From sequence record NC_041869.1: a DNA stretch of 64,000 bases; one strand, 5' to 3'. Made by a program: the position numbers and the translations under genes. The stretch comes from Escherichia phage APECc02. The notes below the pieces were generated by a model. It made no database searches. It saw only the letters and a program-made list of their open reading frames with translations, and was not told the origin of the DNA. Of this stretch, positions 1-64,000 are shown piece after piece. Numbering within the stretch: the first letter of the stretch is position 1; each line of letters starts with the position of its first letter.

Positions 1-501
1 GTGAAAATTAAGATCTTTGCTATTATTTTGAGCGCATTTTTATCGCTGCCTGTTGTTGCAGCACCAAAACAAAAAGTATATCATACTTGCAAGCCCTCAG
101 ATACTAAGGAAAACATTCTGGCATGCAATATCTACAGGGAGGCTAGAGGGGATGGCACGATGGGTATGCTGGCATCAGGATTTGCCACACTAAACAGGAA
201 ATCTCACCCCAAATACCCAGACACTATAAGAAAGATTGTCTACCAACCTAACCAGTTTTCGTGGACAAACCACGGCAAAACTTTTAAGGTGACAGAAAAA
301 GATTCATGGGATCACGCTAAAAGTCTTGCAAAGATGCTTCTAAAGGTCTATAATAACAACCATGTTGCATACATGGCTATGGACATAACAGGTGGAGCAA
401 CACACTACCATACAACCAAAGTACGACCGAAATGGGCAAAAAAGATGCAGAGGACAGCTCAATTCGGGAGCCATATCTACTACAAGGAGCGCAATAAATG
501 A
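1..501 (+). CDS. SleB-like cell-wall hydrolase with signal peptide
   Basis: GTG-initiated ORF at window edge (could extend upstream); N-terminal hydrophobic signal peptide MKIKIFAIILSAFLSLPVVAAP; motifs NIYREARG, LNRKSHPKYPDTI, QPNQFSW typical of SleB/Hydrolase_2; stop overlaps next ATG. Confidence 0.6.
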   Translation: MKIKIFAIILSAFLSLPVVAAPKQKVYHTCKPSDTKENILACNIYREARGDGTMGMLASGFATLNRKSHPKYPDTIRKIVYQPNQFSWTNHGKTFKVTEKDSWDHAKSLAKMLLKVYNNNHVAYMAMDITGGATHYHTTKVRPKWAKKMQRTAQFGSHIYYKERNK

Positions 502-2480
502 TCGTAAACAGTAATGAAACTAAAGCGGTACTAACCGGGAATATGGAGGTCACCAGGGGCTCAATTTCTCTGAACAAAGAGACTTTTGGGCTAATCATTA
601 AAGGGATTTACGAAGATAAGGTGCTGGCAAGCTGCCGTGAACCAATCTTCAATGCCGTGGACTCCCATGTTGAGTCTGGACGGGGTGATGTACCGATCAT
701 TATTCACTCTCCTACAGACCTTGAACCATACTTCTTTGTGCAGGACGTTGGATTGGGCATGTCAGAAGAGATGGTCCGCAACACTTTCATGAACCTCGGG
801 GAGTCAACCAAGCGCAACAGCAACGCTCTGGTAGGTAATAAAGGTGTTGGTTCAAAGGCTCCGTTCAGCATGGTGGACACTTTCGATGTTATCAGTGTGC
901 ACAATGGTGTTGAAAGCACATATCTATTGTTCTTGGATCAGGGTATCCCAAACGTTACCAAGATCCGCGAGCGGAAGACTGAAGAGCACAACGGGGTAAA
1001 AGTTCAGTTCCATGTTAAGAAAGAGCATGTCCTGAAATATCGCACTGCTATTGCATCGTGCTTACGCTATGCGAAGTTTCCGTTCATCGTCACCGATCCT
1101 ATGACCAGTAAGATGTTAGAAGGTGACAAGGTTGAGGCACAGTATCATTACGAGAAGGATGGCTGGAAAATGACCATCCTGAAAGGTTATACCAGTTCTG
1201 ATGAGAGCCGTGTTGTGATGGGTCACCAACCTTACCGCTCCAAGTTCCTGGAGACATTGACCGATTACCCTGCAATCTGCGTGGAAATTCCTATTGGGGA
1301 TTGCAATATTAACCCTGGGCGTGAATGGACCATAGAGGGCCATGACGACGGTGGATTCCAGGATCGCCTGGAGGCCTTTGTCAAAGAAGGTATACGTCTT
1401 CGCGGGGCAGAAGTTATTGCAGAACTGGAGACGGCAAAAACCTCCGCAGAAGCACGTGAAATGATGAAGAATAGTGGAGTGTTCGGACACATCTTCGGCA
1501 AAAACTTTATGTGGAACCGTTGGGAAGAAACAGGGCTTGGCGACTTAGGCGATTGTGAAATTTTCGCTGGCGGCTTAAATAAAGGCCGCATAGGCTATGC
1601 TCGTTACGGAAAGTCGGAGTTCTTACGAGGTGTATACCTTGTATTTAACGACGGAGATGGTAAATATAACCGAAATAAGTGTAACTACTTAAGCGAAATC
1701 ACCGGACGCAACGTTTTCTATTGCCGGAACACGGATCTGGTGAAAGAGTTTAAAGAGGCGGCACACCATCCGTTCTTTGCAGATACTGTCAAATTGTTAT
1801 CAGAGCTCCCTCGCCGACCTGCGAAGAAAGGTGAAACAAAAACTCATTACGAGCCAGGTTATTGGGTTAAAAAGCTTGAGAAGGATGGTTACTTCCGTCG
1901 TGAACGTATTACTAAGGCAGAGTTCAAGAAGATTAAGCACTGCATTCCTTATGAGGGTGATATCCAACGTGGAAGTTGTTGGCTGGGACAGCTGAGTAAC
2001 ATCTACCAGCAAAATTATGACCGTGTGCGTGCTGCACTCCAGATTCCTGAAGGTGAAGATCTGTACTTGGTATCAGAATCTCGTCTGCTTTGGACTGATC
2101 CTGATTGCCAGTATGTTACAGAGAAGAATGTGGAACATTTGTTGAAAGAGGATGCTTGGAAATTCTTACTGACTCGCGCAGCAAATGAAACTTCATATGA
2201 CAGCTTGTATAGACAATTAGGGAAAATTATCCCCATGCAGGATTTTGGAAATTATCGGCCACATTTCCACAAGTGGGAAGGTAACACCGCGTGGAAGCAC
2301 AGTGAGCTAAATCATCGTGCCAAAATCTTAATCGCCAACCGGGTTAAGTGCGGGAAGGCCTATATTGCAAGATTGGAAAAGAAATATCCACTTTTGAAGC
2401 ATGTGGGCTTGAAATATTGGGACACCCCTGCTATGATTGAATACCGTGAGCTGATCGATACAAAGAATAACATCAAATAA
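498..2480 (+). CDS. GHKL-family ATPase (MORC/Hsp90-like Bergerat fold), 660 aa
   Basis: N-box EPIFNAVDS, G1-box DVGLGM, G2-box GNKGVGSKAPFS in the first 150 residues; RBS AAGGAG upstream; remainder of protein unassigned. Confidence 0.6.
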   Translation: MIVNSNETKAVLTGNMEVTRGSISLNKETFGLIIKGIYEDKVLASCREPIFNAVDSHVESGRGDVPIIIHSPTDLEPYFFVQDVGLGMSEEMVRNTFMNLGESTKRNSNALVGNKGVGSKAPFSMVDTFDVISVHNGVESTYLLFLDQGIPNVTKIRERKTEEHNGVKVQFHVKKEHVLKYRTAIASCLRYAKFPFIVTDPMTSKMLEGDKVEAQYHYEKDGWKMTILKGYTSSDESRVVMGHQPYRSKFLETLTDYPAICVEIPIGDCNINPGREWTIEGHDDGGFQDRLEAFVKEGIRLRGAEVIAELETAKTSAEAREMMKNSGVFGHIFGKNFMWNRWEETGLGDLGDCEIFAGGLNKGRIGYARYGKSEFLRGVYLVFNDGDGKYNRNKCNYLSEITGRNVFYCRNTDLVKEFKEAAHHPFFADTVKLLSELPRRPAKKGETKTHYEPGYWVKKLEKDGYFRRERITKAEFKKIKHCIPYEGDIQRGSCWLGQLSNIYQQNYDRVRAALQIPEGEDLYLVSESRLLWTDPDCQYVTEKNVEHLLKEDAWKFLLTRAANETSYDSLYRQLGKIIPMQDFGNYRPHFHKWEGNTAWKHSELNHRAKILIANRVKCGKAYIARLEKKYPLLKHVGLKYWDTPAMIEYRELIDTKNNIK

Positions 2481-2490
2481 GGAGACCAAG

Positions 2491-3699
2491 ATGATTTTCA
2501 TCTACGAACATTTCAAAACCCGTAAAGAAGCACGAGACCGCCGTGCAGAACTTGAGAAGAAGGGTTTCACATGTGCCATTGAGAAAGGCGACACAACCTG
2601 GACACTGGCAGTTGGTGCCCCAGAGTTGTTCGATCCTGACCGTGACAGCGTCTGCTACACCCGTGAGGATTTTGAAACCCGCGAAGAGGCCCGTTTATTT
2701 CGATACGGTCTGGAAGATAACGGTAAGTACGCTATGATCTTAGATTTAGGCGAAGGTTCCGTTAAACGTTGGGGCGTGGTATACCCACTGTGTGTTGTTC
2801 ACGGTGTGGGGTTCACTGGAGTAGCAATCAAGTCAGAAGAACCTTTAGTAGAAGTCAAAGATCCGGTGCTGGAAGTGGTGAGTAGTGTGTCTCAGCAACA
2901 GACTCGAAGCATCGAACCTTTGGTAGTTATTTGCGGGGAACTCCTCCAGATCACCTGCAACGAAGGCATTTTTGAAATTCGCCGCAGCGAAAGTGAGGAA
3001 GTTTACCAGAAAGTCTTCGACCATATCTCTGTTCAGGAATATGATGAGGCAATTGGTGAAATCCTTGTCTGGCTGGAACGCAAGAATGAGTTCACCACAC
3101 TTGCAGACAACCTGATCATGAAAGATGGTAAGCTCTACTACTACGGTGTAGAGATGCGATCCACCATTGCAAAGAAAATTGAGAAAGATTATGCAGACGG
3201 AACACTGGATGACCGCTATGTGAAATTCCTCGTTCGCCTGCTACGCAATCCTTCTGCAAAATCTGTAAACATGCTCTACGACTTTATGCAGGCCAACGAT
3301 ATCCAGATTGCAGAAGATGGTCGAATCATTTGCTACAAAGGGGTTCAGTTTAACGGCAGCAAGTGGGTGGATTGGCACAGTGGTAAAGTCCCACAATACC
3401 AAGGTGCTTTTGTATCCATGCCTCGTAACTTTGTAGAGGATGATCCTGAAGCTGCGTGCTCCTATGGCTTACACTGCGCCAGCAAAGAGTATGCAAAGAG
3501 CTACGGCACTGTAATGACTGTTATGGTTGACCCTGCAGATGTGGTTAGTGTGCCATACCAACACAATAGCGCTAAGTGCCGTGCATGCCGCTATGAGATT
3601 GTGGTAGCTCCTCCGGAAGCACGCAAAGATGGAGACCCTATTGAATATGTAGTTGATCGTGACGGTAACACTATCGACATTCTTTACGAGGAGGCGTAA
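2491..3699 (+). CDS. hypothetical protein, 402 aa; two N-terminal SPOR/RRM-like repeats and Cys/His-rich C-terminus (tentative)
   Basis: ATG 11 nt after GHKL gene with AAGGAGA RBS; internal duplication of F.TR.EAR...L...G...W motif; C-terminal CSYGLHCASKEY and KCRACRY; function not assignable. Confidence 0.55.
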   Translation: MIFIYEHFKTRKEARDRRAELEKKGFTCAIEKGDTTWTLAVGAPELFDPDRDSVCYTREDFETREEARLFRYGLEDNGKYAMILDLGEGSVKRWGVVYPLCVVHGVGFTGVAIKSEEPLVEVKDPVLEVVSSVSQQQTRSIEPLVVICGELLQITCNEGIFEIRRSESEEVYQKVFDHISVQEYDEAIGEILVWLERKNEFTTLADNLIMKDGKLYYYGVEMRSTIAKKIEKDYADGTLDDRYVKFLVRLLRNPSAKSVNMLYDFMQANDIQIAEDGRIICYKGVQFNGSKWVDWHSGKVPQYQGAFVSMPRNFVEDDPEAACSYGLHCASKEYAKSYGTVMTVMVDPADVVSVPYQHNSAKCRACRYEIVVAPPEARKDGDPIEYVVDRDGNTIDILYEEA

Positions 3700-5069
3700 T
3701 GGAAAAAGGGCAGTATGATGTAGGCACAGATGCTGCCCTCGTTGCAATCATGAGTGGTGAGAATGTCTTCGTTTCAGGACCCGCAGGTTGTGGGAAGACG
3801 TACCTCATCAACATGATCCAGTCAATGTATGGAGACTCTTGCATAACGGTTGCCCCGACAGGGGTAGCCGCTTTAAACGTTAATGGAGCAACAGCACACC
3901 GAACCTTCGATCTTGCAGCAGGTGTGAGCATGGAGTCAGACTGGACCGCAATAAGGGCAAAAACAGCAAAGCCTTTGAAAAGCAAGGCATTTACCATCCT
4001 AATTATCGATGAAATCTCTATGATCCGTGCTGATAAGTTTATAGAGATGGATAGGAAACTCCGCTTCCTTCGAAAAAATGACAAACCTTTCGGAGGCATA
4101 CAGGTCATATTGTTTGGCGATTTTTACCAGGCCCCTCCTGTTGTCTCTTCTATGGAGAAGGAGGCCTATTTCAACTTCTACCATACGGACCTGTGTTGCT
4201 ATACCGAATCTTGGAAAGAGCTTGACCTCCACAACATAGCCCTAATAGATCAGTTCCGACAGGAGTCTATTCGATTTGCCACAATGCTCAACTGTGTTCG
4301 TGAGGGTCGTCGCATAAAAGAGGTTGTAGCAGAACTTAATGCTCGCTGTTACAAAGGAGGTGTACCAACAGACGCTCTCACAATTTGCGCCACCAACAAA
4401 CAAGCAGAGGAAGTGAACAGAAGGTTCTATGATGCCATCAACGCCCCAGAGAAGGTATACACTGGTGAAATGAAGGGTAAGTTTCCCTCCACCTTGCCAG
4501 TTGAGCAGGAGATGAAGTTGAAAATTGGCATGAAAGTTATGATAACCGCCAACGATGTTGACCCGACGCACAAAGTACCTTATTATGTTAACGGAACACG
4601 TGCCACAATTGTTAAATTTAAGAACAAGGCAGTGGTGGTAGAGCTTGAAGATGGAACACAGGTTGACATAGAGCAAAGGTTGTGGGAGAATAACGAGTAT
4701 AAGCCATCTCAGAGATACAACATTGCAGAAAGGAAGATGGAGAAGTTTATAGAGAGGGTAGTGATTGGGTCATACAGGCAACTTCCTCTGAAATCTGGGT
4801 ATGCCGTAACATCTCATAAAAGTCAAGGACTTACGCTAGATTGTTACAACCTGGACCTTGGAAAGAACGGAGCTTTCTCTCCTGGGATGACGTATGTTGC
4901 TTTGAGTCGGGTTAAGACAATACAAGGAATAAACTTGTTGCGTCCACTAAGAGAAGTTGACATTATTGTTGACCCGCGAGTCGTAGAGTTTTACAATACA
5001 ACATTCCCTGACTTAGACAAAATTGTCAGGAAAGATTTTGAAACCAGAGCCGAAGAGGGGGACGTATGA
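3699..5069 (+). CDS. SF1B DNA helicase, Dda/Pif1/RecD-like
   Basis: Walker A GPAGCGKT near N-terminus, C-terminal VTSHKSQGLTLD motif, size and motif order as T4 Dda; start overlaps upstream stop (TAATG). Confidence 0.75.
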   Translation: MEKGQYDVGTDAALVAIMSGENVFVSGPAGCGKTYLINMIQSMYGDSCITVAPTGVAALNVNGATAHRTFDLAAGVSMESDWTAIRAKTAKPLKSKAFTILIIDEISMIRADKFIEMDRKLRFLRKNDKPFGGIQVILFGDFYQAPPVVSSMEKEAYFNFYHTDLCCYTESWKELDLHNIALIDQFRQESIRFATMLNCVREGRRIKEVVAELNARCYKGGVPTDALTICATNKQAEEVNRRFYDAINAPEKVYTGEMKGKFPSTLPVEQEMKLKIGMKVMITANDVDPTHKVPYYVNGTRATIVKFKNKAVVVELEDGTQVDIEQRLWENNEYKPSQRYNIAERKMEKFIERVVIGSYRQLPLKSGYAVTSHKSQGLTLDCYNLDLGKNGAFSPGMTYVALSRVKTIQGINLLRPLREVDIIVDPRVVEFYNTTFPDLDKIVRKDFETRAEEGDV

Positions 5070-5407
5070 GTTTGTGGAGAAATATAGTTAACTACGTGTG
5101 TGGCAATCCAACTCCTGAAGAGAAGGATGTTGTGATTCACGATTTTACTAAAAGATCCCGTGAAAAAGATCTACTGTTAACAAAGGTGACTGATAAAGAC
5201 CCTGCAGTAGGGGACTGGGCAGGTTTTGCGTTTACATCGGACAAATACACCTTTAACAAAGGTGACTACCTTGTTGTGGATTTTAACGAAGACATTGAGG
5301 GTGCTGAACCTTACTATCAGACCCTTATTGTTGCAGGGTGTGTTAATCTATCTGCAGGCATGCACAGTTTGATTCTTTTTGAGCTTGACTCTGAAGACCT
5401 TGAGTAG
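5066..5407 (+). CDS. hypothetical protein
   Basis: 113-aa ORF, ATGA overlap with helicase stop; no recognisable motif. Confidence 0.5.
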   Translation: MSLWRNIVNYVCGNPTPEEKDVVIHDFTKRSREKDLLLTKVTDKDPAVGDWAGFAFTSDKYTFNKGDYLVVDFNEDIEGAEPYYQTLIVAGCVNLSAGMHSLILFELDSEDLE

Positions 5408-5413
5408 TAAGAT
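5385..5413 (+). promoter_or_regulatory. putative sigma70-like promoter TTGACT-N17-TAAGAT
   Basis: -35 TTGACT at 5385-5390 inside end of upstream ORF, 17-nt spacer, weak -10; would drive MTase gene. Confidence 0.3.
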
Positions 5414-5424
5414 GTGAGTATAAA

Positions 5425-5441
5425 GGGGAGGCCTCCTCCCC
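5425..5441 (+). promoter_or_regulatory. 5' UTR stem-loop GGGGAGG/CCTCCCC
   Basis: 7-bp GC stem with 3-nt loop followed by CA-rich leader and SD AAGGAGA before ATG 5469; same architecture as the early-gene leaders downstream. Confidence 0.4.
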
Positions 5442-5468
5442 ACAAAAAACTAAGGAGAGCACCAAACG

Positions 5469-6794
5469 ATGAGCAAAACCAAATTAGAACTTACCTGGAT
5501 AGGTAAAAACGAGCGCAAAAAGTTAGAGCCACACATTTTGTTAGAAGATTCTAGCAAATCTTACCACAGCCAGAAAGTGACCGAAAACGATATTTTTGAT
5601 AATAAACTGATTTTTGGAGATAACTTATTAGCATTGAAGGCGCTAGAGCAAGAGTATGCAGGCAAAGTGAAGTGTGTTTACATAGACCCACCATTCAATA
5701 CCGGGAGGGCTTTTGAGCATTACGATGATAGCCTGGAGCATTCCATTTGGCTGGGCTTAATGAGGGATAGGTTAGAAATAATTCGTAATCTTCTAAGTGA
5801 TGATGGGGTAATATTCGTTCACTTAGATGATTGCGAAATGGCGTATTTAAAAGTTTTGATGGACGAGATTTTTGGTCGTGCAAATCAGTTAAATACTATA
5901 TCGATGACCACAAATTCCCCTTCGGGATTTAAGGCAACAGGAGCCACAGTTTTCTCCACAGCAAACTTTTTGCTTGTATATGCAAAAGATCGCACCCAGA
6001 AACCGCTTAACAAAATCTATATACCTAAAGGGTATGATACAGGATATAACAAATACCTATTAAACCCGGATGACCATTATAAAAATTGGACGTGGTGCGG
6101 TATTGCCGATGCGTTTGCAAAGGCCAATGGCTATAAAGATGCAAAAGAAGCCAAGAAAAAACTGCCTGATACATTCGATGATGAATTAGCACAATTCGCA
6201 ATTGATAATGCAGAACGTGTATTTCAATCTGTTGCAATTGGTGGTGGTGCTAAAATAAAGAGAAAAGAAACTATCGAGAAGTCAAAGAAAGATAGGGATA
6301 AGGTTTATGTACATCCAAATGAGGATGTTGAAGGATTTTATATCGCAAATGGTAGGCAAATGGTCTTTTACTCCAATAGGCTTTTGGAAATTGACGGTGA
6401 GATGCAACCTGCGGAACTAATAACTGATGTTTGGACAGACATTAGTTGGAATGGAATAGCAAATGAAGGCGGCGTTAGTTTCAAAAATGGGAAAAAACCA
6501 GAAGCGCTTTTGAAGCGGATTTTCGAAATGTGCACGCGAGAAGGCGATTTGGTATTGGATTCATTCGGTGGTTCGGGAACTACTGCTGCTGTAGCTCATA
6601 AGATGAAAAGACGCTGGATCTCAATCGAGCTAGGTGATCATTGTCATACCCATATTATTCCGCGCTTGGAAAAAGTGATCGATGGCGAAGATCAAGGTGG
6701 TATTTCTAAGTCTGTAAACTGGCAAGGTGGTGGTGGCTTCCGTTATTACAAACTTGCCCCGGCCTTAGTTGCGAAAGATAAGTCTGATCAATAA
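5469..6794 (+). CDS. DNA methyltransferase, beta-class amino-MTase (N6-adenine or N4-cytosine)
   Basis: motif IV DPPFNTG precedes motif I DSFGGSGTT (circular permutation typical of beta class / Mod-like MTases). Confidence 0.75.
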   Translation: MSKTKLELTWIGKNERKKLEPHILLEDSSKSYHSQKVTENDIFDNKLIFGDNLLALKALEQEYAGKVKCVYIDPPFNTGRAFEHYDDSLEHSIWLGLMRDRLEIIRNLLSDDGVIFVHLDDCEMAYLKVLMDEIFGRANQLNTISMTTNSPSGFKATGATVFSTANFLLVYAKDRTQKPLNKIYIPKGYDTGYNKYLLNPDDHYKNWTWCGIADAFAKANGYKDAKEAKKKLPDTFDDELAQFAIDNAERVFQSVAIGGGAKIKRKETIEKSKKDRDKVYVHPNEDVEGFYIANGRQMVFYSNRLLEIDGEMQPAELITDVWTDISWNGIANEGGVSFKNGKKPEALLKRIFEMCTREGDLVLDSFGGSGTTAAVAHKMKRRWISIELGDHCHTHIIPRLEKVIDGEDQGGISKSVNWQGGGGFRYYKLAPALVAKDKSDQ

Positions 6795-6807
6795 AGAGTA
6801 CAATCAA

Positions 6808-7113
6808 ATGATGAAACGTTATAAACCATACACTTTTGAAATCGATTTTGAACTTGACGATATGTTCACTGTGGAAGCTCAGGCAGTTGTCCAGTTGCCA
6901 GACCCAGAGTGTCGTGATTCTGATGTTGACTATTATGGATTTAGACAGATCACTGATGTGCATGTTTACCACAACGGTGAAGAGGTGGACTTCCACAAAC
7001 TGCCAAACGATATGCGCCACTCAATTTACAAACGTGCAGCCCGTGAACTAGAGTCCTATCTTGATGCAGCGACGACAGCAGCTGCATTTGCCGAAGAAGT
7101 GGGAGGTTTCTGA
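6808..7113 (+). CDS. hypothetical protein
   Basis: ORF track 6769..7113; start moved to first ATG after MTase stop (in frame). Confidence 0.45.
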   Translation: MMKRYKPYTFEIDFELDDMFTVEAQAVVQLPDPECRDSDVDYYGFRQITDVHVYHNGEEVDFHKLPNDMRHSIYKRAARELESYLDAATTAAAFAEEVGGF

Positions 7114-7508
7114 TGATTACAGATGTGAAGATTGTCCAATACCACTTAACCAAGTTGGAAGATGCTGAGAAAGAGCTTGCAGAAGTTCTGAATAGTGGAT
7201 ATACTTTGCTATCATGCGCCTGCTCAGACACCTACGCTGTGTGGACACTTATCAGGAAGGAAGAGCCTGCAGGGATCTTGGTGCCAAACCCTAAGATTAT
7301 TAGTGAGGTGGATGACTACCCCCAGGACGGCCTGCCAGAAGGCTGGGAAGTATGGGAAGGTGGTGAAAACCCTGCACCAGGTAAGTGGGTAAAATACAAA
7401 CTACGTAGTGGTGCACAGTACGCTGACTACTCTGATGACCTAGACTGGAGTCATTCTTCACCAGGATCATCTGCAAGTTCATATGATATCGTTGCTTTTC
7501 AGGAATAA
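7113..7508 (+). CDS. hypothetical protein
   Basis: 131-aa ORF, GGGAGG RBS, ATGA overlap with upstream stop. Confidence 0.5.
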   Translation: MITDVKIVQYHLTKLEDAEKELAEVLNSGYTLLSCACSDTYAVWTLIRKEEPAGILVPNPKIISEVDDYPQDGLPEGWEVWEGGENPAPGKWVKYKLRSGAQYADYSDDLDWSHSSPGSSASSYDIVAFQE

Positions 7509-7520
7509 GGAGAGGGTGTT

Positions 7521-8003
7521 ATGTCAGATTTTATGTGGAAAGTAGGCTATGCCACTCCTGAAATGTGCGAGGCTTGCTTTGTGAAAATAGGCCGCGAGGA
7601 TATCGACAAAGTGATCCTTAAGTTTCGTGATGTGGCTGTGATCGGCAACCGAGTGCTTAAGCACTTAAAGAATCTGAAGCTCACCAAAAAGAAGTTCTTC
7701 GGGCTTTTCGAAGAGAAAGTTGATGCTTGGACCCATTGCATTCAGGAAGCTAAATCTCACTACAGTGCTATCGTTACTCCAGAACGGGTAGCTAAGATGG
7801 AAGGATTCATTAACAGCACAGAATTTGAGTGTCTGAAAGCTGCACTCGATAGTTATCCGAAATGCCTTAAGCACTTGGACAAGTATGCAGAAAAGGATGG
7901 GGAAATGTATCTAACCCTGGACGCATATTATGAGATGCAAGAAATTTTAAATTTAGATTTGACATTGGTATCCACCGAGTATACAATAGGTATCCGGGTT
8001 TAA
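7521..8003 (+). CDS. hypothetical protein
   Basis: 160-aa ORF with GGAGAGGG RBS; followed by terminator. Confidence 0.5.
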   Translation: MSDFMWKVGYATPEMCEACFVKIGREDIDKVILKFRDVAVIGNRVLKHLKNLKLTKKKFFGLFEEKVDAWTHCIQEAKSHYSAIVTPERVAKMEGFINSTEFECLKAALDSYPKCLKHLDKYAEKDGEMYLTLDAYYEMQEILNLDLTLVSTEYTIGIRV

Positions 8004-8010
8004 CACTAGG

Positions 8011-8036
8011 CCCTGCCCGAAAGGGTGGGGCTTTTT
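8011..8036 (+). terminator. rho-independent terminator
   Basis: hairpin CCCTGCCC-GAAA-GGGTGGGG followed by CTTTTT; near-identical copy at 19032. Confidence 0.65.
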
Positions 8037-8054
8037 GCATTAGGAGACAGCAAA

Positions 8055-8819
8055 TTGAAATTTATCTACAAAGAACACTACCACAAAGGTGTTGTGTGGA
8101 GTCTATTTGACGGGTCTGGTGGTGCAGTCATTGACTGGGCAAAAGCTGGGTACCTGTGCCTGTGCTTTAATGCAGAAGGCGCTGATCACGGCAGTTATGC
8201 AGAGGTGATCACCGATCATCCCAACATTCACTATGTGGACTATTGGATTGACCCGTGGTTCCCTCAGGAAACTTTTTGCATGTATCCGGCTCCAGATTTT
8301 ATTCTTGCATTTCCTCCGTGCACGCATTTAGCGGTATCAGGTGCTGCACATTTTAAGAAAAAACTGGCTAAGGACCCCATGATCCAAATTAATGCTGTAA
8401 AGGATGCTCGGGTTGCGGAAGAGCTGGGAGAGATTTACGATTGCCCGTGGCATGTAGAGAATCCTGTGGGTGTTATGTCCACACTGTGGCGCAAACCTGA
8501 TTACCGTTTTCACCCTTCGGATTATGGCGGGTATTTACCGGAAGATGATGTAAACCCATGGTTTCCTGAATTTATAGCTCCACGTGATGCCTATCCAAAA
8601 ATAACTTGCGGCTGGATAGGTAATGGATTTATAATCCCAGCCACAAAACCTGTCCCGCAAATAGTTGACGCGGTTAGCGGGTATTCCATGCAACACGCCA
8701 AGCTGGGTGGGAAGAGTGCAAGAACGAAGATGATCCGAAGCCTCACACCACGTGGCTGGGCAAAAGCTGTATTCTTAGCAAACGAGCCTGTAGTAAGGAG
8801 CAGAATTAATGGGAAGTAA
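8055..8819 (+). CDS. DNA (cytosine-5) methyltransferase
   Basis: motif I LFDGSGG, PC motif FPPCTHLAVSG, ENV motif HVENPVG; likely TTG start at 8055 after GGAGA (track start 8025 is a GTG inside the terminator hairpin). Confidence 0.6.
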   Translation: MKFIYKEHYHKGVVWSLFDGSGGAVIDWAKAGYLCLCFNAEGADHGSYAEVITDHPNIHYVDYWIDPWFPQETFCMYPAPDFILAFPPCTHLAVSGAAHFKKKLAKDPMIQINAVKDARVAEELGEIYDCPWHVENPVGVMSTLWRKPDYRFHPSDYGGYLPEDDVNPWFPEFIAPRDAYPKITCGWIGNGFIIPATKPVPQIVDAVSGYSMQHAKLGGKSARTKMIRSLTPRGWAKAVFLANEPVVRSRINGK

Positions 8820-10887
8820 ATTTATGGCATCTGCATACAACCGTTTCGGTGAGCCAAACCCGAAAGCAACTAAGTATAAAAGTGGGGGAAGTGTGAAACG
8901 AGACTATCGTGATGAAAAAGAAGTTGAAACTGTAGAGACTGTTTTAGAAAATACTAAAATTGTCCCTGTCCCACAACAAAATATCGGTCTGATGGCTGCA
9001 CAATATTTTGGTGTGCGATCAGCATTGTCCCAAGAAGACGGTGTGACAGTCACTGCAACATATTTCCCATATTACGACCGCTACGGAAATCTGTCCGGTT
9101 TCAAAAAGCGCGACTGGACGATTCCTAAAGAGCAAAGGGGCCATTTCTCCGTTGTTGGCATCGTAAAGGCTAACTCCCAGATGTTTGGTCAAAAGCTGTG
9201 TGCATCTTCCAACAACCGTAAGCAGATTAACGTTTGCGAGGGAGAAGGTGATGTTATTGCAGCATGGCAGGCTGCATATCAGATACAAGTAAAAGGGATT
9301 CTCACCAACGCTAAAGCCCCGGCAAAGGTGAAGCAGTGGGCTAAAGAGGTACAGGACGGGATCGATGCAGTTATCAACGGTGGTGATCTGGCAGGAAAAC
9401 CCTGCCTACCTTTTGTTGGAATTAACTGCGGATGTGCAAACGCAGTAGATACTTTTGCAAACAATGAGAAGTTTATCCGTAGCTATGGAACAGTTGTGCT
9501 GGCAATGGATAACGATGCAGCTAACGAGGTAGAGAAGCAAAAACACGTCATTAAAGGTGTTGAGGCTACGCACAATATCGCAGCATTTTTGATGGCTGAT
9601 AACGTTTACCACGTAGAGTACCCTGGTGAAGTAAACGATCCTGACGGTGTAAAAGATATCCGTGACATGCTGAAGGCTAAAAAGCTGGAAGATATTGTAA
9701 ACATGTTCCGGCATCCTGTTAAGTATGTACCGGATGCTGTATCGGATTTAGAAGACTTCTCTATCGAATCTTTGCGGAAAAAGACTTCCAACGGGGTAGA
9801 TATCAGCGCAGAGTTCCCAAAACTGCAAAAAATGCTAAAAGGCTTGCACAAAGGGACACTCGTAATGCTTACAGGTCCATCAGGAGGCGGTAAAACAACT
9901 GTAGCTAAAAAACTGGAACACTGTATTGCAAGATACCTAATGGACCCGACATGTCCAAAGGCTGATGATTACGAAGAGGATGATCGTCTATGCATGATTC
10001 ATCTTGAGGAGGACCCAGAGGAAGCAATTAACTCCTTGTATGCAAACCAGTTAGGGTTTGATGTTAAAGAGTTTGTTGAAGATCCTAGCCAGTTTTTAAC
10101 TGATCAAGAACACGCAGAGATTCACCAATCATGGGCAAAAGCTGGAAAAATCAAAGTGTTCAAACATTTCGGGTCTATTCCAGTGGACGAGTTGATTACC
10201 AAGCTTAAGCAAATGGTTTGCCTGTACCATTGTCGTTATATTGTGCTGGATCACCTGTCCATGGTAATTTCAGGGCTTAATGTTAAGGATGAGCGAAAAG
10301 AACTGGACATGGCTATGACCCAACTGGCTGCGTTTTGTAAGCAGTTTAACGTGTTTATCTTGGTGATCGCTCACCTCAAACGTACAGAGATTGTGCCCCC
10401 TAAGGACAAGGATGGTAACCCATTACCTTTCTGGTATCCTGTGCGAAAAGAGAATTTGCGAGGATCGGCGGGGCTTGAACAGTTGAGTTGGGTAGTCATA
10501 GGTGTCGAGGCCGAAGAAATGGTGGATCGTTCTCGTGGACGTGTCCGTCTGGTAGGTCTTAAAAACCGTCCAGCAAAAACTCTAGGTATTGCTGACACTT
10601 TGGTTATGGACCCGCACACAGGTAAGTTCCATGATGCCAGTAATTGGTACTGGGACAAAGAAATGCAAATGTTTACAGACGGAGAAGGTGGGGAGGTTGT
10701 TTGGAGACCTCAGGCTATGTTTGAGGATCAGGAGCATGCAGTTGTAGAAACACCTATGGGCAAGGTTGTGGCTGATAAGGTTGTAACTCCTACTGTTAAG
10801 CCTGTTGACACGCAGGAAGACCTCCAGTACGATGATCCATCCTCTGACCCGGTCCCTGGTTTTGAGGATGATGAAACGCCTTTTTAA
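8809..10887 (+). CDS. bifunctional primase-helicase (TOPRIM primase + DnaB-family helicase, T7 gp4-like)
   Basis: acidic TOPRIM-like motifs EGEGD and MDNDAAN in N-terminal half; Walker A LTGPSGGGKTT and helicase C-terminal half; acidic tail ending EDDETPF; RBS AAGGAG; start overlaps MTase stop. Confidence 0.75.
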   Translation: MGSKFMASAYNRFGEPNPKATKYKSGGSVKRDYRDEKEVETVETVLENTKIVPVPQQNIGLMAAQYFGVRSALSQEDGVTVTATYFPYYDRYGNLSGFKKRDWTIPKEQRGHFSVVGIVKANSQMFGQKLCASSNNRKQINVCEGEGDVIAAWQAAYQIQVKGILTNAKAPAKVKQWAKEVQDGIDAVINGGDLAGKPCLPFVGINCGCANAVDTFANNEKFIRSYGTVVLAMDNDAANEVEKQKHVIKGVEATHNIAAFLMADNVYHVEYPGEVNDPDGVKDIRDMLKAKKLEDIVNMFRHPVKYVPDAVSDLEDFSIESLRKKTSNGVDISAEFPKLQKMLKGLHKGTLVMLTGPSGGGKTTVAKKLEHCIARYLMDPTCPKADDYEEDDRLCMIHLEEDPEEAINSLYANQLGFDVKEFVEDPSQFLTDQEHAEIHQSWAKAGKIKVFKHFGSIPVDELITKLKQMVCLYHCRYIVLDHLSMVISGLNVKDERKELDMAMTQLAAFCKQFNVFILVIAHLKRTEIVPPKDKDGNPLPFWYPVRKENLRGSAGLEQLSWVVIGVEAEEMVDRSRGRVRLVGLKNRPAKTLGIADTLVMDPHTGKFHDASNWYWDKEMQMFTDGEGGEVVWRPQAMFEDQEHAVVETPMGKVVADKVVTPTVKPVDTQEDLQYDDPSSDPVPGFEDDETPF

Positions 10888-10945
10888 TGTTTAACAAAGA
10901 GTGGGAGGGGTAGTACAACCGCCTCCCCTTTAAGGAGAACTGTAT

Positions 10946-13369
10946 ATGAGTATGTGGTCTTTCGATTTTGAGTCATCCGGTTTGCTGGAAGACCCAGATC
11001 TTTATTATCACTGCGGTCTGTTTAAAGAGCTGAATAAGAACCGTTTTATGCTGTTCCTTCCTCTAAATGACCGCACACACTACTCCGAGGAGGATATAGA
11101 AAAGGCTAAGAACTTCATTCTGGCAAAGAAAACTCTTTATAAAGATTTTGAAGTTCGCATAGCAGATTTTTCGGAGTTGGAAGGTTGGCTTACAGGCAAT
11201 TCTGACTGGTCACCAACAGCTTTGAACTGCCATAACTGCTACAGTTATGACTTTATGCTAATGGAAAGATTATCCGGTATTCATTTTGATATGTTCCGTG
11301 ATCCTAAATGCATGGGGACTATCAACGACCACCAGGTTAATCTGTTTGATACGTTGGCTATGAGCCGAATATTGTGGCCTGATCGCCCTTTACCAAAAGG
11401 TTGTCCGGACGCTGTATTCAACCCGGTTACTAAGAAAATGCAACCTGTTGGTCCTCACGGCCTTATGGCATGGGGCTACGCCCTTGGTAACCAGAAAGTT
11501 CAAATTGATGACTGGCGCGATCTTCCGCTGTGGAAATATGTGGATCGTGTGTTCGAGGACGTTATCATCCAGGAGTTGCTCTGGAAAGAGCTGGTAGCGG
11601 AATCAAAAGGTGTATTCTACGGCAAATCTGACATGCAGAACTTTATGTACGATCCAGCCAAAGAGAAGCCGAAAGGGTTCAAGAAAATCACCTGGAAGAA
11701 CGCATTACGCCGAGGCATGCTGCAGCACTTCCTGATGGAGCTGCAGGCCCGTCAGGGTGTGTATTTCGACATAGATGGGGCTATTGCTTTACGTGACCGT
11801 TGCGATGCGTGGATGAAAGAGATCGCTGATCGTGTTGAACCTCAACTTCCTTTAAAAGAGTTGTCAATGTCTCAGCGGCCCAAGTTCCCTGAAAAGCCGT
11901 TTAACCAAGACGGGACAATCTCCAATAATGGTTGGAAATGGTTAAAAGATAAGCTTGGCTATCCTGTAGACATGAGCGCTTTAGAATTCAAAGCCCCGCC
12001 TAAGCGAGCATTTACCTCCACAGGAGATGTCAGCAAGATGGGGATAAAATGGTGCGAAGAGATGGGCTGCAAAGACCCCGACAAGATGGCTGATTTCTTG
12101 AGAGGTTATATTAAGGGCACCTCCACACCACAACCTTTACCTAAAGAGCTGATGGATCAGGCAATAAGTGATCTGCAGCAGAAGCGAATGCCTGACTGCA
12201 AGATACCTATGAAAATCAGCAATCAGGACGACATTAAGCGATACCTGATCAGTGCTGGTTGGCTTCCGACAATGTGGAGAACTAAGGATGTAACTAAGGA
12301 CAGCAAGAAGAAAGCTCTACCTGATGCAGATGTTGATGCACGAGTATATGCATACATGGACGAGCTTTTAGAGTCAGAGTATTGTGACCTAATTATCAAC
12401 TTCTGGAACAAAACTGATGCTAAGTTTCAGACAACAGTGCACAAGTTCCGAAGCTTTCCTAACTCCGAAAGGATTAAAAAGGAAGTGTTCGGGAAAATAC
12501 GCAGAAAAGCCAGGGCACTTATTACTTCTCCGCAACTGAAAGATACGTTTGGACACCTATGTCCGAATCTTGAAAAATTGAACGGAGAGATGGCTAAAGA
12601 TATCGTCTTGTGGTTATCATTGCGAAACCGCAGATCGGTCCTTGATCCAATCAAGGAGGATAAGGTTGATACTGGTCTTCTTAATCACCCACGTTTGAAG
12701 ATTGACCATAAGCTTCCTGCTAAAAGCTCTGGATTAACAAACACTTCCCGACAGAAACACAGTATTTGTGCAAACATGCCTAAACCATCTCCTAAAGTGG
12801 TTATGGGTAAAGAGATGCGTAGCTTGTGGGGTGTTCCTCCTGGATACTTTGAGATCGGTATTGACGGGTCCAACTTGGAGCAGCTTATCGGGGCTTGGGG
12901 TGCCTTTGAGTTCGACAACGGCTTGTACTATGATGTTGTAAGTAACGGGGACGCACACCAAAACAATGCTGAGGCATATACAAAAGTAGCAGGCAGAGAG
13001 GTGTCTCGTAACGACGGTAAACCTATCACGTATGGGGTTATGTACGGGGCACAAAAAGATAAAGTTGCAGATATGCTGGATATCTCCCCAGAGTTGGGGC
13101 AAAGGGTGATCGATGCACTTTGGGATGCCAACCCCGGTCTTAAGGGGCGCAAAGAGGATCTGGAGAAATTCTGGGAAGCAACAGGTAAGAAGTTTATCTA
13201 CTCTTTTGATGGTCATGCTATCTGGACCCGATCTAAACACTCTTTACTTAATGCATACCAACAAAATGGTGGTGCATCGCTGTGTGACTTAGTTGGGATA
13301 CTCATGCACCACCAAATGGTGAAGCGTGGGTGGTACGATGAAGGTGTCCGTCGTATTATCTATTACCAT
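10946..13369 (+). CDS. DNA polymerase family A, exon 1 (3'-5' exonuclease and polymerase motifs A and B)
   Basis: Exo I FDFESSG at N-terminus, motif A GIDGSNLEQ, motif B KPITYGVMYGAQ; RBS AAGGAG; track ORF runs 6 nt further to an in-frame TAA that I place inside the intron. Confidence 0.8.
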
Positions 13370-14211
13370 AAATAACATTGTGGCTTCGTGCAGTGATGCA
13401 CGTCGAAAACCTCTTTAATTGACGGGAAGGCTAAGTTGACTTTTACACCTGAACATGGTAAAAGCTCAATATGCTAATCCGCAGCGAAGACTAAAGGGGT
13501 GTAGTTAAAATGGCTAGATCAGCTGATTATCACGGGTATACCGTGTTTGATGATGGAACAATACCTTTATCGAAACGTGATCATACAACAATGTTTTGTT
13601 TTGATAATGGTAGAGGTTACCTTTGCGTAACCATGCTCATCGAGGGGAAGCAGTGCACAAAAGGTGTCCACCACTTGGTTGCTGAATGCTTTGTACCGAA
13701 CCCTGATCCTGAAAAGCTCACATGGGTGAACCATAAGGATGGAAATAAGTACAACAATGCACACTGGAACCTGGAATGGACTACCCCTGGTGGAAATATC
13801 AAACACGCCTACGATAATGAACTCAGAGTAAGGCCAGTCGGTGAGTATAATGCCAACGCTGTGCTGACCGAGGATGAGGTAACGGAGATTTGCGAACTGT
13901 TGCAGAGTGGTCTACGACAATGCGAGATTAGGGATCTTGGGTATCCTTATGAGACGGTCAGAGCCATAAAGCAAAGAAGACAGTGGAAACATATCTCTAA
14001 AAACTACACCTGGTAGTAACGTTCAGAGACTATCGAAAGCATAGCTCCAACATAGTTTGGTGTGAAGAAGCGAGTAGAGTAGGCCAGCAAGTGCGGTCGA
14101 AATGAGAGGTGCCTTGGTAACAAGGTAATGAGATAGTCCGATCCATACAGGAAACCGTATGGCTGTGCACGTAATGGTGCGGGGTAGCTTAACGACCTAC
14201 CTGAACTATTG
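13370..14211 (+). mobile_element. group I self-splicing intron with embedded HNH homing endonuclease ORF
   Basis: P1 pairing CCAU(13366-13369)/GUGG(13380-13383) with U.G at 5' splice site; conserved P-like AATTGACGGGAAGG (13417-13430), Q AATCCGCAGC (13476-13485), R GTTCAGAGACTA (14021-14032), S AGATAGTCCG (14131-14140); terminal G at 14211. Confidence 0.7.
13510..14016 (+). CDS. HNH homing endonuclease (intron-encoded)
   Basis: motifs VHHLVAECF and VNHKDGNKYNNAHWNLEW; lies between intron Q and R elements. Confidence 0.75.
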   Translation: MARSADYHGYTVFDDGTIPLSKRDHTTMFCFDNGRGYLCVTMLIEGKQCTKGVHHLVAECFVPNPDPEKLTWVNHKDGNKYNNAHWNLEWTTPGGNIKHAYDNELRVRPVGEYNANAVLTEDEVTEICELLQSGLRQCEIRDLGYPYETVRAIKQRRQWKHISKNYTW

Positions 14212-14565
14212 GATGAGTACCAACTTCAGGTCCCTGACACGCCTAAGTATAAGACTGTGTACACCTTCGACACAATTGAAGAGCTGGAAGCATTTAAGGC
14301 AGAGCAGGAAGCCAAACTTCATGTGTTCGACGGTCATAAGTACAAAAAGGCACGCAAGGATGAAGACGGAAACGAAGTGGTTGACAGAGACGGAAACACG
14401 GTGTACGATCCTATCCTGAACGATGACGGAAAGCTTGAACTTATCTGGAGCCCTGTGGGTGAAATGGTGGTGCATTGCTTCTGGCAAGCTTCTAAAATGA
14501 TGGGCGTCCCGTTCCAGATCACAGGTGAATACCTGTGTGGTCGTAATTGGGGTGATTGTCACTAA
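14212..14565 (+). CDS. DNA polymerase family A, exon 2 (motif C and C-terminus)
   Basis: predicted splice junction gives ...IIYYH|DEYQLQV, restoring the HDE motif C; C-terminus GRNWGDCH matches the PolA terminal NW...H; track ORF begins at in-frame TTG 14209. Confidence 0.7.
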   Translation, partial: DEYQLQVPDTPKYKTVYTFDTIEELEAFKAEQEAKLHVFDGHKYKKARKDEDGNEVVDRDGNTVYDPILNDDGKLELIWSPVGEMVVHCFWQASKMMGVPFQITGEYLCGRNWGDCH

Positions 14566-14614
14566 TGTAAACTATCAACACATGGAAGTGTTGTTGAGCA
14601 AAGAGGAGACTTTT

Positions 14615-14932
14615 ATGGTAGTAGAACCAACAAAAACATTTACATCCATGACTATCCCTGTTATTATGCAGGTGGAGTGTGTTCAGGTATCTCAAGTGTG
14701 GCCAGGCACTAAAATCCCAACAGGGCCTGATTTCTTTCAGGTTGGGAAAGTGTACAATGTCTGGAAGGCACCAGATTGTCACCCTTTCATTAAAGAGAAG
14801 GCACCAAATTGCTACCCTTTCATCAAAGATGACCGTGGAATGCTGTGGTATCTTGGAAATGATTTGACACTGCACCTTGGGAATGCTATTATTGCAGTAT
14901 TCAGACTTAACAAGAAGGAGACTGATCAATGA
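14615..14932 (+). CDS. hypothetical protein
   Basis: ATG with AGAGGAG RBS just after polymerase stop; track ORF 14525..14932 trimmed to this start. Confidence 0.5.
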   Translation: MVVEPTKTFTSMTIPVIMQVECVQVSQVWPGTKIPTGPDFFQVGKVYNVWKAPDCHPFIKEKAPNCYPFIKDDRGMLWYLGNDLTLHLGNAIIAVFRLNKKETDQ

Positions 14933-15156
14933 CGACTTTGGTTAAAGCTACCTTTGTAGAAGAAAAGATGACAGACCTGTCATTCTTTAAAGAAGGAAAG
15001 ACCTACGAGGTTTATTACGATAAAGCTCGTGCAAACAAGATGATTAAAGACGAGGAAGGGATTGCCTGGTTTATCTCCCATCTGGCAAACGGTGAGTATC
15101 ATATCTACGGAACCACCCTGCTTGCCAAGTTTGTAGCTGTTGAAGAGGACCTATGA
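14929..15156 (+). CDS. hypothetical protein
   Basis: 75-aa ORF, AAGGAG RBS, overlapping stop/start. Confidence 0.5.
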   Translation: MTTLVKATFVEEKMTDLSFFKEGKTYEVYYDKARANKMIKDEEGIAWFISHLANGEYHIYGTTLLAKFVAVEEDL

Positions 15157-15347
15157 AAGTAAAGTATCTGGCTGAGGGTATGAGTAGGTATTTTACCCTT
15201 GGGGAAGAATATTGGCCCTTTACAAACAACGGTGATGTCTACGTGAAAGATAATTTCGGCACGCCGTGGTTTCTGCACTCTAATGGGCTGGGATACTCCA
15301 TTTACTGCGGTGCAGTGAACAACACAACTCTTGCAGAGTTCGTTTAG
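15153..15347 (+). CDS. hypothetical protein
   Basis: 64-aa ORF, ATGA overlap, GAAGAGGA upstream. Confidence 0.45.
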   Translation: MKVKYLAEGMSRYFTLGEEYWPFTNNGDVYVKDNFGTPWFLHSNGLGYSIYCGAVNNTTLAEFV

Positions 15348-15357
15348 AGGAGGTAGG

Positions 15358-15729
15358 ATGTTAGTAAAAGGTACCCACACAGTCAAACAACGTATTGAAG
15401 TTGAGATTGATGATTGTGAGCTGAAGCATATTTTACGGTCATGCTCCAACGTTTTGCTCCTTAGTATTCTTCAGGAGCGAGCGGAGAACGAGTTCTTAAA
15501 TGCATTGGCAGGCCGTCCCGGTGACTTCTGTGTGCGTAAGCGTGGTGACAACAAGTCATGGCTGTGGGAGATAGACGCAGAATGGGATTACCACAAAAAT
15601 GAGGGTATAGATGAACCTATTCGTGAATTGACGGACAACGAGGTTCAGATGTACAATGAAGTTTGTCAGTGGGCAAAAAGTCAACAAACTTATCTTGATC
15701 CTTGGTGGATGATCGAAAATAGTCGTTGA
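15358..15729 (+). CDS. hypothetical protein
   Basis: ATG after GAGGAGG RBS; track ORF 15331..15729 trimmed. Confidence 0.5.
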   Translation: MLVKGTHTVKQRIEVEIDDCELKHILRSCSNVLLLSILQERAENEFLNALAGRPGDFCVRKRGDNKSWLWEIDAEWDYHKNEGIDEPIRELTDNEVQMYNEVCQWAKSQQTYLDPWWMIENSR

Positions 15730-15805
15730 CAGGAAGTAAGATTAGATATAAGATGCTTCACACAAACAGAGCGTTGATTGTTTAACACTTAAGGAGACCG
15801 CTAAG

Positions 15806-16060
15806 ATGAAAATTACTCTGAAGCCAGAATGCGTTGAAAATGACCGAGCTTTTAAAGATTGCACAATCGGTGCGATTTATGAAGCAGAGTTTTGTGAGAA
15901 CCCTTTGGTAAAAGCCCTTTTGGAAGAAGGAGCTCCTCTATCACAGGAAGAGCTTGATGAGTTGGAAAACTCAGCACAGTGCCTTACCTTTAAAGATGAT
16001 GAAGGAGACTCTGTCTGGTGCACTGTTAATGAAGTAGTTTTTGTAAAACCTGAACATTAA
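15806..16060 (+). CDS. hypothetical protein (paralog of 16124..16396)
   Basis: shares KP.x.EKD.AF.DCT ... KDD.GD.V.CT motif with the next gene; RBS AAGGAGA. Confidence 0.55.
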   Translation: MKITLKPECVENDRAFKDCTIGAIYEAEFCENPLVKALLEEGAPLSQEELDELENSAQCLTFKDDEGDSVWCTVNEVVFVKPEH

Positions 16061-16063
16061 TGC

Positions 16064-16092
16064 TTGACAACAGTCATAGGGCCTACTATAAT
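16064..16092 (+). promoter_or_regulatory. consensus sigma70 promoter TTGACA-N17-TATAAT
   Basis: perfect -35 and -10 hexamers with 17-nt spacer between the two paralogous genes. Confidence 0.7.
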
Positions 16093-16123
16093 GGCCCTAT
16101 CAAAACGAAAGGGGACCACAGCA

Positions 16124-16396
16124 ATGACCAAACAATATCAACGAATTAAAGCCAAGGTTAAGCCAGACTATCTGGAGAAGGACTCTGCTTTTCGGGACTG
16201 CACAGCTGACAAAGTTTACACAGGGGCCGTCCTGTTGAACGATGAACTTGAAGTAGATATTCTGGGTAAAGAGGCCACTATTAAGGACGACCAAGGCGAT
16301 TATGTTTGCTGCACCACACGTGAGCTAGAAATCTTAGAATACTTCGGTGAAATCTTCACCTCTCTTGATGATTACTTAGATGATGAGGAAGCGTGA
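16124..16396 (+). CDS. hypothetical protein (paralog of 15806..16060)
   Basis: ATG downstream of consensus promoter with AAAGGGGA RBS; track ORF starts at TTG 16064 inside the promoter. Confidence 0.55.
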   Translation: MTKQYQRIKAKVKPDYLEKDSAFRDCTADKVYTGAVLLNDELEVDILGKEATIKDDQGDYVCCTTRELEILEYFGEIFTSLDDYLDDEEA

Positions 16397-16785
16397 TGAA
16401 AAATATTTGGGATATCGATATCTTTGAAGCCTCTAAGCTTGATGGTGCTGATGGAGTGATTATGGTGTCTGATAGCAAGGCAACACTAACTTCTGGAGAT
16501 ATCATCTATGCCTTGGACGAGCTGGCGCTTCTGAAATCTACCGGTAACACTTTGGAGGAGCGTCTCCAAGGCTTCGCTTTCAAAGAAGGTACAAATACCG
16601 CCATGATGTGCACCACACGGACAGTTCAGGTTGGTAACGGTGTCTATATGATCATTGCGGTGTGTCCTAAATTCAGCAACGTCAACAAAGATGATGCTGA
16701 CGCTGTCAACGATGTGGTTGTTCTCTTCGTAGGTGACGCTATGGCAGATCTGATGAATGCAGGAGAAGCAGCAAATGAAGACTGA
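16393..16785 (+). CDS. hypothetical protein
   Basis: 130-aa ORF overlapping upstream stop. Confidence 0.5.
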   Translation: MMKNIWDIDIFEASKLDGADGVIMVSDSKATLTSGDIIYALDELALLKSTGNTLEERLQGFAFKEGTNTAMMCTTRTVQVGNGVYMIIAVCPKFSNVNKDDADAVNDVVVLFVGDAMADLMNAGEAANED

Positions 16786-17077
16786 AAACATCACCCCCAC
16801 AGGGTTCTTAAAAGTATACCGTGAACTGCTATACACTACAGAGGACAGTGTTCTAGAGTATCCAGAATATCTTTTGCTGTATAAGTATATGCAGGAGGCT
16901 GGTGAAAATCTACCAGTTAGTGCAGAAGGTGGTCCGAACTGGATATACAGCGCATGGAGAAAGGTTGACATTCTCCCAGATCCAGGTAAAGATATGGTAG
17001 TTTGGCAGCTTATCAACAACATTGGGATTCCAATCTTTGATGAAGCTGTTAAAATCTATTTTGAACTTGACGATTAA
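16775..17077 (+). CDS. hypothetical protein
   Basis: ATG 8 nt after AGGAGA; track ORF 16757..17077 trimmed. Confidence 0.45.
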   Translation: MKTENITPTGFLKVYRELLYTTEDSVLEYPEYLLLYKYMQEAGENLPVSAEGGPNWIYSAWRKVDILPDPGKDMVVWQLINNIGIPIFDEAVKIYFELDD

Positions 17078-17094
17078 TATCAGGAGACCTTAAG

Positions 17095-17340
17095 ATGACT
17101 GAAGTAGTTGCTCGCGCAGGACAGAAAGTACGTTGTGTTGAAGTAGGTTTTGGTGGCAAAGGGTGTCAAAACTTGACTCAAGGTAAGGAATACGCTGTTA
17201 TTTCTGGTGGTGGCGACGAAAGTATTGTGTTCGAGGGCCACATCCTGGATGCTGAAAACTTTGAAATCTTTGACGACGATGGGGATCCGATCACCTGCCT
17301 GCTGGACGGGAATTGGGGAACTTTCGAAGTGATTGGCTAA
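17095..17340 (+). CDS. hypothetical protein
   Basis: 81-aa ORF with AGGAGA RBS. Confidence 0.5.
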   Translation: MTEVVARAGQKVRCVEVGFGGKGCQNLTQGKEYAVISGGGDESIVFEGHILDAENFEIFDDDGDPITCLLDGNWGTFEVIG

Positions 17341-17423
17341 CAAATACCTATTGTAATTTGCAGAAGGGGATGCTAAAATAGTGTCTCCTTCTATGTTGTT
17401 CAAATAAAATCGGAGATTCCATA

Positions 17424-17789
17424 ATGGAACAAATGAACGATCAAGCGTCGGTTGCGATGAACGAGCAAGAACAACCTCAAGAATTTTTCTTAGGGTTAAG
17501 TAAAGATCAAGTGTCTCTTCTGCTAGTGCTTTCTTCTTTCATGGGAAGACTTCAGGAGCTCACACAACAACCAGAGGCTGAACAATTATTTCAAGCTCTG
17601 CGTGAAGAAGAAAAATATCGTCGTTTGGACTATGCCTTAGGTTGGGTAGCTCAACAACGAGATATGCTGATGGCCCTCTCTGGGACCACAAGTTTTGCAA
17701 TGGGGCTGTTGGCTCAAGTTCAGGACAAATTAATTCAAGCAGGGTTTGCACACACGGCAAACACTAACGAAGAACAAGGAGACAAATAA
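17424..17789 (+). CDS. hypothetical protein
   Basis: 121-aa ORF, CGGAGA RBS. Confidence 0.5.
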   Translation: MEQMNDQASVAMNEQEQPQEFFLGLSKDQVSLLLVLSSFMGRLQELTQQPEAEQLFQALREEEKYRRLDYALGWVAQQRDMLMALSGTTSFAMGLLAQVQDKLIQAGFAHTANTNEEQGDK

Positions 17790-19015
17790 TGAGCGTTATT
17801 CAACAATTCGCTAACCCGATGAATCCGCGTGAAACTGTTTTACTGGCTCACGGCATGATTAAACGTGTCAGCATCAAGCCTATCAAAGGTGCTGATCCTA
17901 CAACAGGTATTAAAACCACTGTGTGGCAAGGTAAGAAAATTGAATCCAGCCACACCATCTCTTTACTGATTTCTGAACTGGATTCCTCTGATAACCTGCT
18001 TCAAGGTGGTGAAGAAGTTTGGATCAGCATGGGTGATAAGCTGCTTAAACCTGGTCATCAAGACTCTGTCTCTGTTAAAATTGATGACAAGTGGGAAACC
18101 GTAACGCCGGGATGGATCGTAAATATCCCTTTGAAGGCAAACGAGCATAACGGTAAGACCTATTACAAAGGCTCACTGGCTAAGATGGTCAAGCTGGGTG
18201 CAGGAGAGGCTCCAGCAGCGACTCAGCAGCAAAAACAGCAACAAGGTGCACAATCACAAGGCCAGAAGCAGAAACCTCAGCAGAATGCCAATCAGGACGT
18301 TTTACGCATCTATGGCGATGTGACTCAGATTGTTGGCAACGTGGTTACTGTTAATGACCACAAGATTGGCGAAGGTGCTATGGTTGTAACTGATGAGCAG
18401 CTTAAAGACCTGGTGGTAGGTGGTCGTGTTGCAGCCATTGTTGACAAAGACACCGGAAACATTATCAGTGGTTTCAAAGCCTATCCCCCTAAGGCAGAGA
18501 ACGGCACTCAAGGCTCCGGTGGCAAGCGTAAATCCTCTTACGACCCTATCGGTGTGGAAACGGGGCATAGCATCAATGCGTTGCAGATCATCCTGGATCG
18601 CGGGTTTAAGGTAGACGACCCACTGGGCGTGGCTAAAACACTGCACGTAGTCACCATTGAGCTTAAGAAAGAGTATGCTCAAGCCACCAACCGAACTGAA
18701 GATGAAGTAGGTGCCAGTGTCGGTAATGCGGTGTTGAACGCTTGTCGCCGTATTGACAAGAAAACGAAAGTTGATGATTTTGCAGCGGCAATTACTGCAG
18801 AAGCAAAAGATGTCTTGACTAATCTGGCTGAACCGTTGTACGATTGGATCAAGAACGGTGCTGGGTCAACTGACTATCAAGAACCCCAGGCTGCCAAACA
18901 GGAAGCAGCTCCACAGCAAAACACTGTAGACGCTCCTCCTGTAAATGATGAGGAAGATGACCCAATGGATCAGAATCCAGCACAGTATACCTTTGATGAT
19001 GACATCCCTTTTTAA
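17789..19015 (+). CDS. single-stranded DNA-binding protein-like, acidic C-terminal tip DDDIPF
   Basis: 408 aa; Gln/Gly-rich linker QQQKQQQGAQSQGQKQKPQQ; last residues FDDDIPF have the form of the bacterial SSB tail; sits in replication module. Confidence 0.55.
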   Translation: MSVIQQFANPMNPRETVLLAHGMIKRVSIKPIKGADPTTGIKTTVWQGKKIESSHTISLLISELDSSDNLLQGGEEVWISMGDKLLKPGHQDSVSVKIDDKWETVTPGWIVNIPLKANEHNGKTYYKGSLAKMVKLGAGEAPAATQQQKQQQGAQSQGQKQKPQQNANQDVLRIYGDVTQIVGNVVTVNDHKIGEGAMVVTDEQLKDLVVGGRVAAIVDKDTGNIISGFKAYPPKAENGTQGSGGKRKSSYDPIGVETGHSINALQIILDRGFKVDDPLGVAKTLHVVTIELKKEYAQATNRTEDEVGASVGNAVLNACRRIDKKTKVDDFAAAITAEAKDVLTNLAEPLYDWIKNGAGSTDYQEPQAAKQEAAPQQNTVDAPPVNDEEDDPMDQNPAQYTFDDDIPF

Positions 19016-19031
19016 CATCTAGTTAACATAG

Positions 19032-19058
19032 CCCTGCCCGAAAGGGTGGGGCATTTTT
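19032..19058 (+). terminator. rho-independent terminator
   Basis: same CCCTGCCC-GAAA-GGGTGGGG hairpin as at 8011, followed by T-run. Confidence 0.65.
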
Positions 19059-19077
19059 GTATAAGGAGATCTGAAAA

Positions 19078-19494
19078 ATGACATTAGAAGATATCATTGT
19101 TAAGCCTGAGAACTATGACCAATACAACCTGTCAACTCAATCTGTAGACCTTGGATGCGCCACGGTCAGTGCGTGGCTGCTTAACGGAAAAGAGCTGGAT
19201 AAATGCTTAGAAGCTCACATGTCTATTAACAAGTTTCTGGATGAAAATACTCACTGGCTTGAGGGTGCAGGCGTATATGCTTCATGGTTGGAGAGTATGG
19301 GATTCGACTACCAATCTGAAGAGGGGTGGTGGAGCTATTTAGCTATCTGTCCAGAGACGCTACAATGCTTCATGAAATATTCTGAAGATTTGGAGTACCG
19401 GGCGGTGGTTGATAGTGCTATTGCCCGTTATAGCCGTAAACCTTTTTCCCACGACATTAAAACTGTGGAAGAATTTGTTGAAGTTTTCTGTTGA
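19078..19494 (+). CDS. hypothetical protein
   Basis: 138-aa ORF with AAGGAGA RBS. Confidence 0.5.
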   Translation: MTLEDIIVKPENYDQYNLSTQSVDLGCATVSAWLLNGKELDKCLEAHMSINKFLDENTHWLEGAGVYASWLESMGFDYQSEEGWWSYLAICPETLQCFMKYSEDLEYRAVVDSAIARYSRKPFSHDIKTVEEFVEVFC

Positions 19495-19590
19495 CACAGA
19501 TTGAAAGGTGTGCAATTATAACTTCATAGAACGGGAGGACGTGATGAACGAAGAAAACTGGGATGTATAACTAACAGGAGGCCACTGCCC

Positions 19591-19788
19591 ATGATTTATC
19601 GAATCCGTGTAAGAGAAGATGCACCAGGCTGTTACTTTGACTGGCGTGGGTGGTGGTTTATCCACCCAATGGATGGACTCACAGATAGAATGCTGGATGC
19701 TGCCCTTTACACAGATACCGACATAGAATATAATCTCTATCTGAAGGACGGTATAGATAACGGCCTGTTTGAAGCAATTCCTGTGTAA
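19591..19788 (+). CDS. hypothetical protein
   Basis: 65-aa ORF with AGGAGG RBS. Confidence 0.45.
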   Translation: MIYRIRVREDAPGCYFDWRGWWFIHPMDGLTDRMLDAALYTDTDIEYNLYLKDGIDNGLFEAIPV

Positions 19789-19856
19789 GAGACTGTGATA
19801 GCTATGTTTTATGATCTTCCTGTAGCGCCACCACCTGTTGAACCAGGAGAACTAAG

Positions 19857-20282
19857 ATGATCTATGAAATGCCAAAACTGATTCGTGACGATGCCCAAAA
19901 CGCTCACACCATTATTATGGGCAAACGCATGGATATTATTTGTCATAAAGATTTCTGGGAAGGAAGTTACTTCACAGAGTATTTTGGTAAACTGGACAAT
20001 GGTCTGCTGATCCAGTTCTACACCGATGCGGAAAACAACATTCCCTGGGAGTTCGAAACTGAAGATGTCCATAAACTTTTCACCTTCCTCGGTATTAAGG
20101 TTAAGGCCAAGTTTGAAGAAGGTGAGTGCGACGATTGTGGATTTTATGAGGTAACAGATTTCTACCTTCCTAGCGGTAAGAACCTTTACTATGAAAGCCA
20201 CTTCGGTAACTCCAATATGCCACAGTGCTGGACTGAGTTTTTTGAAATTGCGGAAGAGGAGCTGGCTTACCGTGATTATTGA
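19857..20282 (+). CDS. hypothetical protein
   Basis: 141-aa ORF with AGGAGA RBS. Confidence 0.5.
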   Translation: MIYEMPKLIRDDAQNAHTIIMGKRMDIICHKDFWEGSYFTEYFGKLDNGLLIQFYTDAENNIPWEFETEDVHKLFTFLGIKVKAKFEEGECDDCGFYEVTDFYLPSGKNLYYESHFGNSNMPQCWTEFFEIAEEELAYRDY

Positions 20283-20730
20283 TACTGTAGAGGGAGATTT
20301 AATCTCCCTTTTTAAGAGCGGTGCTGGTCACCTGATCCACGGTTGTAACTGCTTCCACACAATGGGCAAGGGTATAGCAAAACAGATTGCCCGTGAGTTT
20401 CCTCAAGCACTGTCAGCCGACAAAGAGACTAGATACGGTTGCCTAAGTAAACTGGGTGCGTTATCCCGATGGGAGCACTTATCTCCGATAGGTATTGTCT
20501 ACGGAATCAATCTATATACCCAGTTCTACCCAGGACCTAATGCTGAGTATTTCTCAATCCTGAAAGGCTTTGAGCTAGTCAATGAAGTATTCAGCGGATC
20601 GACTTTACCATTCTACATCCCTAAGATCGGGTGCGGCATAGGCGGTTTGAAGTGGGAACACGTAGAGGACGTTATTAACCTTGCCACTTTCGACATAGAT
20701 ATTGTCGTGGTGGAGTACAAAAAGTGTTGA
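20272..20730 (+). CDS. macro-domain protein (putative ADP-ribose binding/hydrolase)
   Basis: motifs GDLISLF, HLIHGCNCFHTMGKGIAKQIAREF and IPKIGCGIGGL fit the macro-domain signature; probable GTG start at 20272 with GAGGAG 10 nt upstream (track ORF 20191..20730). Confidence 0.6.
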   Translation: MIIDTVEGDLISLFKSGAGHLIHGCNCFHTMGKGIAKQIAREFPQALSADKETRYGCLSKLGALSRWEHLSPIGIVYGINLYTQFYPGPNAEYFSILKGFELVNEVFSGSTLPFYIPKIGCGIGGLKWEHVEDVINLATFDIDIVVVEYKKC

Positions 20731-20981
20731 CGACCATCTTCTGAGGTGATATAGTTTCCACGACAACTAAGAGAGGAGAGCACTGTGGAGACTAAAATCT
20801 TAATTCTTGCTGTGGTAGATACAACCGAAGGAGCTATATTCGAATCTGCAGGAGGGTATTTCTACCTACCATACGGAAAAAGAACTTCCGAGCCAAGTAA
20901 AGATTCAATCCTCAAAGTGTTCCCGTGTGCTTTCTGGCTGGAGATTTTGGTATAAGATTGCAGAGGATTTGGGAGAGAATT

Positions 20982-21176
20982 ATGAGAAACAAGAAAGAAC
21001 TTTACTCCGGTGAGTGGATCAACGATCAACAGGTGGGAGAGGTAACCTGCTTCCGATGTTTTACCAGGTACAATCTTAAAACTGCACCAAAAAGTGTTCC
21101 AAAGACTGACGGTTACTACATAAAAGAACCTCATTGCCCAAAATGTAAATGCCGATTGTACTGGAGCAATCTGTAA
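20982..21176 (+). CDS. small zinc-ribbon protein
   Basis: CFRCF and CPKCKC pairs; ATG after GGGAGAGAA; track ORF 20925..21176 trimmed. Confidence 0.45.
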   Translation: MRNKKELYSGEWINDQQVGEVTCFRCFTRYNLKTAPKSVPKTDGYYIKEPHCPKCKCRLYWSNL

Positions 21177-21180
21177 GAGG

Positions 21181-21209
21181 TTGACATCTGAAAACTGCAG
21201 TGTATAATA
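21181..21209 (+). promoter_or_regulatory. sigma70-like promoter TTGACA-N17-ATAATA
   Basis: -35 TTGACA directly after upstream stop, 17-nt spacer, TATAAT-like -10. Confidence 0.65.
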
Positions 21210-21239
21210 TACGCATAAACTAACAGAGGGTGATGTATT

Positions 21240-21431
21240 ATGGTAATTTTTAACCGGGATGGTATCATAGTTAGACAGCACCCGTTCCTTGAATACTATC
21301 AAATTGAGCAATGGTGCTACGGGGATTGCAGTCACTCCTATGGGCAAAGTTGGGGATATCGTACAGTTTTTGAATCCACAGACCTTGACAAAGTAAAACA
21401 GAAAGTTTTAGAACTTCTTAACAACAAGTGA
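21240..21431 (+). CDS. hypothetical protein
   Basis: 63-aa ORF downstream of promoter, AGAGGG RBS. Confidence 0.45.
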   Translation: MVIFNRDGIIVRQHPFLEYYQIEQWCYGDCSHSYGQSWGYRTVFESTDLDKVKQKVLELLNNK

Positions 21432-21441
21432 GTATCGTGCC

Positions 21442-21774
21442 ATGGTAACATTGGAAAGACGTAAAGCTATTGCCGCCACACTGGCAGACATCTTTTGGGA
21501 TTGTAATTTAAAATCTACCCGAAATTGTGGTGCATCTGTAGATGTATTATTCCCACGGCCTACTATTGTTGCAATGGGCAACCTGCTCGATGTGGTATAT
21601 GGAGCATGGGACAAGGAAGGTGGATTCTATATCTGGCAACCTGACTACGGGACTTGGAAAGAGGTTAGTGGTTCTTCGGACTTCACTCCTGCAGTGGCTA
21701 AAATGGATGGCTGGAAAATCTATGTCGGTAACGACATGGAACTGAAAGGCGAAATTGTTTACTGGTTACCTTAA
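21442..21774 (+). CDS. hypothetical protein
   Basis: 110-aa ORF in co-directional array. Confidence 0.5.
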   Translation: MVTLERRKAIAATLADIFWDCNLKSTRNCGASVDVLFPRPTIVAMGNLLDVVYGAWDKEGGFYIWQPDYGTWKEVSGSSDFTPAVAKMDGWKIYVGNDMELKGEIVYWLP

Positions 21775-21795
21775 GAAAGTCCAGGAGATAAAGTT

Positions 21796-22041
21796 ATGAA
21801 CAAAGGGTGGACATTTGTAGACGGCGTTAAAAACATGCCTCTAGGAAAGTATATTGTAGCCATGGCAGATGAGAATGGCAAGGTTGATTTCGGAGTTTGC
21901 GAGGTTGTTCTTGCAGGATCTGGTGACTATGCTCACAAAACTGGGATAATTAACGGTCATTTCTACTTTGATTACAACCCTGTTGTGGCGTATATGGCTA
22001 TGCCAGAGTTCGAGCTCCCAAAGGAAGGTGCAGATGTTTAA
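21796..22041 (+). CDS. hypothetical protein
   Basis: 81-aa ORF with CAGGAGA RBS. Confidence 0.5.
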   Translation: MNKGWTFVDGVKNMPLGKYIVAMADENGKVDFGVCEVVLAGSGDYAHKTGIINGHFYFDYNPVVAYMAMPEFELPKEGADV

Positions 22042-22231
22042 GCTTAAATCTGCATGGAACATCGCTGTGGGGGACGAGATCCGTATCCCAGGTGGAAAGA
22101 CCATTATGAAAATATCTCGTATCGAGTACGAAGGTGATCGTGTATTTCATATCTTTGCAGAAGATGGTCGAGAAATTTATATACAGGCAGGCTCTCACAT
22201 CTATATTCGTAAGAAAGGGGAGGACAAATGA
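22034..22231 (+). CDS. hypothetical protein
   Basis: ATG overlapping upstream stop with AAGGAAGG RBS; track ORF 21968..22231 trimmed. Confidence 0.45.
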   Translation: MFKLKSAWNIAVGDEIRIPGGKTIMKISRIEYEGDRVFHIFAEDGREIYIQAGSHIYIRKKGEDK

Positions 22232-22557
22232 CAGAGATCATCATTTCAACTGCAGGGTATGTATTCCTGACAATCATTGCGCTGGCTATTCTGGTGGCGG
22301 TGTATGGATTTGTTATCCTTCCTATCCTTGAGACATTTAGTTTGTGTCGGTGTTGGAGAAAAGCTTACGGTCCACAACCATGGAAGGACTGGCCCCACCT
22401 GGTGCGCTTAGCGTTCTCTTATGCTTACGATCACTCCAGTAGTGCATGCATAACCGGATACCACGCCCACAACTGGAGCTGGGAAGGGTTGAGGAAATGG
22501 AATGTTACAAAGACCATACCTCTGCGCATGTACAAACCTAAAAACAAAGACAGCTGA
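22228..22557 (+). CDS. hypothetical membrane protein
   Basis: N-terminal hydrophobic helix YVFLTIIALAILVAVYGFVILPIL; GGGGAGGA RBS. Confidence 0.5.
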   Translation: MTEIIISTAGYVFLTIIALAILVAVYGFVILPILETFSLCRCWRKAYGPQPWKDWPHLVRLAFSYAYDHSSSACITGYHAHNWSWEGLRKWNVTKTIPLRMYKPKNKDS

Positions 22558-22869
22558 TACTTGAAAATTCCTGGCATATCAAGTGTAAGGGGGATTTCTA
22601 AAATGGATTTCCTCCTTTTGATATTTCACCAGGCTGGATATTTTAAAATTCTTAGAAAATCAGAAAATGGATCGAAAACTAAAATGGATTTTTCAGAGTA
22701 GGCGCGACAAGCTGAATAACTCATCCTATCGTTTGCACCATATTCCAGGCCACCATTATAGATTTCCCACACATGCTAACCTCCCTCTACTAGAACTTCC
22801 TCCACTTGCCCTTGACCTTCTATGGTAACAATCTAACCACTATCTTGAAGTTGCGGTGCAGCTTTCCAG

Positions 22870-22980
22870 GTACTCGATCTACTTTTCATTTCAGGGCTTG
22901 GATTTTCTGAAAATTTTTCTCGATAAATTTCTCAGTACTCGATCTGTTTTTCGTTTTCTGAATCGGATTTTCTGGAAATC
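22870..22980. repeat. about 65-bp imperfect tandem duplication in AT-rich ORF-free region
   Basis: GTACTCGATCT at 22870 and 22935; GGATTTTCTG(A/G)AAAT at 22900 and 22965; AAATGGAT repeated at 22601, 22665, 22682, 23035. Confidence 0.6.
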
Positions 22981-23165
22981 GTTCCGGATCTCGACCTGAA
23001 ATTTTTGGGGACGAAATCGATTTTTCGTTTTCAGAAATGGATTTTTAAAATTTCTATATGGGAATATTTTATGGGATACTGTTTTATAGGAAATTGTTAC
23101 GGAGGGTAATTAGCATGCTAACTAAATTTATGAAATGCGAAAAGTTCTCATTTAGAATTTTGAAT

Positions 23166-23352
23166 GATAATCATTCTCGTTTGCAGAATAACGGGCACCC
23201 CCGGTGATTGTCTCCCGGCCCCTACTGCCCCAGCTTGTTATTATAGTAACACACAGGACAAAGAAAGCAAGAAGTTTTTGCATAAATTTTTAGACGATAA
23301 TGATAATCGTTCTCATTTTATGCAGCGCCCATCCCCGGTGGTTGTCTCCCCC
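23166..23352. repeat. two copies of about 55-bp direct repeat
   Basis: GATAATC.TTCTC.TTT..GCAG...CCCCGGTG.TTGTCTCCC at 23166 and 23302. Confidence 0.55.
23278..23307 (+). promoter_or_regulatory. sigma70-like promoter TTGCAT-N17/18-GATAAT
   Basis: good -35/-10 pair reading into the second direct repeat; no ORF with RBS follows for about 250 nt. Confidence 0.4.
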
Positions 23353-23572
23353 GTCACCGGTGCCTGCCGTCCTTTCGATAGGTATATTGTGCCACCTGGC
23401 GTGGCCGCTGTCAACACTTTTCAAAAAATTTTTCTAACCTGATGCGCTAACCGCTGCAACCTGGCGGGGCCAGCCTGGCAGGACCTAACTGACCAGGTAG
23501 GAGAGAATGAAGGCTTATAATCTGGTGGGCCTATGCTATAGGATAGGTAACAATTGAAGAGGAGGTACAAAA

Positions 23573-23695
23573 ATGAAAGGTAATATGATCCCCCTGGAAA
23601 ATGTAGCGATTAATGACGCTGAGGCTATCGCCATGGTTGAAAGGCTATGGCGGGAGCGTTGGAACATAAAGAAGAGTACGAAAAATGGTGGTTAA
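23573..23695 (+). CDS. small protein, 40 aa (below ORF-track cutoff)
   Basis: ATG 8 nt after strong RBS GAAGAGGAGG; MKGNMIPLENVAINDAEAIAMVERLWRERW... Confidence 0.35.
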   Translation: MKGNMIPLENVAINDAEAIAMVERLWRERWNIKKSTKNGG

Positions 23696-23832
23696 CCTGG
23701 CGGGGGCGGCGGCTGGAGAATTCTGCCCAAAAAATAATTTTAACTAATGGTTGACAGCTCGGACAGTTCTTGTTATTCTTATCCTCGCAAGGTGAACAAC
23801 ACCAAACTAATTAACAGAGAGGATAAAAAATC

Positions 23833-24030
23833 ATGAACGCCTACGGAATCAAAGTACGTCGCAGCACTCGCCAGGTGGTCACCGATCAAATGGTTTGCCA
23901 GGTGGACGTAACCATCAACAACGGGCAAGGCCTTTATAAATTTCGTCGCGGTCATAGCTATACCCTGCAACAGCTTAATCGTTGCGCCCTGACAAAAGGT
24001 CAGATCAACCACTGGTTTAATAAAAAATAA
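23833..24030 (+). CDS. hypothetical protein
   Basis: 65-aa ORF with AGAGAGGA RBS. Confidence 0.5.
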   Translation: MNAYGIKVRRSTRQVVTDQMVCQVDVTINNGQGLYKFRRGHSYTLQQLNRCALTKGQINHWFNKK

Positions 24031-24033
24031 GTA

Positions 24034-24062
24034 TTGACATACAGTCTGAAACAAAATATACT
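24034..24062 (+). promoter_or_regulatory. sigma70-like promoter TTGACA-N17-TATACT
   Basis: -35 begins 4 nt after upstream stop; ATG 24095 lies 32 nt past -10. Confidence 0.65.
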
Positions 24063-24094
24063 GAAAGCACAAAAGACGCTAAGAGGATAAAATC

Positions 24095-24493
24095 ATGAAA
24101 ACCACAACCTTTAATTTTAATAATGCTGACTTCTCTTTTTCTGATGTTAAAAGCTGCCGCCGTGATCGCGGATTCTACAAGGCCTATAATCTGGTGGGCC
24201 TGGACGATGACAATAATTTGCACGAAGTAGCTGAGATCCGGTATTATGCCGCCGCCAGCGGTAACACTCATTACTGTGTATTTTGGATTCACGACAACAA
24301 GAACAATAAGTACGGTTATACTGGCGGCAAGGCGAGCGGTCACGGTTATGATAAAGCTAACGCAGCACTTGAGAGCGCATTAAATGCTATGGGGATCACT
24401 GCCGACGGCTGGATCTACGAAGAAGAGTTTTTGTCGGCACTTGCTGACCACCTAGGCTATAAAAAGCACATTGTAACATGCGCCCACGAATAA
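24095..24493 (+). CDS. hypothetical protein
   Basis: 132-aa ORF with AAGAGGA RBS. Confidence 0.5.
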   Translation: MKTTTFNFNNADFSFSDVKSCRRDRGFYKAYNLVGLDDDNNLHEVAEIRYYAAASGNTHYCVFWIHDNKNNKYGYTGGKASGHGYDKANAALESALNAMGITADGWIYEEEFLSALADHLGYKKHIVTCAHE

Positions 24494-24575
24494 AAATCAT
24501 TGACACGCTGCAAAATTTAAGTAAACTAGACACAAAAGGCGGGAATGTTTCCCGCCAGCACAAAGGAAAAAGATC

Positions 24576-24980
24576 ATGAATAAGAACGTACGCCGCATCA
24601 TGAACGAGTTGGCAAACGATGAAAAAATTATTGACATGCATTTGATCAACATTTGCCGCCGTTGTGTAACATATAACAACCGCGCCGCAAAAGCGCGTGA
24701 GATGAACGCAAAAGGCACCTTAAAGCCATTCCAGGTGGTGGTAAAGGCCATTAAAGATGTAACTAATACGGCAAACCAGGTACAGGGGAACACCAACGAG
24801 AGTACCAATATTGATCCGGCTTACATCATGAAACGGATCCGGACCTGCAAGAACAAAGAGCAAGTGTATAATGTCATAGACTGGTTGGATTCTATGGGAG
24901 ATGTGGTTTACAACAGGTTTTCTGCAGCTATCGAGATCCAGCTTGACAGGTTGGACGGTAAAGTACTGAAAACTTACTAA
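24576..24980 (+). CDS. hypothetical protein
   Basis: 134-aa ORF; upstream TTGACA, GGCGGGAA/TTCCCGCC 5' hairpin, AAAGGA RBS. Confidence 0.5.
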   Translation: MNKNVRRIMNELANDEKIIDMHLINICRRCVTYNNRAAKAREMNAKGTLKPFQVVVKAIKDVTNTANQVQGNTNESTNIDPAYIMKRIRTCKNKEQVYNVIDWLDSMGDVVYNRFSAAIEIQLDRLDGKVLKTY

Positions 24981-24982
24981 GT

Positions 24983-25028
24983 TTATTTTTAGATGGCCTT
25001 GACTTCAGGGCCATCAATAAAGTAAACT
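24983..25028. repeat. conserved palindromic intergenic element, copy 1
   Basis: TTATTTTTAGATGGCC-TTGACTTCAG-GGCCATCAATAAAGTAAACT; 7-bp arms GATGGCC/GGCCATC with TTGACT in loop; directly after stop codon. Confidence 0.7.
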
Positions 25029-25061
25029 AATCTCAACTAAGCGAAAAAGGGGGGCTTTAAG

Positions 25062-25181
25062 ATGAGCACTACACGCCAATACACAAAGGTAACTATTATC
25101 GTTTGCGTTGTCGGTTACATCCTGGCGCAAATGTTAATGAGTAGCGCTAACAGTTTTGCAAAATTTTTCTTAAATTTTTAA
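25062..25181 (+). CDS. small hydrophobic peptide, 39 aa (below ORF-track cutoff)
   Basis: ATG after AAAGGGGGG; MSTTRQYTKVTIIVCVVGYILAQMLMSSANSFAKFFLNF, one predicted TM helix. Confidence 0.35.
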   Translation: MSTTRQYTKVTIIVCVVGYILAQMLMSSANSFAKFFLNF

Positions 25182-25209
25182 TTGACAAACTAACTTAGAT
25201 CGATATACT
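25182..25209 (+). promoter_or_regulatory. sigma70-like promoter TTGACA-N16-TATACT
   Basis: followed by GGGAA/TTCCC hairpin, CA-rich leader, AAGGAGA SD and ATG 25261. Confidence 0.6.
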
Positions 25210-25260
25210 TAAACACGTAAACGGGAAAACTTCCCAGAGCACACAAAAGGAGAAAACACC

Positions 25261-25602
25261 ATGACTACTATGACCGCCGCAGAAAAAGCTATGCAGATCG
25301 CCGCGCTGAAAAAACAGATCGCAGACCTTGAGAACAAGATCGATAACTTTGAAATCGACGAGGACAAGTACGACGAAAACTATGATGAATGGTTAGACGA
25401 GATCTACGGCGAAATTATGATCGGAAACATTTCTTTTCTTCCGTCGCGTATCCTCAAGGAGCTAGATCCTATCGCTTACCGCTGCGGATTTAGCGACTAC
25501 ATCGACAGCCTGGATATTGAGGACGATGAAGAATACCAGGAACTACAGACAGAGTTAGAAGAAGCAAAAGAAGAGCTTGCGGAGCTGGAAGAAAACGAGT
25601 AA
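25261..25602 (+). CDS. hypothetical highly acidic protein
   Basis: 113 aa, Asp/Glu-rich second half (DIEDDEEYQELQTELEEAKEELAELEENE). Confidence 0.55.
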   Translation: MTTMTAAEKAMQIAALKKQIADLENKIDNFEIDEDKYDENYDEWLDEIYGEIMIGNISFLPSRILKELDPIAYRCGFSDYIDSLDIEDDEEYQELQTELEEAKEELAELEENE

Positions 25603-25604
25603 GA

Positions 25605-25650
25605 TTATTTTTAGATGGCCTTGACTTCAGGGCCATCAATAAAGTAAACT
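25605..25650. repeat. conserved palindromic intergenic element, copy 2
   Basis: identical to copy 1 over about 46 bp; directly after stop codon. Confidence 0.7.
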
Positions 25651-25691
25651 TTATACCGTTAACACTGAACTAATACAGAGGAGTTAAAACC

Positions 25692-25937
25692 ATGGCAGCA
25701 CTAATCACCAAATATTATGCCCCTACCAACACCAAAAGCGCCCGTATCATGGTAAAAGGCTTCGGACGTAAAAAGGTTTACACCTGGGATTATTCCCTAG
25801 ACATGGAAGACAACTACACCAACGCAATGACCGATTTTATTAATGAATTAAATAAGCAGATCTTGACAAGTTATAAAGTGACAGATATTGCTTATATAGG
25901 TGAAGGCGGGATCTGTTTTGTAGGCATTGTGAAATAG
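25692..25937 (+). CDS. hypothetical protein
   Basis: 81-aa ORF with AGAGGAG RBS. Confidence 0.5.
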   Translation: MAALITKYYAPTNTKSARIMVKGFGRKKVYTWDYSLDMEDNYTNAMTDFINELNKQILTSYKVTDIAYIGEGGICFVGIVK

Positions 25938-25985
25938 TTATTTTTTCGGTGGTCCTGGCTGCAGGGCCATCTATAAAGATAATTT
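25938..25985. repeat. diverged variant of the palindromic intergenic element
   Basis: TTATTTTTTCGGTGGTCCTGGCTGCAGGGCCATCTATAAAGATAATTTA; same position after stop codon, same flanks. Confidence 0.45.
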
Positions 25986-26011
25986 ATTAACACCATGAAA
26001 GGAGAAAGTAC

Positions 26012-26359
26012 ATGATCAGCGGGGCTAGTTTTATTATTGGCGCTATTGCTACGACTTTAATTGTAAACAAGATCCAATCTAAAAACGAAAAAGATAGCAA
26101 CGCGCTCACAGAATACCCATTTTGGGTATTCAACGACAACGAAGACTACATAATCAAGTACAAAGATGAGAGAGGCGACCAGGTAACACCGCGACCGATC
26201 CCAGCTTACAAGATGCAAGAAACACTCTACCGCCTAAAGGCCGGAGGCGCAAAGATCGTAGACTTTTGGGGATATGATTGCAAGGATCAGGAGGTCATAA
26301 AACGTCGTATCCGGGCGATTCAGGCAAATATTGAAATTAGTAAAGGGGGAAATTTATGA
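26012..26359 (+). CDS. hypothetical protein with N-terminal TM helix
   Basis: 115-aa ORF; AAAGGAGAAA RBS. Confidence 0.5.
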   Translation: MISGASFIIGAIATTLIVNKIQSKNEKDSNALTEYPFWVFNDNEDYIIKYKDERGDQVTPRPIPAYKMQETLYRLKAGGAKIVDFWGYDCKDQEVIKRRIRAIQANIEISKGGNL

Positions 26360-26553
26360 AAATTAATTTCGAAAAAATTGTAAAGCGCCGCCGCGATTCC
26401 GAAGAGCTGCCGGAACGCCGCCAGCGTAACAATAAACTGAATAAACCGAAAAGGTTCGGGAAGATCTGGAGGAATCACTATGATCGCAAATTACCGGGCC
26501 TGCTTTTGGAACGTGAACGACAGGCGGAACGATACCGCCACAAAGGCAAATAA
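26356..26553 (+). CDS. hypothetical small basic protein
   Basis: 65 aa, Arg/Lys-rich; ATGA overlap. Confidence 0.5.
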   Translation: MKINFEKIVKRRRDSEELPERRQRNNKLNKPKRFGKIWRNHYDRKLPGLLLERERQAERYRHKGK

Positions 26554-26561
26554 CAACCAAC

Positions 26562-26590
26562 GCCCCGCCATTGTGCGGGGCTTTTTATTT
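26562..26590 (+). terminator. rho-independent terminator
   Basis: hairpin GCCCCGC-CATTGT-GCGGGGC followed by TTTTTATTT. Confidence 0.65.
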
Positions 26591-26734
26591 CTATCCCGCC
26601 GATAGCGCCCCTGGTTGGCCCTACAAGCGCCATAAAGGCCCCTACCTATGCAATCCCCTTTCTTAACCTGAAAACAGCGTCTAGGGCCGTTTTATGGCGT
26701 TAAAAATATTATTGACAGTGATTCTATTTAAAGC

Positions 26735-26763
26735 TTGACACCTTGGGATAGTCCGGATATACT
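26735..26763 (+). promoter_or_regulatory. sigma70-like promoter TTGACA-N17-TATACT
   Basis: second of two tandem TTGACA boxes (first at about 26713). Confidence 0.6.
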
Positions 26764-26798
26764 AACCACATCAAAGCAAGAAGGAAGGAGTAAACGCC

Positions 26799-27059
26799 AT
26801 GCGTAAATTAAAAAATTTTGATAAAGTCGATGTTGTCCTGAATAATTTTTACTACTGCAATAATAAAGCCGTTTGGTGGCGTGATAGTTCCACCGATAAA
26901 GTTAAAGCGCGCTTTCTCCAAGGGCACTGGCAAGGCCGTCCAGTGATTAAAATCCTTGGGCAATTGGTAGCGTTTAAAAATTGCCGCCGTGTTGATGACG
27001 TTGAAGAGATTCTAAACATTTTACGCCACAATAATTTAAAAAATAGTGTTGACAAGTAA
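26799..27059 (+). CDS. hypothetical protein
   Basis: 86-aa ORF with GGAAGGAG RBS. Confidence 0.5.
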   Translation: MRKLKNFDKVDVVLNNFYYCNNKAVWWRDSSTDKVKARFLQGHWQGRPVIKILGQLVAFKNCRRVDDVEEILNILRHNNLKNSVDK

Positions 27060-27076
27060 GTCTCAATAAGTATACT
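27049..27076 (+). promoter_or_regulatory. sigma70-like promoter TTGACA-N16-TATACT
   Basis: -35 overlaps end of upstream ORF; followed by GGCGGGAA/TTCCCGCC hairpin and CA-rich leader. Confidence 0.6.
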
Positions 27077-27133
27077 TAAACACACAGGCGGGAAGTTTTC
27101 CCGCCACTAACAAAGAAAATAGGAGAAAATATC

Positions 27134-27757
27134 ATGACCACCGTTAACATTACTACAGGTTACAATTTATCTTTCGACGTGCTGACCGACGAACAAAAAG
27201 AAAAAGCTGTTGAAATGGTCCGCGAAAGAGAAGAACACAGCGGGGATAACTTTTTTGCAGAAAGTGTAATTGAGTACTATAAAGAATATGTTTTTCCAGA
27301 GTATGGCCTTGAAGATACCGAAATACATTGGTCCGGCTTTTGGTGTCAAGGCGACGGCGCATCAATTAGCGCTGAAAATGTAAACTTAGAAAAATTCTTG
27401 CGTAAAGTAAAGGCCCTGACCAAGTTCCGATCAATTCGTCACTTGTTCGGCACAATGCACGATGGCGAGTTATCAGCCAGTGTTGAACGCGACAAGTACA
27501 GCCATTATAGCCATGAAAACACTGTAAGCGGATACATTGATACCACCTGGCTAGATCTGACCGCCAAACAAGAAAACAAAGTGGAAGACCTGGAAGAGCT
27601 GATCACCGAGACGGTACGGGAGCTATCCCGCAAGGTTTACGTAGACCTGGAGGAGGCCTATCTTGAACAGTTTACTACCGAAAACCTGATCGGCCTTATT
27701 GAGGCCAATGATTGGCGGTTTGATGTGGATGAATATGGCGAGATGACTTTTTCATAA
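27134..27757 (+). CDS. hypothetical acidic protein
   Basis: 207-aa ORF; conserved-looking WSGFWCQGDGA segment; no confident family assignment. Confidence 0.55.
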   Translation: MTTVNITTGYNLSFDVLTDEQKEKAVEMVREREEHSGDNFFAESVIEYYKEYVFPEYGLEDTEIHWSGFWCQGDGASISAENVNLEKFLRKVKALTKFRSIRHLFGTMHDGELSASVERDKYSHYSHENTVSGYIDTTWLDLTAKQENKVEDLEELITETVRELSRKVYVDLEEAYLEQFTTENLIGLIEANDWRFDVDEYGEMTFS

Positions 27758-27765
27758 ATAAAGTG

Positions 27766-27793
27766 TTGCAATAACCTAAAAACCTGCTATATT
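27766..27793 (+). promoter_or_regulatory. sigma70-like promoter TTGCAA-N16-TATATT
   Basis: followed by GGGGCAA/TTGCCCC hairpin, CACAAAACAAAGAGGAA leader. Confidence 0.55.
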
Positions 27794-27846
27794 AAAACTC
27801 AAGGGGGCAAGACGTTTGCCCCACACAAAACAAAGAGGAAAACATT

Positions 27847-28227
27847 ATGAAAAACACTACCAAGGCTATTGACACCGTTATGTTTAACCTGGTTACCTTT
27901 CGCGAGGATATGAAAGATCTTCCACGTGAAACAGTGTGCGATCACATTGAAAACTATCGCAAACTAATCAAAGAGTTGCCCCTAAAACGTGACCAGTACG
28001 CGGCTAATGCTATGCTTAATGCCATGATCAAAAAGATGATTCAGTGTGATTTAACTCTGGCCTATGATTATGCAGGCGGTCGTTTTGCAGTATACAATCA
28101 GCCCGTGCCCGGTATGGGCACCACCGAAGAATTGCACGCGCTTAATCTAAAACAAGACGTATGGGATAACATGCCCCGCGTGGTGGTGTGGGCAGAAAGC
28201 GGAAAGATTTACGGCGATAATTTTTAA
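27847..28227 (+). CDS. hypothetical protein
   Basis: 126-aa ORF. Confidence 0.5.
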   Translation: MKNTTKAIDTVMFNLVTFREDMKDLPRETVCDHIENYRKLIKELPLKRDQYAANAMLNAMIKKMIQCDLTLAYDYAGGRFAVYNQPVPGMGTTEELHALNLKQDVWDNMPRVVVWAESGKIYGDNF

Positions 28228-28291
28228 TCAGGTAACAGGCGGCATATTTGCCGCCTTATTGTTAAACAGAACTGCAAAAGAGGTACATAGA

Positions 28292-28663
28292 ATGGAATTT
28301 ATTATTTTGGCTGTAGTAGTTGCCTTGTTCAACGCCTGGATCGCTGGCAAGATGGGTAGATCCGCCTTTTTATGGTTTATTATATCTATTTTCCTGGGGG
28401 TGGTTGCAACTATTGTACTTGTTATCCTTGCAATTGTTGACAAGGGGAATAATAGAAAGGGTAAAGTATTTTCAGACCTGTACGACGCTCAAACGTTTGT
28501 CAACGCCTATTATAGTGATCTTCCAGTCTCCCTACGCTGCAGCCTGGCACAACAGGTTTTTGATGAGGCTAAAACCAGAGATCAAGCCCATGAGATATGT
28601 TTAACTGAGGCGGATCGCCTATTTGAGAGGAATAGAAAATATGTGGGCCAACCGTTTAAATAA
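28292..28663 (+). CDS. hypothetical membrane protein
   Basis: two hydrophobic helices; ATG after AAAGAGG (track ORF 28259..28663 trimmed). Confidence 0.5.
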   Translation: MEFIILAVVVALFNAWIAGKMGRSAFLWFIISIFLGVVATIVLVILAIVDKGNNRKGKVFSDLYDAQTFVNAYYSDLPVSLRCSLAQQVFDEAKTRDQAHEICLTEADRLFERNRKYVGQPFK

Positions 28664-28886
28664 TGCCACGTTAATTAATCCCTTTAGTGAAGATTTGAAG
28701 CCAGCCGCCTGGCGTGACGGATTCAATAACGAACGCTTTATTTTCAAGCCTGATCTTGAGGAATTTTATAACAATGGATCGAACAACAGCGGAGATAATT
28801 TTTCTTGGGATGTGCGTGGTGATGGTACTCCTGGGGGCCATTGTAAACCACGTCACTACTACCAGGAGGAAAGGGGGAGACGATGA
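28641..28886 (+). CDS. hypothetical protein
   Basis: ATG after GAGAGGAA overlapping upstream gene end; track ORF 28623..28886. Confidence 0.4.
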   Translation: MWANRLNNATLINPFSEDLKPAAWRDGFNNERFIFKPDLEEFYNNGSNNSGDNFSWDVRGDGTPGGHCKPRHYYQEERGRR

Positions 28887-29002
28887 CAACCAAGGATAAG
28901 CCCCGTACCGATAAGGCGCGCCGGGTTATGGTATGGCTTGAGATCATCGCCCTTGAAATATTGCTAGGCGTAGGGATGTACTTTATCGCTGTAAGTAACT
29001 AA
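28883..29002 (+). CDS. small membrane peptide, 39 aa (below ORF-track cutoff)
   Basis: ATGA overlap with upstream stop; hydrophobic core VMVWLEIIALEILLGVGMYFIAV; followed by terminator. Confidence 0.3.
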   Translation: MTTKDKPRTDKARRVMVWLEIIALEILLGVGMYFIAVSN

Positions 29003-29006
29003 GAAC

Positions 29007-29034
29007 GGCCCCCGATCATGGGGGCCTATCTTTT
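29007..29034 (+). terminator. rho-independent terminator
   Basis: hairpin GGCCCCC-GATCAT-GGGGGCC followed by TATCTTTT then a 12-A run. Confidence 0.65.
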
Positions 29035-29060
29035 AAAAAAAAAAAATTTCTTCCGGGGTG

Positions 29061-29089
29061 TTGCAATCCGGTCCGGAATGTGGATAATA
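29061..29089 (+). promoter_or_regulatory. sigma70-like promoter TTGCAA-N17-ATAATA
   Basis: spacer contains TGTGGATAA (DnaA-box-like 9-mer); followed by GGGGA/TCCCC hairpin and leader. Confidence 0.6.
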
Positions 29090-29144
29090 ACAATCAACGG
29101 GGAGCTAATCCCCACCACCACAAAAACCAGAAAGGAGAAACAAA

Positions 29145-29345
29145 ATGAGCAACAATATCCGCGTTATTAACTTCAAAAAAGAAGAAAAAATTGCCGTGCT
29201 GATTGACGGTCAAGAAATCTTCAAGGGCGACTATGAAGATCATCAAACGGCGATTAGTATCACTCGCGTGATTGGTTACCATAATTTTTACCCCCAAGGC
29301 GCTGAGGCAGCGGTTAAACGAATCAAAGAGATTGTAGGCCTGTAA
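29145..29345 (+). CDS. hypothetical protein
   Basis: 66-aa ORF with AAAGGAGAAA RBS. Confidence 0.5.
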   Translation: MSNNIRVINFKKEEKIAVLIDGQEIFKGDYEDHQTAISITRVIGYHNFYPQGAEAAVKRIKEIVGL

Positions 29346-29348
29346 AAT

Positions 29349-29393
29349 TTATTTTTAGATGGCCTTGACTCCAGGGCCATCAATAAAGTAAAT
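29349..29393. repeat. conserved palindromic intergenic element, copy 3
   Basis: as copies 1 and 2 with one loop substitution (TTGACTCCAG) and AAAT end. Confidence 0.7.
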
Positions 29394-29439
29394 TTAAACC
29401 CTGTTAAAAATACCACGCAGTTAACAAGGAGTGATAGAC

Positions 29440-29739
29440 ATGTTTATCCAGGCTAATAATCTTTATTTCTTTGATGGTCAGATCGTAGACGGTGTGGAAG
29501 TGGAGATCACCGGGTGCCCTGGCGGTCAGGCTATGACTTTTCGGAATAATGCCTTTGATGATTCTCATATCGTTATGAGAATGGAAGTTACGAAGCTGGA
29601 CGACAAGAAAACACTTATTGACTATTCTGTGAAAGATCATCCAGACTACCGCATGATCCATGGCGATTTGTGCATTGTTGACCGTGACAAGGTGGGCGGC
29701 ATTGTGATCGCTATTGTGAACGATGTTTTCTCAAACTAA
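29440..29739 (+). CDS. hypothetical protein
   Basis: ATG 8 nt after AAGGAG; track ORF 29431..29739. Confidence 0.5.
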   Translation: MFIQANNLYFFDGQIVDGVEVEITGCPGGQAMTFRNNAFDDSHIVMRMEVTKLDDKKTLIDYSVKDHPDYRMIHGDLCIVDRDKVGGIVIAIVNDVFSN

Positions 29740-29756
29740 TTTCAGCAGGTGATTTT

Positions 29757-30107
29757 ATGAAAGTCAAACTATATTACCTTAATGAGCTTAACCCCCTTGC
29801 CCAGGTCCGCGCCCTGGCTAATACCTTGATTTGTGAGAAATCTGCATATTGTGTTGAGCTTAACGCCATGCGTGAACGTCTCAAAGGGGGTTACTTTGAC
29901 ATCCATGCTGCAATCAACGGCCTGAATATGGAATTTATACGCTTACGTAACAGCCGCCGGAATCTGGCAAGAATGGAACAAGATCCGGCCCACCTTCGTA
30001 AGCTGGTTATTGAAAATCATCTGATGTTTAATGCCGAGGGTGATTATTACCATTTTCACCGCAAACGCTGGTACCGTGGCGGCAATACAGGCAAGAATGC
30101 AAAATAA
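29757..30107 (+). CDS. hypothetical protein
   Basis: 116-aa ORF. Confidence 0.5.
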   Translation: MKVKLYYLNELNPLAQVRALANTLICEKSAYCVELNAMRERLKGGYFDIHAAINGLNMEFIRLRNSRRNLARMEQDPAHLRKLVIENHLMFNAEGDYYHFHRKRWYRGGNTGKNAK

Positions 30108-30142
30108 GGCCCCAGGCAGGGCCTGCAGCGATATAATCACAT

Positions 30143-30176
30143 AAAGGCTATGCGGTTGCATGGCCTTTATTATTTT
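30143..30176 (+). terminator. rho-independent terminator
   Basis: imperfect hairpin AAAGGC(T)ATGC-GGTT-GCATGGCCTTT followed by TTTATTATTTT. Confidence 0.5.
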
Positions 30177-30223
30177 AGCGTTACAGCGGCCCCAAGGCGC
30201 TTAAAAAATTTTTAAAGAAGTAC

Positions 30224-30252
30224 TTGCATCAAGTCCTACAATATGGATAATA
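30224..30252 (+). promoter_or_regulatory. sigma70-like promoter TTGCAT-N17-ATAATA
   Basis: followed by GGGGGC/GCCCCC hairpin and leader before ATG 30309. Confidence 0.55.
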
Positions 30253-30308
30253 GGACGTGTCAGGGGGGCGGCCCCCAATCATTAACCGGATAGATAGGAG
30301 TTAAAATC

Positions 30309-30593
30309 ATGGCTATTGTCACCGTTGGCGATGTAGTGGAAATGGAAGCAAAATACTTAAAAGCGGGTATGCATATCCTACGGAATGATCAAGAATTGTT
30401 ATTAACGATGGTAGACTATAATCCCGGCCAGGATTATCCAAGCATCGACTACTTTTTTGAGTATGTTGATGAAGAATTGAAAGAGGATGAGGCTTATCGG
30501 GGTGAATTCTGCAATTTCTTTTGCCCTGATGAGGTTGTAAAAGTTATCTATCAACCTGGAGTACCTTTCCCGCTGCACGCTATCAATAAATAA
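30309..30593 (+). CDS. hypothetical protein
   Basis: 94-aa ORF with ATAGGAG RBS. Confidence 0.5.
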   Translation: MAIVTVGDVVEMEAKYLKAGMHILRNDQELLLTMVDYNPGQDYPSIDYFFEYVDEELKEDEAYRGEFCNFFCPDEVVKVIYQPGVPFPLHAINK

Positions 30594-30647
30594 ACCTGGT
30601 GGGGCCGAAAAGGCCCCAATTATGAAAATAAAGAGAGGTAAATCATC

Positions 30648-30881
30648 ATGATGGAACAAATTAAACGCGCTGAGGCTATTAATGGCAATGTGATCTATTT
30701 TGTCAGCAAAAACGAAAAAGGCGTACCATATGCGGCGGTAATAGTACAACCTGACGGCGATTATTGGTTTACTGTATACGGATCTTATTCTTTCGGGCGT
30801 CCGGTTCATGATAGAATTTTGAAAGTAGCAAATCCGACCGGGAAAAATATCACAGCAGAAAAATTTTTTGAAAATAGTTGA
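30648..30881 (+). CDS. hypothetical protein
   Basis: 77-aa ORF with AGAGAGG RBS. Confidence 0.5.
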   Translation: MMEQIKRAEAINGNVIYFVSKNEKGVPYAAVIVQPDGDYWFTVYGSYSFGRPVHDRILKVANPTGKNITAEKFFENS

Positions 30882-30905
30882 CATGACCATATAAGACTGT
30901 AATAT
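30878..30905 (+). promoter_or_regulatory. sigma70-like promoter TTGACA-N16-TAATAT
   Basis: -35 overlaps upstream stop codon; followed by GGGGC/GCCCC hairpin and CACAAAGAGGA leader. Confidence 0.6.
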
Positions 30906-30957
30906 ATAAATCAAAGAGGGGCAACAAGCCCCACCAACCACAAAGAGGATAAAAATC

Positions 30958-31137
30958 ATGGCTATTATTGCAAAGACTGAGATCGTAGGCTTAGATTCTA
31001 TTCTCCTCGCATATGAGGAAGCTATAGAAATGTATGTGGTTTCCTATGGTGAGTATATTCGTGAATATAAATCTATTGATCTGGCTTTTGAATGTTATAT
31101 TCGCCAGGTAAATAAAGCATATGATGATTATCGTTAA
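30958..31137 (+). CDS. small protein, 59 aa (below ORF-track cutoff)
   Basis: full promoter-hairpin-leader-SD architecture upstream; MAIIAKTEIVGLDSILLAYEEAIEMYVVSYGEYIREYKSIDLAFECYIRQVNKAYDDYR. Confidence 0.45.
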   Translation: MAIIAKTEIVGLDSILLAYEEAIEMYVVSYGEYIREYKSIDLAFECYIRQVNKAYDDYR

Positions 31138-31143
31138 AATAGT

Positions 31144-31171
31144 TTGACAACAATTACAAATCGGGTAGAAT
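31144..31171 (+). promoter_or_regulatory. sigma70-like promoter TTGACA-N16-TAGAAT
   Basis: 6 nt after upstream stop. Confidence 0.6.
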
Positions 31172-31223
31172 GTATTTCGTAGGGCGGGGCAATAAGGCAA
31201 CGCCCATTAATGAGGGTAGAATC

Positions 31224-31328
31224 ATGTTAGAGAAAATTTTCACGGTTGTAGTAGTTGGCCTGGCATTATCGGTTGGATGGGTTGCAACTATGGCTAACAT
31301 GATCCTATCTTCCCACGGTATCGGTTAA
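31224..31328 (+). CDS. small membrane peptide, 34 aa (below ORF-track cutoff)
   Basis: ATG after GAGGGTAGAA; MLEKIFTVVVVGLALSVGWVATMANMILSSHGIG. Confidence 0.3.
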   Translation: MLEKIFTVVVVGLALSVGWVATMANMILSSHGIG

Positions 31329-31338
31329 GGTGAATCAA

Positions 31339-31554
31339 ATGATCACGAATAAAACAGGTAAAACGGAATTCTTGCGCGGCTTGCAGGTCGGCAAGCCTGA
31401 GATCTGGCATTGCACTAAAACACCACGTGACGAAATGAAAGACTTCACCGCCACGCTGCAACGGGTAAAGATATCCATCACGCAGAAAAAGGCCTTGATA
31501 GTGGTGGAAGGTGAGATCCCTCAAACCGTTGTTATAGTTGAGCGTACAGCATAG
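31339..31554 (+). CDS. hypothetical protein
   Basis: ATG after AAGGTGA; track ORF starts at GTG 31330. Confidence 0.45.
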   Translation: MITNKTGKTEFLRGLQVGKPEIWHCTKTPRDEMKDFTATLQRVKISITQKKALIVVEGEIPQTVVIVERTA

Positions 31555-31645
31555 TTTAATTTATACCGATACCCGAAAATTAACCAACAAAGCATAAACA
31601 GGCGGTTACCGCCGCCTTAAACGTAGCAGAAAGAGGATAGACACA

Positions 31646-31930
31646 ATGAAAAAGATGATCGCAGTGGTTGCCCTGGTTGTTGGACTTAATGCGCCTGTAA
31701 TGGCTAAAGAGCTGGCAAAAGAGGTTAATCTAACGGATATTCATGCCGTCAATCAAATCGGGGTTACTTATCGCTTATGCCTTGCCGCTAAAACTTTTAA
31801 TGACGGCACAACAGAGTACTACGGATTCGAGGGTATCCGGTGCGGTGAGCTTGCTCGCGACCTTAAGGAAGATCCAGACCTGGAAGATCTGCCCATCACC
31901 GTAAACGGTAAAGCTTACGTAAACCGTTAA
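31646..31930 (+). CDS. hypothetical secreted or periplasmic small protein
   Basis: signal peptide MKKMIAVVALVVGLNAPVMA; AAAGAGGA RBS. Confidence 0.55.
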   Translation: MKKMIAVVALVVGLNAPVMAKELAKEVNLTDIHAVNQIGVTYRLCLAAKTFNDGTTEYYGFEGIRCGELARDLKEDPDLEDLPITVNGKAYVNR

Positions 31931-31932
31931 CC

Positions 31933-32067
31933 ATGAGAAAGATAATCATCACCTTGGGGATTGTGGCGGGATCGCTGGCGCTCTTTCCCCTTATGGTTAG
32001 GCATGTGCTGATCAGTATTGTCCTGATGGTCAGTGATCTATTGGAAACGGTTGGCACCTTGTTTTAA
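31933..32067 (+). CDS. small membrane peptide, 44 aa (below ORF-track cutoff)
   Basis: ATG 2 nt after upstream stop; MRKIIITLGIVAGSLALFPLMVRHVLISIVLMVSDLLETVGTLF. Confidence 0.3.
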   Translation: MRKIIITLGIVAGSLALFPLMVRHVLISIVLMVSDLLETVGTLF

Positions 32068-32079
32068 AGAGCGGTAAAA

Positions 32080-32271
32080 ATGAATATCGAACAAGTTAGA
32101 AAGGTATTAGCGGTACTGCGTTACCATAATCATAGAAAGGTCATAGACGATCCTGATTATGTTGATTCAAGCCTGGAAGGGGATACACTACAAGCCATAA
32201 GTAACATGCAAGAATTGCTAAAGCGCATGACAGAGAAAAACCGACCGGACTACATAGGCGAAAAAATATAA
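32080..32271 (+). CDS. hypothetical protein
   Basis: 63-aa ORF with AGAGCGG RBS. Confidence 0.45.
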   Translation: MNIEQVRKVLAVLRYHNHRKVIDDPDYVDSSLEGDTLQAISNMQELLKRMTEKNRPDYIGEKI

Positions 32272-32288
32272 TCCTTATTGACTAGAAA

Positions 32289-32315
32289 ACAGGGCTTGCA
32301 ATGGTCCTGTTTTTT
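32289..32315 (+). terminator. putative rho-independent terminator
   Basis: stem ACAGG/CCTGT around TTGCAATGGT loop followed by TTTTTT. Confidence 0.4.
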
Positions 32316-32399
32316 GTTATACTTATTCCACGGCAGGCACCTGGTGACGGGGGGAGACAACCACCGGGCCTGCCTGTCATATAAGAACTATAAAAACCG

Positions 32400-32428
32400 T
32401 TGACATCTGCCAGGGGGTGGGGTAACAT
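32400..32428 (+). promoter_or_regulatory. sigma70-like promoter TTGACA-N17-TAACAT
   Basis: followed by GGGCA/TGCCC hairpin and CACACAACAACCAGAAGAGAGGAAAA leader. Confidence 0.5.
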
Positions 32429-32482
32429 TTATCTTGAAGGGGCAAAAGTGCCCACACAACAACCAGAAGAGAGGAAAACATT

Positions 32483-32755
32483 ATGTCAAGCTGGATTAAT
32501 CAAGAAGTCGAATCACGTTTTAATGCTATTTGGGATCTCATCGAAAAAGAAGACGGCACATCAAGCCCCTACCTCAACAATTTGGAATTCCATTTTGTGG
32601 AAGCGATGAACGCAGAACATGATCACGAAGGTGGCGCGGATGAGTTCGCTAAAGGTTATGGCTTTAACAATGCCAACGAAATGATCGAGGCGGTAGTACT
32701 CCAGGCTGAGGAAGATTATCAATTAAAAACGCTTGAATTCTGCCGCCGCAAGTAA
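32483..32755 (+). CDS. hypothetical acidic protein
   Basis: 90-aa ORF. Confidence 0.5.
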   Translation: MSSWINQEVESRFNAIWDLIEKEDGTSSPYLNNLEFHFVEAMNAEHDHEGGADEFAKGYGFNNANEMIEAVVLQAEEDYQLKTLEFCRRK

Positions 32756-32815
32756 TAAGATAATGACACGGGCCAAAAGGCCCACTAATCAGAACCACAC
32801 AAAGAGAGAAAGAAA

Positions 32816-33034
32816 ATGACAACCCGTAAAATTAAAGTTGTTTGCATTGAATCGACTGGGGGCGCTTTTGTAGTTGGTCAGGAATATAATGCGGTTTTAA
32901 TGGGTACGGATTGGAAGGTTAAAGGCCTTAATGGTTACGAGTACGGCACTACTTGCGGCTTGCGTGGTCGAATCGGATACGTGAGTTTAGACAATAAAGA
33001 AAAATTTGTTTTCGACACCGTTGTGAGTAAATAG
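32816..33034 (+). CDS. hypothetical protein
   Basis: 72-aa ORF; GGGCC/GGCCC hairpin and CACACAAAGAGAGAAAGAAA leader upstream. Confidence 0.5.
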   Translation: MTTRKIKVVCIESTGGAFVVGQEYNAVLMGTDWKVKGLNGYEYGTTCGLRGRIGYVSLDNKEKFVFDTVVSK

Positions 33035-33111
33035 CATGAATTGCTAAAGACTGATCTGCGAACTGCTGTATTATCAACTAATCAAAACGAACCACATAAA
33101 GAGGAAACATC

Positions 33112-33375
33112 ATGAAACGTCTGGATCAGCTTAAATTAGTTCAGTACATGGCCTACAGAATTCTTGAAGTCCAGAAAGGTAGCAAAAAAGAGGTTTGCGA
33201 GAAAGCTTATAAGATCTTCACTCGTAAAAAAGATGATTGGATGTTACGCCAGACCAAAAAGGCTGACATCTTGGGGTACCTGGAAGAAGAGATCCGCCTT
33301 GAAGAGCAAGAAGAGATCCGCCGTAGTGAGGCAGATTATCAGGCAGCTTGGGAAAACTGGATGAGCAACAAATAA
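33112..33375 (+). CDS. hypothetical protein
   Basis: 87-aa ORF with AAAGAGGAAA RBS; last plus-strand gene of the block. Confidence 0.5.
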   Translation: MKRLDQLKLVQYMAYRILEVQKGSKKEVCEKAYKIFTRKKDDWMLRQTKKADILGYLEEEIRLEEQEEIRRSEADYQAAWENWMSNK

Positions 33376-33394
33376 TACAACAAGGTGCACGGTC

Positions 33395-33420
33395 AGGGGC
33401 TTAAAGCCCCTTTCTTTTTG
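33395..33420 (+). terminator. rho-independent terminator
   Basis: hairpin AGGGGC-TTAAA-GCCCCT followed by TTCTTTTTG. Confidence 0.65.
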
Positions 33421-34028
33421 TCTCCTCTTTTCCTACCACAAATGGCCCCGCCTGGCAAATGGAATAATCAACAAGCCAGCAATTAACCCCACTGTACAAA
33501 CATACATATAAAATAACTATTGCATAATTTTTCATTGTGTGGTAGCAGGGCCATTTTTACACGTTTTTCCTTCCAAAATTGCACGTAATGCAGCATTTGC
33601 ACAAAATTTAACCTGATGCATATCTTCAATAGCTTGTCAACAACTAAAAATCTTTATAAGTCATACACTTACATAACTACAAAAGCGTTTTCTACGTGAA
33701 AAATCGAGTATAACTATAGCCGCCAGATCTCAGAATTTACGTACGCTCGCCATTCTATAGCCTGCTAAGCATTTATTCCAACCATAGAATAACGGAATAG
33801 TCAATACCTGCATAAAATAATTATTCGTGTAAACTGCATAACATAAATCGGCCCAGGTGTCAACATTTTTCGTAAACAGTCTGGAATTGTCACGTTAGGT
33901 TACCATAAGCAGAGAAATCTTTAGTCGTCTAATGTTTACTGTACGTTACTATACTAACTGAAATCATTAGATGACTAATAGAAAGATAAGAAATAATTAA
34001 CAATACAATTATTTTATCTGTAACAATA

Positions 34029-34205
34029 AGGCAACTATGCAAACGAATGGCATGGCGCGACGGAGTCGCGACATAATATAAAAGCAGTAACCATCACCCC
34101 CGTGATAGTTTGTCTGCAAACTATTAATCAGATCATAGTTGCCTTGTATTTAGTTAATCATGACATAACAAGCAAGGCAACTATAGATCTGCTAATAGTT
34201 GCCCT
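34029..34205. repeat. four copies of 11-mer AAGGCAACTAT in alternating orientation (candidate protein-binding sites)
   Basis: plus-orientation at 34029 and 34174, inverted at 34136 and 34195; 34135-34146/34173-34184 form a 12-bp perfect inverted repeat 26 bp apart. Confidence 0.6.
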
Positions 34206-34317
34206 GCTTTTATATTATGTCATAGAAACACCCGAAGGGGTGACCAAAGGTTACCTGGCATAGCCAGTGAAAGATTATTAACTTGCTAATCTTTATCATG
34301 CAAACGAATGGCATGGC
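34037..34317. repeat. 20-bp perfect direct repeat ATGCAAACGAATGGCATGGC
   Basis: copies at 34037-34056 and 34298-34317. Confidence 0.65.
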
Positions 34318-34338
34318 TTATCATTTCTGTGTAAATAG

Positions 34339-34390
34339 TCTATGCGTAAACTGTCAAGGCGTAAACAATCTATGCGTGAACAGTGAAACA
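34339..34390. repeat. short direct repeats TCTATGCGT(A/G)AAC and GCGTAAAC
   Basis: TCTATGCGTAAAC at 34339, GGCGTAAACA at 34359, TCTATGCGTGAAC at 34369. Confidence 0.5.
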
Positions 34391-34423
34391 TGAAATAATA
34401 ACAGTTGTTATTGTGTCATATTG

Positions 34424-34505
34424 TGCTGCAGCGTGTTGAGTATGTTTAAGGTGCCCAGTATGTCACCATTATGTCACTATTGTGTCATAGTGTCATAGTA
34501 TGTCA
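34424..34505. repeat. iteron-like array of TGTCA(C/T) pentamers at about 10-11 bp phasing
   Basis: TGTCA at 34424, 34461, 34472, 34483, 34491, 34501 (plus 34362, 34525). Confidence 0.6.
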
Positions 34506-35083
34506 GACAAGTTTTTCCCCTCTTTGTCAAGTGCTGCATGAAAAAATTTACAAGCTGGTATGGTAGCATTTTTGCGGCCTTGTTTACATTCAGTAATGTA
34601 TGTATAACCCTTGATGTGTGGGCGTTTAGACGTCTAGACGGTCAGAAGTCTGCAGGTCAATATCTAATCTATTGGCTGCTAACTATATCCCCCACAAATA
34701 ATAAGAAATATAATTGTTATGTGCGTAAACAGTAACTCATGTTATCAATCCCTGTATGGATCGCCAGTGGTGCGCATAATGGGTATTATGTTAAATTGCC
34801 CGTAATGATAACTATTCTCACAATGATAGGTATTCTCATTCACCCCCACAAGATAGGTTGCAAATGTTGTGCCACTGTGTGAACGGCCTAGCCTATTAAT
34901 TTGCCTCACTGCCTTGATATTTGAGAATTGTTATAAGAATGAGAAGTATTCCCATTTCGTCCGCCTGGCAGCACTCCTGTAGGTCCTGCAAGGACTCTAG
35001 CTGAAAGCTAGACCCTTCGGGCCTCCCTGTAGGTCAGGTCAAAATCGTGGTAGAATTGGGCCTGTTCAGATATTTCTGGCTGA

Positions 35084-35643
35084 CTCTTCAGGTCTGTGTG
35101 GGAAAAGCCAACCTCTCCGGCGGGGCAGGGGGTCATGACGGGAAAATTGCAGGTCAATTAAAAAATTTACGTGGTGTATGAAGCGCTCTTCAGGTAAGGC
35201 ATGTATTATGGGATGAAACCCTCTTCAGGCAATGATATTTGTGGGTGTGATATTTGCTGGAAAGCCAGATATGACGGGACTCCCGGCGGGGCAGGGGTAG
35301 TACAGACAGGGAAAATATGAGAATGTAGTTGGGGAAATTGATCAGACAGGTAGAGTATGGAATATGTTACAAGTATGTTAAATATGGAGGTTGAATATCT
35401 GTAGGATTTGTGTGTAAAATCAAAGACTTAAGGGGTGTTGTGGTATTTTCTATAAATAATTCAAGTTTAATAGGCAATATTTGTCTCTATCCGCTTTGTG
35501 TGGTAAACAGATTCAGATTAGATTGGTTTACAAGTGTATACATAATATACAAATTAAAGATACAAGAAACCCCCCTCCCCCCTTCGGCTACCATTCACCT
35601 TTTCCTCTGACTGGTACTTAAACACTTATTCAGACTCTTCAGG
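35084..35643. repeat. dispersed direct repeats CTCTTCAGG (x4), CCGGCGGGGCAGGGG (x2), CCTGTAGGTC (x2)
   Basis: CTCTTCAGG at 35084, 35186, 35221, 35635; CCGGCGGGGCAGGGG at 35117 and 35283, each followed by G-rich GGGAAAAT. Confidence 0.55.
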
Positions 35644-35993
35644 TTATCACCCATATATCATATGGCAGTGACTGGTGTCCTCCGGCCCCTCTTTCGTCAC
35701 CCGTCCGCTTCGCCATGCTAATGCCATAGCTAATGGTTCGGTTGTTCACCCTGTTCACTCAGGTGTATCTCTATACCCCTTCAAACCGAAGAGAACAGAA
35801 AACCCGAATTACTCGGTAAAAGAAAAGAGAAGAACTTAATTTTATCAGGATAGGCAAGAATGTCAAGGCATGACTGCTCACTAAACAAGCAAACAGTCAT
35901 GTGTGGGAGGTAAGTGATTGTGGTGGTAGGAAATTTAGTTGAAAGATGTGTTATAGGTGCTTCCAGCACTTTAGCCGGGCAGCTAATTGTGTG

Positions 35994-36209
35994 TCAGTCC
36001 AGCGGTTCATCCTCTACTTCACTGAAATCAATGTTCATGGTCTCTTCCCAACCATCGATCTCAGCACAAGAGTGGAGTTCTTTAGGGTTTACTCCCAAAG
36101 CCTCAGCAACAGAGTCTATATTTAACACCTCTGGCAGGTATGATTCATCGAATTCAAGGTAAATCAGGCCACGAGTGTTGTCAGCTCCACCAAATATCTC
36201 TATCTTCAT
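35994..36209 (-). CDS. hypothetical small acidic protein
   Basis: 71-aa ORF, last gene of minus-strand block. Confidence 0.5.
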   Translation of the reverse strand: MKIEIFGGADNTRGLIYLEFDESYLPEVLNIDSVAEALGVNPKELHSCAEIDGWEETMNIDFSEVEDEPLD

Positions 36210-36330
36210 AAAATCTCCTCTGGGAATGAAAGTGTGAACAGGGTTTTATACGTTCTAATGCACAGGAATTATACACGTTTGCCTCTTCAGGCCATGCTTC
36301 AGCATGAGGAACCTGTGTGGGCTCGGTGCT

Positions 36331-36744
36331 TCATAGTCTACCACCCCTGAACTCTTCGTGCTCAGGCATAATAGAGAACCAGATATCTACGATGTCTTCC
36401 CACGTCAGGTCATCAGCCTCAGGATCTACCTGGAGCGAAGATGAAGAATCTTCAGAATCGAAGTTTTCCTCTTGCACTGGCTCAGTCAAGGGACATATAG
36501 TCACTCCTTTGGATGTCTCTTCAGATGCATGTGTGTTTATCATGTTCCACCCGTGAGTATTCCGGCAACAGCCACTATGGACGTAATGATCATCAGGATC
36601 ACCACCAAAACCTCTGACAATGTTTTCATTGTGTATCCCATATTCTCCAAACGATGTGTGGATACTATCACTGGATCGGTAATGTGTCAACAGAAACGCC
36701 GCGAGGGTTTGGTTAAAATCCGAGCGTATGGTGATTTGGGTCAA
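36331..36744 (-). CDS. hypothetical acidic protein
   Basis: 137-aa ORF co-directional with neighbours; overlaps plus-strand shadow ORFs. Confidence 0.4.
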   Translation of the reverse strand: MTQITIRSDFNQTLAAFLLTHYRSSDSIHTSFGEYGIHNENIVRGFGGDPDDHYVHSGCCRNTHGWNMINTHASEETSKGVTICPLTEPVQEENFDSEDSSSSLQVDPEADDLTWEDIVDIWFSIMPEHEEFRGGRL

Positions 36745-36903
36745 AACGGACGTGCGTTCTCGCTACGCTCGAAATATGGAGTTGTTTGTAGGGAGCTCTT
36801 AAACGCTCTGTAATGAAATTAACTACCCAAGGTATGCAATCGTGCACCAGACAAAGAAAAGGACGCCACAGAGCGTCCTAGGTGTCTTAAATTTGATATT
36901 TTG

Positions 36904-37203
36904 CTATACCCACGAGGGCTTATCAAGGTTGGAGTAGCTGAAAGGTGTCAAAAGGTGACTGTCAAAATCTCTCAAACTATCCAAATCTTTTTCCTCGTCC
37001 TGACACCATCTGTGCCTACATTTGTTGTTGTAGTGCATGGAATGCATAGCGTTCTGCAACTTAACAGGCACAAGTGATTCAGGAGTAGATAGTATTGTTG
37101 GGTATGCCAGAACCACCTCAAACAGTGGAAACACATCGAAACTAAAGTCTACCTCTGCAGAGGTTGATGGCATATAGGAGTATTTAGCCGCCTTTGTAGA
37201 CAT
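36904..37203 (-). CDS. hypothetical protein
   Basis: ATG with GAGGTGG RBS; track ORF 36904..37215 trimmed. Confidence 0.45.
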   Translation of the reverse strand: MSTKAAKYSYMPSTSAEVDFSFDVFPLFEVVLAYPTILSTPESLVPVKLQNAMHSMHYNNKCRHRWCQDEEKDLDSLRDFDSHLLTPFSYSNLDKPSWV

Positions 37204-37211
37204 AATCCACC

Positions 37212-37544
37212 TCACACAGGTTTGATAATACCTTCACCGAATAGCTCTTCGTATCTAATCTTGTCCGGATCCCACTCCTGTATAATTTCGAAGACAATAT
37301 CCAACCCAGGAACAATCACTTCTCCAGTGTCAAGCTTAGCAAGAACAAAACCGGAAGGTTGAATGGTTTCCCAGTTACGGCGATCAGAATAAAATACTTC
37401 GAAAATATCACCAACCTCAATCCGTTTCTGTTGCTCAAGATGCTGAAGGTTCTCTTTCATACGGATGCAGCGTATTTTTCGTGCAGGCCATAGACCACCT
37501 GCATCACGTTCATTCAATTCTTTTACAGTGATCGGTATACCCAT
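37212..37544 (-). CDS. hypothetical protein
   Basis: 110-aa ORF with GAAGGAGA RBS. Confidence 0.5.
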   Translation of the reverse strand: MGIPITVKELNERDAGGLWPARKIRCIRMKENLQHLEQQKRIEVGDIFEVFYSDRRNWETIQPSGFVLAKLDTGEVIVPGLDIVFEIIQEWDPDKIRYEELFGEGIIKPV

Positions 37545-37561
37545 CTCAAGTCTCCTTCATG

Positions 37562-37595
37562 GATAGTAAAAAGAGGGGCCTAAGCCCCCCCTCTT
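37562..37595 (-). terminator. putative rho-independent terminator (minus strand)
   Basis: 8-bp stem AAGAGGGG/CCCCTCTT followed on the minus strand by TTTACTAT. Confidence 0.45.
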
Positions 37596-37600
37596 TGTCA

Positions 37601-37906
37601 TTATTCTACAGAGCGTTTGAACAGAATGTCTGCCTCAGACATGTGCTCAACCTCTTCTTCGATTTTAGCTCGACGTTTTTCAGCCTCATATCGAATATCG
37701 AACTCGGTAGCCACCAGAGATTTGATGAATTTAGGAGAATACAGATGATCCTGCTTCTCAACAAGAATGATATCCTTGATGGCATCTTTCAAATCTTTAA
37801 TCTGAAGCTGGAGTTCCACCAGTTCTTCAATTGTTTTGCGAAGGCGATCACGTTCTGCAGTGTCAGAAGGAAGAGAGGTGAACAGTTCAACTTTAGATTT
37901 AGCCAT
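37601..37906 (-). CDS. hypothetical coiled-coil protein
   Basis: 101 aa, heptad-like charged sequence. Confidence 0.5.
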   Translation of the reverse strand: MAKSKVELFTSLPSDTAERDRLRKTIEELVELQLQIKDLKDAIKDIILVEKQDHLYSPKFIKSLVATEFDIRYEAEKRRAKIEEEVEHMSEADILFKRSVE

Positions 37907-37934
37907 AGTAAGAGTCTCCTTATGTTGTTTTAAA

Positions 37935-38186
37935 TTAACGTTCTACAAAAATACCGTTCAGTTCAATAACCAGGAATTTCTGGTCTTCACTATCGTCTCG
38001 TGCCAGCACCTCACAGACGTATCGGTCATCCCCATCATCATCGCAGTCAAATACAAGACTGAGGACTTTATCATGATAAACCTTCGCCACTACCGCCTCG
38101 TAAGTATTGCCGATTGTGAATCCAAGATAATCTCCAATGCATTTGACAACAACATGATCACCAGCATTCAAGTCAATCTTCGTCAT
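37935..38186 (-). CDS. hypothetical acidic protein
   Basis: ATG after AAGGAG; track ORF 37935..38252 trimmed. Confidence 0.5.
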   Translation of the reverse strand: MTKIDLNAGDHVVVKCIGDYLGFTIGNTYEAVVAKVYHDKVLSLVFDCDDDGDDRYVCEVLARDDSEDQKFLVIELNGIFVER

Positions 38187-38341
38187 TACTGCGCTCCTTG
38201 GGTAATAATACTGTATGTAAAACTTTAACCAGAGATGTGAATAACGCCCCAAAACACACCGATAGCGCTAAAACAGACAAGGCCATCATTAAAGCTTCAG
38301 TAAAATCAGTCACTCCTCACCTCTTGTTAGTCACTATACTG

Positions 38342-38605
38342 TCATTTATCCTTGCCGTCAAGAACTTTTTTAAATCTTTCAGGGATATCGCCTGTTCTTA
38401 GATAGCTCATGACCTCACAAGGTTCCCACTTGAATTTCTTACAAAGCAGGGCGGCTGAGATTGTTTCATTGCGAAAAGAAAGGATATTAATATCCCATTC
38501 TGAGAATCCCAACTTCCGAAGGGTAGCTACAGAAATCCTCACCGCAACCCAGCAGCAAAAACATGCAACAAACGCCACTGCTATAACCCACATCAGGATG
38601 TTCAT
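38342..38605 (-). CDS. hypothetical membrane protein
   Basis: N-terminal TM helix MNILMWVIAVAFVACFCCWVAV. Confidence 0.5.
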   Translation of the reverse strand: MNILMWVIAVAFVACFCCWVAVRISVATLRKLGFSEWDINILSFRNETISAALLCKKFKWEPCEVMSYLRTGDIPERFKKVLDGKDK

Positions 38606-38694
38606 ACAAGCACCTCACTGAAATACAAGACACAGTGTTAAGGTTACAGACCAGCAAATAATTAACAGTGCCGTTGCAACCTTGGCAAGATTTA

Positions 38695-38982
38695 TCATAG
38701 TGCCTCTAAGATTTCATATCCTTCGGGTCGGAATACAAGCCACTCCGTGGCTCCGTTTGGTCGATACGCTTTATACAGAACAACCTGATCTCGGCACATG
38801 CACATAGCTACATAGTTTTCATCCACACCTGCAGCCTGCATTGCAGCTTCTTCTCCGGCAACTGCTTTGCTTACAACCTCCTTAGTAGGCAAGTGTGCGA
38901 TCAGCTCGTCACCATCCTTAATTCCAAAATGGCTGAGTTCTCCATTGGTATCTTTAATCTTAATCTTAACCAAATCTTTCAT
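38695..38982 (-). CDS. hypothetical protein
   Basis: 95-aa ORF. Confidence 0.5.
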   Translation of the reverse strand: MKDLVKIKIKDTNGELSHFGIKDGDELIAHLPTKEVVSKAVAGEEAAMQAAGVDENYVAMCMCRDQVVLYKAYRPNGATEWLVFRPEGYEILEAL

Positions 38983-39311
38983 TAGTCTTCCTCCAGGTTC
39001 AAAGGTCCTAAGATTTCATATGCCAGATTAGAAGTTACCAGAGGGTCTTCTGCATCTTTAGTATTATACCACCCGTGAATAACCAGAGTCCCACTTTGTT
39101 TCATGTCCAACTGTAACTCTTCTGCCGTTTCCTCATCCAGCTCCAAGATTTCCATAAGGTATTTGATGTTAGGAAGGTATGCAGCTGTTACAGTTCCCTC
39201 CACCAAACCTTCGGGCCAACCTACATCTGGATGACAAGTAGGAACCAGGTTGGTCAGCTTAATGGTGTACGCTTTTTCTGCACGAGCCTTCAGTAACGGG
39301 TCAATCTTCAT
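38982..39311 (-). CDS. hypothetical acidic protein
   Basis: 109-aa ORF, overlapping stop/start. Confidence 0.5.
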   Translation of the reverse strand: MKIDPLLKARAEKAYTIKLTNLVPTCHPDVGWPEGLVEGTVTAAYLPNIKYLMEILELDEETAEELQLDMKQSGTLVIHGWYNTKDAEDPLVTSNLAYEILGPLNLEED

Positions 39312-39661
39312 TATTCGTCCTCCTCTTCGGTGCCTGCTTCCAGTAATAAGTTAAGAATATCTTCTGCACAAGGCTCATAGAACTCTTGGCCTTCATTATC
39401 GATGATTTTGTAGTCATCTCCGCGAATAATCAGAGGATCACTCTCAAAATTATCGAGACCTTTAACAACGACAACACGATCGATTGCCATCATTGTAAGA
39501 ACTTTATCGACATCTTCCTCTGCTACACCATACTGCAGCAGAATGTCTTTGGTAGGAGGAACAGCATCCACCACAACACCGTTACCAAAACCTTCCGGTA
39601 AGTTAGCTAAAATATCTTCCGGAACCACACTAACATCAAAACCAGTAATTTCTACTTTCAT
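39311..39661 (-). CDS. hypothetical acidic protein
   Basis: 116 aa, C-terminal EAGTEEEDE. Confidence 0.5.
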   Translation of the reverse strand: MKVEITGFDVSVVPEDILANLPEGFGNGVVVDAVPPTKDILLQYGVAEEDVDKVLTMMAIDRVVVVKGLDNFESDPLIIRGDDYKIIDNEGQEFYEPCAEDILNLLLEAGTEEEDE

Positions 39662-39922
39662 TTACAGCACCTCTTCGTCAACTACTTCATAAAAATGGCC
39701 TGGGATTGCAATAGCGTTCTCACCTTCACCTACAAACACAGTTCCGTCAAGAATCAACATCATAAGAGTTTCTGGAATATCCTCTTCCTGAACGTTGCCA
39801 AAACCTTTAATCAGCTCGTAGGTTGGAAGATTTACCTCTAAGATGTCACCATCTTTAGAGCGGAAATCAACACCATCCTGAATCTCTGCCATTTCAAGGT
39901 TTTTCAGTTTAATCTTCATCAA
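39662..39922 (-). CDS. hypothetical acidic protein
   Basis: 86 aa, MMKIKL N-terminus, acidic C-terminus. Confidence 0.5.
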   Translation of the reverse strand: MMKIKLKNLEMAEIQDGVDFRSKDGDILEVNLPTYELIKGFGNVQEEDIPETLMMLILDGTVFVGEGENAIAIPGHFYEVVDEEVL

Positions 39923-39998
39923 TCAGTCTCCCGTCTTGTTAAGATGAAGGTATTATTTCACACAGGGTTGGTGTTGTCAACACCTGTGTGCAAGAAAA

Positions 39999-40394
39999 TT
40001 ACTGAAACAGTGCGGATAAATTACCTTCTGGTGGGAACTTATCTGCCAAAAACGGTGTTAGCACAGTAGCCTTCTGAAGATCTGGGGTCCACTCGTTGTT
40101 CAGAACATCCCAGTAGTACGCAATGTTGCTGTGTGGGTGCCGCATTACGAACTTTTTCCCTTCGTAGTCATCTGAAACCTCTACAGAAGAAATAACAACA
40201 GAATCTTCAAGGGTTTCTTCATAGAAAGATCCGCCTTCAAATTTCCAACGAGATGCAAGAGCCCCTGCCTTGAACGCTGCAGATAACGGACTGTCGGCAA
40301 GAACATACATTTCTTGCACTCTGTCGCTGCGATCTTTGCTTCTTACGTTGTATACAGTATCTGAGCTATACTCAACACGGTATAGGCTTACCAT
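39999..40394 (-). CDS. hypothetical protein (paralog of 42202..42612)
   Basis: shares V..HP.S....YW......WTP motif with 42202..42612. Confidence 0.55.
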   Translation of the reverse strand: MVSLYRVEYSSDTVYNVRSKDRSDRVQEMYVLADSPLSAAFKAGALASRWKFEGGSFYEETLEDSVVISSVEVSDDYEGKKFVMRHPHSNIAYYWDVLNNEWTPDLQKATVLTPFLADKFPPEGNLSALFQ

Positions 40395-40726
40395 TACCGC
40401 ACCTCCTCAATAACTTCCACATCTGAACCCACCACAAATGCAAAAGGACAGGTTTCATGAAAGACATCCGGATCGCCGCCAAGCTTGCTAACAATTTCTC
40501 CACCACTAATAAACACAAGCTCACCGATATTCATCAGATTGCTGAAATAGTATCCATAATGATTAAAGAATGCAGCAGGGTCAGGTAGACTAGTGGCCTC
40601 AAGCACTACATCGGTTGAGGTTACTTTCTTATCATAGCCTCTCGCCTTCTGAGATGCAAGATCTGCAGAATCCTCAGGCGACCGGAGATGCACAGGAATT
40701 GTTTCACCAATAAAGCGTACTTTCAT
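40394..40726 (-). CDS. hypothetical acidic protein, MKVK-family paralog
   Basis: likely ATG start giving MKVRFIGE (track start 40753 is TTG); VGSDVEVIEE tail. Confidence 0.5.
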   Translation of the reverse strand: MKVRFIGETIPVHLRSPEDSADLASQKARGYDKKVTSTDVVLEATSLPDPAAFFNHYGYYFSNLMNIGELVFISGGEIVSKLGGDPDVFHETCPFAFVVGSDVEVIEEVR

Positions 40727-40730
40727 ATTA

Positions 40731-40994
40731 TCACCCAACAACCATAGCTTCAAAAGGGGTCATGAACGAATAAACGGCATCATCATCTGCTTCAGGGAAT
40801 GCTCCCAAAGACTTCATGTCTGAGCCCTTGACAAATACAAGGTTTTGATCAAAGGCTTCTTGGGGGTCAATCCGATACATATCTCGTAGGATATCACTTA
40901 CCTCCTCATCAAGAGGTGAGTATGCTGTGCACGTTTTTCCGATCAAGCTTTGAGAATCAGGGTATCCACCTGAAGTTTTAAAATAAACAATCAT
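40731..40994 (-). CDS. hypothetical acidic protein, MKVK-family-related
   Basis: VFVKGSDMKSLGA resembles the G.DL(I/L)AAGA core of the family. Confidence 0.5.
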   Translation of the reverse strand: MIVYFKTSGGYPDSQSLIGKTCTAYSPLDEEVSDILRDMYRIDPQEAFDQNLVFVKGSDMKSLGAFPEADDDAVYSFMTPFEAMVVG

Positions 40995-41085
40995 ATAGTA
41001 TCACCTCTGGTAAGAGATTGGGATTCCTTTCCCACAAATAATTACAAACCTTCCTTGTCGAGGAAGTATGCTAATCCAAGCAGGA

Positions 41086-41355
41086 TTATTCCTCTACAAT
41101 CTCATACACATCCGGAGTTACAATCAACTCTTCTCCGTTACCCGGTGCAACAAACACCACCATTCCTTCAGGTGTGTGCTTTTTAGCCATCTCGATAACA
41201 TCTTCTCGCAGAGCTGGCTCCATCAGATCAAAACCTTCACCAAGGGCATCACGAACCACCTTCATATAGTCAACTGGTTGTGCTTCGACAATCATGCCTT
41301 CAACCAGTCCACAATTTTTGTCTGCCAGCTCAGTTTGGAATAATTTAATTTTCAT
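41086..41355 (-). CDS. hypothetical acidic protein
   Basis: MKIKLF start, YEIVEE end. Confidence 0.5.
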   Translation of the reverse strand: MKIKLFQTELADKNCGLVEGMIVEAQPVDYMKVVRDALGEGFDLMEPALREDVIEMAKKHTPEGMVVFVAPGNGEELIVTPDVYEIVEE

Positions 41356-41505
41356 TTAGAGGTCTCCTCAATTATTTGATATTAATAGCCGTAACCTAAC
41401 ACATTAACTACAACTGCGATTGCAAACATAATTTCAAAGCATGCAATCTCTACATTTGGGACTAATTTCTTAATCACACCCATTGTAGCACCTCATTCTC
41501 CAAAG

Positions 41506-41811
41506 TCAATCTTTACTTTGCCTCTCCCCCTTACCTTTCTTTCTACCGCACTTAGCCAGTTGACGTGCTGCAACATCTACCATACGGTCAGTTGCCTCGT
41601 AAGCATCACTGCCTTTAGCTTTGGCAATAACTTCTTTTCCAGAATTGTCAAAAATGAACGCCATAACTTCCTGGTGATCATTTTCAACTTTTACACTCAC
41701 ACGTGCATAGTTGGCAGAGGGGTGCAAACGCTCCAGCTTAGACATTTTGTTGGAAATGAAAGACACCATACCTTCAGTGATTTCTACGTTGCCAGTGATT
41801 TCAATTTGCAT
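41506..41811 (-). CDS. ribosome hibernation promoting factor / RaiA (YfiA) family protein
   Basis: MQIEITGNVEITEGMVSFISNKMSKLERL ... VSVKVEN ... NSGKEVIAKAKGSDAYEATDRMVDVAARQLAK aligns along its length with bacterial HPF (MQLNITG.NVEITEAL...KL...VKVEK...G.E..A.A.G.DMY.A.D...DKLARQL.K). Confidence 0.7.
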   Translation of the reverse strand: MQIEITGNVEITEGMVSFISNKMSKLERLHPSANYARVSVKVENDHQEVMAFIFDNSGKEVIAKAKGSDAYEATDRMVDVAARQLAKCGRKKGKGERQSKD

Positions 41812-41893
41812 AACGTGTTCCTTTTAAAGAAGAGGGGACCAAACCCTCTTTGAAAACAATGATACTAAATCTGAAGCGTTGTGTCAACAGTTT

Positions 41894-42184
41894 TTACAGA
41901 TTGTTGTCGATAGTTTTTAAAATATCCACAGCAAGATCTGCCATTTTTCGAACATACTCTGCAAACTCAACAGGATCCTTGATCAAAGAATTCACAGGGT
42001 CGTACCCTAGAGCGTTCAAAATGGTTGCAGCATCTACAACCTTCTCATCATTTGCGAAGATCTCTCCGTCAAACTTGTAGGTCCATTTTGAGTCAACCTT
42101 AGCAGAGCAGGGTTTGTCCATGCTTGTTACACCATCGTCTTTAAACTCTCCTGCGTTATCAATATTCAGAACTAAATCCATCAT
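41894..42184 (-). CDS. hypothetical acidic protein
   Basis: 96-aa ORF. Confidence 0.5.
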   Translation of the reverse strand: MMDLVLNIDNAGEFKDDGVTSMDKPCSAKVDSKWTYKFDGEIFANDEKVVDAATILNALGYDPVNSLIKDPVEFAEYVRKMADLAVDILKTIDNNL

Positions 42185-42201
42185 AGTGGCACCTCACTGT
42201 T

Positions 42202-42612
42202 TCAGTTTAGCTTTTCTTCAACAACCCCATAACTTGGGGCAGAGTCAAGAGCTTTCTGGTTTAAAAGTGGTGTAGCAGAATCTGCAAACGGTGTCCAAGT
42301 TTTTGTTCTGGCATTCCAGTAATGCTTCACTCTAGAATCTGGGTGCACTATAACAAAAACTTTTTCACTTGTCAACACATTAATTTCTTCCACACCTTTG
42401 CTGATAATTTCTCCGTCATATCCCCCGGTCTGGTATCCTTCGTACCAGGTTCTTGCATAGGCATAGCCAGCCTGCCAGCATGCAGCCTCCTCCGAGGTGG
42501 AGACTACGTAGAAGTCTTTCTCAAATTCTGGGATACGCCCTTGCTTTACGCTCCAAGCTCCGCGAATTTTCATTGTAACTTTGAACAGTTTATTTTTCAC
42601 AACGGTTACCAA
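42202..42612 (-). CDS. hypothetical protein (paralog of 39999..40394)
   Basis: VIVHPDSRVKHYWNARTKTWTP motif shared with 39999..40394. Confidence 0.55.
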   Translation of the reverse strand: MVTVVKNKLFKVTMKIRGAWSVKQGRIPEFEKDFYVVSTSEEAACWQAGYAYARTWYEGYQTGGYDGEIISKGVEEINVLTSEKVFVIVHPDSRVKHYWNARTKTWTPFADSATPLLNQKALDSAPSYGVVEEKLN

Positions 42613-42867
42613 TCACAGCTCTACAATATCTGCATCTGACCCTGCCCCAAAGGCATAATAGGACTCTTCCCCGAAATAATATTCCGGTGCACCAGCAGCG
42701 ATCAGGTCTGATCCCAAGATAAACACCACGTTGTGGCCTACATAACTGTGATGTTGCCGCACAGGATCATCCCACGGCAACCCTTCAAAGTATACCGCAG
42801 GAACGACCTTTCCCTTCAGGAAGGATTGTCCCAAGTAGACGTTAGAATCAAGAATTTTAACCTTCAT
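42613..42867 (-). CDS. hypothetical acidic protein, MKVK-family paralog
   Basis: MKVKILD ... GSDLIAAGA ... DADIVEL. Confidence 0.55.
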   Translation of the reverse strand: MKVKILDSNVYLGQSFLKGKVVPAVYFEGLPWDDPVRQHHSYVGHNVVFILGSDLIAAGAPEYYFGEESYYAFGAGSDADIVEL

Positions 42868-43084
42868 GATCGTCCTCCACTATCTCTACATCCTCACCAA
42901 GGGCAAAGTTGTAGGTCCACTGACTGTCAAAGCAGTCCTGAGATGCACCAGCGGCAATAAGATCTGCACCTTTTATTTTTAAAAGGTCAGGATAATCTTC
43001 GTTAGGGATAGCGGTAAACACTTTCCCCACTAAGGGCTCCTGACCAATATAGAAGCTTGAATCTAAAACTTTAACTTTCATCAA
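42857..43084 (-). CDS. hypothetical acidic protein, MKVK-family paralog
   Basis: MMKVKVLD ... GADLIAAGA ... EDVEIVEDD. Confidence 0.55.
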   Translation of the reverse strand: MMKVKVLDSSFYIGQEPLVGKVFTAIPNEDYPDLLKIKGADLIAAGASQDCFDSQWTYNFALGEDVEIVEDDHEG

Positions 43085-43368
43085 CGGTCTCCCTCAGGCG
43101 GTTGTGGGACGTAAACACTGTTACGAATATCGTCAGCAGTGTAGTAATAAGTGGTTCCAACCCTGTCTCGGGCTGCAATGTACTCTGCTATACCAATAAG
43201 TGCCATTGATTTGGTGGCGTATCTTCCCAACTCGTTAGCTCCCCAGTAGAATTTAGACCAGTAGGGAATAAGACCGAACAAATATACCTTTTGACGAACT
43301 TCCCAGTAAGTGCCTTTTCCGACAAGTTTAAACTCTACTTCACTACTGTTAATCTTTTTCATTATCAA
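43081..43368 (-). CDS. hypothetical protein
   Basis: 95-aa ORF. Confidence 0.5.
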   Translation of the reverse strand: MIMKKINSSEVEFKLVGKGTYWEVRQKVYLFGLIPYWSKFYWGANELGRYATKSMALIGIAEYIAARDRVGTTYYYTADDIRNSVYVPQPPEGDR

Positions 43369-43661
43369 TCTCCCTCTACCGTGGTCGGATTGTCAGTAAG
43401 AAATTGAGCATTGGCTGGAGGCACGCCTGACATTTTCCACACAACCATAAGTTTGTAACCAGGCACTCTATTAAGTGCAGATCGAGTAGAGTTTGTGCAC
43501 GTATACTTTCGCTTTCCAAACCCGTTCTCCATCATAATCCAGTACCCAGTATCTTTGTCACCAGGTATCGGTAGACCACCTTCATCAACCCACTGAATGG
43601 ACCACGGCACGATGGCTACAGCTTTATATTTAAACTTTTTAAACCACTCAAAAAGTTTCAT
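43365..43661 (-). CDS. hypothetical protein
   Basis: 98-aa ORF. Confidence 0.5.
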   Translation of the reverse strand: MKLFEWFKKFKYKAVAIVPWSIQWVDEGGLPIPGDKDTGYWIMMENGFGKRKYTCTNSTRSALNRVPGYKLMVVWKMSGVPPANAQFLTDNPTTVEGD

Positions 43662-43756
43662 AATTCAGCCTCGCATAGACATAATCACTATAAACAGGCA
43701 AACAATGAATCCGAATGCCACGCCACCCATAAACGTTAATATTGATGCAATCATAG

Positions 43757-43942
43757 TCAATCAGCCTCGCTTGGCAACTCTTCTACCTTAACATGCCGAA
43801 AAGTGTTACCGTAATGGTTGATCCATGACATCAGCTCGCTTTCTTGCTCTTCCTCTGGGATGAACTCTCGAATGCTGACAAGTTTTAAGAAAACCCAATC
43901 ACAATCTGCACCCATTCTACCAGACAGGCAATAGTGCTTCAT
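43757..43942 (-). CDS. hypothetical protein
   Basis: 61-aa ORF. Confidence 0.4.
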   Translation of the reverse strand: MKHYCLSGRMGADCDWVFLKLVSIREFIPEEEQESELMSWINHYGNTFRHVKVEELPSEAD

Positions 43943-43960
43943 AAAACCCTCCCGCCTGGT

Positions 43961-44155
43961 TTAGAATATTGCTTCTTCCATTGCGCCTGAGAGCAACAAA
44001 GAGGTGATCTGGCTAACATTCATCTCAGACTCTACTTCCTCCCCTTTGAAAGGTTCGCGGCAGAATAGGACTGTTTCAGGACTTTTACTTCGAACAATAT
44101 AATACAAATCATTCAATGTGTTGTAGTAATAAGTGTTAAAACGTAAGTTTTTCAT
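43961..44155 (-). CDS. hypothetical protein
   Basis: 64-aa ORF. Confidence 0.45.
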   Translation of the reverse strand: MKNLRFNTYYYNTLNDLYYIVRSKSPETVLFCREPFKGEEVESEMNVSQITSLLLSGAMEEAIF

Positions 44156-44439
44156 TTTCTAGTCCTCTTCTTAGATTTTTGGGGAGAAACGCTTTCTGCA
44201 ATACGAGACAGACGTTCTTCTGAAGCCTTACCTACTCCAGGTTTTTTGAGTGGATTATCTTTATGACCACAATCCAACTGGATATTGGATACCTCTCCAA
44301 CTTTGTAAGTCAATTCTAGCAAAAGGTTGTCGTCCTTGTCAAATGTTTTTACGATAAATTTTTTATCGTTCTCCTGAACTTCATATCTGGTACCTGCAGT
44401 ATACAGCATGGTGCCATCAGCATAGGATATCCAGATCAT
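44152..44439 (-). CDS. hypothetical protein
   Basis: 95-aa ORF with basic C-terminus. Confidence 0.5.
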   Translation of the reverse strand: MIWISYADGTMLYTAGTRYEVQENDKKFIVKTFDKDDNLLLELTYKVGEVSNIQLDCGHKDNPLKKPGVGKASEERLSRIAESVSPQKSKKRTRK

Positions 44440-44783
44440 TGAGCCTCCTTTTGCTGCAACAGCATTAACTCTTTGTTAGAGATCTTTACTGCTGTTTTTA
44501 TTGTTCCATCTTCACGAAACCACGACCAGAACTCTACAGTGTCACCACTATCAAGTAAAGCATGCCCATGGTAAAAATCTTTGTCCTTAGACAGTTTCTC
44601 ATCTATATCTGCATCAACACATTCGTGATCCATAGCATTTTGCCTGAACGCATCGGTTATGCCAATGCACGCCTTGCTCTCAAGACTGGTATATCCGATA
44701 TCTTTTAATTCAGTTTCCCAAGTCCAGTACCCTATAAAAGCTAAAACAGCTACCCACAGTAATAACGTTTTAATCTTTGGCAT
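44436..44783 (-). CDS. hypothetical protein with N-terminal signal/anchor
   Basis: N-terminal hydrophobic segment LLLWVAVLAFIGYWTW. Confidence 0.5.
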   Translation of the reverse strand: MPKIKTLLLWVAVLAFIGYWTWETELKDIGYTSLESKACIGITDAFRQNAMDHECVDADIDEKLSKDKDFYHGHALLDSGDTVEFWSWFREDGTIKTAVKISNKELMLLQQKEAQ

Positions 44784-44845
44784 TCTCTCTACCTCTTTCT
44801 TAGTTTATTTCACTATGGCACATCCTTTGTGCCATATCTCAACTA

Positions 44846-45316
44846 CTACTTAAATAGTAGTTCAAAATAGTGCAAAATTAACAGAAGTTGAACTACACCT
44901 AGTGCAACGGCAAGTATGTTAATCTTAGAATCGAAAAACTTCTTAACTTTTACTCTAAAAGGTTCCTTAATGTCCTTTACGATCCTATCTATAGATGACC
45001 TCATATCTCTGATTACCATCCTGAACATTAAAGACGGATGCTCCCCCATCTCTGTAACGGAATCGAAAACATACTCTCTTCGGTCATAAGGGCCGCCAGC
45101 TCTGCGTATTAACCTCTCCACAGAGACCTCGAACGTCACACCTGTAACGTAATCATCTATAACAAGTCGTGACGGGTCTTTACCTTTACTATCAAGAGGT
45201 ATCAAAGTTATCTTTCCAGATTTTGTTAAAATTTCCCCTTTTTCAAGCAAGGTGTACCAATGCTCTCTGCCAAGACTGTTGAGGCACGTTTTTACATATT
45301 TAACAAACATCGTCAC
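44846..45316 (-). CDS. hypothetical protein with C-terminal TM helix
   Basis: 156 aa; C-terminal ILAVALGVVQLLLILHYF. Confidence 0.5.
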   Translation of the reverse strand: MTMFVKYVKTCLNSLGREHWYTLLEKGEILTKSGKITLIPLDSKGKDPSRLVIDDYVTGVTFEVSVERLIRRAGGPYDRREYVFDSVTEMGEHPSLMFRMVIRDMRSSIDRIVKDIKEPFRVKVKKFFDSKINILAVALGVVQLLLILHYFELLFK

Positions 45317-45718
45317 CCCTCATCGCACGTCTGATATAACCACTCTATAAAATCTTGATACCATTCGCCCTCTGAGCGCTCCGTAGGCCAATAATCTTCA
45401 CCCTCTCGTGCATTAAAATCTGAGTATTCAACTTTCCACTCCTTTACCAGCTCGTGGAGAAGGTTTTCAGCCTGCTCTAAAGATTTATTTTTTTACCATT
45501 GCTGTCTCCTTTTTCAAGATAGTTATACATCAGAACTGCACCACCTAAGATGGCTACCAGTAACAATACCCCAGATAGCATCTCAATAAACATGGCTTGA
45601 AACACTGGAAGGCCTCCCTAAATTAACGCACCATTTTAAATACATGCTCTTTTCCCATAAAGGTGCCTGGCTAAGATCTGCGTAGAACGCAATCTCTTTA
45701 AGAACAGTATAAACAGTT

Positions 45719-45955
45719 TTAGGTGCGGTCTCCATCCCTACCCTCCTTTTTCTCCTTACGGATATTCTTGTAGTAATCAACCAAGCACATTATCACGATG
45801 AAGATAACAACAGGCCAAAAAGGTGCAGCAGTGATGATGGTGATAAAATCATCAAACTTCACCCTTCGTCTGGACACGATGCATACACCTGTCAAGAATA
45901 CCGCTGTTATAACGGACATTACCAGGTAACCTATTAGCACAACATTTATACTCAT
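45719..45955 (-). CDS. hypothetical membrane protein
   Basis: 78 aa, two hydrophobic helices. Confidence 0.45.
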   Translation of the reverse strand: MSINVVLIGYLVMSVITAVFLTGVCIVSRRRVKFDDFITIITAAPFWPVVIFIVIMCLVDYYKNIRKEKKEGRDGDRT

Positions 45956-45985
45956 TGGTCCTCCCTTTGTAGGTTAAATTGTATA

Positions 45986-46519
45986 CTACAAATGGTCGCT
46001 GAGGGTGTCAAGAAAATTATCCCGTTCTTTCTCAGAGTTTTCATGTGTGTAGCTGAAAAACATATCGAGAATAACCTTATTGATATATTCCAGCTCCTCT
46101 GTGTTCAGATGCTTAGCAGGATCTACAATGACATCCCAAATATCATACAGACCGCACTCATGATACCCATAACGCCACTCAATTGTCAAGCTGAGCGGCA
46201 AATCTTTACCTTCACAAACAACCTTCCATCTACATATGTTGGTATCTGGTCGTACCTGTGCACGGTACACCTGCACAAAATCCAATTTGAATTTGAGGTA
46301 CTCGTCATACAATTTAAGCACAAAGCTCTCGATTTGTGGAGACACTTTTGCAGCAAACTGTGCGTATTTGTACTTGCACTGGATGATCTTTCTGCGTTTT
46401 GCAGTTAAATTTTTTGCCGCCAGTTGTTCTTCAGTGTATCTCCACCTACGATCAACAAACGCAACAGGGTCTTTGTCCCCATAGAGGTCTTCCCAGTTAA
46501 TCAGAAGCATACCTGTCAC
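45986..46519 (-). CDS. hypothetical protein
   Basis: 177-aa ORF. Confidence 0.55.
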   Translation of the reverse strand: MTGMLLINWEDLYGDKDPVAFVDRRWRYTEEQLAAKNLTAKRRKIIQCKYKYAQFAAKVSPQIESFVLKLYDEYLKFKLDFVQVYRAQVRPDTNICRWKVVCEGKDLPLSLTIEWRYGYHECGLYDIWDVIVDPAKHLNTEELEYINKVILDMFFSYTHENSEKERDNFLDTLSDHL

Positions 46520-46749
46520 TCCTCCACAACTTCAAGGCCTTTACCGCCTCGCTCTGGCAGATTACTTAAAGATAGGTAATACATATAATCAGGAGAGATC
46601 CTGCCAGACTCTGCACCTGCAGCTAGTAAATCCTTCCCTTTAACCAGGACAACATTCTCGTTTGCAGATAGCCGTTTTGCTTCCACAATTTTACCAACAC
46701 AGTCAACCAAGGAAGGGTACCCTAAATCTGTAAGAAATTTAACTTTCAT
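46516..46749 (-). CDS. hypothetical acidic protein, MKVK-family paralog
   Basis: MKVKFLTD ... GKDLLAAGA ... GLEVVEE. Confidence 0.55.
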   Translation of the reverse strand: MKVKFLTDLGYPSLVDCVGKIVEAKRLSANENVVLVKGKDLLAAGAESGRISPDYMYYLSLSNLPERGGKGLEVVEE

Positions 46750-46786
46750 GCTACCTCCTACCTACCATCCCTGGTAAGATAAATTA

Positions 46787-47185
46787 TTACTGAACAGAGC
46801 GCGGTGCTGGGAAGGATAACTCTTCTAAAGAGAAGATTTCATTTCCTACCACCCAAGTTGCTGGGTCATCTGGATCAACAGGTTGGATAATCATTACCTC
46901 ATCCGCCTCGCACACACGTTTCCCACCCATAGTAGCGTCAGCCACTAACATACGCGGCTCTTCAGAAATGCACAGGTAGCCACCTCGGCCCACTGTTCCT
47001 TCCACGGGATCCTGCCCTTTGACCACAATGAATACCTTCTCTCCTGTGGCGATATTACTTTTCACACTAACAGTTTGACCAACTTTAGATGTACCGATCT
47101 TGGTGGCTTCAAACATTAAATCCCGAATTACTGTTGCATAGTTGCCGGACACTTTCTTACCTTCTTTAGTAATCTCAATCTTCAT
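46787..47185 (-). CDS. hypothetical protein
   Basis: 132-aa ORF, MKIEIT start. Confidence 0.5.
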   Translation of the reverse strand: MKIEITKEGKKVSGNYATVIRDLMFEATKIGTSKVGQTVSVKSNIATGEKVFIVVKGQDPVEGTVGRGGYLCISEEPRMLVADATMGGKRVCEADEVMIIQPVDPDDPATWVVGNEIFSLEELSFPAPRSVQ

Positions 47186-47457
47186 AATCTAGGCTCCTTA
47201 AATGAATCTATGTAATCAATTAAATCCCAAGCATCGCGATGGGCTGTCAGAGGGTATACTTCTCCGAGAGGGATCATAGCAATAAGTCTATCAAAAACCC
47301 AGTCTGGACGCAACATTTTATGGTGATATTCCCACTCACCTTCCACAGATTTTTTCTGAGTTATCAGGATCTCTGTGTAGTGTTTCTCCTGTCTTGAGTA
47401 GATTGAAAATGACTTGTACATAAATGACCCCCTCTTGTTGAAAACAACAATACACAA
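47182..47457 (-). CDS. hypothetical protein
   Basis: 91-aa ORF. Confidence 0.5.
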   Translation of the reverse strand: MCIVVFNKRGSFMYKSFSIYSRQEKHYTEILITQKKSVEGEWEYHHKMLRPDWVFDRLIAMIPLGEVYPLTAHRDAWDLIDYIDSFKEPRL

Positions 47458-47742
47458 CTACCAGGTTACTGTCAAGTAGGCAACCGTATTATTTTTCTCT
47501 GGGGAGATGCCAACAACATCTACCTGCAGACCTCCTGCCCTTAAATCTCCAACAATGTGAGGGAAGTAATCTGAGAGATGCGAGGGTAGATTTATCGAAA
47601 ATCCGCACCCCAGAAAGCCTGCTAACGCTTTATTTTGTATCTCCCCCACAATCGCATCATAAATGGAGTTAAGCTCGTCAGGGAGCGTTACAGGACGTTT
47701 TAGCGCTAACTGGTGTAATTTGTCCTTAGCACTCATTTTCAT
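47458..47742 (-). CDS. hypothetical protein
   Basis: ATGA overlap with MTase stop; track ORF 47458..47772 trimmed. Confidence 0.45.
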   Translation of the reverse strand: MKMSAKDKLHQLALKRPVTLPDELNSIYDAIVGEIQNKALAGFLGCGFSINLPSHLSDYFPHIVGDLRAGGLQVDVVGISPEKNNTVAYLTVTW

Positions 47743-48272
47743 TTCAGGTCTACCTCTGGAGGTGCCAACCACATAAACGGCGGCAAGTCTAAACGGTTTT
47801 TCTTATCCCACACAAAATATGCATATGCTTGCCCGTCAGTTCTGCCGTTTGATTGAAATGATGGACGCTTAGATATTGTGATCACAGTAGTAGGTGCATT
47901 ATCAAGCCACCATTCAAATCTGGCTTTGCTTTCCAGAAAATTAAGACGCAAAAGCATAATAACTACGTCAGCATCTTTCAACGCCTTGTCTACAAACTCA
48001 CGAGCCAGGCTGTATGGTGGGTTGGTGATAATACAGTCAACATGGTTGTATTCTGTATTCAGATAGTCAACACCTTCTTGTATTTCTCCCCATGCAGATC
48101 CTAACGGCATACGGGAGTAGAACACACCTGAGGCACTATTCCTGCAAGGCTCTAAGTAGGTCCAGTCTTCTGGGAACGGAATAAGGTCATACAGCCCTTC
48201 TGCACACCACTCCGGTGTCACATACTCATCGTAGGCGTTACGTTGTTCATCAGGTTTTCGAGCACAAGTCAT
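47739..48272 (-). CDS. small DNA N6-adenine methyltransferase (phage T1 Dam-like)
   Basis: catalytic motif DCIITNPPYS; 177 aa, size typical of phage stand-alone Dam-type MTases. Confidence 0.6.
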   Translation of the reverse strand: MTCARKPDEQRNAYDEYVTPEWCAEGLYDLIPFPEDWTYLEPCRNSASGVFYSRMPLGSAWGEIQEGVDYLNTEYNHVDCIITNPPYSLAREFVDKALKDADVVIMLLRLNFLESKARFEWWLDNAPTTVITISKRPSFQSNGRTDGQAYAYFVWDKKNRLDLPPFMWLAPPEVDLK

Positions 48273-48282
48273 GCAAATCTCC

Positions 48283-48312
48283 AGATCATAAAAGCCCTCC
48301 GAAGAGGGCTTT
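48283..48312 (-). terminator. putative rho-independent terminator (minus strand)
   Basis: hairpin AAAGCCCTC-CGAAG-AGGGCTTT followed on minus strand by TTTTAT. Confidence 0.5.
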
Positions 48313-48323
48313 AGAATTAATGT

Positions 48324-49373
48324 TTAAGCTTCTTCGACAATTCCTGCACCCAGGATTTTTTCATTGAGCTCTTTTGCTGTTTTAATAATATTGTCCACCA
48401 GACGCTTGCGAGTCTTATCTTTTACCTTAACCTCTTCACCGCCGTTTAGGGTTGTCTTCAATTGGGACAAAATGTCTTGAAGTTCAACGACAGAGAATCG
48501 CTGCAGATCTTCTGAGGTAATCTCACCTAAGGCAATCTTAACGGTCTCACCACTTTCCATCTGCAGGTTCAGGAACACAGTGTGAACATCACCTTTCGAA
48601 CCACCAGCTTTTGCAGATTCAACAGCATGAACTAACTCATCTAAAGAGGTACACTGGTGAATCTCCGGGAGACCTGCTTCACCTAACACACCTTCTTCAT
48701 CACCTTTTGCCAGAAGCTTTTTCGGTTTTTGTCCGTTCTGGATGCGTTGTATGTTACCTTCATCCAGAATGATAGCTCCAGTTCGAGCTGCCAGCTCCTC
48801 TCCGTCCAACCACACTTCACCACCAGCTGTGATGGATGCGATCTCATCTTCTGTCAGCACCCAACCGTAGTATTTTTCGATCAGGCGTTCGAAACGCTTT
48901 TTCCAGTAGCTGACCTGAGTATTCATGTTCACACCGTTACCATAAGTGCCACCTTGATAGTAGTGGAACATAAATTCTGTGTCCGGAGCCACAGTACGTT
49001 CTTTGCAACCCAGCCATAAGATTGTTCCCGCAGAGCAGCACATCCCTTCCGCATGTGCAACAACGCTTGCCTGAGACTCGCGGAATGCCTGCAGATAAGC
49101 CATCGCAATGTGCACGCAACCACCAGGGCTGTTAATGATCACTCGAATGCTTTCTTCAGGCTGAGCCATACGGATCGTCTGCAGGCGAGACATATGATCC
49201 TGCAGGTCTTCCAAATCGTCGATATAAAGAACGTGGTCAACAACAGGTGTTGGGTAGCTGTATGTCTCCATAATACCACCCGGCATACCGAACATTTTAT
49301 TACTCATAGGTTCGAAACCGTTCTGTTTTTCTTTCATGCCGTGTACCATGGTGCTGCGAGGTGTTAAATTCAT
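48324..49373 (-). CDS. ClpP-like serine protease with C-terminal extension of about 120 aa
   Basis: INSPGG motif, catalytic-Ser context GMCCSAGT, His context FMFHYYQGG, as in ClpP/S14 peptidases. Confidence 0.65.
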   Translation of the reverse strand: MNLTPRSTMVHGMKEKQNGFEPMSNKMFGMPGGIMETYSYPTPVVDHVLYIDDLEDLQDHMSRLQTIRMAQPEESIRVIINSPGGCVHIAMAYLQAFRESQASVVAHAEGMCCSAGTILWLGCKERTVAPDTEFMFHYYQGGTYGNGVNMNTQVSYWKKRFERLIEKYYGWVLTEDEIASITAGGEVWLDGEELAARTGAIILDEGNIQRIQNGQKPKKLLAKGDEEGVLGEAGLPEIHQCTSLDELVHAVESAKAGGSKGDVHTVFLNLQMESGETVKIALGEITSEDLQRFSVVELQDILSQLKTTLNGGEEVKVKDKTRKRLVDNIIKTAKELNEKILGAGIVEEA

Positions 49374-49433
49374 GAGAAATCCTTAATATTGGAAGTTGAA
49401 AGCTATTTATTTAAACCTGATTCACATTTACCT

Positions 49434-49745
49434 TTATTTAGCAATCACTAGTGAATACTTACGATTGTCAGAAGCATCACAGCTCAATGATTGCCAGTCT
49501 ACCACATACCACGTATCATTGTCAACAATTACTTTATCGCCTGTTCTGTAGCAGGTACTGCTTTCAATAATCCGAGACTCGATAAAGAATCTGTGTCGGC
49601 GCTCACGTAGCAACGCTAAGTTGATTATATTACCACCGCTGTCCTTGATCCACACATTCTTGGATCCTTTATTTGCCAAAATTGTCTCGCCGTTGTAGAC
49701 AAACAGGCAGTATATTTTATTCAGTTTCTCTTGTATTGTAGCCAT
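49434..49745 (-). CDS. hypothetical protein
   Basis: 103-aa ORF downstream of minus-strand promoter. Confidence 0.5.
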   Translation of the reverse strand: MATIQEKLNKIYCLFVYNGETILANKGSKNVWIKDSGGNIINLALLRERRHRFFIESRIIESSTCYRTGDKVIVDNDTWYVVDWQSLSCDASDNRKYSLVIAK

Positions 49746-49773
49746 ACTGTCCTTCTCTCTGTTTTGTCCGATA

Positions 49774-49802
49774 ATAATATCTAAAGCTTACCTATTTGTC
49801 AA
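49774..49802 (-). promoter_or_regulatory. sigma70-like promoter (minus strand) TTGACA-N17-TATTAT
   Basis: read on minus strand; -35 at 49802-49797, -10 at 49779-49774; hairpin GGGTGG/CCACCC at 49821-49841 just upstream. Confidence 0.55.
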
Positions 49803-49846
49803 CAACTGTTTTAGATATTTAAGGGTGGAATAACCACCCTTCTGTA

Positions 49847-50635
49847 TTACTCGGAAACAGGGGTCCAAATATGATTTGCACGATCCTCAATAAGATTGAG
49901 TGCGATCTGACGACCCAACCCGGAACGAACGACATCGTCTGGACTATCAAAGCTGATCATTCCAACCTCAGGATCTGGATGACGAGTAAAGAAATCCGTC
50001 ACCCATGCAAGGCCAGATTTACCAGGGATGTCACGTTGGCTATTATCACCCATAATTACAAGGGTGGCCTGATCAGAGATCCTTGTGATAATTGACAACA
50101 TTTCTTCAGGGTTAGTTTGCTGTGCCTCGTCAATCAGGACAAAGCATCGCTCATCGAAACTACGACCACGAATGCTTTCAACTTCACAAATCTCGATACG
50201 ACTGTTCTGACCGTCTCCCAGCATTGCGGCAAAAGCACCTTTGCCAACACGACGACAAATCGTGTCCATCATGCTTCGAAGATAGGGCCACAGTTTCTGC
50301 ATTGCATTTCCGGGTTTAAATCCTGAAGTCTTTCCTGTCTGGACGTAAGGACGTGCAACAATGATCTTATCAATCTCGTTCTTACGCAGAAGATCACCTG
50401 CATATGCAGATGCCATAAATGTCTTACCGGATCCAAACACACCGTTTACAATAATAATCTTACGTGACCCCAGATAATCAAGATACTTTTGCTGCTTCTT
50501 ATTCATTGGTCGGAGAGCTGGAGCGGTGTGCTCTCTTTCGTCAGCAAATTTCTCAGCAGCCTTACGCAGGCGATCAGATTTGCGAGCCTCTCTAGCTTCA
50601 TCACGCATGCGTTTTGTTTCTTTAGCTCGACCCAT
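49847..50635 (-). CDS. phoH: PhoH-like ATPase
   Basis: Walker A GVFGSGKT, Walker B VLIDEAQ, PhoH-family length and motif spacing. Confidence 0.8.
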   Translation of the reverse strand: MGRAKETKRMRDEAREARKSDRLRKAAEKFADEREHTAPALRPMNKKQQKYLDYLGSRKIIIVNGVFGSGKTFMASAYAGDLLRKNEIDKIIVARPYVQTGKTSGFKPGNAMQKLWPYLRSMMDTICRRVGKGAFAAMLGDGQNSRIEICEVESIRGRSFDERCFVLIDEAQQTNPEEMLSIITRISDQATLVIMGDNSQRDIPGKSGLAWVTDFFTRHPDPEVGMISFDSPDDVVRSGLGRQIALNLIEDRANHIWTPVSE

Positions 50636-50673
50636 GTTGGGACTCCTTTCAGATTGAGATGTGCCAAGTACTT

Positions 50674-51024
50674 TTACTGCAACAGTTTTTCAATAGCCGC
50701 TTCCATGCTGCTTGCAACAGCCTGAACTCGGATATTCATCTCTTCTTGGTGGATCAGCTCCTTAAGCTCTTTAATGGTAAATTCTTTAGAGAAACCTTCC
50801 ACCATAATCTTGTGCAAGGCTTCTTGCGTGTCTACTTGCAAGAACTTTTCCAGTTTGTTGGCAGAGGCTTCTAAATCAGCCCGAATACGAGGGTCATCTG
50901 TGCGATTCAGCATTAGGCGTAAGCCATCAAGATTAGTAGAAATAGCATCTGCATGTTGAGTAACTAACCGTGGCAAAATGAGGTCTACAAACTTATTAGC
51001 CAAATCGATACGTTCTTGTGTCAC
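50674..51024 (-). CDS. hypothetical protein
   Basis: 116-aa ORF with GTG start overlapping upstream stop (GTGA). Confidence 0.45.
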   Translation of the reverse strand: MTQERIDLANKFVDLILPRLVTQHADAISTNLDGLRLMLNRTDDPRIRADLEASANKLEKFLQVDTQEALHKIMVEGFSKEFTIKELKELIHQEEMNIRVQAVASSMEAAIEKLLQ

Positions 51025-51134
51025 TGTTGCACCCCCTCTTCATCTTCATGATGTTTCTTTTCACGCTTGTGTTTTTTCTTAAGCTCAAGCGCAATCTCTT
51101 TCTTGTACGCCTTCTTCAAGGCTTTTTTAGCCAT
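51021..51134 (-). CDS. small Lys-rich basic peptide, 37 aa (below ORF-track cutoff)
   Basis: ATG 6 nt after AGGAGG, downstream of a minus-strand consensus-like promoter; MAKKALKKAYKKEIALELKKKHKREKKHHEDEEGVQQ. Confidence 0.45.
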   Translation of the reverse strand: MAKKALKKAYKKEIALELKKKHKREKKHHEDEEGVQQ

Positions 51135-51163
51135 TTGGCACCTCCTCTGCTTTCATTACGCTA

Positions 51164-51204
51164 ATTATAACCAACTTAACAAAACTTTGTCAACAATTAG
51201 TCAA
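51164..51204 (-). promoter_or_regulatory. sigma70-like promoter (minus strand), tandem -35 boxes TTGACT/TTGACA and -10 TATAAT
   Basis: read on minus strand: TTGACTAATTGTTGACA-N18-TATAAT; overlaps 3' end of nrdG. Confidence 0.55.
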
Positions 51205-51670
51205 CCTGAACCCAACCACCTGCTGCCTTTTTAAACATTCTTTGGTTATCACTACCTCTGAAGGGTTTTTTGGTTGGGTTATCTTTTTCGTACTTACCAT
51301 CCATAATGTAATCGACACTATCTTTAATGTAATCGGGAACCTCTTCAAACAAATACCCTGTGTACACCCAGATAGTTTTTGTGTTGCCGAAGTGTTCACG
51401 GATAGCGCTAATGATCGAGTACATACCCTCAATATTGTAAGGCGCTAAAGGTTCGCCACCGCATAATGTAACGCCAGTAATGTGTTTCGGCTCTATAGAG
51501 TGAAGTATACTCTCAATAGTGTCATTTGTTAACGGTTCCCCTTTAGCTGGTGACCAAACACTTTTGTTTTGGCAACCGACGCAGTGATGTGGGCAACCAG
51601 AACAGAACACCGTTGTCCTAATGCCTGGGCCGTCAACCATGCTACACTCTATAATATTAACAACATTCAT
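51197..51670 (-). CDS. nrdG: anaerobic ribonucleotide reductase activating protein (radical SAM)
   Basis: radical-SAM cluster CSGCPHHCVGC; adjacent to nrdD. Confidence 0.8.
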   Translation of the reverse strand: MNVVNIIECSMVDGPGIRTTVFCSGCPHHCVGCQNKSVWSPAKGEPLTNDTIESILHSIEPKHITGVTLCGGEPLAPYNIEGMYSIISAIREHFGNTKTIWVYTGYLFEEVPDYIKDSVDYIMDGKYEKDNPTKKPFRGSDNQRMFKKAAGGWVQVD

Positions 51671-51903
51671 TCCTTATCCTCTTTTAGGTAAGGATATTCA
51701 GGCCCACAATAAGCTCTATCCAAGAAAACAGCTTCTTCCCCTCTGGAATCAGTAGATCTATAATACCCATCACCATGGTAACTAACGAACCAGTGGCACC
51801 CATCATCGCTTTCTACTGTTGTGGCTCTGTCCGAATGAAAGATAATTTCGTAATCCTTACCGAATGTAAACCATCTGTTAGCTTTTACACAGACACCTAT
51901 CAT
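51667..51903 (-). CDS. hypothetical protein
   Basis: 78-aa ORF between nrdD and nrdG. Confidence 0.45.
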   Translation of the reverse strand: MIGVCVKANRWFTFGKDYEIIFHSDRATTVESDDGCHWFVSYHGDGYYRSTDSRGEEAVFLDRAYCGPEYPYLKEDKE

Positions 51904-52235
51904 AAGGAACCTCTCTTCTGTGGTGTGCTTCTATTCAAGATAAACCTATAAAAGTCCATTTGATGAAGCCGTATAACTTTTTATACTTACGCTTCAGTGC
52001 TAACAATTTTATCTTGATTTTCTTGATAGATTCCCGCATTTCGACCCCTTATGCTTATAAGTACTCCGCATCGCATTCAGGGCAATGCCAAATAAAATCG
52101 TCCAGTGCCTTGCACCAACGAAGATTGCAACGACAACCACACTTGCAAATTTTATAAATACCTTTAGACATACTGTACCCCCCTAGCTCACTGTGTGTCA
52201 ATAATATGCCACATCCTTGTGGCTTTTGTCAAGTA

Positions 52236-54359
52236 TCAGCAACTACAACTTCCATAGTGCTTAACTCGCTCGATAACTTCCGCTTGCTTACCTTTATTGT
52301 AAGGACGGGAGTTAGGACTGGAAAGGTATCCAGACACACGTCGAATTACACTGATCGTTCCCTCTTCATGGTTTCCACACTCTGGGCATACAAAGCCTTT
52401 AGCTGTTGCACTGAACTCACCAGAGAAACCACACTTGAGACATTTATCCACAGGTTGGTTAATACCAAAATACATAATATGTTTATACCCGAAGTCAACA
52501 AGAGCCTCTAAAGCATCCAGGTTGTTTTTCAGGTTAGGTGTCTCTACGTATCCAATGTTGCCACCAGAGGAGATCATAGCAAAACCTTCCTCATACTCCC
52601 ACTTATCAAAAGGAGAGCTATTTATCCACACTGGCTGATGGAAACTGTTGGTGAGATATTCATGCTCGTGCTTTAACACTTCTGGATATTCACGATCCAG
52701 ACAGGTTGCAGCTTTATAGCATAGACTCTCAGAAGGAGTGCCGTACAAGCTAAATGCTAGTCTACTTTCCTTCTTGTATCGCTCACAAGCATCTCTCATG
52801 TGCTGAAGGATTCCAAGAGCTAAAGCCTTGTCACCTTCTCTGCCCAAAATCTGACAGGTTTCATACACACCAATATACCCAATACTGATGGAAGCGTACC
52901 CGTCATAGAAGAGTTTATCAATACTTTCTTCGGGATCCAGGCGAGCAAGAGCGCCTTCACACCACATGATGGGGTTCTGCCCTGCCTTTGTTCCTTTTAG
53001 ACGGTTAACCCTTACAAGGTGAGCCTCGTATGCAAGATCCAAGTATTCGTCAAGAACTGCAAAGAAATCAACACCTTCCGTCTTAGCTTTTGCCGCAATC
53101 ATTGGCAGGTTAAGGCTAACAACGCCTAAGTTAAATCTGCCAAGGTATTTCTCCTCGCCTGTTTCCAAGTCATTGTATTTACTAAGAAAACTCCTGCAAC
53201 CCATGCTAGTTACTTTGCCATCTGTCGAGCCTGTCACTTTTCTATTTAGTGGTACAGATACGAAGTCAGGATAGATACGTTCTGCACAGCATTCCAGAGC
53301 TAATCGTTTCAAATCATAGTTAGGATCCCCAGGGTTCATGTTGACACCCTCTTCCAGGAAGAACAGCACTTTAGGGAACACAGGTGTGATACGTTCTTCA
53401 CCAAGACCCATTTTGTGGACTTTCAAGTAGTTTTTGGTAATCATTCTACCAAAGACCGAGGTATCTAGTCCTAAACTTAATGTGATGAATGGAGTTTGCC
53501 CGTTGACAGAGGTTAACGTATTGATTTGATAGAGCAAAGTCTGCATGCTGTCAAATACATCTTTATCTGTCATTTGCATTGCAACAGTTTCAGCATCCGG
53601 CAACCAATGTTCCTGGCAAAATTTAAGGTTCTTCTCATAGGTTGCTTCAGCATACTGTGCCAGATAATGATCAATATGGCTCATAGTCTGACCACCATAT
53701 TGAGCACTAGCTACCGCGCTAGAGATTTGACTAAGGATTGTTGTTGCAACCCCTATTGACTTCGGCTTACTGACATGGGCGTTGCCAATGTTGAATCCGT
53801 TTTCCAACATATCTGGATAATTTACCAAACAACAGTTTGTTAACGGGCTGATCAAGTAGTCAAGATCATGCACATGGATGAAGCCTTTATTGTGCTCTTC
53901 TGAAACACGGTCTGGCAGGATCTGTGTTGATGCAAGGTGTTTGCTAAGGATGCCTGCAAGCAGGTCACGATGAGTGTGTACATGATTAGTGGGCTTATTT
54001 GCGTTTTCTTTTGTAAATTCATCACAAGTTCGATCCAAGAAGCCACTAATATCTGCAAGCAGTTTTCCACCTGCCTCTCTGTTATTATCTCTTGTCTGTC
54101 TATACTGGATGTATTCTCTGGCTGCACATTTTAAACCCATATCCATAAGAGCATCTTCAACAAGGATATGGATATTTTTTACAGAGATCGTGCACTGGTC
54201 GGTTGGCAGATTGTTAGCAACAACTTCATTAACCGCACAAGCGATCCGGTAAGCTTCTTCTTCAGTATGCCCAGACTCAAGTAAGGCGGACTCTGCCGCC
54301 TTGATCACCTTAATTCCGTTATAGAACTCTTCTCTACCGTCCCGTTTTACAACTTTCAC
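52236..54359 (-). CDS. nrdD: anaerobic ribonucleoside-triphosphate reductase
   Basis: 707 aa; glycyl-radical motif RVSGY near C-terminus; C-terminal Cys cluster CLKCG...CPECG. Confidence 0.85.
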   Translation of the reverse strand: MKVVKRDGREEFYNGIKVIKAAESALLESGHTEEEAYRIACAVNEVVANNLPTDQCTISVKNIHILVEDALMDMGLKCAAREYIQYRQTRDNNREAGGKLLADISGFLDRTCDEFTKENANKPTNHVHTHRDLLAGILSKHLASTQILPDRVSEEHNKGFIHVHDLDYLISPLTNCCLVNYPDMLENGFNIGNAHVSKPKSIGVATTILSQISSAVASAQYGGQTMSHIDHYLAQYAEATYEKNLKFCQEHWLPDAETVAMQMTDKDVFDSMQTLLYQINTLTSVNGQTPFITLSLGLDTSVFGRMITKNYLKVHKMGLGEERITPVFPKVLFFLEEGVNMNPGDPNYDLKRLALECCAERIYPDFVSVPLNRKVTGSTDGKVTSMGCRSFLSKYNDLETGEEKYLGRFNLGVVSLNLPMIAAKAKTEGVDFFAVLDEYLDLAYEAHLVRVNRLKGTKAGQNPIMWCEGALARLDPEESIDKLFYDGYASISIGYIGVYETCQILGREGDKALALGILQHMRDACERYKKESRLAFSLYGTPSESLCYKAATCLDREYPEVLKHEHEYLTNSFHQPVWINSSPFDKWEYEEGFAMISSGGNIGYVETPNLKNNLDALEALVDFGYKHIMYFGINQPVDKCLKCGFSGEFSATAKGFVCPECGNHEEGTISVIRRVSGYLSSPNSRPYNKGKQAEVIERVKHYGSCSC

Positions 54360-54634
54360 TTTTTCTCTCCAAAACCATTCTTAACAAAAGAGATGAAATC
54401 GTCGGCACCGCCTATATGGATACTGTCAAGATTGCTTTCTAAGAAGATTTGCGGCAACGTTCTGGGGACAATTGGACTACACTTCTCAATAAGCTCTTCT
54501 TTTGTGTAGCCCTCGCCAAGTGTCTTATATACAAAAGGCAGACCTTTGCTGATTGCAAATTCTTTTGCTCTGACACAATGTGGGCAGTTATCCTTACCGT
54601 AAATGATGATGAAAAAAGATTTTTCGCAGCTCAT
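54356..54634 (-). CDS. glutaredoxin-like protein
   Basis: active site CPHC, TLPQIF and GGADD motifs; located between nrdB and nrdD. Confidence 0.7.
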   Translation of the reverse strand: MSCEKSFFIIIYGKDNCPHCVRAKEFAISKGLPFVYKTLGEGYTKEELIEKCSPIVPRTLPQIFLESNLDSIHIGGADDFISFVKNGFGEKK

Positions 54635-54637
54635 ATA

Positions 54638-55726
54638 TTAAAACTCCCAAATTTCTTCTTCAGCGTCGTTAACAGTTGTGTTGACGCGGTAGTCAGTGTT
54701 CGACATTTCTTGGTTCGCCGTCTGTTGCAATGAAGGTTTCATCCACACCTGCATAAACGGTAGCGGGTCCTTTGCTGGCGGCACAAAGTCTTTGTCGATG
54801 TCGTAGTAATCATAAATTGGTGAGCAGTTATAGTCAACCCACTCTTTAAGCAACGGTGAGTTAAGACCTATAATCGCTCTTCCTTCGCTGAAAATATAGT
54901 CACTCCAACCGTACTCTTTGGTTCGTACTTCATCAAGAATCTCTTTTAACTCCCCCTTTATCTCAAGGAAGCTTTTCTCCCATGCGGGATCATTAAGCAG
55001 GATATCAATGATGGCAAAATCACCTTTCGAATGTAGCATTTCGTCAAGCATGATTTTTTGAACAAGCTGCGCCACCTGAACAAAGATACCCTGTTCAGCT
55101 ACTGCGAAAGTGCATGCAAAACTTGCAATAAACTCAATACTTTCCAGAGCTAAAAGTGCAAAAAGCGCTCTAAGAATGCATTTCCGCACAACATCTTCTT
55201 CAACACTAGAAGGATCCAGTCGGTATTTTGCACCAATAACCTCTAGCTCTTGCATGTATTTGACAATAACACCGGATCTGCTCAGAACGTTTTGGTTTTC
55301 CTGAATCTCTTCTATAATCTCACGGGCATTGGGGAGGCATTGTCTAACAATCTCTGAGTAAGTTAGTGCGTGAAGAACTTCAATCTCCGACTGTTTCATC
55401 AATAGAGTGAAAAGCTCACTATTAGTGATGAACGGTGAAAAGAGGCAGATGATCGATCTTGCCGCAACGCTATCAGCCTCCCATTGCCACATCAAGGTCT
55501 GTACCATCACGTCATAAGTTGACTTTGAGCATGTTACAAAATCTGAAATAGATTGCGACAAATCCACTTCATCCTCTGCCCAATCTTGTTCTTTTTGTTT
55601 TTTGTATAGTTCAAACAGTTGTGGATATTTTTTGTTGATAGAGTCGTACATACCCATTTGCTGTCCTAAAAACAGCGGATAGTCACCAGTTTTATGAGCG
55701 GTGTTCTCAGCATTAAATACAGCCAT
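54638..55726 (-). CDS. nrdB: ribonucleotide reductase class I beta subunit
   Basis: 362 aa, ferritin-like; immediately downstream of nrdA. Confidence 0.75.
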   Translation of the reverse strand: MAVFNAENTAHKTGDYPLFLGQQMGMYDSINKKYPQLFELYKKQKEQDWAEDEVDLSQSISDFVTCSKSTYDVMVQTLMWQWEADSVAARSIICLFSPFITNSELFTLLMKQSEIEVLHALTYSEIVRQCLPNAREIIEEIQENQNVLSRSGVIVKYMQELEVIGAKYRLDPSSVEEDVVRKCILRALFALLALESIEFIASFACTFAVAEQGIFVQVAQLVQKIMLDEMLHSKGDFAIIDILLNDPAWEKSFLEIKGELKEILDEVRTKEYGWSDYIFSEGRAIIGLNSPLLKEWVDYNCSPIYDYYDIDKDFVPPAKDPLPFMQVWMKPSLQQTANQEMSNTDYRVNTTVNDAEEEIWEF

Positions 55727-55765
55727 TATTCTAACCTCTAAAATGGGGCCGAAGCCCCTTTAAAA

Positions 55766-58081
55766 TTATAGTGCACAACTTTCGCAATACGGATCTTCAA
55801 CTGAACTATCTGCAATCAAAGGATAGTTCTTTCTGGTTTCATCTTCAGCCTGTTTCTTGGCATGAAGTTCCTCTGCCAAGGAGTCACCAGCACCAACCCT
55901 AGAGTTTAAATAATACCATGTCTTCATCCCGAATTTAGTGGCACGGATAAGGTACCCTAGCTGCTCCTTCATTGAAATTTTACCATCTTTCAACTTGGTG
56001 TAGTCTATGTATAAATCCGCGCTGATTGCCTGACCTGTGAATTTTTGAATCACGGCATACATATCGATCATGTCGTTAGTATCAACGTCCCAAGCCGAAG
56101 TGTAATACTCTTTCAACTCATCATAGTCAGGAACGATAAACAGCACCTGCCCTTGTGGCGACTTTTTAAAGATAATGTGCTCACGGACAGGATAAACCCC
56201 GTTAGTGGTGTTTGTTGCCAGCGAAGAGCTTTCATTAGGCATATATGCTTCAAGAACGCTATTACGTAGCCCACCATTCTCAATGATTTCTTTACGTAAC
56301 CCTTCCCAATCCTGTTTAAGAGAAGGATCTTTCACCACGCTATCGACCTCTTTGTTATAGGTGTCGATTGGTAACCAACCTTCTGGATATTTTGTTTTAT
56401 GCATCCACTCGCAGACACCACGCTCTTTTGCCAACCGTAAACTTGCCTTATGCAAGCTGTAGCTGTGAAGTTCTGCAAGATCGTGAACGAGCTGTTTACT
56501 TTCAGGAGACCCGTAAGTAACCTTGTGGCTGGCAATAAAATGTGCAACATTGGTAAGGCCAACCCCGATGGATCTGCGTTTTTTAACTGTGCTTTCCATA
56601 TTTTCATACGGATATGTCATGATTTCCATAACATTGTCAATCATAAGCACCGTATAGTATGCAACATCCTCATACTCCTCTGGAGTAACCCTCCCAGCTA
56701 CAAGAGATGACAGGAAGCACAATGCAACCTCTCCATCATCAGCATCGTACTTGAAGATATTACGCATATCTGAATAGCCTTTTGTCGGGAGGGCTATTTC
56801 TGCACACAGGTTGCTTGAATAGATCACATCTTTAAAAGGTGTATGTCTATTCATCTCATCTGTCCAGTATACGTACAGCCTTCCCACCTCAGTGCGCTGC
56901 GTGATCAGTTCAACAGCAAGATCTCTAGCTCGGATCCATGTTTTAGGAATACTGTCATCTTTAGCAATACGATCAACCTCTGCATCAAACTCCTCCATAG
57001 ACATGGTGAAGATACCCTCATGCAGTTGAGGCGCGTGCTTATAAGAAACAAGCATCCAATCTAAATTCTTAGCCACACGGTTGATAAACGACCTATTAAT
57101 ACCGATGGAGTAGTCCATGGTGTTGATTCTTTTTGAAGCAACAGTCATAGGGTTTCTCAAACGGATTAGCTCATCAATCTGCGGGTCCAGTGCAAGGAAT
57201 GATACTGTTGCAGAACCACCACGTGATTGTTGTCTGTTCTCCTTAACCCCAGCATCAATACCTCGATAATATGGAATCTTACCCATGTGTTTAATAGTGT
57301 TACCACGAACACCATCGCCTGCAGATCTTGAGGATAAGTAGTAGCCGATACCTGCTTGATTAACCGTCATTGTGTACGCAACTTCACGTGCCACACCAAT
57401 AGATTTTGCTGTATCGTCAGCTTTTATTACACAACAAGATGCATACCCTGTCTTACCTGTGCGCAGCCCGTTTAAGTACGGTGTCGGGGCATTGATCTTT
57501 AAGTCGGACAGATACGTGTATAATTTTACAACATCGTTGATACGACGTTCTTTCGGCATATTCTTCATGACAGCCATTGCTATCCCCATAAACATCATCT
57601 GGGGAGATTCAAACAAGGTGTCTTTAAGAGTATCCTTGATCCCATATTTGTCGCGAAACTGTTTAAGGACTGCATAGCCATAACCGAGATCTTTACTGTG
57701 GTCAATAACAGCGTCTAAAGTGTTTAGCTCGGTAAAGCTATAGCCCATATCCTCCCAATACCCTTTCTCAACCATGGTATTGTAAAATGATGGTAAGGAA
57801 GGGATCTTTGTAAACCCTCCAAAAGCCTCTTTATAAATCTGACCAATAAGAACACGACCAGCCATACGGGAATGTGCTTCGTCTTTACGGCTAACACAGG
57901 AGTCTATGATAGCTTGGTTAACTTCTTTGGTTGTACATCCATCATACAGTCGTTTGTATGCATCCAGTGCAATGTGTGACCAATTGCCGTTACCGTCGTC
58001 ACCGAAAATAGCTGCCTTATTTAAACGTTCTGGATCGAATGCCACTTCACATCCGTTGCTTTTAATTACCTTGGTGATCAA
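55766..58081 (-). CDS. nrdA: ribonucleotide reductase class I alpha subunit
   Basis: 771 aa; active-site NLCAEIALPT; C-terminal Cys pair YCESCAL. Confidence 0.85.
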   Translation of the reverse strand: MITKVIKSNGCEVAFDPERLNKAAIFGDDGNGNWSHIALDAYKRLYDGCTTKEVNQAIIDSCVSRKDEAHSRMAGRVLIGQIYKEAFGGFTKIPSLPSFYNTMVEKGYWEDMGYSFTELNTLDAVIDHSKDLGYGYAVLKQFRDKYGIKDTLKDTLFESPQMMFMGIAMAVMKNMPKERRINDVVKLYTYLSDLKINAPTPYLNGLRTGKTGYASCCVIKADDTAKSIGVAREVAYTMTVNQAGIGYYLSSRSAGDGVRGNTIKHMGKIPYYRGIDAGVKENRQQSRGGSATVSFLALDPQIDELIRLRNPMTVASKRINTMDYSIGINRSFINRVAKNLDWMLVSYKHAPQLHEGIFTMSMEEFDAEVDRIAKDDSIPKTWIRARDLAVELITQRTEVGRLYVYWTDEMNRHTPFKDVIYSSNLCAEIALPTKGYSDMRNIFKYDADDGEVALCFLSSLVAGRVTPEEYEDVAYYTVLMIDNVMEIMTYPYENMESTVKKRRSIGVGLTNVAHFIASHKVTYGSPESKQLVHDLAELHSYSLHKASLRLAKERGVCEWMHKTKYPEGWLPIDTYNKEVDSVVKDPSLKQDWEGLRKEIIENGGLRNSVLEAYMPNESSSLATNTTNGVYPVREHIIFKKSPQGQVLFIVPDYDELKEYYTSAWDVDTNDMIDMYAVIQKFTGQAISADLYIDYTKLKDGKISMKEQLGYLIRATKFGMKTWYYLNSRVGAGDSLAEELHAKKQAEDETRKNYPLIADSSVEDPYCESCAL

Positions 58082-58308
58082 TTTGCTTCCTCCACTTCAT
58101 TAACGTATTTATCAAGGCAGGTATCAGTATCTTGCTGGATAAAGGTATCCTCTTCTACAGAGATATTTATAATTTTACCTGTATACTCGTCATAATAAAC
58201 ATCATCATACATTTTAATATCGTTTGTCAGGCCGTTGAACCAAAGCCAACCAACATATTCTGCCCGACTTGCAAAACCAAGATCCTTCCACTTGGAGTTA
58301 TGACTCAT
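58078..58308 (-). CDS. hypothetical protein
   Basis: ATG after GGTGGTGA; track ORF 58078..58386 trimmed. Confidence 0.45.
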   Translation of the reverse strand: MSHNSKWKDLGFASRAEYVGWLWFNGLTNDIKMYDDVYYDEYTGKIINISVEEDTFIQQDTDTCLDKYVNEVEEAN

Positions 58309-58318
58309 CTTCACCACC

Positions 58319-58792
58319 TTAGCTTTCAATACCGAATAATTTTTCCAGGCGATGCAGATCTTCAAAATTGAAAGGTTCATCAACAATATGAATATCTTCA
58401 GCCTTTTCAGATTGTTTTGTATACTTTCTTACATTAACACGATCCTCTACGGGGATATCATACGGGAGATCTTGAACAAGCATTGCCTCACCAGGTGCTT
58501 TATCTACATCTAAAATATCTACACCGTTATACATTTGTGGGTATCTAAAGTCTGCACGCATGACACCAGCAAATACATCTGCCTTTCGATAATGTGTTGG
58601 CTTATTTTTGCATCGAACGTTTTTTCCACGAAGAACATCAATACTTTTTAAATCAAACCCTACGGCAAAGAGTGCAGCTCGGAGACCGTTTCGTGTGCGA
58701 ACGTTAAACCCGGGGACGGTAGATAGAAAATCTAAAGTAACTGAAATAAATGTCTTTTTAGGAATCATAACATTACTCATATCTGTCTCCAT
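58319..58792 (-). CDS. hypothetical protein
   Basis: track ORF 58319..58819; start moved downstream of the predicted transcription start of the promoter at 58821-58849. Confidence 0.45.
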   Translation of the reverse strand: METDMSNVMIPKKTFISVTLDFLSTVPGFNVRTRNGLRAALFAVGFDLKSIDVLRGKNVRCKNKPTHYRKADVFAGVMRADFRYPQMYNGVDILDVDKAPGEAMLVQDLPYDIPVEDRVNVRKYTKQSEKAEDIHIVDEPFNFEDLHRLEKLFGIES

Positions 58793-58820
58793 TTCTGGCT
58801 CACCAACAAAGTGAGCCATT

Positions 58821-58849
58821 ATTATAGATTATCTAATACTATTAGTCAA
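58821..58849 (-). promoter_or_regulatory. consensus sigma70 promoter (minus strand) TTGACT-N17-TATAAT
   Basis: read on minus strand: -35 at 58849-58844, -10 at 58826-58821; lies between thyX stop and next gene. Confidence 0.65.
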
Positions 58850-58878
58850 CACAAAAGTTACCTATCGCTGTGATAGGA

Positions 58879-59862
58879 TTAACCTTTCACGAAGTGGTTA
58901 TTAAGCAGTTGTCTGTGCTGAACCCACCCACAAAAGTTGGCAGACCAGAATTTACCATCACGGTCTTGATGGGTTACACCTTCCTGCCAAGTACTGATGT
59001 CTTGTGTGATTTCACATGAAGACAGGTAGTAGTTTAAACGTTCCATTGCGTTATCGTGATCCATAGGTGTTGCCTGGTGCTCGTAAGGGCTTGCATGAAT
59101 ACGATCCCCACCAATCAATTTTTTAGCCACACTATCTGCCTTTTCAAACGTGCTGTCAATATTTCGATAAGATACTTGTGCACAGCAACTAGCACTGATA
59201 GACAGAGCTTCTTTAGTATCGAGAATGCAGAGCTTTCCTTCTGTGTCACGTACAGCGTAGTTAAACTCTCCGTCCAAATAAACGTGCTCTACATATGGGG
59301 TGTGCCATTGACCCGGTTTAAGGATTTCAGGAGTGCTATTCTCAAGAGCCTCCCACATACAACTAGCTAACATCTGAATCGTAGGATCCGCATCGTGCCA
59401 GCAACGGAGGTGGAAAAAATTATTCCACTCGGTGCTTGTTACAACTGTTTTCATGCGCTGGAACGGCTCCACTAAGCGGTTACATACTTGCTTATGGTAA
59501 CCAGCAAGGGCGAACTTCTCTGCATGCCAAGCGGCGTTTTTTGCAGCTTCTTTCCAAAACTCTTCAGGAGTTAGCTCCATGTCAGTGTACTCTACACGGA
59601 TCTTTTGATCGTGTTCCCCACCATCTTCCATTCCTCGCTTATTTACACCGAAGCGAACTGGCATTGCCGGATTCTCCACAATCTGTTGCAGCATCTTGCC
59701 GACAGGTACTGCACGGGAAGACATGGCGTTTCGGCTGAACACTCGGTGCGTCATAAGCTCTGAGTGAATAATTCGAGGATACTCTAGTTCAAAAGTGGTG
59801 ATACGCTTACCTTTCTCGGAAATGCTGTCAGCAATAATCTTTGCAGTGCACAGTTTTAGCAT
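58879..59862 (-). CDS. thyX: flavin-dependent thymidylate synthase
   Basis: ThyX signature HRVFSRNAMSSR (RHR...S.R). Confidence 0.8.
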   Translation of the reverse strand: MLKLCTAKIIADSISEKGKRITTFELEYPRIIHSELMTHRVFSRNAMSSRAVPVGKMLQQIVENPAMPVRFGVNKRGMEDGGEHDQKIRVEYTDMELTPEEFWKEAAKNAAWHAEKFALAGYHKQVCNRLVEPFQRMKTVVTSTEWNNFFHLRCWHDADPTIQMLASCMWEALENSTPEILKPGQWHTPYVEHVYLDGEFNYAVRDTEGKLCILDTKEALSISASCCAQVSYRNIDSTFEKADSVAKKLIGGDRIHASPYEHQATPMDHDNAMERLNYYLSSCEITQDISTWQEGVTHQDRDGKFWSANFCGWVQHRQLLNNHFVKG

Positions 59863-60062
59863 TATTTAGCTCTCCTTGTTTTAATTTTGGAAATTTCGTC
59901 TGGGTTTATGTTGGCCTTAAATGCAAGGTATCTGTTGAACATGTCAGAGCACATATCTTGGGTGATCCTAGAGGCATACACTAGCTTACCTCCTAGATCA
60001 TACACCTCTAGCCAGTCACCGTATCTGACTACAGGATCGCCACCTTTAGAACATCTGCCCAT
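59862..60062 (-). CDS. hypothetical protein
   Basis: 66-aa ORF. Confidence 0.45.
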   Translation of the reverse strand: MGRCSKGGDPVVRYGDWLEVYDLGGKLVYASRITQDMCSDMFNRYLAFKANINPDEISKIKTRRAK

Positions 60063-60063
60063 T

Positions 60064-60657
60064 TCAAATACCTTCTAAAAATTTTCCTATTTTATACCAG
60101 CTATTAGCGGTATAGTCAACACTGACCTTTAACTCCTCGAATTGCTCATAAGGCGTATCTTTTAGGATTTTAATAACTTCAGGTCGTGAAGCGAATTGGT
60201 TCAGGTATTCATGCCTGTCATCAATTATAACATCTACAGCCACATTTCCTTTGAAATGTGTGGCGTAGAATCCGTGGCCCTGGGTGTGATCGTCCAGATC
60301 CATAAAATCACTGGTCCAACGCTTTAAGAACCTTGATTTAGATGCAAGGTGACCTTTCTTGCATACCGAGATAAATGCAAGCTTGTGACCACGAGCCACC
60401 AAATCTTTCATAACCTCAATAGCCCCCTCTTCAGGCTTAAGGAAGTCGTAGAGGAACGGATCACTCCAGAAATCAAAAGGTCCTATGATGTTTTCTTTGG
60501 GACGATCAGGCCAATACTTTGACAGATCGTAATACATTAGCCCATTAGAAGGTTTAGCTACTGTCTTACTGGCTGGACCATACAAACGCTCCAACCACTC
60601 CCACCATGCTGTTCCTGAATCTACCAGTGTCAGATCTACATCAATTCCGATTAACAT
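60064..60657 (-). CDS. HAD-family 5'-(deoxy)nucleotidase
   Basis: HAD motif I DVDLT at residues 6-10; nucleotide-metabolism neighbourhood. Confidence 0.6.
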   Translation of the reverse strand: MLIGIDVDLTLVDSGTAWWEWLERLYGPASKTVAKPSNGLMYYDLSKYWPDRPKENIIGPFDFWSDPFLYDFLKPEEGAIEVMKDLVARGHKLAFISVCKKGHLASKSRFLKRWTSDFMDLDDHTQGHGFYATHFKGNVAVDVIIDDRHEYLNQFASRPEVIKILKDTPYEQFEELKVSVDYTANSWYKIGKFLEGI

Positions 60658-61265
60658 TCTTCTTGGGCCTCTTTAGCATCAATATACTTGCACACAATCT
60701 CCGATGCACACTCCCAAGGTGCACCTTCAGGGTTTACAACATCAAACTCAACCCCTTTTATTCCGTTCTTTTCCAGACTTAGATAGGTTCTGGAATCATT
60801 TCCCCAGTCATATCCTACACGGTGAATACGGAACAACAACAGATCTCCACCTGTGCTGTATGCGTACTCGCTAAGGCATGCCAGCTCCTCTTTGAATCCC
60901 CCATCGGAGTAAACAATAACCCCTTTACCTTCAGGGAAATCTTTCTTCAAAGATGCGACTGCGGCTTTACCGAAAGCATCTTCACCAAAGATAGGTTTAA
61001 TCAGATTTTCACTACAATGGATCATCCATTCTCGCGGAGAAACATGCTTGCCGTCTATCATTAAGAAAGGGCAAGGCTCTTCTTTGTAGTGACGGTCATA
61101 AAGTGCATTCCAGAGTTGAGGAGTTACACCAGCTGCCTTAATTGCCACACTGAAGAGCATTTCCTTAACCTCGCGGTGGTGTGAGTTAGGAATAGCTTCC
61201 AACAAGAGATCTGCAATGTGATCCTTACCACTGCTGGGTGGGGCGTTAAGAACAATAATATCCAT
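60651..61265 (-). CDS. deoxynucleoside monophosphate kinase
   Basis: P-loop NAPPSSGKD at N-terminus as in T4 gp1-type dNMP kinases. Confidence 0.65.
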   Translation of the reverse strand: MDIIVLNAPPSSGKDHIADLLLEAIPNSHHREVKEMLFSVAIKAAGVTPQLWNALYDRHYKEEPCPFLMIDGKHVSPREWMIHCSENLIKPIFGEDAFGKAAVASLKKDFPEGKGVIVYSDGGFKEELACLSEYAYSTGGDLLLFRIHRVGYDWGNDSRTYLSLEKNGIKGVEFDVVNPEGAPWECASEIVCKYIDAKEAQEEC

Positions 61266-61468
61266 TAAAAACCTCCGTGGTATTCTTCAACTGCATCAAT
61301 AATACTTTTACACTTATCTACCAGCTCGTTAGCCACTACAGAATCGTCTTCCCAAACAGCCTCCTCAATCTGATCAAGCAATGATCGCATCTTACTCATC
61401 ATTTCTGGGATAAAGTTTTCTGAAAAGCTGTCTGGAATTGTTAACTCTAGTGTCATTTCGGTCTCCAA
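61265..61468 (-). CDS. hypothetical acidic protein
   Basis: 67-aa ORF. Confidence 0.45.
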   Translation of the reverse strand: METEMTLELTIPDSFSENFIPEMMSKMRSLLDQIEEAVWEDDSVVANELVDKCKSIIDAVEEYHGGF

Positions 61469-61483
61469 TCATACTATGCGTTA

Positions 61484-61942
61484 TTAGAAGTTTGTTTTTA
61501 CACGTCCCTTCTCATCAACCTCGTTGTTAGCTAAAAGCGTTACAAAGTCTGTGAAACGAACATGAAGAACCCTTTTCTTATCAAGGTATCCTAAAGCCAC
61601 CCCTGAGAAATTTAGCATCAAAGGGGCTAAAGAAGCTCTGGCACTGAAATGCTGTTGTTCTACCCTTCCAACACCCTTAGTGTAGGATGGGTTAAGATTG
61701 TAAGTTCTGAATCCCAGTTTTGTTGGAGCTTTAGAATTAAAAACGACTTTATAGCGTTTCTTACTCAACTTATGCTCCAGGATAAGCATTCCCTTATCAC
61801 CTTTGATAAGTTGAAAATCTGTAAAGTGCTCTTTTAAGACGAAAGGTAGTGCCAGTCCCATCGCCTGTCCTCTTTGTACCGCTGTCTCACCAAAAGCTTT
61901 TGCATCAGTAAGTTCTTTGGTCAAGTCTATGCTTTTGATCAT
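61484..61942 (-). CDS. hypothetical protein
   Basis: 152-aa ORF; start may be downstream of track start (overlaps MTase end by 38 nt). Confidence 0.45.
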   Translation of the reverse strand: MIKSIDLTKELTDAKAFGETAVQRGQAMGLALPFVLKEHFTDFQLIKGDKGMLILEHKLSKKRYKVVFNSKAPTKLGFRTYNLNPSYTKGVGRVEQQHFSARASLAPLMLNFSGVALGYLDKKRVLHVRFTDFVTLLANNEVDEKGRVKTNF

Positions 61943-62753
61943 ACCTGGTCTCCAAAATGTATTGTAGTTCTTTCTTACCTATACTCTTCATTCCAGCAGT
62001 CTTACCTGCTTCTTCTTGAAAAGAAGAATAGCATTCAGCAAACACTCTGTCAACACCGTTAACTAAAGATTTTATGAAATATGTTGATTCTTCAGATTTT
62101 GGGTCATCATCCCCCAATACTTTTCCAGCATTATACCCAACACGTCTTACACAGAAGTCGTAGTCATCTGGTGTGCTAAAAGAAAATAACTTATTCTCTC
62201 CAATCTCTACAGGATCCCTATTGCACGCCTTTTTCTCCCAAATTTGGAAAACACATGGCACGTCATAAGGTTTGCCATTAAGTAAAAACGAATTCTTAGG
62301 GCACCTTTCGCTGTAGACAAGGTGCATCGACATGTCCAGTTTGTTTGCAAAAAATATTTTTTCAAATGTCCGTGGCAAGATGAAGGCTATAGCCCCTCCA
62401 AGCTCTAGCAATGATGCACAATGGTTAAAGAATTTGCAAGCTAAGGATGAATTCTTGCCAAATGGTGGGTTACCTATGAAGACATCTGCCTTGGGATGCA
62501 CCTCCAAGAAGTTTGCCTGAATGCACGGTGTTGGTCCTTCAAATTCAGGATCTGGTACTAAATCGTACGACAGTATCTCTGAAAATAGTTTTGAAAAAGA
62601 ACCCCTTCCAGCAGAAGGCTCAACGTATGCACAATTCCCATACTTATCTTTTACTTTACCAACAAGATATTCTGCATACTCAGGGTTTGTGTAGTATTTG
62701 TCGTTGGACTCTTTCTTGCTCAAAGTGCCTCCAAAAGGAAAAGGGAGGCGCAA
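61905..62753 (-). CDS. DNA N6-adenine methyltransferase, gamma-class
   Basis: motif I VEPSAGRGSF precedes motif IV GNPPFG. Confidence 0.7.
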   Translation of the reverse strand: MRLPFPFGGTLSKKESNDKYYTNPEYAEYLVGKVKDKYGNCAYVEPSAGRGSFSKLFSEILSYDLVPDPEFEGPTPCIQANFLEVHPKADVFIGNPPFGKNSSLACKFFNHCASLLELGGAIAFILPRTFEKIFFANKLDMSMHLVYSERCPKNSFLLNGKPYDVPCVFQIWEKKACNRDPVEIGENKLFSFSTPDDYDFCVRRVGYNAGKVLGDDDPKSEESTYFIKSLVNGVDRVFAECYSSFQEEAGKTAGMKSIGKKELQYILETRYDQKHRLDQRTY

Positions 62754-62768
62754 GCCTCCCTATAATTG

Positions 62769-63752
62769 TTAGATTATCTGAATCAGGGTATTTTTCATTT
62801 CTTCTCTGGTTCGGATGTTGTTACGGTCACGAACAACAGATCCACAACCTTCGCAGCGGTATGTTTTAAATGCACTCAGTTGAGTATACGCCAAAGCTTC
62901 TTCCTCGTGAAGGTGTTCTCCACCACAGCGTGGGCAACGAACTTTTGGCTCCTCATCCTGGTAGTACAATGACATGTTGGGGTGCTGCTTAGCAAACGGG
63001 CGAGCCAGCAAATACAGGCCTTCCAGAGATAGGATATCGCCAACATTGTACTCCCGCATCTGTTTAAACGCCTCAAGATCACCGTGAACACACTTGATCC
63101 ACATTTCAAATGTGTGGTCAATCAGTTTCTGTCGGGCAAGTTGGAAGTATTTGCATGCATACTCCAAAGTGTTTGCATTCAAACGGAATGCCTTCTTGAT
63201 CATTTTAAGGGTGTCAACCTCTTTGTAGGGGCTTGTTGGAGGCAATCCGTGAAATGCAAATCGTTGGTTGGCCCACCCACAGTCAAAACCTGAATTGTGG
63301 GCTACTGCGATATCACATTTATCCAGATAATACCACAAATCCTGAATCAATTCGAGATCATTGTGAATATCCTCATCCCACATTTTGTAATCAGGAAGAG
63401 CGCAGTCAACCACACTAGGACTGTCTAACCACTTACCTGCGAAAGTTAGCATGTAGGGCATAATTTCAATACCGCAGGTTTGAATGTTGGTCTTATAGTG
63501 CCCAAAGAACCAGCCGTTTGTTGGAGATGTCTCTGTATCATACACCCAAACTTTAGCACCTTTGTGCTCTTCAAGGAAACGCTCCGTTGCTTCTCCTACA
63601 ATCTCTGACATATTCTCTTGTGCACGTTTAAGCTGTAGTCGGATCCAGCTCTCACGTGACTCACGGCCTAAAAATTCACGAGCAATTTGTCTATTAGTGT
63701 ATCCCTGTTGCTTTAGTGTTAAAATTTGCTCAAGAGTTAACTTTGTCATCAT
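62769..63752 (-). CDS. DnaQ-like (DEDD) 3'-5' exonuclease with N-terminal HTH and C-terminal zinc ribbon
   Basis: HTH-like YTNRQIAREF; Exo I VYDTETS, Exo II VAHNSGFDCGW, Exo III-like HGDLEAF; CPRCGG...CEGCG. Confidence 0.6.
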   Translation of the reverse strand: MMTKLTLEQILTLKQQGYTNRQIAREFLGRESRESWIRLQLKRAQENMSEIVGEATERFLEEHKGAKVWVYDTETSPTNGWFFGHYKTNIQTCGIEIMPYMLTFAGKWLDSPSVVDCALPDYKMWDEDIHNDLELIQDLWYYLDKCDIAVAHNSGFDCGWANQRFAFHGLPPTSPYKEVDTLKMIKKAFRLNANTLEYACKYFQLARQKLIDHTFEMWIKCVHGDLEAFKQMREYNVGDILSLEGLYLLARPFAKQHPNMSLYYQDEEPKVRCPRCGGEHLHEEEALAYTQLSAFKTYRCEGCGSVVRDRNNIRTREEMKNTLIQII

Positions 63753-63764
63753 CGTTAAGATTCC

Positions 63765-63986
63765 TTAGTAAAACTGAAGAATGTCTTTTAAAGCGAAGTC
63801 ACGATATTCGCCCTTGTCTACATCGAAGGCACGCATCAACCACTGCTCTTCTTTATGATACTCTGTAGAGCCAAACCATAAATTAGGCTCAGTAACGCAG
63901 CGATCTGCAACAACACCTTTCCAGTTACGGTATTTCATCCTGATCAGGACTGAGTCGCAAGGATTGAATACCTTTTTCATCCCCAT
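63765..63986 (-). CDS. hypothetical protein
   Basis: 73-aa ORF near window edge. Confidence 0.45.
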   Translation of the reverse strand: MGMKKVFNPCDSVLIRMKYRNWKGVVADRCVTEPNLWFGSTEYHKEEQWLMRAFDVDKGEYRDFALKDILQFY

Positions 63987-64000
63987 AGAAATCTCTCTCC

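Follow-up and report, generated by a model that had tools for sequence, protein, structure and literature searches.

In Escherichia phage APECc02 (NC_041869.1), a long run of leftward genes ends in what is most probably a dispensable accessory block, in which old duplications have given rise to three families of small proteins (A, B and C), likely binders of host proteins directed against strain-specific barriers. The phage is a Vequintavirus, a strictly lytic, rV5-like E. coli myophage with 98.8% identity to phage A51.2; the long leftward run also carries nrd genes, PhoH, a ClpP-like protease and Dam. Within the window (the whole stretch of 64,000 nucleotides that was analysed), 38 minus-strand genes were called between positions 35994 and 47457, each encoding 29-174 aa; the array of small proteins described in a first-pass annotation thus stands, with its estimate of about 30 genes raised. 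The calls agree with the GenBank annotation of phages that are 97-99% identical, and nearly all of these genes are labelled "hypothetical" in public records. At least 80% of the block is carried by 114 of the 121 matching phage records, nearly all of them Vequintavirus. The three paralog families comprise 12 genes (five in A, two in B and five in C) and take up 12 of the 15 genes between 38695 and 43081. The block and its other landmarks are:

35994..47457, minus strand: whole accessory block, 38 small genes (gene calls and relatives' annotation)
43365..45310, minus strand: seven-gene segment lacking in phage Bas54 (presence/absence variation)
41506..41811, minus strand: ribosome hibernation promoting factor (HPF) homologue, Pfam Ribosomal_S30AE, between the two cassettes described below
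37601..37906, minus strand: 101-aa protein, PHROG 639 (transcriptional regulator)
36904..37203, minus strand: 99-aa orphan gene, 99% identity to bas54_0140

The HPF homologue (g41506) matches PF02482 at 49.3 bits (gathering cut-off 23.7; E 8e-13) over 86 of the 88 profile positions, the sole match above cut-off in a Pfam scan of the 30 longer block proteins, which returned no Ocr or ArdA. Among relatives, g37601 shows 57 synonymous versus 0 non-synonymous changes. Thirteen sigma-70-like sites (score of at least 10/12) occur between 32.5 and 48.5 kb; all 13 are on the minus strand, which is the coding strand, and six sit 20-48 nt upstream of start codons. Together with the position of the block, this abundance of promoter-like sites suggests early transcription by the host RNA polymerase. 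The sites, and two terminator-like hairpins, are:

41859..41887, minus strand: sigma-70-like promoter TTGACA-17-TATCAT, 48 nt upstream of the HPF start
39952-39980, 47447-47475, 45983-46011, 38333-38361 and 36662-36690, minus strand: further similar sigma-70-like sites
36860..36879, minus strand: intrinsic-terminator-like hairpin, 8-bp stem and T-run, directly downstream of g36904
37574-37591: second intrinsic-terminator-like hairpin

What holds the families together? The first-pass annotation had proposed at least five genes sharing an N-terminal MKVK(F/I/V)L, a central G.DL(I/L)AAGA and an EIVE(E) tail; the family is real and has exactly five members, no others having turned up when the array was scanned with HMMs and hhalign and the window's six reading frames with an HMM. 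Three members carry the motifs exactly, whereas g40394 and g40731 have them only in approximate form. An all-versus-all phmmer comparison joins g42857, g42613, g46516 and g40394 at E-values of 7e-13 to 2e-4, while 20 shuffled databases gave 0-1 matches, and Smith-Waterman z is at least 3.8 in nine of the ten family A pairs; similarity among the paralogs is thus far above that of shuffled sequences. The fifth member, g40731, was recruited by profile (E 1e-6; hhalign probability 98%), and its membership has structural support, the top BFVD match being its orthologue in Shigella phage CM1 (TM 0.81). Family A consists of:

46516..46749, minus strand: 77 aa, solo copy, nearest to prophage homologues (48% identity to P0031)
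42857..43081, minus strand: 74 aa, gene 1 of cassette 1, the protein modelled with AlphaFold2
42613..42867, minus strand: 84 aa, gene 2 of cassette 1, 11-nt overlap with g42857
40731..40994, minus strand: 87 aa, gene 1 of cassette 2, most divergent
40394..40726, minus strand: 110 aa, gene 2 of cassette 2, 31 extra residues in the strand 2-3 loop

Existing protein groups split the family. The full-length profile of PHROG 5009 matches g46516 (E 8e-36), g42857 (2.5e-38) and g42613 (4.7e-32), but g40731 only weakly (1e-4) and g40394 not at all; the latter two belong to PHROG 13920 and 13661, respectively, so the five-member family has not been recognised as one. All three PHROGs are function-unknown groups. 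Beyond this phage, an exhaustive HMMER search found family A in 44 sparsely distributed clusters, of 38-136 aa except for three longer proteins with a local match only; examples belong to replication or early modules made up of small genes on other phage contigs. The homologues in the mEp021 group (mEp021_40, uncharacterised) are 41-49% identical to g46516.

Family B is the second pair noted earlier, g39999 and g42202: both carry V..HP.S....YW......WTP, and they match at E 6e-11 (28% identity, z 13), again far above shuffles. Family C, with five members, was overlooked in the first-pass annotation; leave-one-out profiles recover four of these at about E 1e-5 each, and a profile built from four members picks up g38982 at E 3.5e-5. 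The members of both families are:

42202..42573, minus strand: family B, 123 aa as annotated, gene 3 of cassette 1; GTG 42600 and TTG 42612 are candidates for the actual start
39999..40394, minus strand: family B, 131 aa, gene 3 of cassette 2, start overlapping the g40394 stop (TAATG)
41086..41355, minus strand: family C, 89 aa, directly upstream of cassette 2
38695..39919, minus strand: four tandem family C genes (39662-39919, 39311-39661, 38982-39311, 38695-38982)

Some records label g41086 a sigma-54 modulation factor; this is a mislabel of a family C gene. Likewise overlooked was the order of the genes: a three-gene cassette, A-A-B, is present twice. The recurrence has a permutation P of 7e-5 for a pattern picked post hoc, and the cassettes are tightly coupled, through the 11-nt overlap in one and the TAATG junction in the other.

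The AlphaFold2 model of g42857 (pLDDT 90) is a five-stranded, SH3-like small beta-barrel that superposes on SH3, KOW or PsaE domains; the structure prediction for family B reached a pLDDT of 50, too low to give a fold. Sequence identity between family A and these barrels is 4-24%, and Pfam SH3, KOW and Tudor gave no match for the family, which, unlike them, has a short helix with a G-x-D-L-I-x-A-G-A motif and a variable loop insertion. As modelled, the likeness is one of fold and says little about the ligand. Across 61 members, Gly and hydrophobic residues account for most conserved positions, the median D+E content is 15% and net charge ranges from -13 to +3. The strand 2-3 loop carries insertions of 0 to 31 residues.

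Does the phage need these genes? An independent answer comes from HIDEN-SEQ, a 2025 transposon-sequencing preprint on the sister phage Bas54 (bioRxiv 10.1101/2025.11.20.689424), which carries the same locus: orthologues are 86-100% identical across the block, with 94-100% between the genes of families A and B and their counterparts bas54_0150-0152, 0157-0159 and 0166. According to the preprint, none of the 34 Bas54 block genes is essential on K-12; in Data S2, each of bas54_0135-0168 is classed as Non-essential, Intermediate or NA, and most are fully insertion-saturated (bioRxiv 10.1101/2025.11.20.689424). These tolerated insertions, and the fact that the block genes' products were not reported in rV5 virion mass spectrometry, speak against a set of virion components; as paralog similarity also exceeds that of shuffles, both refuting conditions set in the first-pass annotation fail. 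One block gene has a reported function: bas54_0140, the g36904 orthologue, has been validated by knockout as countering DS-28, a predicted defence system, a pairing that the preprint reports for bas54_0140 and bas54_0063 alone (bioRxiv 10.1101/2025.11.20.689424). On CFE311, the one clinical strain to which the depletion data refer (the two result sheets of the supplement are identical, one of them mislabelled), log2FC is -7.2 for bas54_0152 (g40731, A), -6.2 for bas54_0151 (g40394, A), -6.8 for bas54_0150 (g39999, B) and -2.1 for bas54_0157 (g42202, B); the upstream gene 0153 is at -2.8, not significant, the next downstream gene is unaffected, and A copies 0158, 0159 and 0166 and four C copies lack the phenotype (bioRxiv 10.1101/2025.11.20.689424). 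The depletion of 0150-0152 and 0157 appears in the supplementary table only; in the preprint passages searched, the word "paralog" is not found and the only block gene named is 0140 (0063 is also named). Those parts of the preprint do not report the families, the fold or the cassette. Nor do they report a defence-system pairing for families A, B or C, so the host difference behind the A and B phenotypes may be one other than defence.

A block that is dispensable on K-12 while some of its members are needed on one clinical strain is likeliest a counter-defence or host-adaptation toolkit. This upholds part of the earlier proposal of an anti-defence or host-takeover repertoire: the accessory, host-interacting nature of the block fits its dispensability on K-12, the validation of bas54_0140 and the depletion on CFE311; DNA mimicry, which was part of that proposal, is not supported. 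In the mechanism that we favour, the families of small soluble proteins left by old gene duplication, including the duplicated A-A-B cassette, would most likely be stoichiometric binders of host proteins; strain-specific defences, or other barriers in the host, would thereby be neutralised, with targets differing between paralogs. The conserved SH3-like five-stranded barrel would serve as the binding module of family A, and the strand 2-3 loop insertions plausibly set its target specificity. We infer that the proteins bind others, that the block is expressed early and that families A and B act against defence rather than in another host-specific role. A bolder version, in which A-A-B is an undescribed multi-component counter-defence module (two SH3-like adaptors plus B, acting against a uropathogenic E. 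coli defence) and the cassettes, the solo A and the C run are paralog-diversified versions for different defence alleles, is speculative and on balance doubtful.

Small early or accessory anti-defence clusters are familiar from lytic phages, in the early regions of T4 and T7 and in anti-CRISPR loci. The block appears to resemble them in its one-directional, small, mostly orphan and non-essential genes, its host-type promoters and at least one anti-defence factor; it seems to differ in being unusually rich in paralogs and in lacking quick turnover. The latter is a point against the favoured explanation: genus-wide identity of 90-99% and strong purifying selection are unlike fast-turnover anti-defence islands. 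All block genes are under purifying selection, with pN/pS mostly below 0.2 (0.04-0.19 for family A orthologues and 0.02-0.03 for family B), so the earlier description of the families as "diversifying" is not supported.

Could the paralog pattern have no functional meaning of its own, being a relic of old duplications? Polarity on the last gene could account for the depletion of bas54_0152, 0151 and 0150; if the family A signal on CFE311 were purely polar, g39999/g42202 or another gene would be the one that matters. The run of depletion from 0153 to 0150 fits polarity, and the other three A copies lack a phenotype. However, all five A copies retain low pN/pS and the family persists in unrelated phage contigs, which argues that each copy is selected for some function; a relic is therefore a credible but minority reading.

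The families could instead serve host takeover or modulate physiology in general, at the level of translation, transcription or metabolism, with the need on CFE311 reflecting strain physiology. The HPF homologue and the PHROG 639 regulator share the block with the families, genes of nucleotide metabolism are found upstream, and housekeeping-like takeover roles would suit both the strong purifying selection and the conservation across the genus. Barrels of the SH3/KOW type, moreover, are frequent binders of the machinery of transcription or translation, which would supply a functional link. Against this, K-12 is reported to support Bas54 without any one of the block genes, most of which are fully saturated with insertions; the depletion is almost complete and confined to a particular host; and the sole block gene tested directly is an anti-defence factor; such a role is accordingly rather unlikely.

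Inter-phage competition or a benefit to lysogens, for example superinfection exclusion, is brought to mind by the mEp021-type prophages, in which family A homologues are flanked by the gene for the antiterminator Q and that for the holin. This interval is a classic spot for accessory "moron" genes in lambdoid phages. The present phage is strictly lytic, and the reported transposon phenotype is that the genes are needed to infect one host productively, which differs from excluding a competitor, making this alternative highly improbable.

That the families are Ocr/ArdA-like DNA mimics, blocking restriction enzymes or other DNA-binding host factors, is the least probable reading and very hard to sustain. 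Like Ocr (T7 gp0.3) and ArdA, which are small, acidic, phage- or plasmid-encoded and made early, 20 of the 38 block proteins have a pI below 5, and three outside family A have a DNA-mimic-like composition: g39311 (25% D+E, net charge -22), g35994 (27%, -16) and g36331 (26%, -15), the only ones to reach 25-27%. Acidity sets the array apart only in part: its median pI is 4.93, compared with 6.10 among the remaining small ORFs in the window (Mann-Whitney p = 0.02), but the strongly acidic share is the same (pI below 4.5 in 26% versus 25%). For family A, at least, the mimic idea falls: Ocr and ArdA are helical, DNA-shaped dimers, whereas the family A model is a beta-barrel, not a helical rod of that type, and its acidity is lower and unconserved. 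Ocr and ArdA were absent from the Pfam scan, and g36904, g39311 and families A and B found no meaningful match, Ocr and ArdA included, when searched against PDB sequences. Vequintavirinae are, moreover, reported in the BASEL work to be exceptionally susceptible to restriction-modification systems (PMC8594841).

Phages of the rV5 type are widespread, infect a broad range of hosts and feature in cocktails for biocontrol and therapy, although the majority of their genes are function-unknown. For 11.5 kb of such sequence there is now a structure: 12 genes fall into three families, one of which has a confident predicted fold and is freed of a tempting but wrong label, that of a DNA mimic, and two of which coincide with genes reported as needed on a clinical strain in an independent transposon screen. 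The block may yield new inhibitors of E. coli defences, as well as reasons why phages fail on particular strains.

The small accessory genes at 35994-47457 on the minus strand (38 genes were called, with starts chosen to fit ribosome-binding sites and the annotation of relatives; genes are named here by their lower coordinates) include three families of paralogs. Family A comprises g46516, g42857, g42613, g40731 and g40394: in all-vs-all phmmer comparisons g42857 matches g42613 (E 7e-13), g46516 (4e-6) and g40394 (6e-5), and g40394 matches g42613 (2e-4); g40731 is picked up at E 1e-6 by a profile built from the other four. Family B is the pair g42202 and g39999 (phmmer, E 6e-11). Both families had been proposed in the first-pass annotation, and both are real, with matches far above those of shuffled sequences (one in total over 20 shuffled databases). 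A full Smith-Waterman z-score matrix of 561 pairs, in which family A and B pairs rank top (z up to 21), revealed a third cluster, family C: g41086, g39662, g39311 and g38695 are each the top non-member match of leave-one-out profiles (~E 1e-5), g38982 is added by profile at E 3.5e-5, and the family, as defined by sequence comparison, has five members, four in tandem.

Could all acidic “MK(I/V)K...” proteins form a single superfamily? A 61-member family A profile does not support this: the known five score E 1e-17 to 1e-32 in the array and a six-frame translation of the window, with no sixth member, and hhalign assigns 97.5-99.6% probability to the five and <3% to all other array proteins. Families A and C match over only 23 N-terminal columns (E 0.013, probability 3%), which likewise lends the superfamily no support.

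The paralogs account for 12 of the 15 genes within 38695-43081. In transcription order, the array reads g46516 (A) ... g42857 (A), g42613 (A), g42202 (B), g41894, a hibernation promoting factor (HPF) homolog, g41382, g41086 (C), g40731 (A), g40394 (A), g39999 (B), g39662 (C), g39311 (C), g38982 (C) and g38695 (C). An A-A-B cassette thus occurs twice, an arrangement reproduced in 7e-5 of random gene orders in a permutation of a pattern that was spotted post hoc. Cassette genes are closely coupled, with one 11-nt overlap and one TAATG stop/start junction; the paralogs are 22-49% identical and, judged by this divergence, old. Three landmarks lie in or beside the array:

43365-45310, minus strand: segment of seven genes, including g44846, missing from the sister phage Bas54
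41506-41811, minus strand: HPF homolog (Pfam S30AE, 49 bits), between the two A-A-B cassettes
33376-35993: non-coding gap of 2.6 kb, where two gene blocks converge

Two annotations in the array deserve comment. The annotated ATG start of g42202 (42573, minus strand) is without a ribosome-binding site. Starting instead at GTG 42600 or at TTG 42612, directly after the g42613 stop, would give the protein a further N-terminal strand, KLFKVTM, which can be aligned with LYRVEY in the paralog g39999. The dominant g42202 cluster in public data is a 132-aa form (P0040, 239 members). In several GenBank records g41086 (41086-41355, minus strand) appears as “sigma 54 modulation factor”, a name probably transferred from the adjoining HPF gene, since Pfam S30AE does not match g41086.

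The 11.5-kb block is 98.8% identical to Escherichia phages A51.2 and slur12. Of 121 phage records with a match, nearly all of them from Vequintavirus (rV5-like myophages of ~137 kb), 114 have at least 80% of the block. It is stable within the genus save for indels, the clearest being the seven-gene segment that Bas54 lacks. Eighteen records titled “Campylobacter phage” (MG0656xx, host C. jejuni) also match at ~97% identity, probably through mislabelling or contaminated assembly. The last plus-strand gene ends at 33372 and is followed by the non-coding gap; all genes from 35994 onward are on the minus strand, and the GC skew changes sign at ~35-36 kb. Because genes for ribonucleotide reductase (nrd), PhoH, a ClpP-like protease and Dam methylase lie upstream in transcription order, the block is the distal end of a long run of leftward genes. 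Between 32.5 and 48.5 kb, 13 sigma-70-like sites score at least 10/12, among them predicted promoters at 41859-41887 and 39952-39980; every one is on the coding strand, and six are 20-48 nt upstream of start codons. g36904 and g37601 are each followed by a good terminator-like hairpin. Together with the host-type promoters described genome-wide in rV5 (rV5 genome paper), these predicted sites suggest that the block is transcribed by the host polymerase; no Vequintavirus transcriptome was found in the literature.

What are these genes for? GenBank labels nearly all of them hypothetical, the exceptions being the ribosome hibernation factor, a “putative glycosidase”, a “transcriptional regulator” and a “virion structural protein”. 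Functional evidence comes from Bas54 (phage MaxBurger, MZ501093), for which the HIDEN-SEQ preprint built a saturated transposon library (bioRxiv 10.1101/2025.11.20.689424); block genes have one-to-one Bas54 orthologs at 86-100% identity. On K-12, every gene from bas54_0135 to bas54_0168 is Non-essential, Intermediate or not classified (Data S2 of the preprint). By the preprint's text and a knockout, bas54_0140, 99% identical to g36904, is needed against DS-28, a predicted defense system of uropathogenic E. coli CFE311. The K-12 vs CFE311 resampling table of that preprint goes further: insertions are almost wholly lost on CFE311 in several block genes, a depletion that the searched passages do not mention.

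Depletion of Bas54 insertions in family members on CFE311 (Bas54 gene; ortholog and family; log2 fold change; adjusted p)
bas54_0152; g40731 (A); -7.16; 0
bas54_0151; g40394 (A); -6.17; 0
bas54_0150; g39999 (B); -6.77; 0
bas54_0157; g42202 (B); -2.14; 0
bas54_0153; g41086 (C); -2.78; not significant

The other paralogs show no effect, and the HPF gene is non-essential and unchanged on CFE311. These figures describe one strain: the sheet named resampling_K-12_vs_CFE303 (supplementary file 9) has a command line that uses the CFE311 sample, and the next sheet holds identical numbers. The whole of the downstream cassette, g40731-g40394-g39999, and the second family B copy therefore matter on CFE311. 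Depletion from bas54_0153 to bas54_0150 may instead reflect polarity; if so, the least that follows is a requirement for family B.

Pfam has no match for family A, B or C (among 30 block proteins only HPF is above threshold), Rfam has none in 33-48 kb, and matching PHROGs, among which family A is divided in three, are all of unknown function but for two: 7821, which includes g44846 and is labelled “virion structural protein”, and 639, a regulator. For the g36904 family, as for families B and C, the only matches are Vequintavirus records or contigs of Vequintavirus size. Family A reaches only 38 clusters, nearly all from Vequintavirus-sized contigs, in a word-indexed search of 5.8 billion proteins and 44 in an exhaustive HMMER search of 1.84 billion representatives; all but three of the latter are 38-136 aa (consensus MKVKLL..GGY..G...GKVV.A ... 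I.G.ELI.AGA ... Y.F..G.E.EVIEE), and the three longer proteins match locally only. One homolog, a 75-aa E. coli protein (309 member sequences), is encoded between the antiterminator Q and holin genes of mEp021-type prophages; three examples in phage-like contigs lie among small genes beside primase/helicase or other phage-type accessory genes. Next to family A homologs in other phage contigs, neither family B nor family C occurs. In one of the three phage-like examples, P0053 (731-1141 of a wastewater phage contig, L018; 136 aa), two family A domains are fused in tandem, which hints that family A proteins, perhaps including the adjacent A-A pairs here, may act as dimers or pairs.

An AlphaFold2 model of g42857 (pLDDT 90.3, pTM 0.78; 35-sequence alignment) predicts an SH3-like fold, with five strands plus one short helix bearing the G-x-D-L-I-x-A-G-A motif. 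The paralogs differ in length, by 0 to 31 residues, in the loop between strands 2 and 3, which would by inference be a specificity loop. Fold neighbors in BFVD, led by the g40731 ortholog, are almost only unnamed or uncharacterized small phage proteins. The family B model (pLDDT 50, from effectively two sequences) was too poor for a fold search.

The first-pass annotation saw in the array diversifying families of small acidic proteins, which in phages are often DNA mimics or host-factor inhibitors. The acidity of the array is real (median pI 4.93 vs 6.10 for other small ORFs, p = 0.02) but not special, as pI falls below 4.5 in 26% of array proteins vs 25% of other small ORFs. DNA mimicry is disfavored by the predicted SH3-like fold of family A, which is the wrong one, by its modest, non-conserved acidity (median D+E 15%), by the lack of Ocr or ArdA similarity in Pfam and PDB sequence searches, and by the exceptional susceptibility to restriction-modification systems reported for Vequintavirinae (BASEL; PMC8594841); the hyper-acidic g39311, g35994 and g36331 may still be mimics. 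Nor is diversification supported: against five relatives synonymous changes dominate (pN/pS 0.04-0.19 in family A, 0.02-0.03 in B, 0.06-0.37 in C, 0.03 in g36904) and no gene exceeds 1, which argues against positive selection; block genes are real and constrained. Ratios are raised only in g41894 (0.67), g39662 (0.37) and g36331 (0.36); g41894 (41894-42184, minus strand; 96 aa, pI 4.2), with 38 non-synonymous vs 15 synonymous differences and the highest ratio in the block, stands alone as a candidate for relaxed or diversifying selection. A virion role was rejected, since insertions are tolerated in Bas54 (Data S2) and the proteins named by rV5 virion mass spectrometry (tail, baseplate, capsid, portal and gp133; rV5 genome paper) all map outside the block. 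The “structural” g44846 cannot be an essential virion part because Bas54 lacks its segment.

The adjoining gap holds three iteron-like repeats with 15-nt spacing (GCGTAAAC..GT) at 34331-34387 and one more copy at 34710, besides several inverted repeats, one of them with perfect 18-nt arms at 34070/34204. The HIDEN-SEQ preprint reports zero insertions in the equivalent Bas54 gap (bioRxiv 10.1101/2025.11.20.689424). The gap is a candidate origin of replication, or else some other cis element that is essential. Across it, the last plus-strand small genes (32816-33031 and 33112-33372), orthologs of bas54_0132 and bas54_0133, have log2 fold changes of -4.3 and -5.2 on CFE311, and bas54_0123-0129 (~30958-32268, plus strand) about -2 to -2.9, significant in three of seven; a second host-specific accessory block thus faces this one.

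This type of region is well known, with one gene, bas54_0140, the g36904 ortholog, characterized. The word “paralog” is absent from the rV5 genome paper, the mEp021 paper has nothing on gene 40, the accessory-gene screen preprint covers other phages than the rV5-like ones, and the OI-172 defense and daunorubicin papers hold nothing gene-specific. The present analysis adds the division into three families, the duplicated A-A-B cassette, the predicted SH3-like fold of family A, and the tie of families A and B to a host-specific phenotype on CFE311 that had gone unremarked. The original observation is confirmed and extended; the mechanism attached to it, diversifying DNA mimics, is not supported, and what stands is most likely an accessory repertoire for counter-defense or host adaptation.

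What the first reader, a model, noticed from the sequence alone, without database searches (positions are those of the whole stretch)
41506..41811. Phage-encoded ribosome hibernation factor (HPF/RaiA family) inside an array of small acidic proteins
The 101-aa product aligns along its whole length with bacterial HPF/YfiA (MQ.xITG.NVEITE...KL...VKVE...G.E..A.A.G.D.Y.A.D...D..ARQL.K). A hibernation factor in a virulent phage suggests direct control of host ribosome activity or dimerisation during infection.
Basis: partly seen in the sequence, partly recalled or inferred. Interest (0 to 1): 0.7.

Follow-up and report, generated by a model that had tools for sequence, protein, structure and literature searches.

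The report
Known phage copy of ribosome-hibernation factor
The ORF is a real, well-conserved homologue of the bacterial ribosome hibernation factor HPF in an rV5-like E. coli phage, but it has been annotated since 2008 and was published and partly tested in 2019, so the only open question is what it does during infection.

Summary
Window 41506-41811 (minus strand) encodes a 101-aa protein that passes the curated cut-offs of Pfam PF02482 and TIGR00741. Its predicted fold superposes on ribosome-bound E. coli HPF at 1.1 A rmsd. The window is a Vequintavirus (rV5-like) genome, and the exact protein is RefSeq YP_009593616.1 of phage APCEc02.

The gene is not new. It is rV5 ORF144/gp139, named hpf/RaiA/sigma-54 modulation factor in many GenBank records. 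Mizuno et al. 2019 expressed it in E. coli and did not find it on salt-washed ribosomes, nor any change in 100S particles.

- dN/dS is 0.03-0.14, and the gene is kept at the same position in two diverged phage lineages (60-65% identity).
- A near-consensus sigma-70 promoter upstream is conserved.
- The closest cellular relatives are Enterobacterales short HPFs at only 38-45% identity.
- The helix-2 basic stripe is reduced and a Lys/Gly tail is added. In this window the tail is frameshifted.
- The 2019 negative lacks a positive control, because the host's own HPF was also absent from those ribosomes. Host YfiA was missing only from the viral-HPF sample.

My reading is a reversible occupant of the 30S decoding site that competes with host hibernation factors. 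That step is inferred, not shown.

The parts
41506..41811 (-). hpf-like CDS, 101 aa plus stop; S30AE domain = residues 1-88, disordered basic tail = residues 89-101
   Evidence: ORF. Pfam, TIGR00741 and PHROG hits. AF2 model with pLDDT 87 and beta-alpha-beta-beta-beta-alpha topology; residues 92-101 have pLDDT below 50. Foldseek top 35 PDB hits are all HPF/YfiA/pY. Exact match to YP_009593616.1 of phage APCEc02.
41526..41530 (-). G5 run (C5 on the + strand) where this window carries one extra G relative to rV5, ime and Phage 203. It shifts the tail from ...GGKKGKGKGKVKIDFGE (105 aa) to ...GRKKGKGERQSKD (101 aa)
   Evidence: DNA alignment; coordinates. Tail variants of 99, 101, 103, 104 and 105 aa occur in other isolates. 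The 101-aa form is seen in at least two distinct sequences and 6 contigs.
41859..41887 (-). sigma-70-type promoter TTGACA-17-TATCAT (11 of 12 consensus matches), equivalent to promoter P144 annotated in rV5
   Evidence: Scan; rV5 annotation. AAACTGTTGACAC is invariant in 7 Vequintavirus copies and in the diverged phage L003. Function as a promoter is inferred, not measured.
41830..41850 (-). 7-bp stem-loop at the predicted 5' end of the hpf transcript
   Evidence: Fold of -9.3 kcal/mol but z-score -0.12, so not better than shuffles. The stem is largely kept across isolates. Weak feature of uncertain significance.
41819..41823 (-). Shine-Dalgarno AAGGA, 7 nt upstream of the ATG
   Evidence: Read directly from the sequence; conserved in all Vequintavirus copies.
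41382..41483 (-). 33-aa hydrophobic ORF immediately downstream (rV5 gp140), probably co-transcribed; absent from the diverged lineages
   Evidence: No equivalent gene between hpf and the 89-aa ORF in L003 or L013.
41086..41355 (-). 89-aa acidic ORF (pI 4.3) downstream, syntenic with hpf in all three phage lineages; mislabelled 'sigma 54 modulation factor' in some records
   Evidence: 61% identity to the L003 neighbour. No Pfam hit and no BLAST similarity to HPF. Mis-annotation seen.

Best explanation
Shown: the ORF encodes a genuine, selectively maintained member of the HPF/YfiA (S30AE) family. It is closest to the 95-aa short HPF of Enterobacterales and is carried by rV5-like (Vequintavirus) lytic phages at a fixed position in a long block of small genes. 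It has its own near-consensus sigma-70 promoter.

Inferred: host RNA polymerase transcribes it early. The protein docks, as cellular HPF and YfiA do, in the A/P-site channel of vacant host 30S/70S ribosomes, through the retained Lys22/Lys25 of helix 1 and Arg83/Lys87 (plus Lys91) of helix 2. The phage lineage has lost Lys80 and Lys89 of the helix-2 basic stripe and the Thr53/His55/His62 sheet motif of its host's HPF, and carries a flexible Lys/Gly tail instead. I therefore infer that binding is weaker and more salt-sensitive, so readily reversible.

The most likely role is a competitive placeholder. It excludes the host's own inactivators (YfiA, HPF with RMF) from the decoding site, so ribosomes stay protected but quickly available for phage mRNAs. 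It would not drive classical 100S hibernation.
For: Family and fold:
- Pfam 49.3 bits against a 23.7 cut-off, and TIGR00741 47.3 against 40.9.
- AF2 pLDDT 87; rmsd 1.0-1.1 A to V. cholerae HPF and to E. coli HPF in the 100S ribosome; the top 35 PDB hits are all from the family.

Functional constraint:
- dN/dS is 0.03-0.14 over codons 1-88 among 9 isolates.
- Homologues at 65% and 60% identity sit at the syntenic position in diverged phages.

Expression:
- The conserved TTGACA-17-TATCAT promoter is annotated as P144 in rV5.
- The gene lies in the transcription unit that also holds the nucleotide-metabolism genes.

Binding surface:
- K22, K25, E43, R83 and K87 are invariant in all phage lineages. 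R83 is the residue that contacts m4C1402 in cryo-EM structures.
- K80 and K89, which are Lys in 20 and 18 of 26 diverse family members, are lost in all three phage lineages.

Competition lead, from the supplementary MS tables of PMC6375957:
- Host YfiA is on salt-washed ribosomes from bL12-expressing cells (6 spectra) and bS21-expressing cells (1 spectrum).
- It has 0 spectra on ribosomes of similar depth from viral-HPF cells, although it is present in their crude extract.
Against: - No direct evidence of ribosome binding exists. The rV5 protein was not detected in 70S/100S fractions and did not change 100S abundance when expressed in E. coli.
- The YfiA difference rests on one sample per condition, is not quantitative, and could reflect culture-to-culture variation in growth phase.
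- Of 10 ribosome-contact positions invariant in Enterobacterales HPF, the window protein keeps only 3 and the diverged lineages only 1. This compares with 18-19 of 33 non-contact invariant positions (Fisher p=0.16 and 0.03). That pattern would also fit a changed partner.
- Timing of expression has not been measured; I found no transcriptome for these phages.
- The extreme C-terminus is evidently dispensable, being frameshifted here and truncated in Murica, so the tail argument applies only to its basic part.
Confidence: 0.45

Rival explanations
1. Classical hibernation or host shut-off. The phage HPF acts like host HPF, locking vacant ribosomes into inactive 70S/100S particles to shut down host translation or to store ribosomes.
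For: The protein is closest to short HPF, not RaiA: NF007780 scores 56 bits against 20 bits for NF007654. It has the same fold and retains R83 and K87.
Against: Expression in E. coli had no discernible effect on 100S particles or on 70S stability. A tight decoding-site blocker made from an early promoter would also block phage translation. The basic stripe is weakened, not strengthened. The score is far below the HPF equivalog cut-off, 56 against 125.
Confidence: 0.2
2. Ribosome shield. The protein occupies the decoding centre to protect 16S rRNA from host ribonucleases or from ribosome-targeting abortive-infection toxins while host mRNA is being destroyed.
For: Cellular HPF protects ribosomes from RNase R-mediated degradation (abstract of PMC8406268, listed). 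The gene is retained under strong purifying selection in lytic phages. This overlaps mechanistically with the best explanation, since it involves the same binding site.
Against: No evidence here of any link to a defence system, and no data on rRNA integrity during infection. The same lack of demonstrated ribosome binding applies.
Confidence: 0.15
3. Neofunctionalised. The S30AE fold is kept, but the protein no longer binds the ribosome and instead binds another RNA or protein.
For: It was absent from ribosome fractions although abundant in the extract. Contact positions diverged more than non-contact ones: 1-3 of 10 against 18-19 of 33. Ten positions are fixed in the phage clade to a residue different from the one fixed in Enterobacterales.
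Against: Host HPF, a proven binder, was likewise absent from all three ribosome preparations, so the negative has no positive control. The substitutions (R at 29, F at 55, hydrophobic at 62, V at 80) all occur in other family members. R83, K87, K22 and K25 are retained.
Confidence: 0.15
4. Decaying passenger gene picked up from a host, with no function.
For: The C-terminal tail is frameshifted or truncated in some isolates.
Against: dN/dS is 0.03-0.14. The gene is intact in 117 phage records and retained in lineages only 60-65% identical. The promoter and SD are conserved. Identity to any cellular HPF is at most 45%, so it is not a recent capture.
Confidence: 0.02

Closest known systems
rV5 gp139 (ORF144, ABI79209 / YP_002003641) and its orthologues in about 117 Vequintavirus genomes; described as phage HPF by Mizuno et al. 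2019 (PMC6375957) and Mathieu et al. 2020 (PMC6969025)
   Same: Same gene: 99% identical over residues 1-88, with the same position, promoter and neighbours. The exact window protein is YP_009593616.1 of phage APCEc02.
   Different: Only the last 12-16 residues differ, through a 1-nt indel in a G run: 101 aa here against 105 aa in rV5.
Short HPF (YhbH) of E. coli and other Enterobacterales, 95 aa (PDB 2rql, 6h4n, 4v8h)
   Same: Same beta-alpha-beta-beta-beta-alpha fold at rmsd 1.1 A. It is the best sequence match among solved structures. K26, E44, N57, E60, R83, K87 and K91 are retained in the window protein.
   Different: Identity is only 38-45%. The score of 56 bits is below the 125-bit equivalog cut-off. 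There is one residue fewer in the beta1-alpha1 loop and one more in the beta3-beta4 loop. T53, H55, H62, K80 and K89 are replaced. The tail is 6-10 residues longer and rich in Lys/Gly. No 100S effect was reported.
YfiA / RaiA (protein Y) of E. coli, 113 aa
   Same: Same family and same expected binding site. Like YfiA, it is longer than HPF at the C-terminus.
   Different: The RaiA model scores only 20 bits against a 158 cut-off, and identity is 22%. The tail is basic and unrelated to YfiA's acidic-ended tail. The RefSeq name 'RaiA' is therefore less apt than 'HPF/YfiA family'.
Other phage S30AE proteins (phrog_8990; Cronobacter phage GAP32 AFC21633)
   Same: Phage-borne HPF-family proteins in large myoviruses.
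   Different: A separate PHROG: E=7e-7 against 4e-66 for its own phrog_12469. They were not retrieved by tblastn at E<=1e-3. Mizuno et al. place GAP32 apart in their tree, so this is probably an independent acquisition.

Membership tests
HPF/YfiA family (Pfam PF02482 Ribosomal_S30AE; TIGR00741) | Profile score above the curated cut-off over the whole domain | tested here: met
   PF02482 scores 49.3 bits against 23.7, covering residues 3-91 on profile positions 1-86 of 88. TIGR00741 scores 47.3 against 40.9.
HPF/YfiA family (Pfam PF02482 Ribosomal_S30AE; TIGR00741) | beta-alpha-beta-beta-beta-alpha fold superposable on solved HPF/YfiA structures | tested here: met
   AF2 pLDDT 87.2 with elements E2-7, H13-29, E33-42, E47-55, E60-67 and H70-93. 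Foldseek: 4hei_A TM 0.85/0.93 at rmsd 1.0; 6h4n_x at rmsd 1.1; the top 35 hits are all from the family.
HPF/YfiA family (Pfam PF02482 Ribosomal_S30AE; TIGR00741) | Conserved basic residues of helix 2 that contact 16S rRNA (K80, R83, K87, K91; also K89) | tested here: inconclusive
   R83, K87 and K91 are kept; K80 becomes V and K89 becomes G. V, T or Q at position 80 occurs in other family members. The contact list comes from bioRxiv 10.1101/2025.10.07.680626.
HPF/YfiA family (Pfam PF02482 Ribosomal_S30AE; TIGR00741) | Binds the 30S decoding channel of vacant ribosomes | not testable with these tools
   The published test of the rV5 orthologue was negative under a 500 mM NH4Cl wash. Host HPF was also lost from the same preparations, so there is no positive control.
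Short HPF equivalog (NCBIfam NF007780, E. coli YhbH type) | Score at or above the 125-bit equivalog cut-off | tested here: not met
   56.4 bits; 38-45% identity to Enterobacterales HPFs.
Short HPF equivalog (NCBIfam NF007780, E. coli YhbH type) | Promotes RMF-dependent 100S formation | not testable with these tools
   Literature: no discernible effect on 100S in late-exponential cells. Not examined in stationary phase or during infection.
RaiA / YfiA equivalog (NCBIfam NF007654) | Score at or above the 158-bit cut-off, and a YfiA-type C-terminal extension | tested here: not met
   20 bits; 22% identity; the tail is unrelated in sequence.
Long HPF (N-terminal S30AE domain plus C-terminal dimerisation domain) | Presence of the C-terminal dimerisation domain | tested here: not met
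   The protein is 101 aa. There is no second Pfam domain, and residues 92-101 are predicted disordered.

The most novel reading that the evidence does not exclude
The phage HPF is an anti-hibernation factor. It would be a weak, reversible mimic that evicts the host's tightly binding YfiA (and blocks HPF/RMF) from the decoding site, so that ribosomes of slow-growing or starved gut E. coli stay usable for phage translation. The unremarked absence of host YfiA from ribosomes of viral-HPF-expressing cells in the 2019 dataset would then be the first trace of this activity.
Probability: 0.3. Interest if true: 0.6.

Novelty: already known. Interest (0 to 1): 0.28.

Why it matters
The existence of the gene adds nothing new. 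It is in RefSeq under this very sequence and in two Nature Communications papers.

What still matters is the unanswered question of what a lytic phage gains from a hibernation-factor homologue. If it is a competitive, reversible occupant of the decoding site, it would be a viral counter-measure to ribosome hibernation. That would bear on how phages replicate in non-growing bacteria, and so on phage therapy against dormant cells.

Tried and rejected
- A word-indexed homologue search with the single protein reached only phage copies. A profile search and an exhaustive phmmer search were needed to reach cellular HPFs.
- I looked for a second hpf copy, because some GenBank records list two 'sigma 54 modulation factor' genes. 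The 89-aa neighbour has no S30AE signal and no BLAST similarity, and tblastn finds no other copy in the window. This is an annotation error.
- I asked whether the CDS-free gap near 34 kb holds a tRNA cluster that would make a 'translation island'. There are no tRNAs or Rfam families anywhere in the window.
- The 5' hairpin as a regulatory element is not more stable than shuffles (z=-0.12), so I left it as a weak feature.
- 'Loss of the ribosome-contact surface' as evidence for neofunctionalisation: depletion of contact residues is significant only for the diverged lineages (p=0.03) and not for the window protein (p=0.16). The replacement residues also occur in other family members, so this was not adopted as the main reading.
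- Literature searches for transcriptomes or later functional work on Vequintavirus hpf found nothing beyond the 2019 and 2020 papers.
- Polikanov 2012 could not be retrieved. Residue contacts were taken from a 2025 preprint instead.

Full report
**1. Observation**

The ORF listing shows an ATG-initiated ORF of 101 codons at 41506..41811 on the minus strand (sequence).

- Pfam PF02482 (Ribosomal_S30AE) matches residues 3-91 to profile positions 1-86 of 88, with E=8.2e-13 and 49.3 bits against a gathering cut-off of 23.7.
- NCBIfam TIGR00741 (HPF/YfiA family) scores 47.3 against a cut-off of 40.9.
- The E. coli-type HPF equivalog model NF007780 scores 56.4, below its 125 cut-off. The RaiA equivalog NF007654 scores only 20, below its 158 cut-off.
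- The best solved-structure matches by sequence are E. coli HPF chains (2rql, 4v8h, 6h4n; E about 5e-12), then V. cholerae HPF. YfiA chains are much weaker.

The context claim also holds: 13 of the 18 flanking ORFs examined have pI 4.0-4.9, whereas the HPF homologue has pI 8.7.

**2. Where the window comes from, and what is already on record**

- The 4 kb around the gene is 93-98.5% identical to 119 phage records, all Vequintavirus (rV5-like lytic myoviruses of E. coli). tblastn finds the protein in 117 phage records at 90% identity or more.
- The exact 101-aa sequence is already in public databases as YP_009593616.1/AKO61837.1 of Escherichia phage APCEc02, named 'ribosome-associated translation inhibitor RaiA'.
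- In the type phage rV5 it is gp139/ORF144. It is annotated as similar to the Klebsiella sigma-54 modulation protein and preceded by an annotated sigma-70 promoter, P144. Other records call it hpf, ribosome hibernation factor, or sigma-54 modulation factor.
- Mizuno et al. 2019 (PMC6375957) listed rV5, FV3, JES2013, FFH2 and typing phage 14 among phages encoding HPF. They synthesised the rV5 gene, expressed it in E. coli and analysed ribosomes. Mathieu et al. 2020 (PMC6969025) repeated that rV5-like gut coliphages carry hpf.

The finding is therefore already known, both as annotation and in the literature.

**3. Structure**

An AlphaFold2 model built from a 33-sequence alignment has mean pLDDT 87.2 and pTM 0.77. 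Its topology is beta1 (2-7), alpha1 (13-29), beta2 (33-42), beta3 (47-55), beta4 (60-67) and alpha2 (70-93), followed by a disordered tail at 92-101. Foldseek against the PDB returns HPF/YfiA/pY proteins as the top 35 hits. These include V. cholerae HPF (TM 0.85/0.93, rmsd 1.0 A) and E. coli HPF as bound in the hibernating 100S ribosome (6h4n_x, rmsd 1.1 A). There is no C-terminal dimerisation domain, so this is a short-type factor.

**4. Is it a working gene?**

- Over codons 1-88, pairwise Nei-Gojobori dN/dS among nine Vequintavirus copies is 0.03-0.14, with dS up to 0.75.
- Two more distant homologues exist: P0004 (103 aa, 65% identity) and P0053 (104 aa, 60% identity).
- Both sit on phage-sized contigs at the same position in a collinear array of small genes, whose other members are 28-87% identical to the window's. 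Between the window and L003, pN=0.22 while pS is saturated at 0.83.

The domain has therefore been kept under purifying selection through substantial phage divergence, which rules out a decaying passenger.

**5. Origin**

An exhaustive phmmer search of 1.84 billion representatives gave only 29 hits at E<=1e-3. The best non-phage hit is 45% identical. A profile search returned hundreds of 95-aa Enterobacterales HPFs at 38-45% identity.

The phage clade is thus nearest to the short HPF of its hosts' order, as Mizuno et al. also found. But it is far more diverged from those HPFs than they are from each other (alignment). That argues for an old capture or fast evolution, not a recent transfer.

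**6. Expression signals**

- Directly upstream lies TTGACA-17-TATCAT, matching 11 of 12 consensus positions, at 41887..41859.
- The -35 region with its upstream AAACTG is invariant in seven Vequintavirus copies and in the diverged phage L003.
- An AAGGA Shine-Dalgarno lies 7 nt before the ATG.
- A 7-bp hairpin at the predicted 5' end is present but no more stable than shuffled sequence.

The gene belongs to the long co-oriented unit that also carries ribonucleotide reductases, PhoH and a ClpP-like protease. Kropinski et al. 2013 defined this unit as genes 82-163. Early transcription by host RNA polymerase is a reasonable inference but has not been measured, and I found no transcriptome.

**7. 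The ribosome-binding surface**

A 2025 cryo-EM preprint (bioRxiv 10.1101/2025.10.07.680626) lists the residues of Enterobacter, E. coli and Pseudomonas HPF that contact the ribosome:

| HPF residues | Ribosome contact |
|---|---|
| K80, R83, K87, K89, K91 (helix 2) | 16S rRNA; R83 contacts m4C1402 |
| T53, H/V62 | m2G966 |
| H/R55 with E60 | C-terminus of uS9 |
| K26, Q29 | phosphates near m3U1498 |

Mapping these onto the phage proteins gives:

- All three phage lineages keep K25 (=K26), E43, R83 and K87. The rV5 type also keeps N56, E60 and K91.
- Q29 becomes Arg.
- K80 becomes V, T or I, and K89 becomes G, S or N.
- T53 becomes F or R, H55 becomes F, and H62 becomes I, M or L.

Of ten contact positions invariant in 29 Enterobacterales HPFs, the window protein keeps 3 and the diverged lineages keep 1. 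At non-contact invariant positions they keep 18-19 of 33 (Fisher p=0.16 and 0.03). However, Arg at 29, Phe at 55, a hydrophobic residue at 62 and Val at 80 all occur in other family members, so none of these changes is disqualifying.

The clearest net change is a thinner helix-2 basic stripe, together with a longer, flexible Lys/Gly tail (GGKKGKGKGKVKIDFGE in rV5). My inference is that the protein still targets the decoding channel but binds with lower, more salt-sensitive affinity.

**8. The tail in this window**

Relative to rV5, ime and Phage 203, the window has one extra G in a G run (C5 at 41526-41530 on the + strand). This shifts the last residues to GRKKGKGERQSKD and shortens the protein to 101 aa.

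The variant occurs in at least two distinct database sequences and six contigs, so it is probably real and not a sequencing error. Murica ends even earlier, at 99 aa, and forms of 103 and 104 aa exist. The extreme C-terminus is therefore dispensable, while the basic stretch is always kept.

**9. Re-reading the published experiment**

Mizuno et al. grew arabinose-induced, uninfected NM522 cells to OD600=1. They pelleted ribosomes through a 500 mM NH4Cl sucrose cushion, ran gradients and analysed the 70S/100S fractions by MS. Viral HPF peptides were found in the crude extract but not on ribosomes, and 100S abundance was unchanged. The authors themselves listed growth phase, salt washing or genuine loss of binding as possible reasons.

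Their supplementary tables show two things the text does not discuss. The main text never mentions YfiA, RaiA or RMF.

- First, host HPF and RMF are present in the crude extract of the viral-HPF culture (Supplementary Data 5). Both are absent from all three ribosome preparations (Data 2, 3 and 4). The procedure therefore does not retain even the host's own short HPF, and the negative result for the viral protein has no positive control.
- Second, host YfiA is retained on ribosomes from bL12-expressing cells (2 peptides, 6 spectra, comparable to S14 and S17) and from bS21-expressing cells (1 spectrum). It is absent from ribosomes of viral-HPF cells sampled at similar depth (S14, S15, S21 and L30 each have 6 spectra), although YfiA is in that culture's extract.

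This is one sample per condition and not quantitative, so it is only a lead. It is what one would expect if the viral protein competed YfiA off the shared site in vivo and was then itself stripped by high salt.

**10. Mechanism**

Putting this together, my best-supported reading has three steps.

- Shown: a genuine, constrained HPF-family protein with its own promoter.
- Inferred from family knowledge and retained key residues: it binds the vacant 30S decoding channel.
- Inferred from the thinned basic stripe and the YfiA lead: the binding is reversible and competitive, so the protein acts as a placeholder that keeps host inactivators off the ribosome and does not drive 100S hibernation. This agrees with the competition idea that Mizuno et al. 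raised in their discussion.

I give the combined statement about 0.45. The rivals are classical hibernation or shut-off (0.2), a nuclease or toxin shield (0.15, which partly overlaps), neofunctionalisation away from the ribosome (0.15) and a functionless passenger (0.02, effectively refuted).

**11. Verdict**

The family assignment is supported and the functional claim is untested. Novelty is 'already known'.

Interest is low to moderate. A specialist would not be surprised by the gene. Still, the biological role of phage-borne hibernation factors remains open, and the experiments listed above would resolve it cheaply.

Noticed in passing
window 33400-36000: About 2.6 kb with no substantial ORFs between two convergent gene blocks. 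It is AT-rich (GC 0.33 at 33500-33999). It contains iteron-like repeats spaced 15 nt apart (GTAAAC..., 34331-34387, plus a copy at 34710), a perfect 18-nt inverted repeat (34070-34087 / 34204-34221) and an exact 20-nt direct repeat (34037 / 34298), and the GC-skew sign changes here. There are no tRNA or Rfam hits. Kropinski 2013 drew it as a 'non-coding' box. It is a candidate replication origin or terminus.
   Followed up: partly
window 39999-43084: The small acidic ORFs around hpf include paralogues. 42613-42867 and 42857-43084 are 41% identical (E 5e-15), with weaker links to 40394-40753 and 40731-40994. 39999-40394 and 42202-42612 are 28% identical (E 4e-10). None has a Pfam family, so this is an expanded family of unknown function.
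   Followed up: partly
window 41086-41355 (and hpf itself in other records): GenBank mis-annotations. The 89-aa acidic ORF is labelled 'sigma 54 modulation factor' in MN850576 and related records, although it has no S30AE signal. The true hpf is labelled 'ATP-dependent protease La type I' in MT884008-11 and OR062525/30, and 'hypothetical protein' in several others.
   Followed up: yes
phage records MG0656xx (e.g. L007): Eighteen 'UNVERIFIED: Campylobacter phage' records with host given as C. jejuni are Vequintavirus genomes 93-98% identical to this E. coli phage window. This is probably a host mislabel or a co-isolated coliphage.
   Followed up: no
protein P0139: A 1160-aa metagenomic protein matches residues 35-81 of the phage HPF in eight separate stretches. 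It looks like a tandem array of partial S30AE-like units.
   Followed up: no
window 41382-41483: A 33-aa hydrophobic ORF (rV5 gp140) sits between hpf and the 89-aa ORF, with a promoter-like TTGACT-16-TACAAT overlapping the hpf stop codon. It is present in Vequintavirus but absent from the two diverged hpf-carrying lineages.
   Followed up: partly

Follow-up and report, generated by a model that had tools for sequence, protein, structure and literature searches.

A ClpP-fold serine protease with a family-specific C-terminal domain, encoded away from the head genes of Vequintavirus phages

ClpP-fold proteases of cells and phages

Best known among the relatives of the protein considered here are the cellular ClpP proteases (MEROPS S14, PF00574, TIGR00493), with which it shares the fold, the G-x-x-x-S-A-G context of the serine, the histidine, the NSPGG oxyanion motif and the helix of the handle region. 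It is, however, 17-24% identical to them, has Glu or Gln at the place of Asp171, a polar docking pocket, and neither the gating loop nor R170 conserved, and it carries some 127-145 additional C-terminal residues that include an orphan domain. The ClpP-related head-maturation proteases of phages (NF045542; phrog_1684, phrog_94, phrog_2976 and phrog_133) are the best-scoring annotated kin of its core and frequently bear C-terminal extensions too, but the present gene lies outside the head module, in a predicted sigma-70 unit and in a phage with a separate S78_2 enzyme, and its extension is not scaffold-like. SppA and lambda gpC (MEROPS S49) have the clan and the fold class in common with it and give no profile match. 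Finally, the stand-alone ClpP-like proteins gathered in phrog_1827, such as ICP1 ORF211, KVP40-like ValKK3 ORF255 and the 'ATP-dependent protease' of Pakpunavirus and Otagovirus, belong to the same core clade and occur in the same setting of replication and nucleotide genes, frequently with a PhoH neighbour; most of them, though, are 180-240 aa long and lack the C-terminal domain described below. Iyer et al. 2021 (PMC7824862) mention a jumbo-phage ClpP, and action against host proteins has been proposed for the uncharacterised stand-alone proteins of phages and jumbo phages (PMC7824862 among the sources). Our searches of the literature found functional studies neither of phage ClpP-like proteins outside head modules nor of the family treated here.

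The DNA analysed, 64,000 nucleotides of Escherichia phage APECc02 (NC_041869.1; hereafter the window), is Vequintavirus DNA with 99.5% identity to Shigella phage CM1. Its ClpP-like gene (Table 1) starts with ATG, preceded 7 nt upstream by an AAGGA ribosome-binding site, and is the same gene as rV5 gp122, CM1_00115 and phrog_5410, whose profile matches the protein at 7.7e-155 and pairs residues 24-345 with positions 4-322 of 323, C-terminal domain included. Proteins with 100% identity are present in public records and the gene is annotated as "ClpP" in more than 100 Vequintavirus genomes (phrog_5410); it is already catalogued and no discovery in itself. The motifs quoted for the 349-aa reading frame in the initial annotation were all found, namely INSPGG (residues 80-85), GMCCSAG with Ser114 and FHYYQGG with His137. 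The extension that it put at about 120 residues is real and longer than that, at 127-145 residues, the core ending at about residues 205-222.

The rV5 gp122-type protein is a genuine serine protease of the ClpP fold, with a tail domain specific to its family. The name "ClpP" is probably misleading: the chamber chemistry of ClpP is kept, but what couples ClpP to ClpX or ClpA is missing, the C-terminal domain is the family's own, and the capsid protease is a different enzyme. On balance, and by a modest margin over even chances, we favour a non-structural enzyme of early to mid infection that is neither a capsid-maturation enzyme nor an ordinary ClpP subunit.

Table 1. Coordinates of the protease gene, its parts and the adjoining features in the window
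Feature	Position	Strand	Basis or remark
Putative N6-adenine DNA methyltransferase, 177 aa, NPPY motif	47739..48272	-	phrog_799 8.1e-67; Pfam below cut-off
Intrinsic-terminator-like hairpin, AGCCCTC-TTCG-GAGGGCT then TTTAT	48288..48310	-	directly 3' of the protease stop codon
ClpP-like protease gene, 349 aa + stop	48324..49373	-	ORF list; Pfam CLP_protease; phrog_5410 full length
Family-restricted C-terminal domain, residues 263-349	48327..48587	-	beta-hairpin + helix-loop-helix; F293, E297 and R322 invariant
Flexible linker, residues 223-262	48588..48707	-	pLDDT <50 for 223-240 and 258-262; gappy, unconserved columns
ClpP-fold peptidase core, residues 44-222	48708..49244	-	pLDDT ~90; Foldseek top hits all ClpP
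His137 codon	48963-48965	-	catalytic His position
Ser114 codon	49032-49034	-	nucleophile position
N-terminal residues 1-43, variable, predicted disordered, with conserved FGMPG and YSYP	49245..49373	-	pLDDT 27-35; family alignment
103-aa gene, rV5 gp121	49434..49745	-	ORF; phrog_5456 (1.8e-39); Pfam/NCBIfam without match
Sigma-70-type promoter-like site, TTGACA-17-TATTAT, 11/12	49774..49802	-	consensus scan; prediction
PhoH-like P-loop ATPase, 262 aa, upstream neighbour	49847..50635	-	Pfam PhoH 3.6e-47

Peptidase core and the ClpX/ClpA docking pocket

Pfam CLP_protease matches residues 59-168 at 2.3e-12, with 47.6 bits against a gathering cut-off of 20.2, and an AlphaFold model aligns with solved ClpPs over about 160-175 residues at target-normalised TM-scores of 0.62-0.71; ClpP occupied all top hits (E ~1e-9) when the AF2 core was searched against the PDB with Foldseek. 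Ser114 and His137 are invariant across 21 members of the family and 10 further homologues from phages, and together with the INSPGG oxyanion motif, in which the oxyanion-hole residue Gly85 is intact, and the surrounding residues they remain unchanged across roughly 25-100% identity. The Ser-His-Asp triad is nevertheless incomplete, the Ser/His pair being kept and the Asp replaced: Glu186 aligns with Asp171 of ClpP, and this position holds E in four and Q in 17 of the 21 family members. Catalysis is possible with a Ser/His dyad, and also when Gln or Glu fills the third place of the triad. A ClpP-fold protein whose peptidase activity is weak or lost, and which works as a platform for assembly or a cage of the chaperone kind, would fit the prevalent Gln as well as the Gly aligned with R170 of ClpP, which we take to be a ring-ring sensor residue; the invariance of the active site is, however, hard to account for without catalysis, and we give this idea hardly any credence.

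How close the core stands to true ClpP is a separate matter. The match to ClpP/S14 peptidases claimed at the outset stands for the fold and for Ser and His, and falls for the Asp, for the ATPase-docking pocket and for the NCBIfam ClpP thresholds: TIGR00493 gives 33.2 bits against a cut-off of 308.6, and the PRK models of ClpP 38-39 bits against 228-249. Of the families that a profile search had been suggested to separate, S49 drops out (no match of Pfam Peptidase_S49 at E <=1; TIGR00706 at 14.4 bits against 155), whereas the Pfam ClpP threshold is passed and those of NCBIfam ClpP and of the head-maturation model NF045542 are missed, the latter scoring 2.1e-16 and 60.3 bits against 120. phrog_1684, belonging to a collection without curated thresholds, reaches 3.9e-21 and 77 bits, phrog_94, phrog_2976 and phrog_133 of the head-maturation type also match the core, and phrog_1827 matches at 1.3e-39.

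Could the protein be a true Clp proteolytic subunit, one that joins ClpX or ClpA of the host, alone or mixed with host ClpP, and so redirects host proteolysis? The Pfam score, the fold with its handle-region helix and the conserved Ser and His are what such a subunit would show, and a ClpX-type AAA+ unfoldase is not annotated in related genomes, so that a host partner would be needed. The surface on which the partner would dock argues otherwise. In E. coli ClpAP the pocket for the IGF/IGL loops is built from L48, F49, A52, F82, L23, Y60, Y62, I90, M92, F112, L114 and L189 (bioRxiv 10.1101/820209). Aligned by sequence at about 20% identity rather than by structure, the corresponding residues of the phage protein are, in the same order, Q65, T66, M69, E99, P43, R77, I79, H107, E109, T127, A129 and I202, and six of the twelve (Q65, R77, E99, H107, E109 and T127) are invariant in the family. 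As far as the alignment can be trusted at these positions, the hydrophobic ClpX/ClpA pocket is replaced in the gp122-type protease by family-invariant polar residues. Residues 1-43, moreover, cannot be aligned to the axial gating loop (residues 1-19 of E. coli ClpP) and show no conservation with it. For the V5-like phage LL12, a Keio screen reported a requirement for LPS genes only and leaves clp genes unmentioned; the evidence is weak, as such a screen would miss effects that are not essential. Taken together, these observations make an ordinary Clp subunit quite improbable.

Distance from the head genes

The window holds no capsid, portal, scaffold, terminase or sheath gene, and tblastn with the head and tail proteins of CM1 gave no match in it, which bears out the earlier remark that head genes are absent nearby. 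The placement among nucleotide-metabolism rather than head genes is likewise confirmed by complete genomes that share 98-99.5% identity with the window: in CM1 the head cluster spans 53.4-59.6 kb and the protease gene 91.1-92.2 kb, and the distance is about 33 kb in both CM1 and EduardKellenberger. The head module has an XkdF/Peptidase_S78_2-type protease of its own (6.9e-17), between the portal and the scaffold-like/capsid genes. The context therefore supports the proposal of a stand-alone protease with an extra domain, as opposed to a head protease. The regulatory role and the targeting function that were suggested along with it are conjectural.

It could still be argued that the protein is a head-maturation or auxiliary prohead enzyme encoded apart from its module, its C-terminal domain targeting the procapsid in the manner of scaffold-like tails elsewhere. 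The core does score slightly higher with the phage head-maturation profiles (60-77 bits) than with those of cellular ClpP (33-48 bits), so that a morphogenetic role is made less likely only, and one relative bears the annotation 'head maturation protease'. The coat-binding ends of scaffold proteins, as in P22, are helix-loop-helix structures, to which the C-terminal helix-loop-helix of the protease may be likened by analogy. Against this, the NF045542 score is half its cut-off, the gene sits in its own predicted promoter-to-terminator unit, and hhalign found no detectable similarity (E 0.25-0.32) between the extension and either the phage's scaffold-like protein or a 275-aa head-module protein, so the scaffold domain that had been considered for the extension was not recovered. 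Homologous cores also occur in a T4-type phage and in a 110-kb Klebsiella phage, beside DNA-metabolism genes (in the latter an adjoining dNMP kinase), and both phages presumably have established prohead proteases of their own.

Virion composition points the same way. None of the 19 proteins found by mass spectrometry in rV5 virions is 349 aa long, and the major capsid protein retains its N-terminus there (peptide from residue 5). Virions of W70, a related phage, contain the 'capsid maturation protease' phrog_1530, of the family of the S78_2 enzyme in the head cluster, while phrog_5410 and phrog_1827 are not listed, an absence that counts only if a ClpP-like gene is present in W70. Since self-destruction is common among prohead proteases, which are then missing from virions, absence from mass spectrometry is weak evidence. 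On the whole we regard a part in head maturation as unlikely.

Neighbouring genes, the C-terminal domain and the probable role of the protease

The PhoH and methyltransferase neighbours reported initially are borne out, with one 103-aa reading frame between the PhoH-like and the protease gene. In each of the 17 related IMG/VR loci a gp121 homologue lies upstream of the protease gene. The site upstream of the 103-aa gene corresponds to the predicted promoter P121 of rV5, and the hairpin after the protease gene to terminator t122 (GCCCTCTTCGGAGGGCTTTTAT, -14.9 kcal/mol) (PMC3606486 Table S4). The two genes are accordingly predicted to be co-transcribed from a sigma-70-type promoter to a terminator of their own, and the promoter and terminator predictions suggest early or middle expression of the protease. 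An exact match to the late-promoter motif of rV5, TGGTAAAATA, is absent from the window; its one-mismatch copies number 14 against 7 +/- 2.9 expected, and since 2 of 100 shuffles reach 14, they show no clear enrichment.

The PhoH-like gene is followed on the same strand by the ClpP-like gene in 16 of the 17 Vequintavirinae-like loci (L011-L027, except L024), in two large contigs about 34% identical (L028 and L029), and in Certrevirus F2M1E, ICP1, Vibrio phage K460 and Barbavirus. Otagovirus phiPsa267 has the pair with an 8-nt overlap, and the same order is found in Alteromonas phage V22 (PMC7289586). In genomes with homing-endonuclease insertions between the PhoH-like and the ClpP-like gene, the order is intact. 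Such persistence across many lineages, together with a former docking pocket that is polar yet invariant, as a conserved interface would be, suggests that the protease and the neighbouring PhoH-like ATPase might form a two-component ATP-dependent protease of the phage or a module of protein/RNA quality control. However, PhoH is an SF1-helicase-like P-loop ATPase tied to RNA and no known unfoldase (PMC7824862), and many ClpP-like genes have no PhoH nearby, among them those of Pakpunavirus, Kassivere, KVP40-like phages, the 110-kb Klebsiella phage, N4-like phages and marine contigs, the last with queuosine and nucleotide genes beside the core. In rV5-type genomes, too, the two genes belong to separate predicted promoter units, and several of the linked lineages have other rV5-like genes in common and may be kin, so that common descent instead of selection may account for the synteny. 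We consider such a module improbable. Its most specific form would make the two proteins the halves of an energy-dependent degradation machine without an AAA+ unfoldase, PhoH or gp121 docking on the invariant polar surface and the C-terminal domains picking substrates; this is a long shot, but if true it would give a concrete function to the PhoH of phages, which is very widely distributed as a 'marker gene'. The 'phosphomevalonate kinase' encoded upstream in Klebsiella phage Roth50 was considered as a hidden PhoH and rejected, being a dNMP kinase.

The linker that joins core and C-terminal domain differs in length and sequence among genera, and in the AlphaFold model the domain is folded over about residues 263-343 (some 85 aa). 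Codon comparison of linker and domain with a 97%-identical relative gave 31 synonymous and three non-synonymous differences, and of the linker alone with locus L011 ten and one, a pattern indicating that the extension is coding and under purifying selection. A profile of the domain searched against 1.84 billion proteins retrieved gp122-type family members only, BFVD yielded one family member and nothing else, Pfam scans of 18 family C-termini had no significant match, and hhalign against the Rho N-terminus was negative. In those scans HeH and SAP each appeared for one C-terminus at E ~0.1; the domain is net acidic by count, and a SAP/HeH DNA-binding identity was dropped because Pfam, hhalign, BFVD and the search of 1.84 billion proteins gave no identity. 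ClpP-like proteins of the ICP1 type (~320 aa) have a C-terminal hairpin and helix-loop-helix of similar layout; homology to the gp122-type domain was not accepted, the profile-profile comparison being not significant (hhalign E 0.03-0.07).

For the favoured non-structural enzyme, a mechanism can be sketched from these parts. The core would build a ClpP-like ring chamber, and because the apical face is where the C-terminus of ClpP comes out, the C-terminal domains on their tethers could ring the pore there. They might then provide recognition or gating within the enzyme itself, binding particular substrates or a partner, in place of a docked AAA+ unfoldase, and the co-transcribed 103-aa protein would be a candidate partner or regulator. 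In the cytoplasm, the protease would target proteins of the host, or short-lived ones of the phage, during the expression of the DNA-metabolism genes. Related cores are widespread in large lytic phages (ICP1, KVP40-like, Pakpunavirus, marine), always amid replication and nucleotide genes, and the substrates, if identified, could reveal a common step of host takeover or anti-defence and also put the connection between phage PhoH and proteolysis to the test. Neither the protease nor gp121 matched a PADLOC defence model. On the other side of the protease gene, the methyltransferase neighbour occupies the same position in Barba8S and Certrevirus F2M1E.

Identity and fold of the ClpP-like gene

The ClpP-like gene of the window corresponds to gp122 of phage rV5, a protein of 349 aa and 38.5 kDa (PMC3606486 Table S3). 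The initial annotation had described this open reading frame, and it is indeed present, starting at an ATG that follows the ribosome-binding site AAGGA by 7 nt; the motifs quoted there, INSPGG (residues 80-85), GMCCSAG with Ser114 and FHYYQGG with His137, are all in place. In a sequence search the surrounding 4-kb region shares 99.5% identity with Shigella phage CM1 and 98-99% with about 100 rV5-like coliphages (Vequintavirus). Since the gene is labelled "ClpP ATP-dependent protease subunit" or "ClpP-like protease" in rV5-like genomes and identical proteins are deposited in public collections, it is an object already catalogued; its departures from ClpP and its linkage to gp121 and PhoH are not discussed in the searchable papers. 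A search with window 47000-51000 gave 121 matching records, all but one at least 90% identical. Nineteen matching records carry the name 'Campylobacter phage', 17 of them giving C. jejuni as host, and are probably mislabelled or contaminated.

Features of the window and their coordinates
Feature	Coordinates	Strand	Remark
Stretch without ORFs of at least 70 aa	33400-36000		about 2.6 kb
Exact repeats	34037/34298 and 35117/35283
Perfect 18-nt inverted repeat	34070-34087 / 34204-34221
GCGTAAAC-type direct repeats	34331-34387		15-nt spacing
GC-rich hairpin, then T tract	48310-48288		directly after the ClpP-like stop codon
ClpP-like gene (rV5 gp122)	48324-49373	minus	349 aa
rV5 gp121 homologue	49434-49745	minus	103 aa; phrog_5456, without known domain
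Promoter-like site TTGACA-17-TATTAT	49802-49774		upstream of the 103-aa gene
PhoH-like ATPase	49847-50635	minus	Pfam PhoH 3.6e-47
Perfect sigma-70 consensus TTGACA-18-TATAAT	51164-51193	minus	12/12; upstream of the 116-aa ORF preceding PhoH
nrdD, anaerobic ribonucleotide reductase	52236-54359	minus	one intact ORF, 707 aa

In an AlphaFold model built on the 21-sequence family alignment, residues 44-222 form a confidently predicted core (pLDDT about 90), 223-262 a disordered linker and about 263-343 a folded C-terminal domain (pLDDT 80-90). The extra C-terminal domain proposed initially is real, lying within an extension of about 127-145 residues. The top Foldseek PDB matches of the model are ClpPs only (target-normalised TM-score 0.62-0.71, 17-24% identity). 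Against one 97%-identical relative, synonymous codon differences exceed non-synonymous ones in the core (37 and 8), the linker (10 and 1) and the C-terminal domain (21 and 2), so the ORF is coding and constrained over its full length.

Departures from ClpP and an orphan domain

The assignment to ClpP/S14 stands only at a permissive threshold. The match of residues 59-168 to Pfam CLP_protease (2.3e-12; 47.6 bits, cut-off 20.2) is the sole one to reach a profile cut-off, and on a strict view the protein falls short at the catalytic Asp, in the docking pocket and at the N-terminal gate. The family was aligned with E. coli and S. aureus ClpP, which show the expected residues at 97/122/171 and 98/123/172. 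All 21 family members and 10 more distant phage homologues keep Ser114, His137 and the oxyanion-hole Gly85. The position of Asp171 holds Glu in the window protein and Gln in 17 of the 21 members; an inactive cage is considered very improbable. R170, a ring-ring sensor residue in ClpP, is replaced in the alignment by an invariant Gly, and nothing in the family corresponds to the N-terminal gating loop. In E. coli ClpP, the pocket that docks IGL/IGF loops consists of L48, F49, A52, F82, L23, Y60, Y62, I90, M92, F112, L114 and L189 (bioRxiv 10.1101/820209). The aligned residues are, in the same order, Q65, T66, M69, E99, P43, R77, I79, H107, E109, T127, A129 and I202, among which Q65, R77, E99, H107, E109 and T127 are invariant family-wide. 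That the protein is a true partner of host ClpX/ClpA is improbable.

In the profile separation called for initially, the core missed every curated NCBIfam cut-off. S49 is rejected (SppA, TIGR00706, 14 bits against 155), as are curated ClpP (cellular models, 33-39 against 228-309) and the curated head proteases, namely the ClpP-related head maturation protease NF045542 (60 against 120) and the ClpP-like prohead protease/capsid fusion NF045540 (51 against 475). The core thus represents a distinct clade of ClpP-fold peptidases, marginally closer to curated head proteases than to curated ClpP or S49. The protein falls in phrog_5410 with a full-length match (7.7e-155) and is related to phrog_1827 (1.3e-39).

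The C-terminal domain consists of a beta-hairpin and then a helix-loop-helix; F293, E297 and R322 do not vary. It has no significant Pfam match, its sole BFVD match is a family member, and hhalign was negative against the Rho N-terminus, the phage's scaffold-like protein and a 275-aa head-module protein. Among 1.84 billion representative proteins, a profile search returned six hits: four are family members of full length, and the other two, of 144 and 53 aa, look like pieces of family proteins. The extension is accordingly a private, conserved orphan domain rather than a scaffold domain. ICP1-type relatives (about 320 aa) carry a similarly laid-out hairpin and helix-loop-helix, although the profile comparison is non-significant.

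Head genes, PhoH and the likely role

The gene lies away from head genes, as first supposed. The CM1 terminase, portal, head-protease candidate, scaffold-like, decoration, major capsid and sheath proteins have no tblastn match in the window, and the head cluster (terminase, portal, a 134-139-aa protein, a 325-aa protein, decoration protein, lambda-gpE-type major capsid protein) is about 33 kb distant in the complete genomes of CM1 and EduardKellenberger. The 134-aa protein matches phrog_1530 and, at 6.9e-17 (62 bits, cut-off 24), Pfam Peptidase_S78_2, the XkdF type of phage serine protease. In virions of the related Vequintavirinae phage W70, mass spectrometry found the phrog_1530 "capsid maturation protease", whose gene lies between those for portal and capsid; phrog_5410 and phrog_1827 are both absent from the 28 virion proteins (PMC11370258). 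The 19 proteins detected in rV5 virions include none of 349 aa (PMC3606486 Table S5). The head protease of this genome is therefore a separate protein, encoded at the canonical place, and the initial view that the ClpP-like protein is not the head protease is borne out by context. A head protease encoded at a distance, to which the profile scores lean slightly, is unlikely.

Two observations concern the head itself. The 325-aa CM1_00060 (phrog_2970; CM1 stretch L003 6902-7879, outside the window), labelled 'head scaffold protein' in BASEL, is abundant in purified W70 virions (913 spectra, listed 'capsid protein'; PMC11370258) and may stay in the capsid instead of being removed as a scaffold. 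The virion peptide KDEFGIVDLGATLDLVPR of rV5 gp60 (L003 5436-6443, also outside) begins at major capsid protein residue 5; the N-terminus is therefore untrimmed, and a protease acting in the head probably aims at other proteins.

The neighbours named initially, PhoH and a putative N6-adenine methyltransferase downstream (phrog_799, 8e-67), are confirmed. A single 103-aa ORF separates PhoH from the ClpP-like gene, and each of the 17 related IMG/VR loci has a homologue of this ORF ahead of the protease gene. In 16 of the 17 there is also a PhoH-like gene upstream on the same strand, as there is in two further large contigs (about 34% identical) and in Certrevirus F2M1E, ICP1, Vibrio phage K460, Barbavirus, Alteromonas phage V22 (PMC7289586) and Otagovirus phiPsa267, the last with an 8-nt overlap of the two genes. 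This order is often kept despite homing-endonuclease insertions between the genes. It is absent from Pakpunavirus, Kassivere, KVP40-like ValKK3, the 110-kb Klebsiella phage Roth50, an N4-like phage and many marine contigs; in phages without the linkage the short ClpP-like gene still lies among nucleotide or queuosine genes, its neighbour in Roth50 being a dNMP kinase. The rV5 authors predicted a promoter P121 and a terminator t122 matching the promoter-like site and hairpin found here, and saw their late-promoter motif nowhere but in the structural module (PMC3606486 Table S4); the window holds no exact copy. As the perfect sigma-70 site corresponds to rV5 predicted promoter P118, PhoH and the ClpP-like gene appear to belong to two neighbouring promoter units. 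A machine coupled to PhoH has a small chance of being correct, and its specific docking version a slightly smaller one.

The best-supported reading, held with a little better than even confidence, is a non-structural protease made with DNA-metabolism genes. A Ser/His active site would sit in a ClpP-type chamber that has lost canonical coupling to ClpX/ClpA, and a flexible tether at the apical face would hold a domain of its own for recognition or gating. The enzyme would act on host proteins or on phage proteins of short life, perhaps with gp121 as a partner. The analysis shows the fold, the pattern of residues, the gene context, and the C-terminal domain's orphan status and constraint; we infer oligomerisation, timing, what the domain does and which substrates are cut. 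The initial interpretation is supported in part, for the context and the extra domain, while a regulatory or targeting function would be conjecture. Iyer et al. (PMC7824862), arguing from comparative data, proposed a host-directed role for phage ClpPs of patchy distribution; no functional study of phage ClpP-like proteins of this kind was found in the searchable literature.

Other features of the region

The gap between PhoH and the protease unit carries an extra ORF of about 200-384 aa, before the gp121 homologue, in related loci L013, L018-L020, L025 and L026, and two in L021; others occur in loci L005 (3038-3670) and L094 (2461-3504). Because such ORFs recur, and those of ICP1 and K460 are annotated HNH endonucleases, the gap is suggested to be a hot spot for homing-endonuclease insertion.

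The repeat-bearing, ORF-poor stretch sits at the junction of plus- and minus-strand gene blocks, at the cumulative GC skew peak; most of the corresponding sequence in the CM1 and EduardKellenberger records also lacks annotation. The stretch is a candidate for an origin or terminus of replication, or for a non-coding RNA region; tRNA and Rfam matches are absent across the 64-kb window. Finally, nrdD is annotated in CM1 as two CDS about 260-300 nt apart, the intervening sequence (27167-27425 of CM1 stretch L001) being absent from the window, and the segment just downstream in transcription is non-homologous (window 51308-52258 against L001 24311-25926). Such differences look like an intron, homing-endonuclease or insertion polymorphism.
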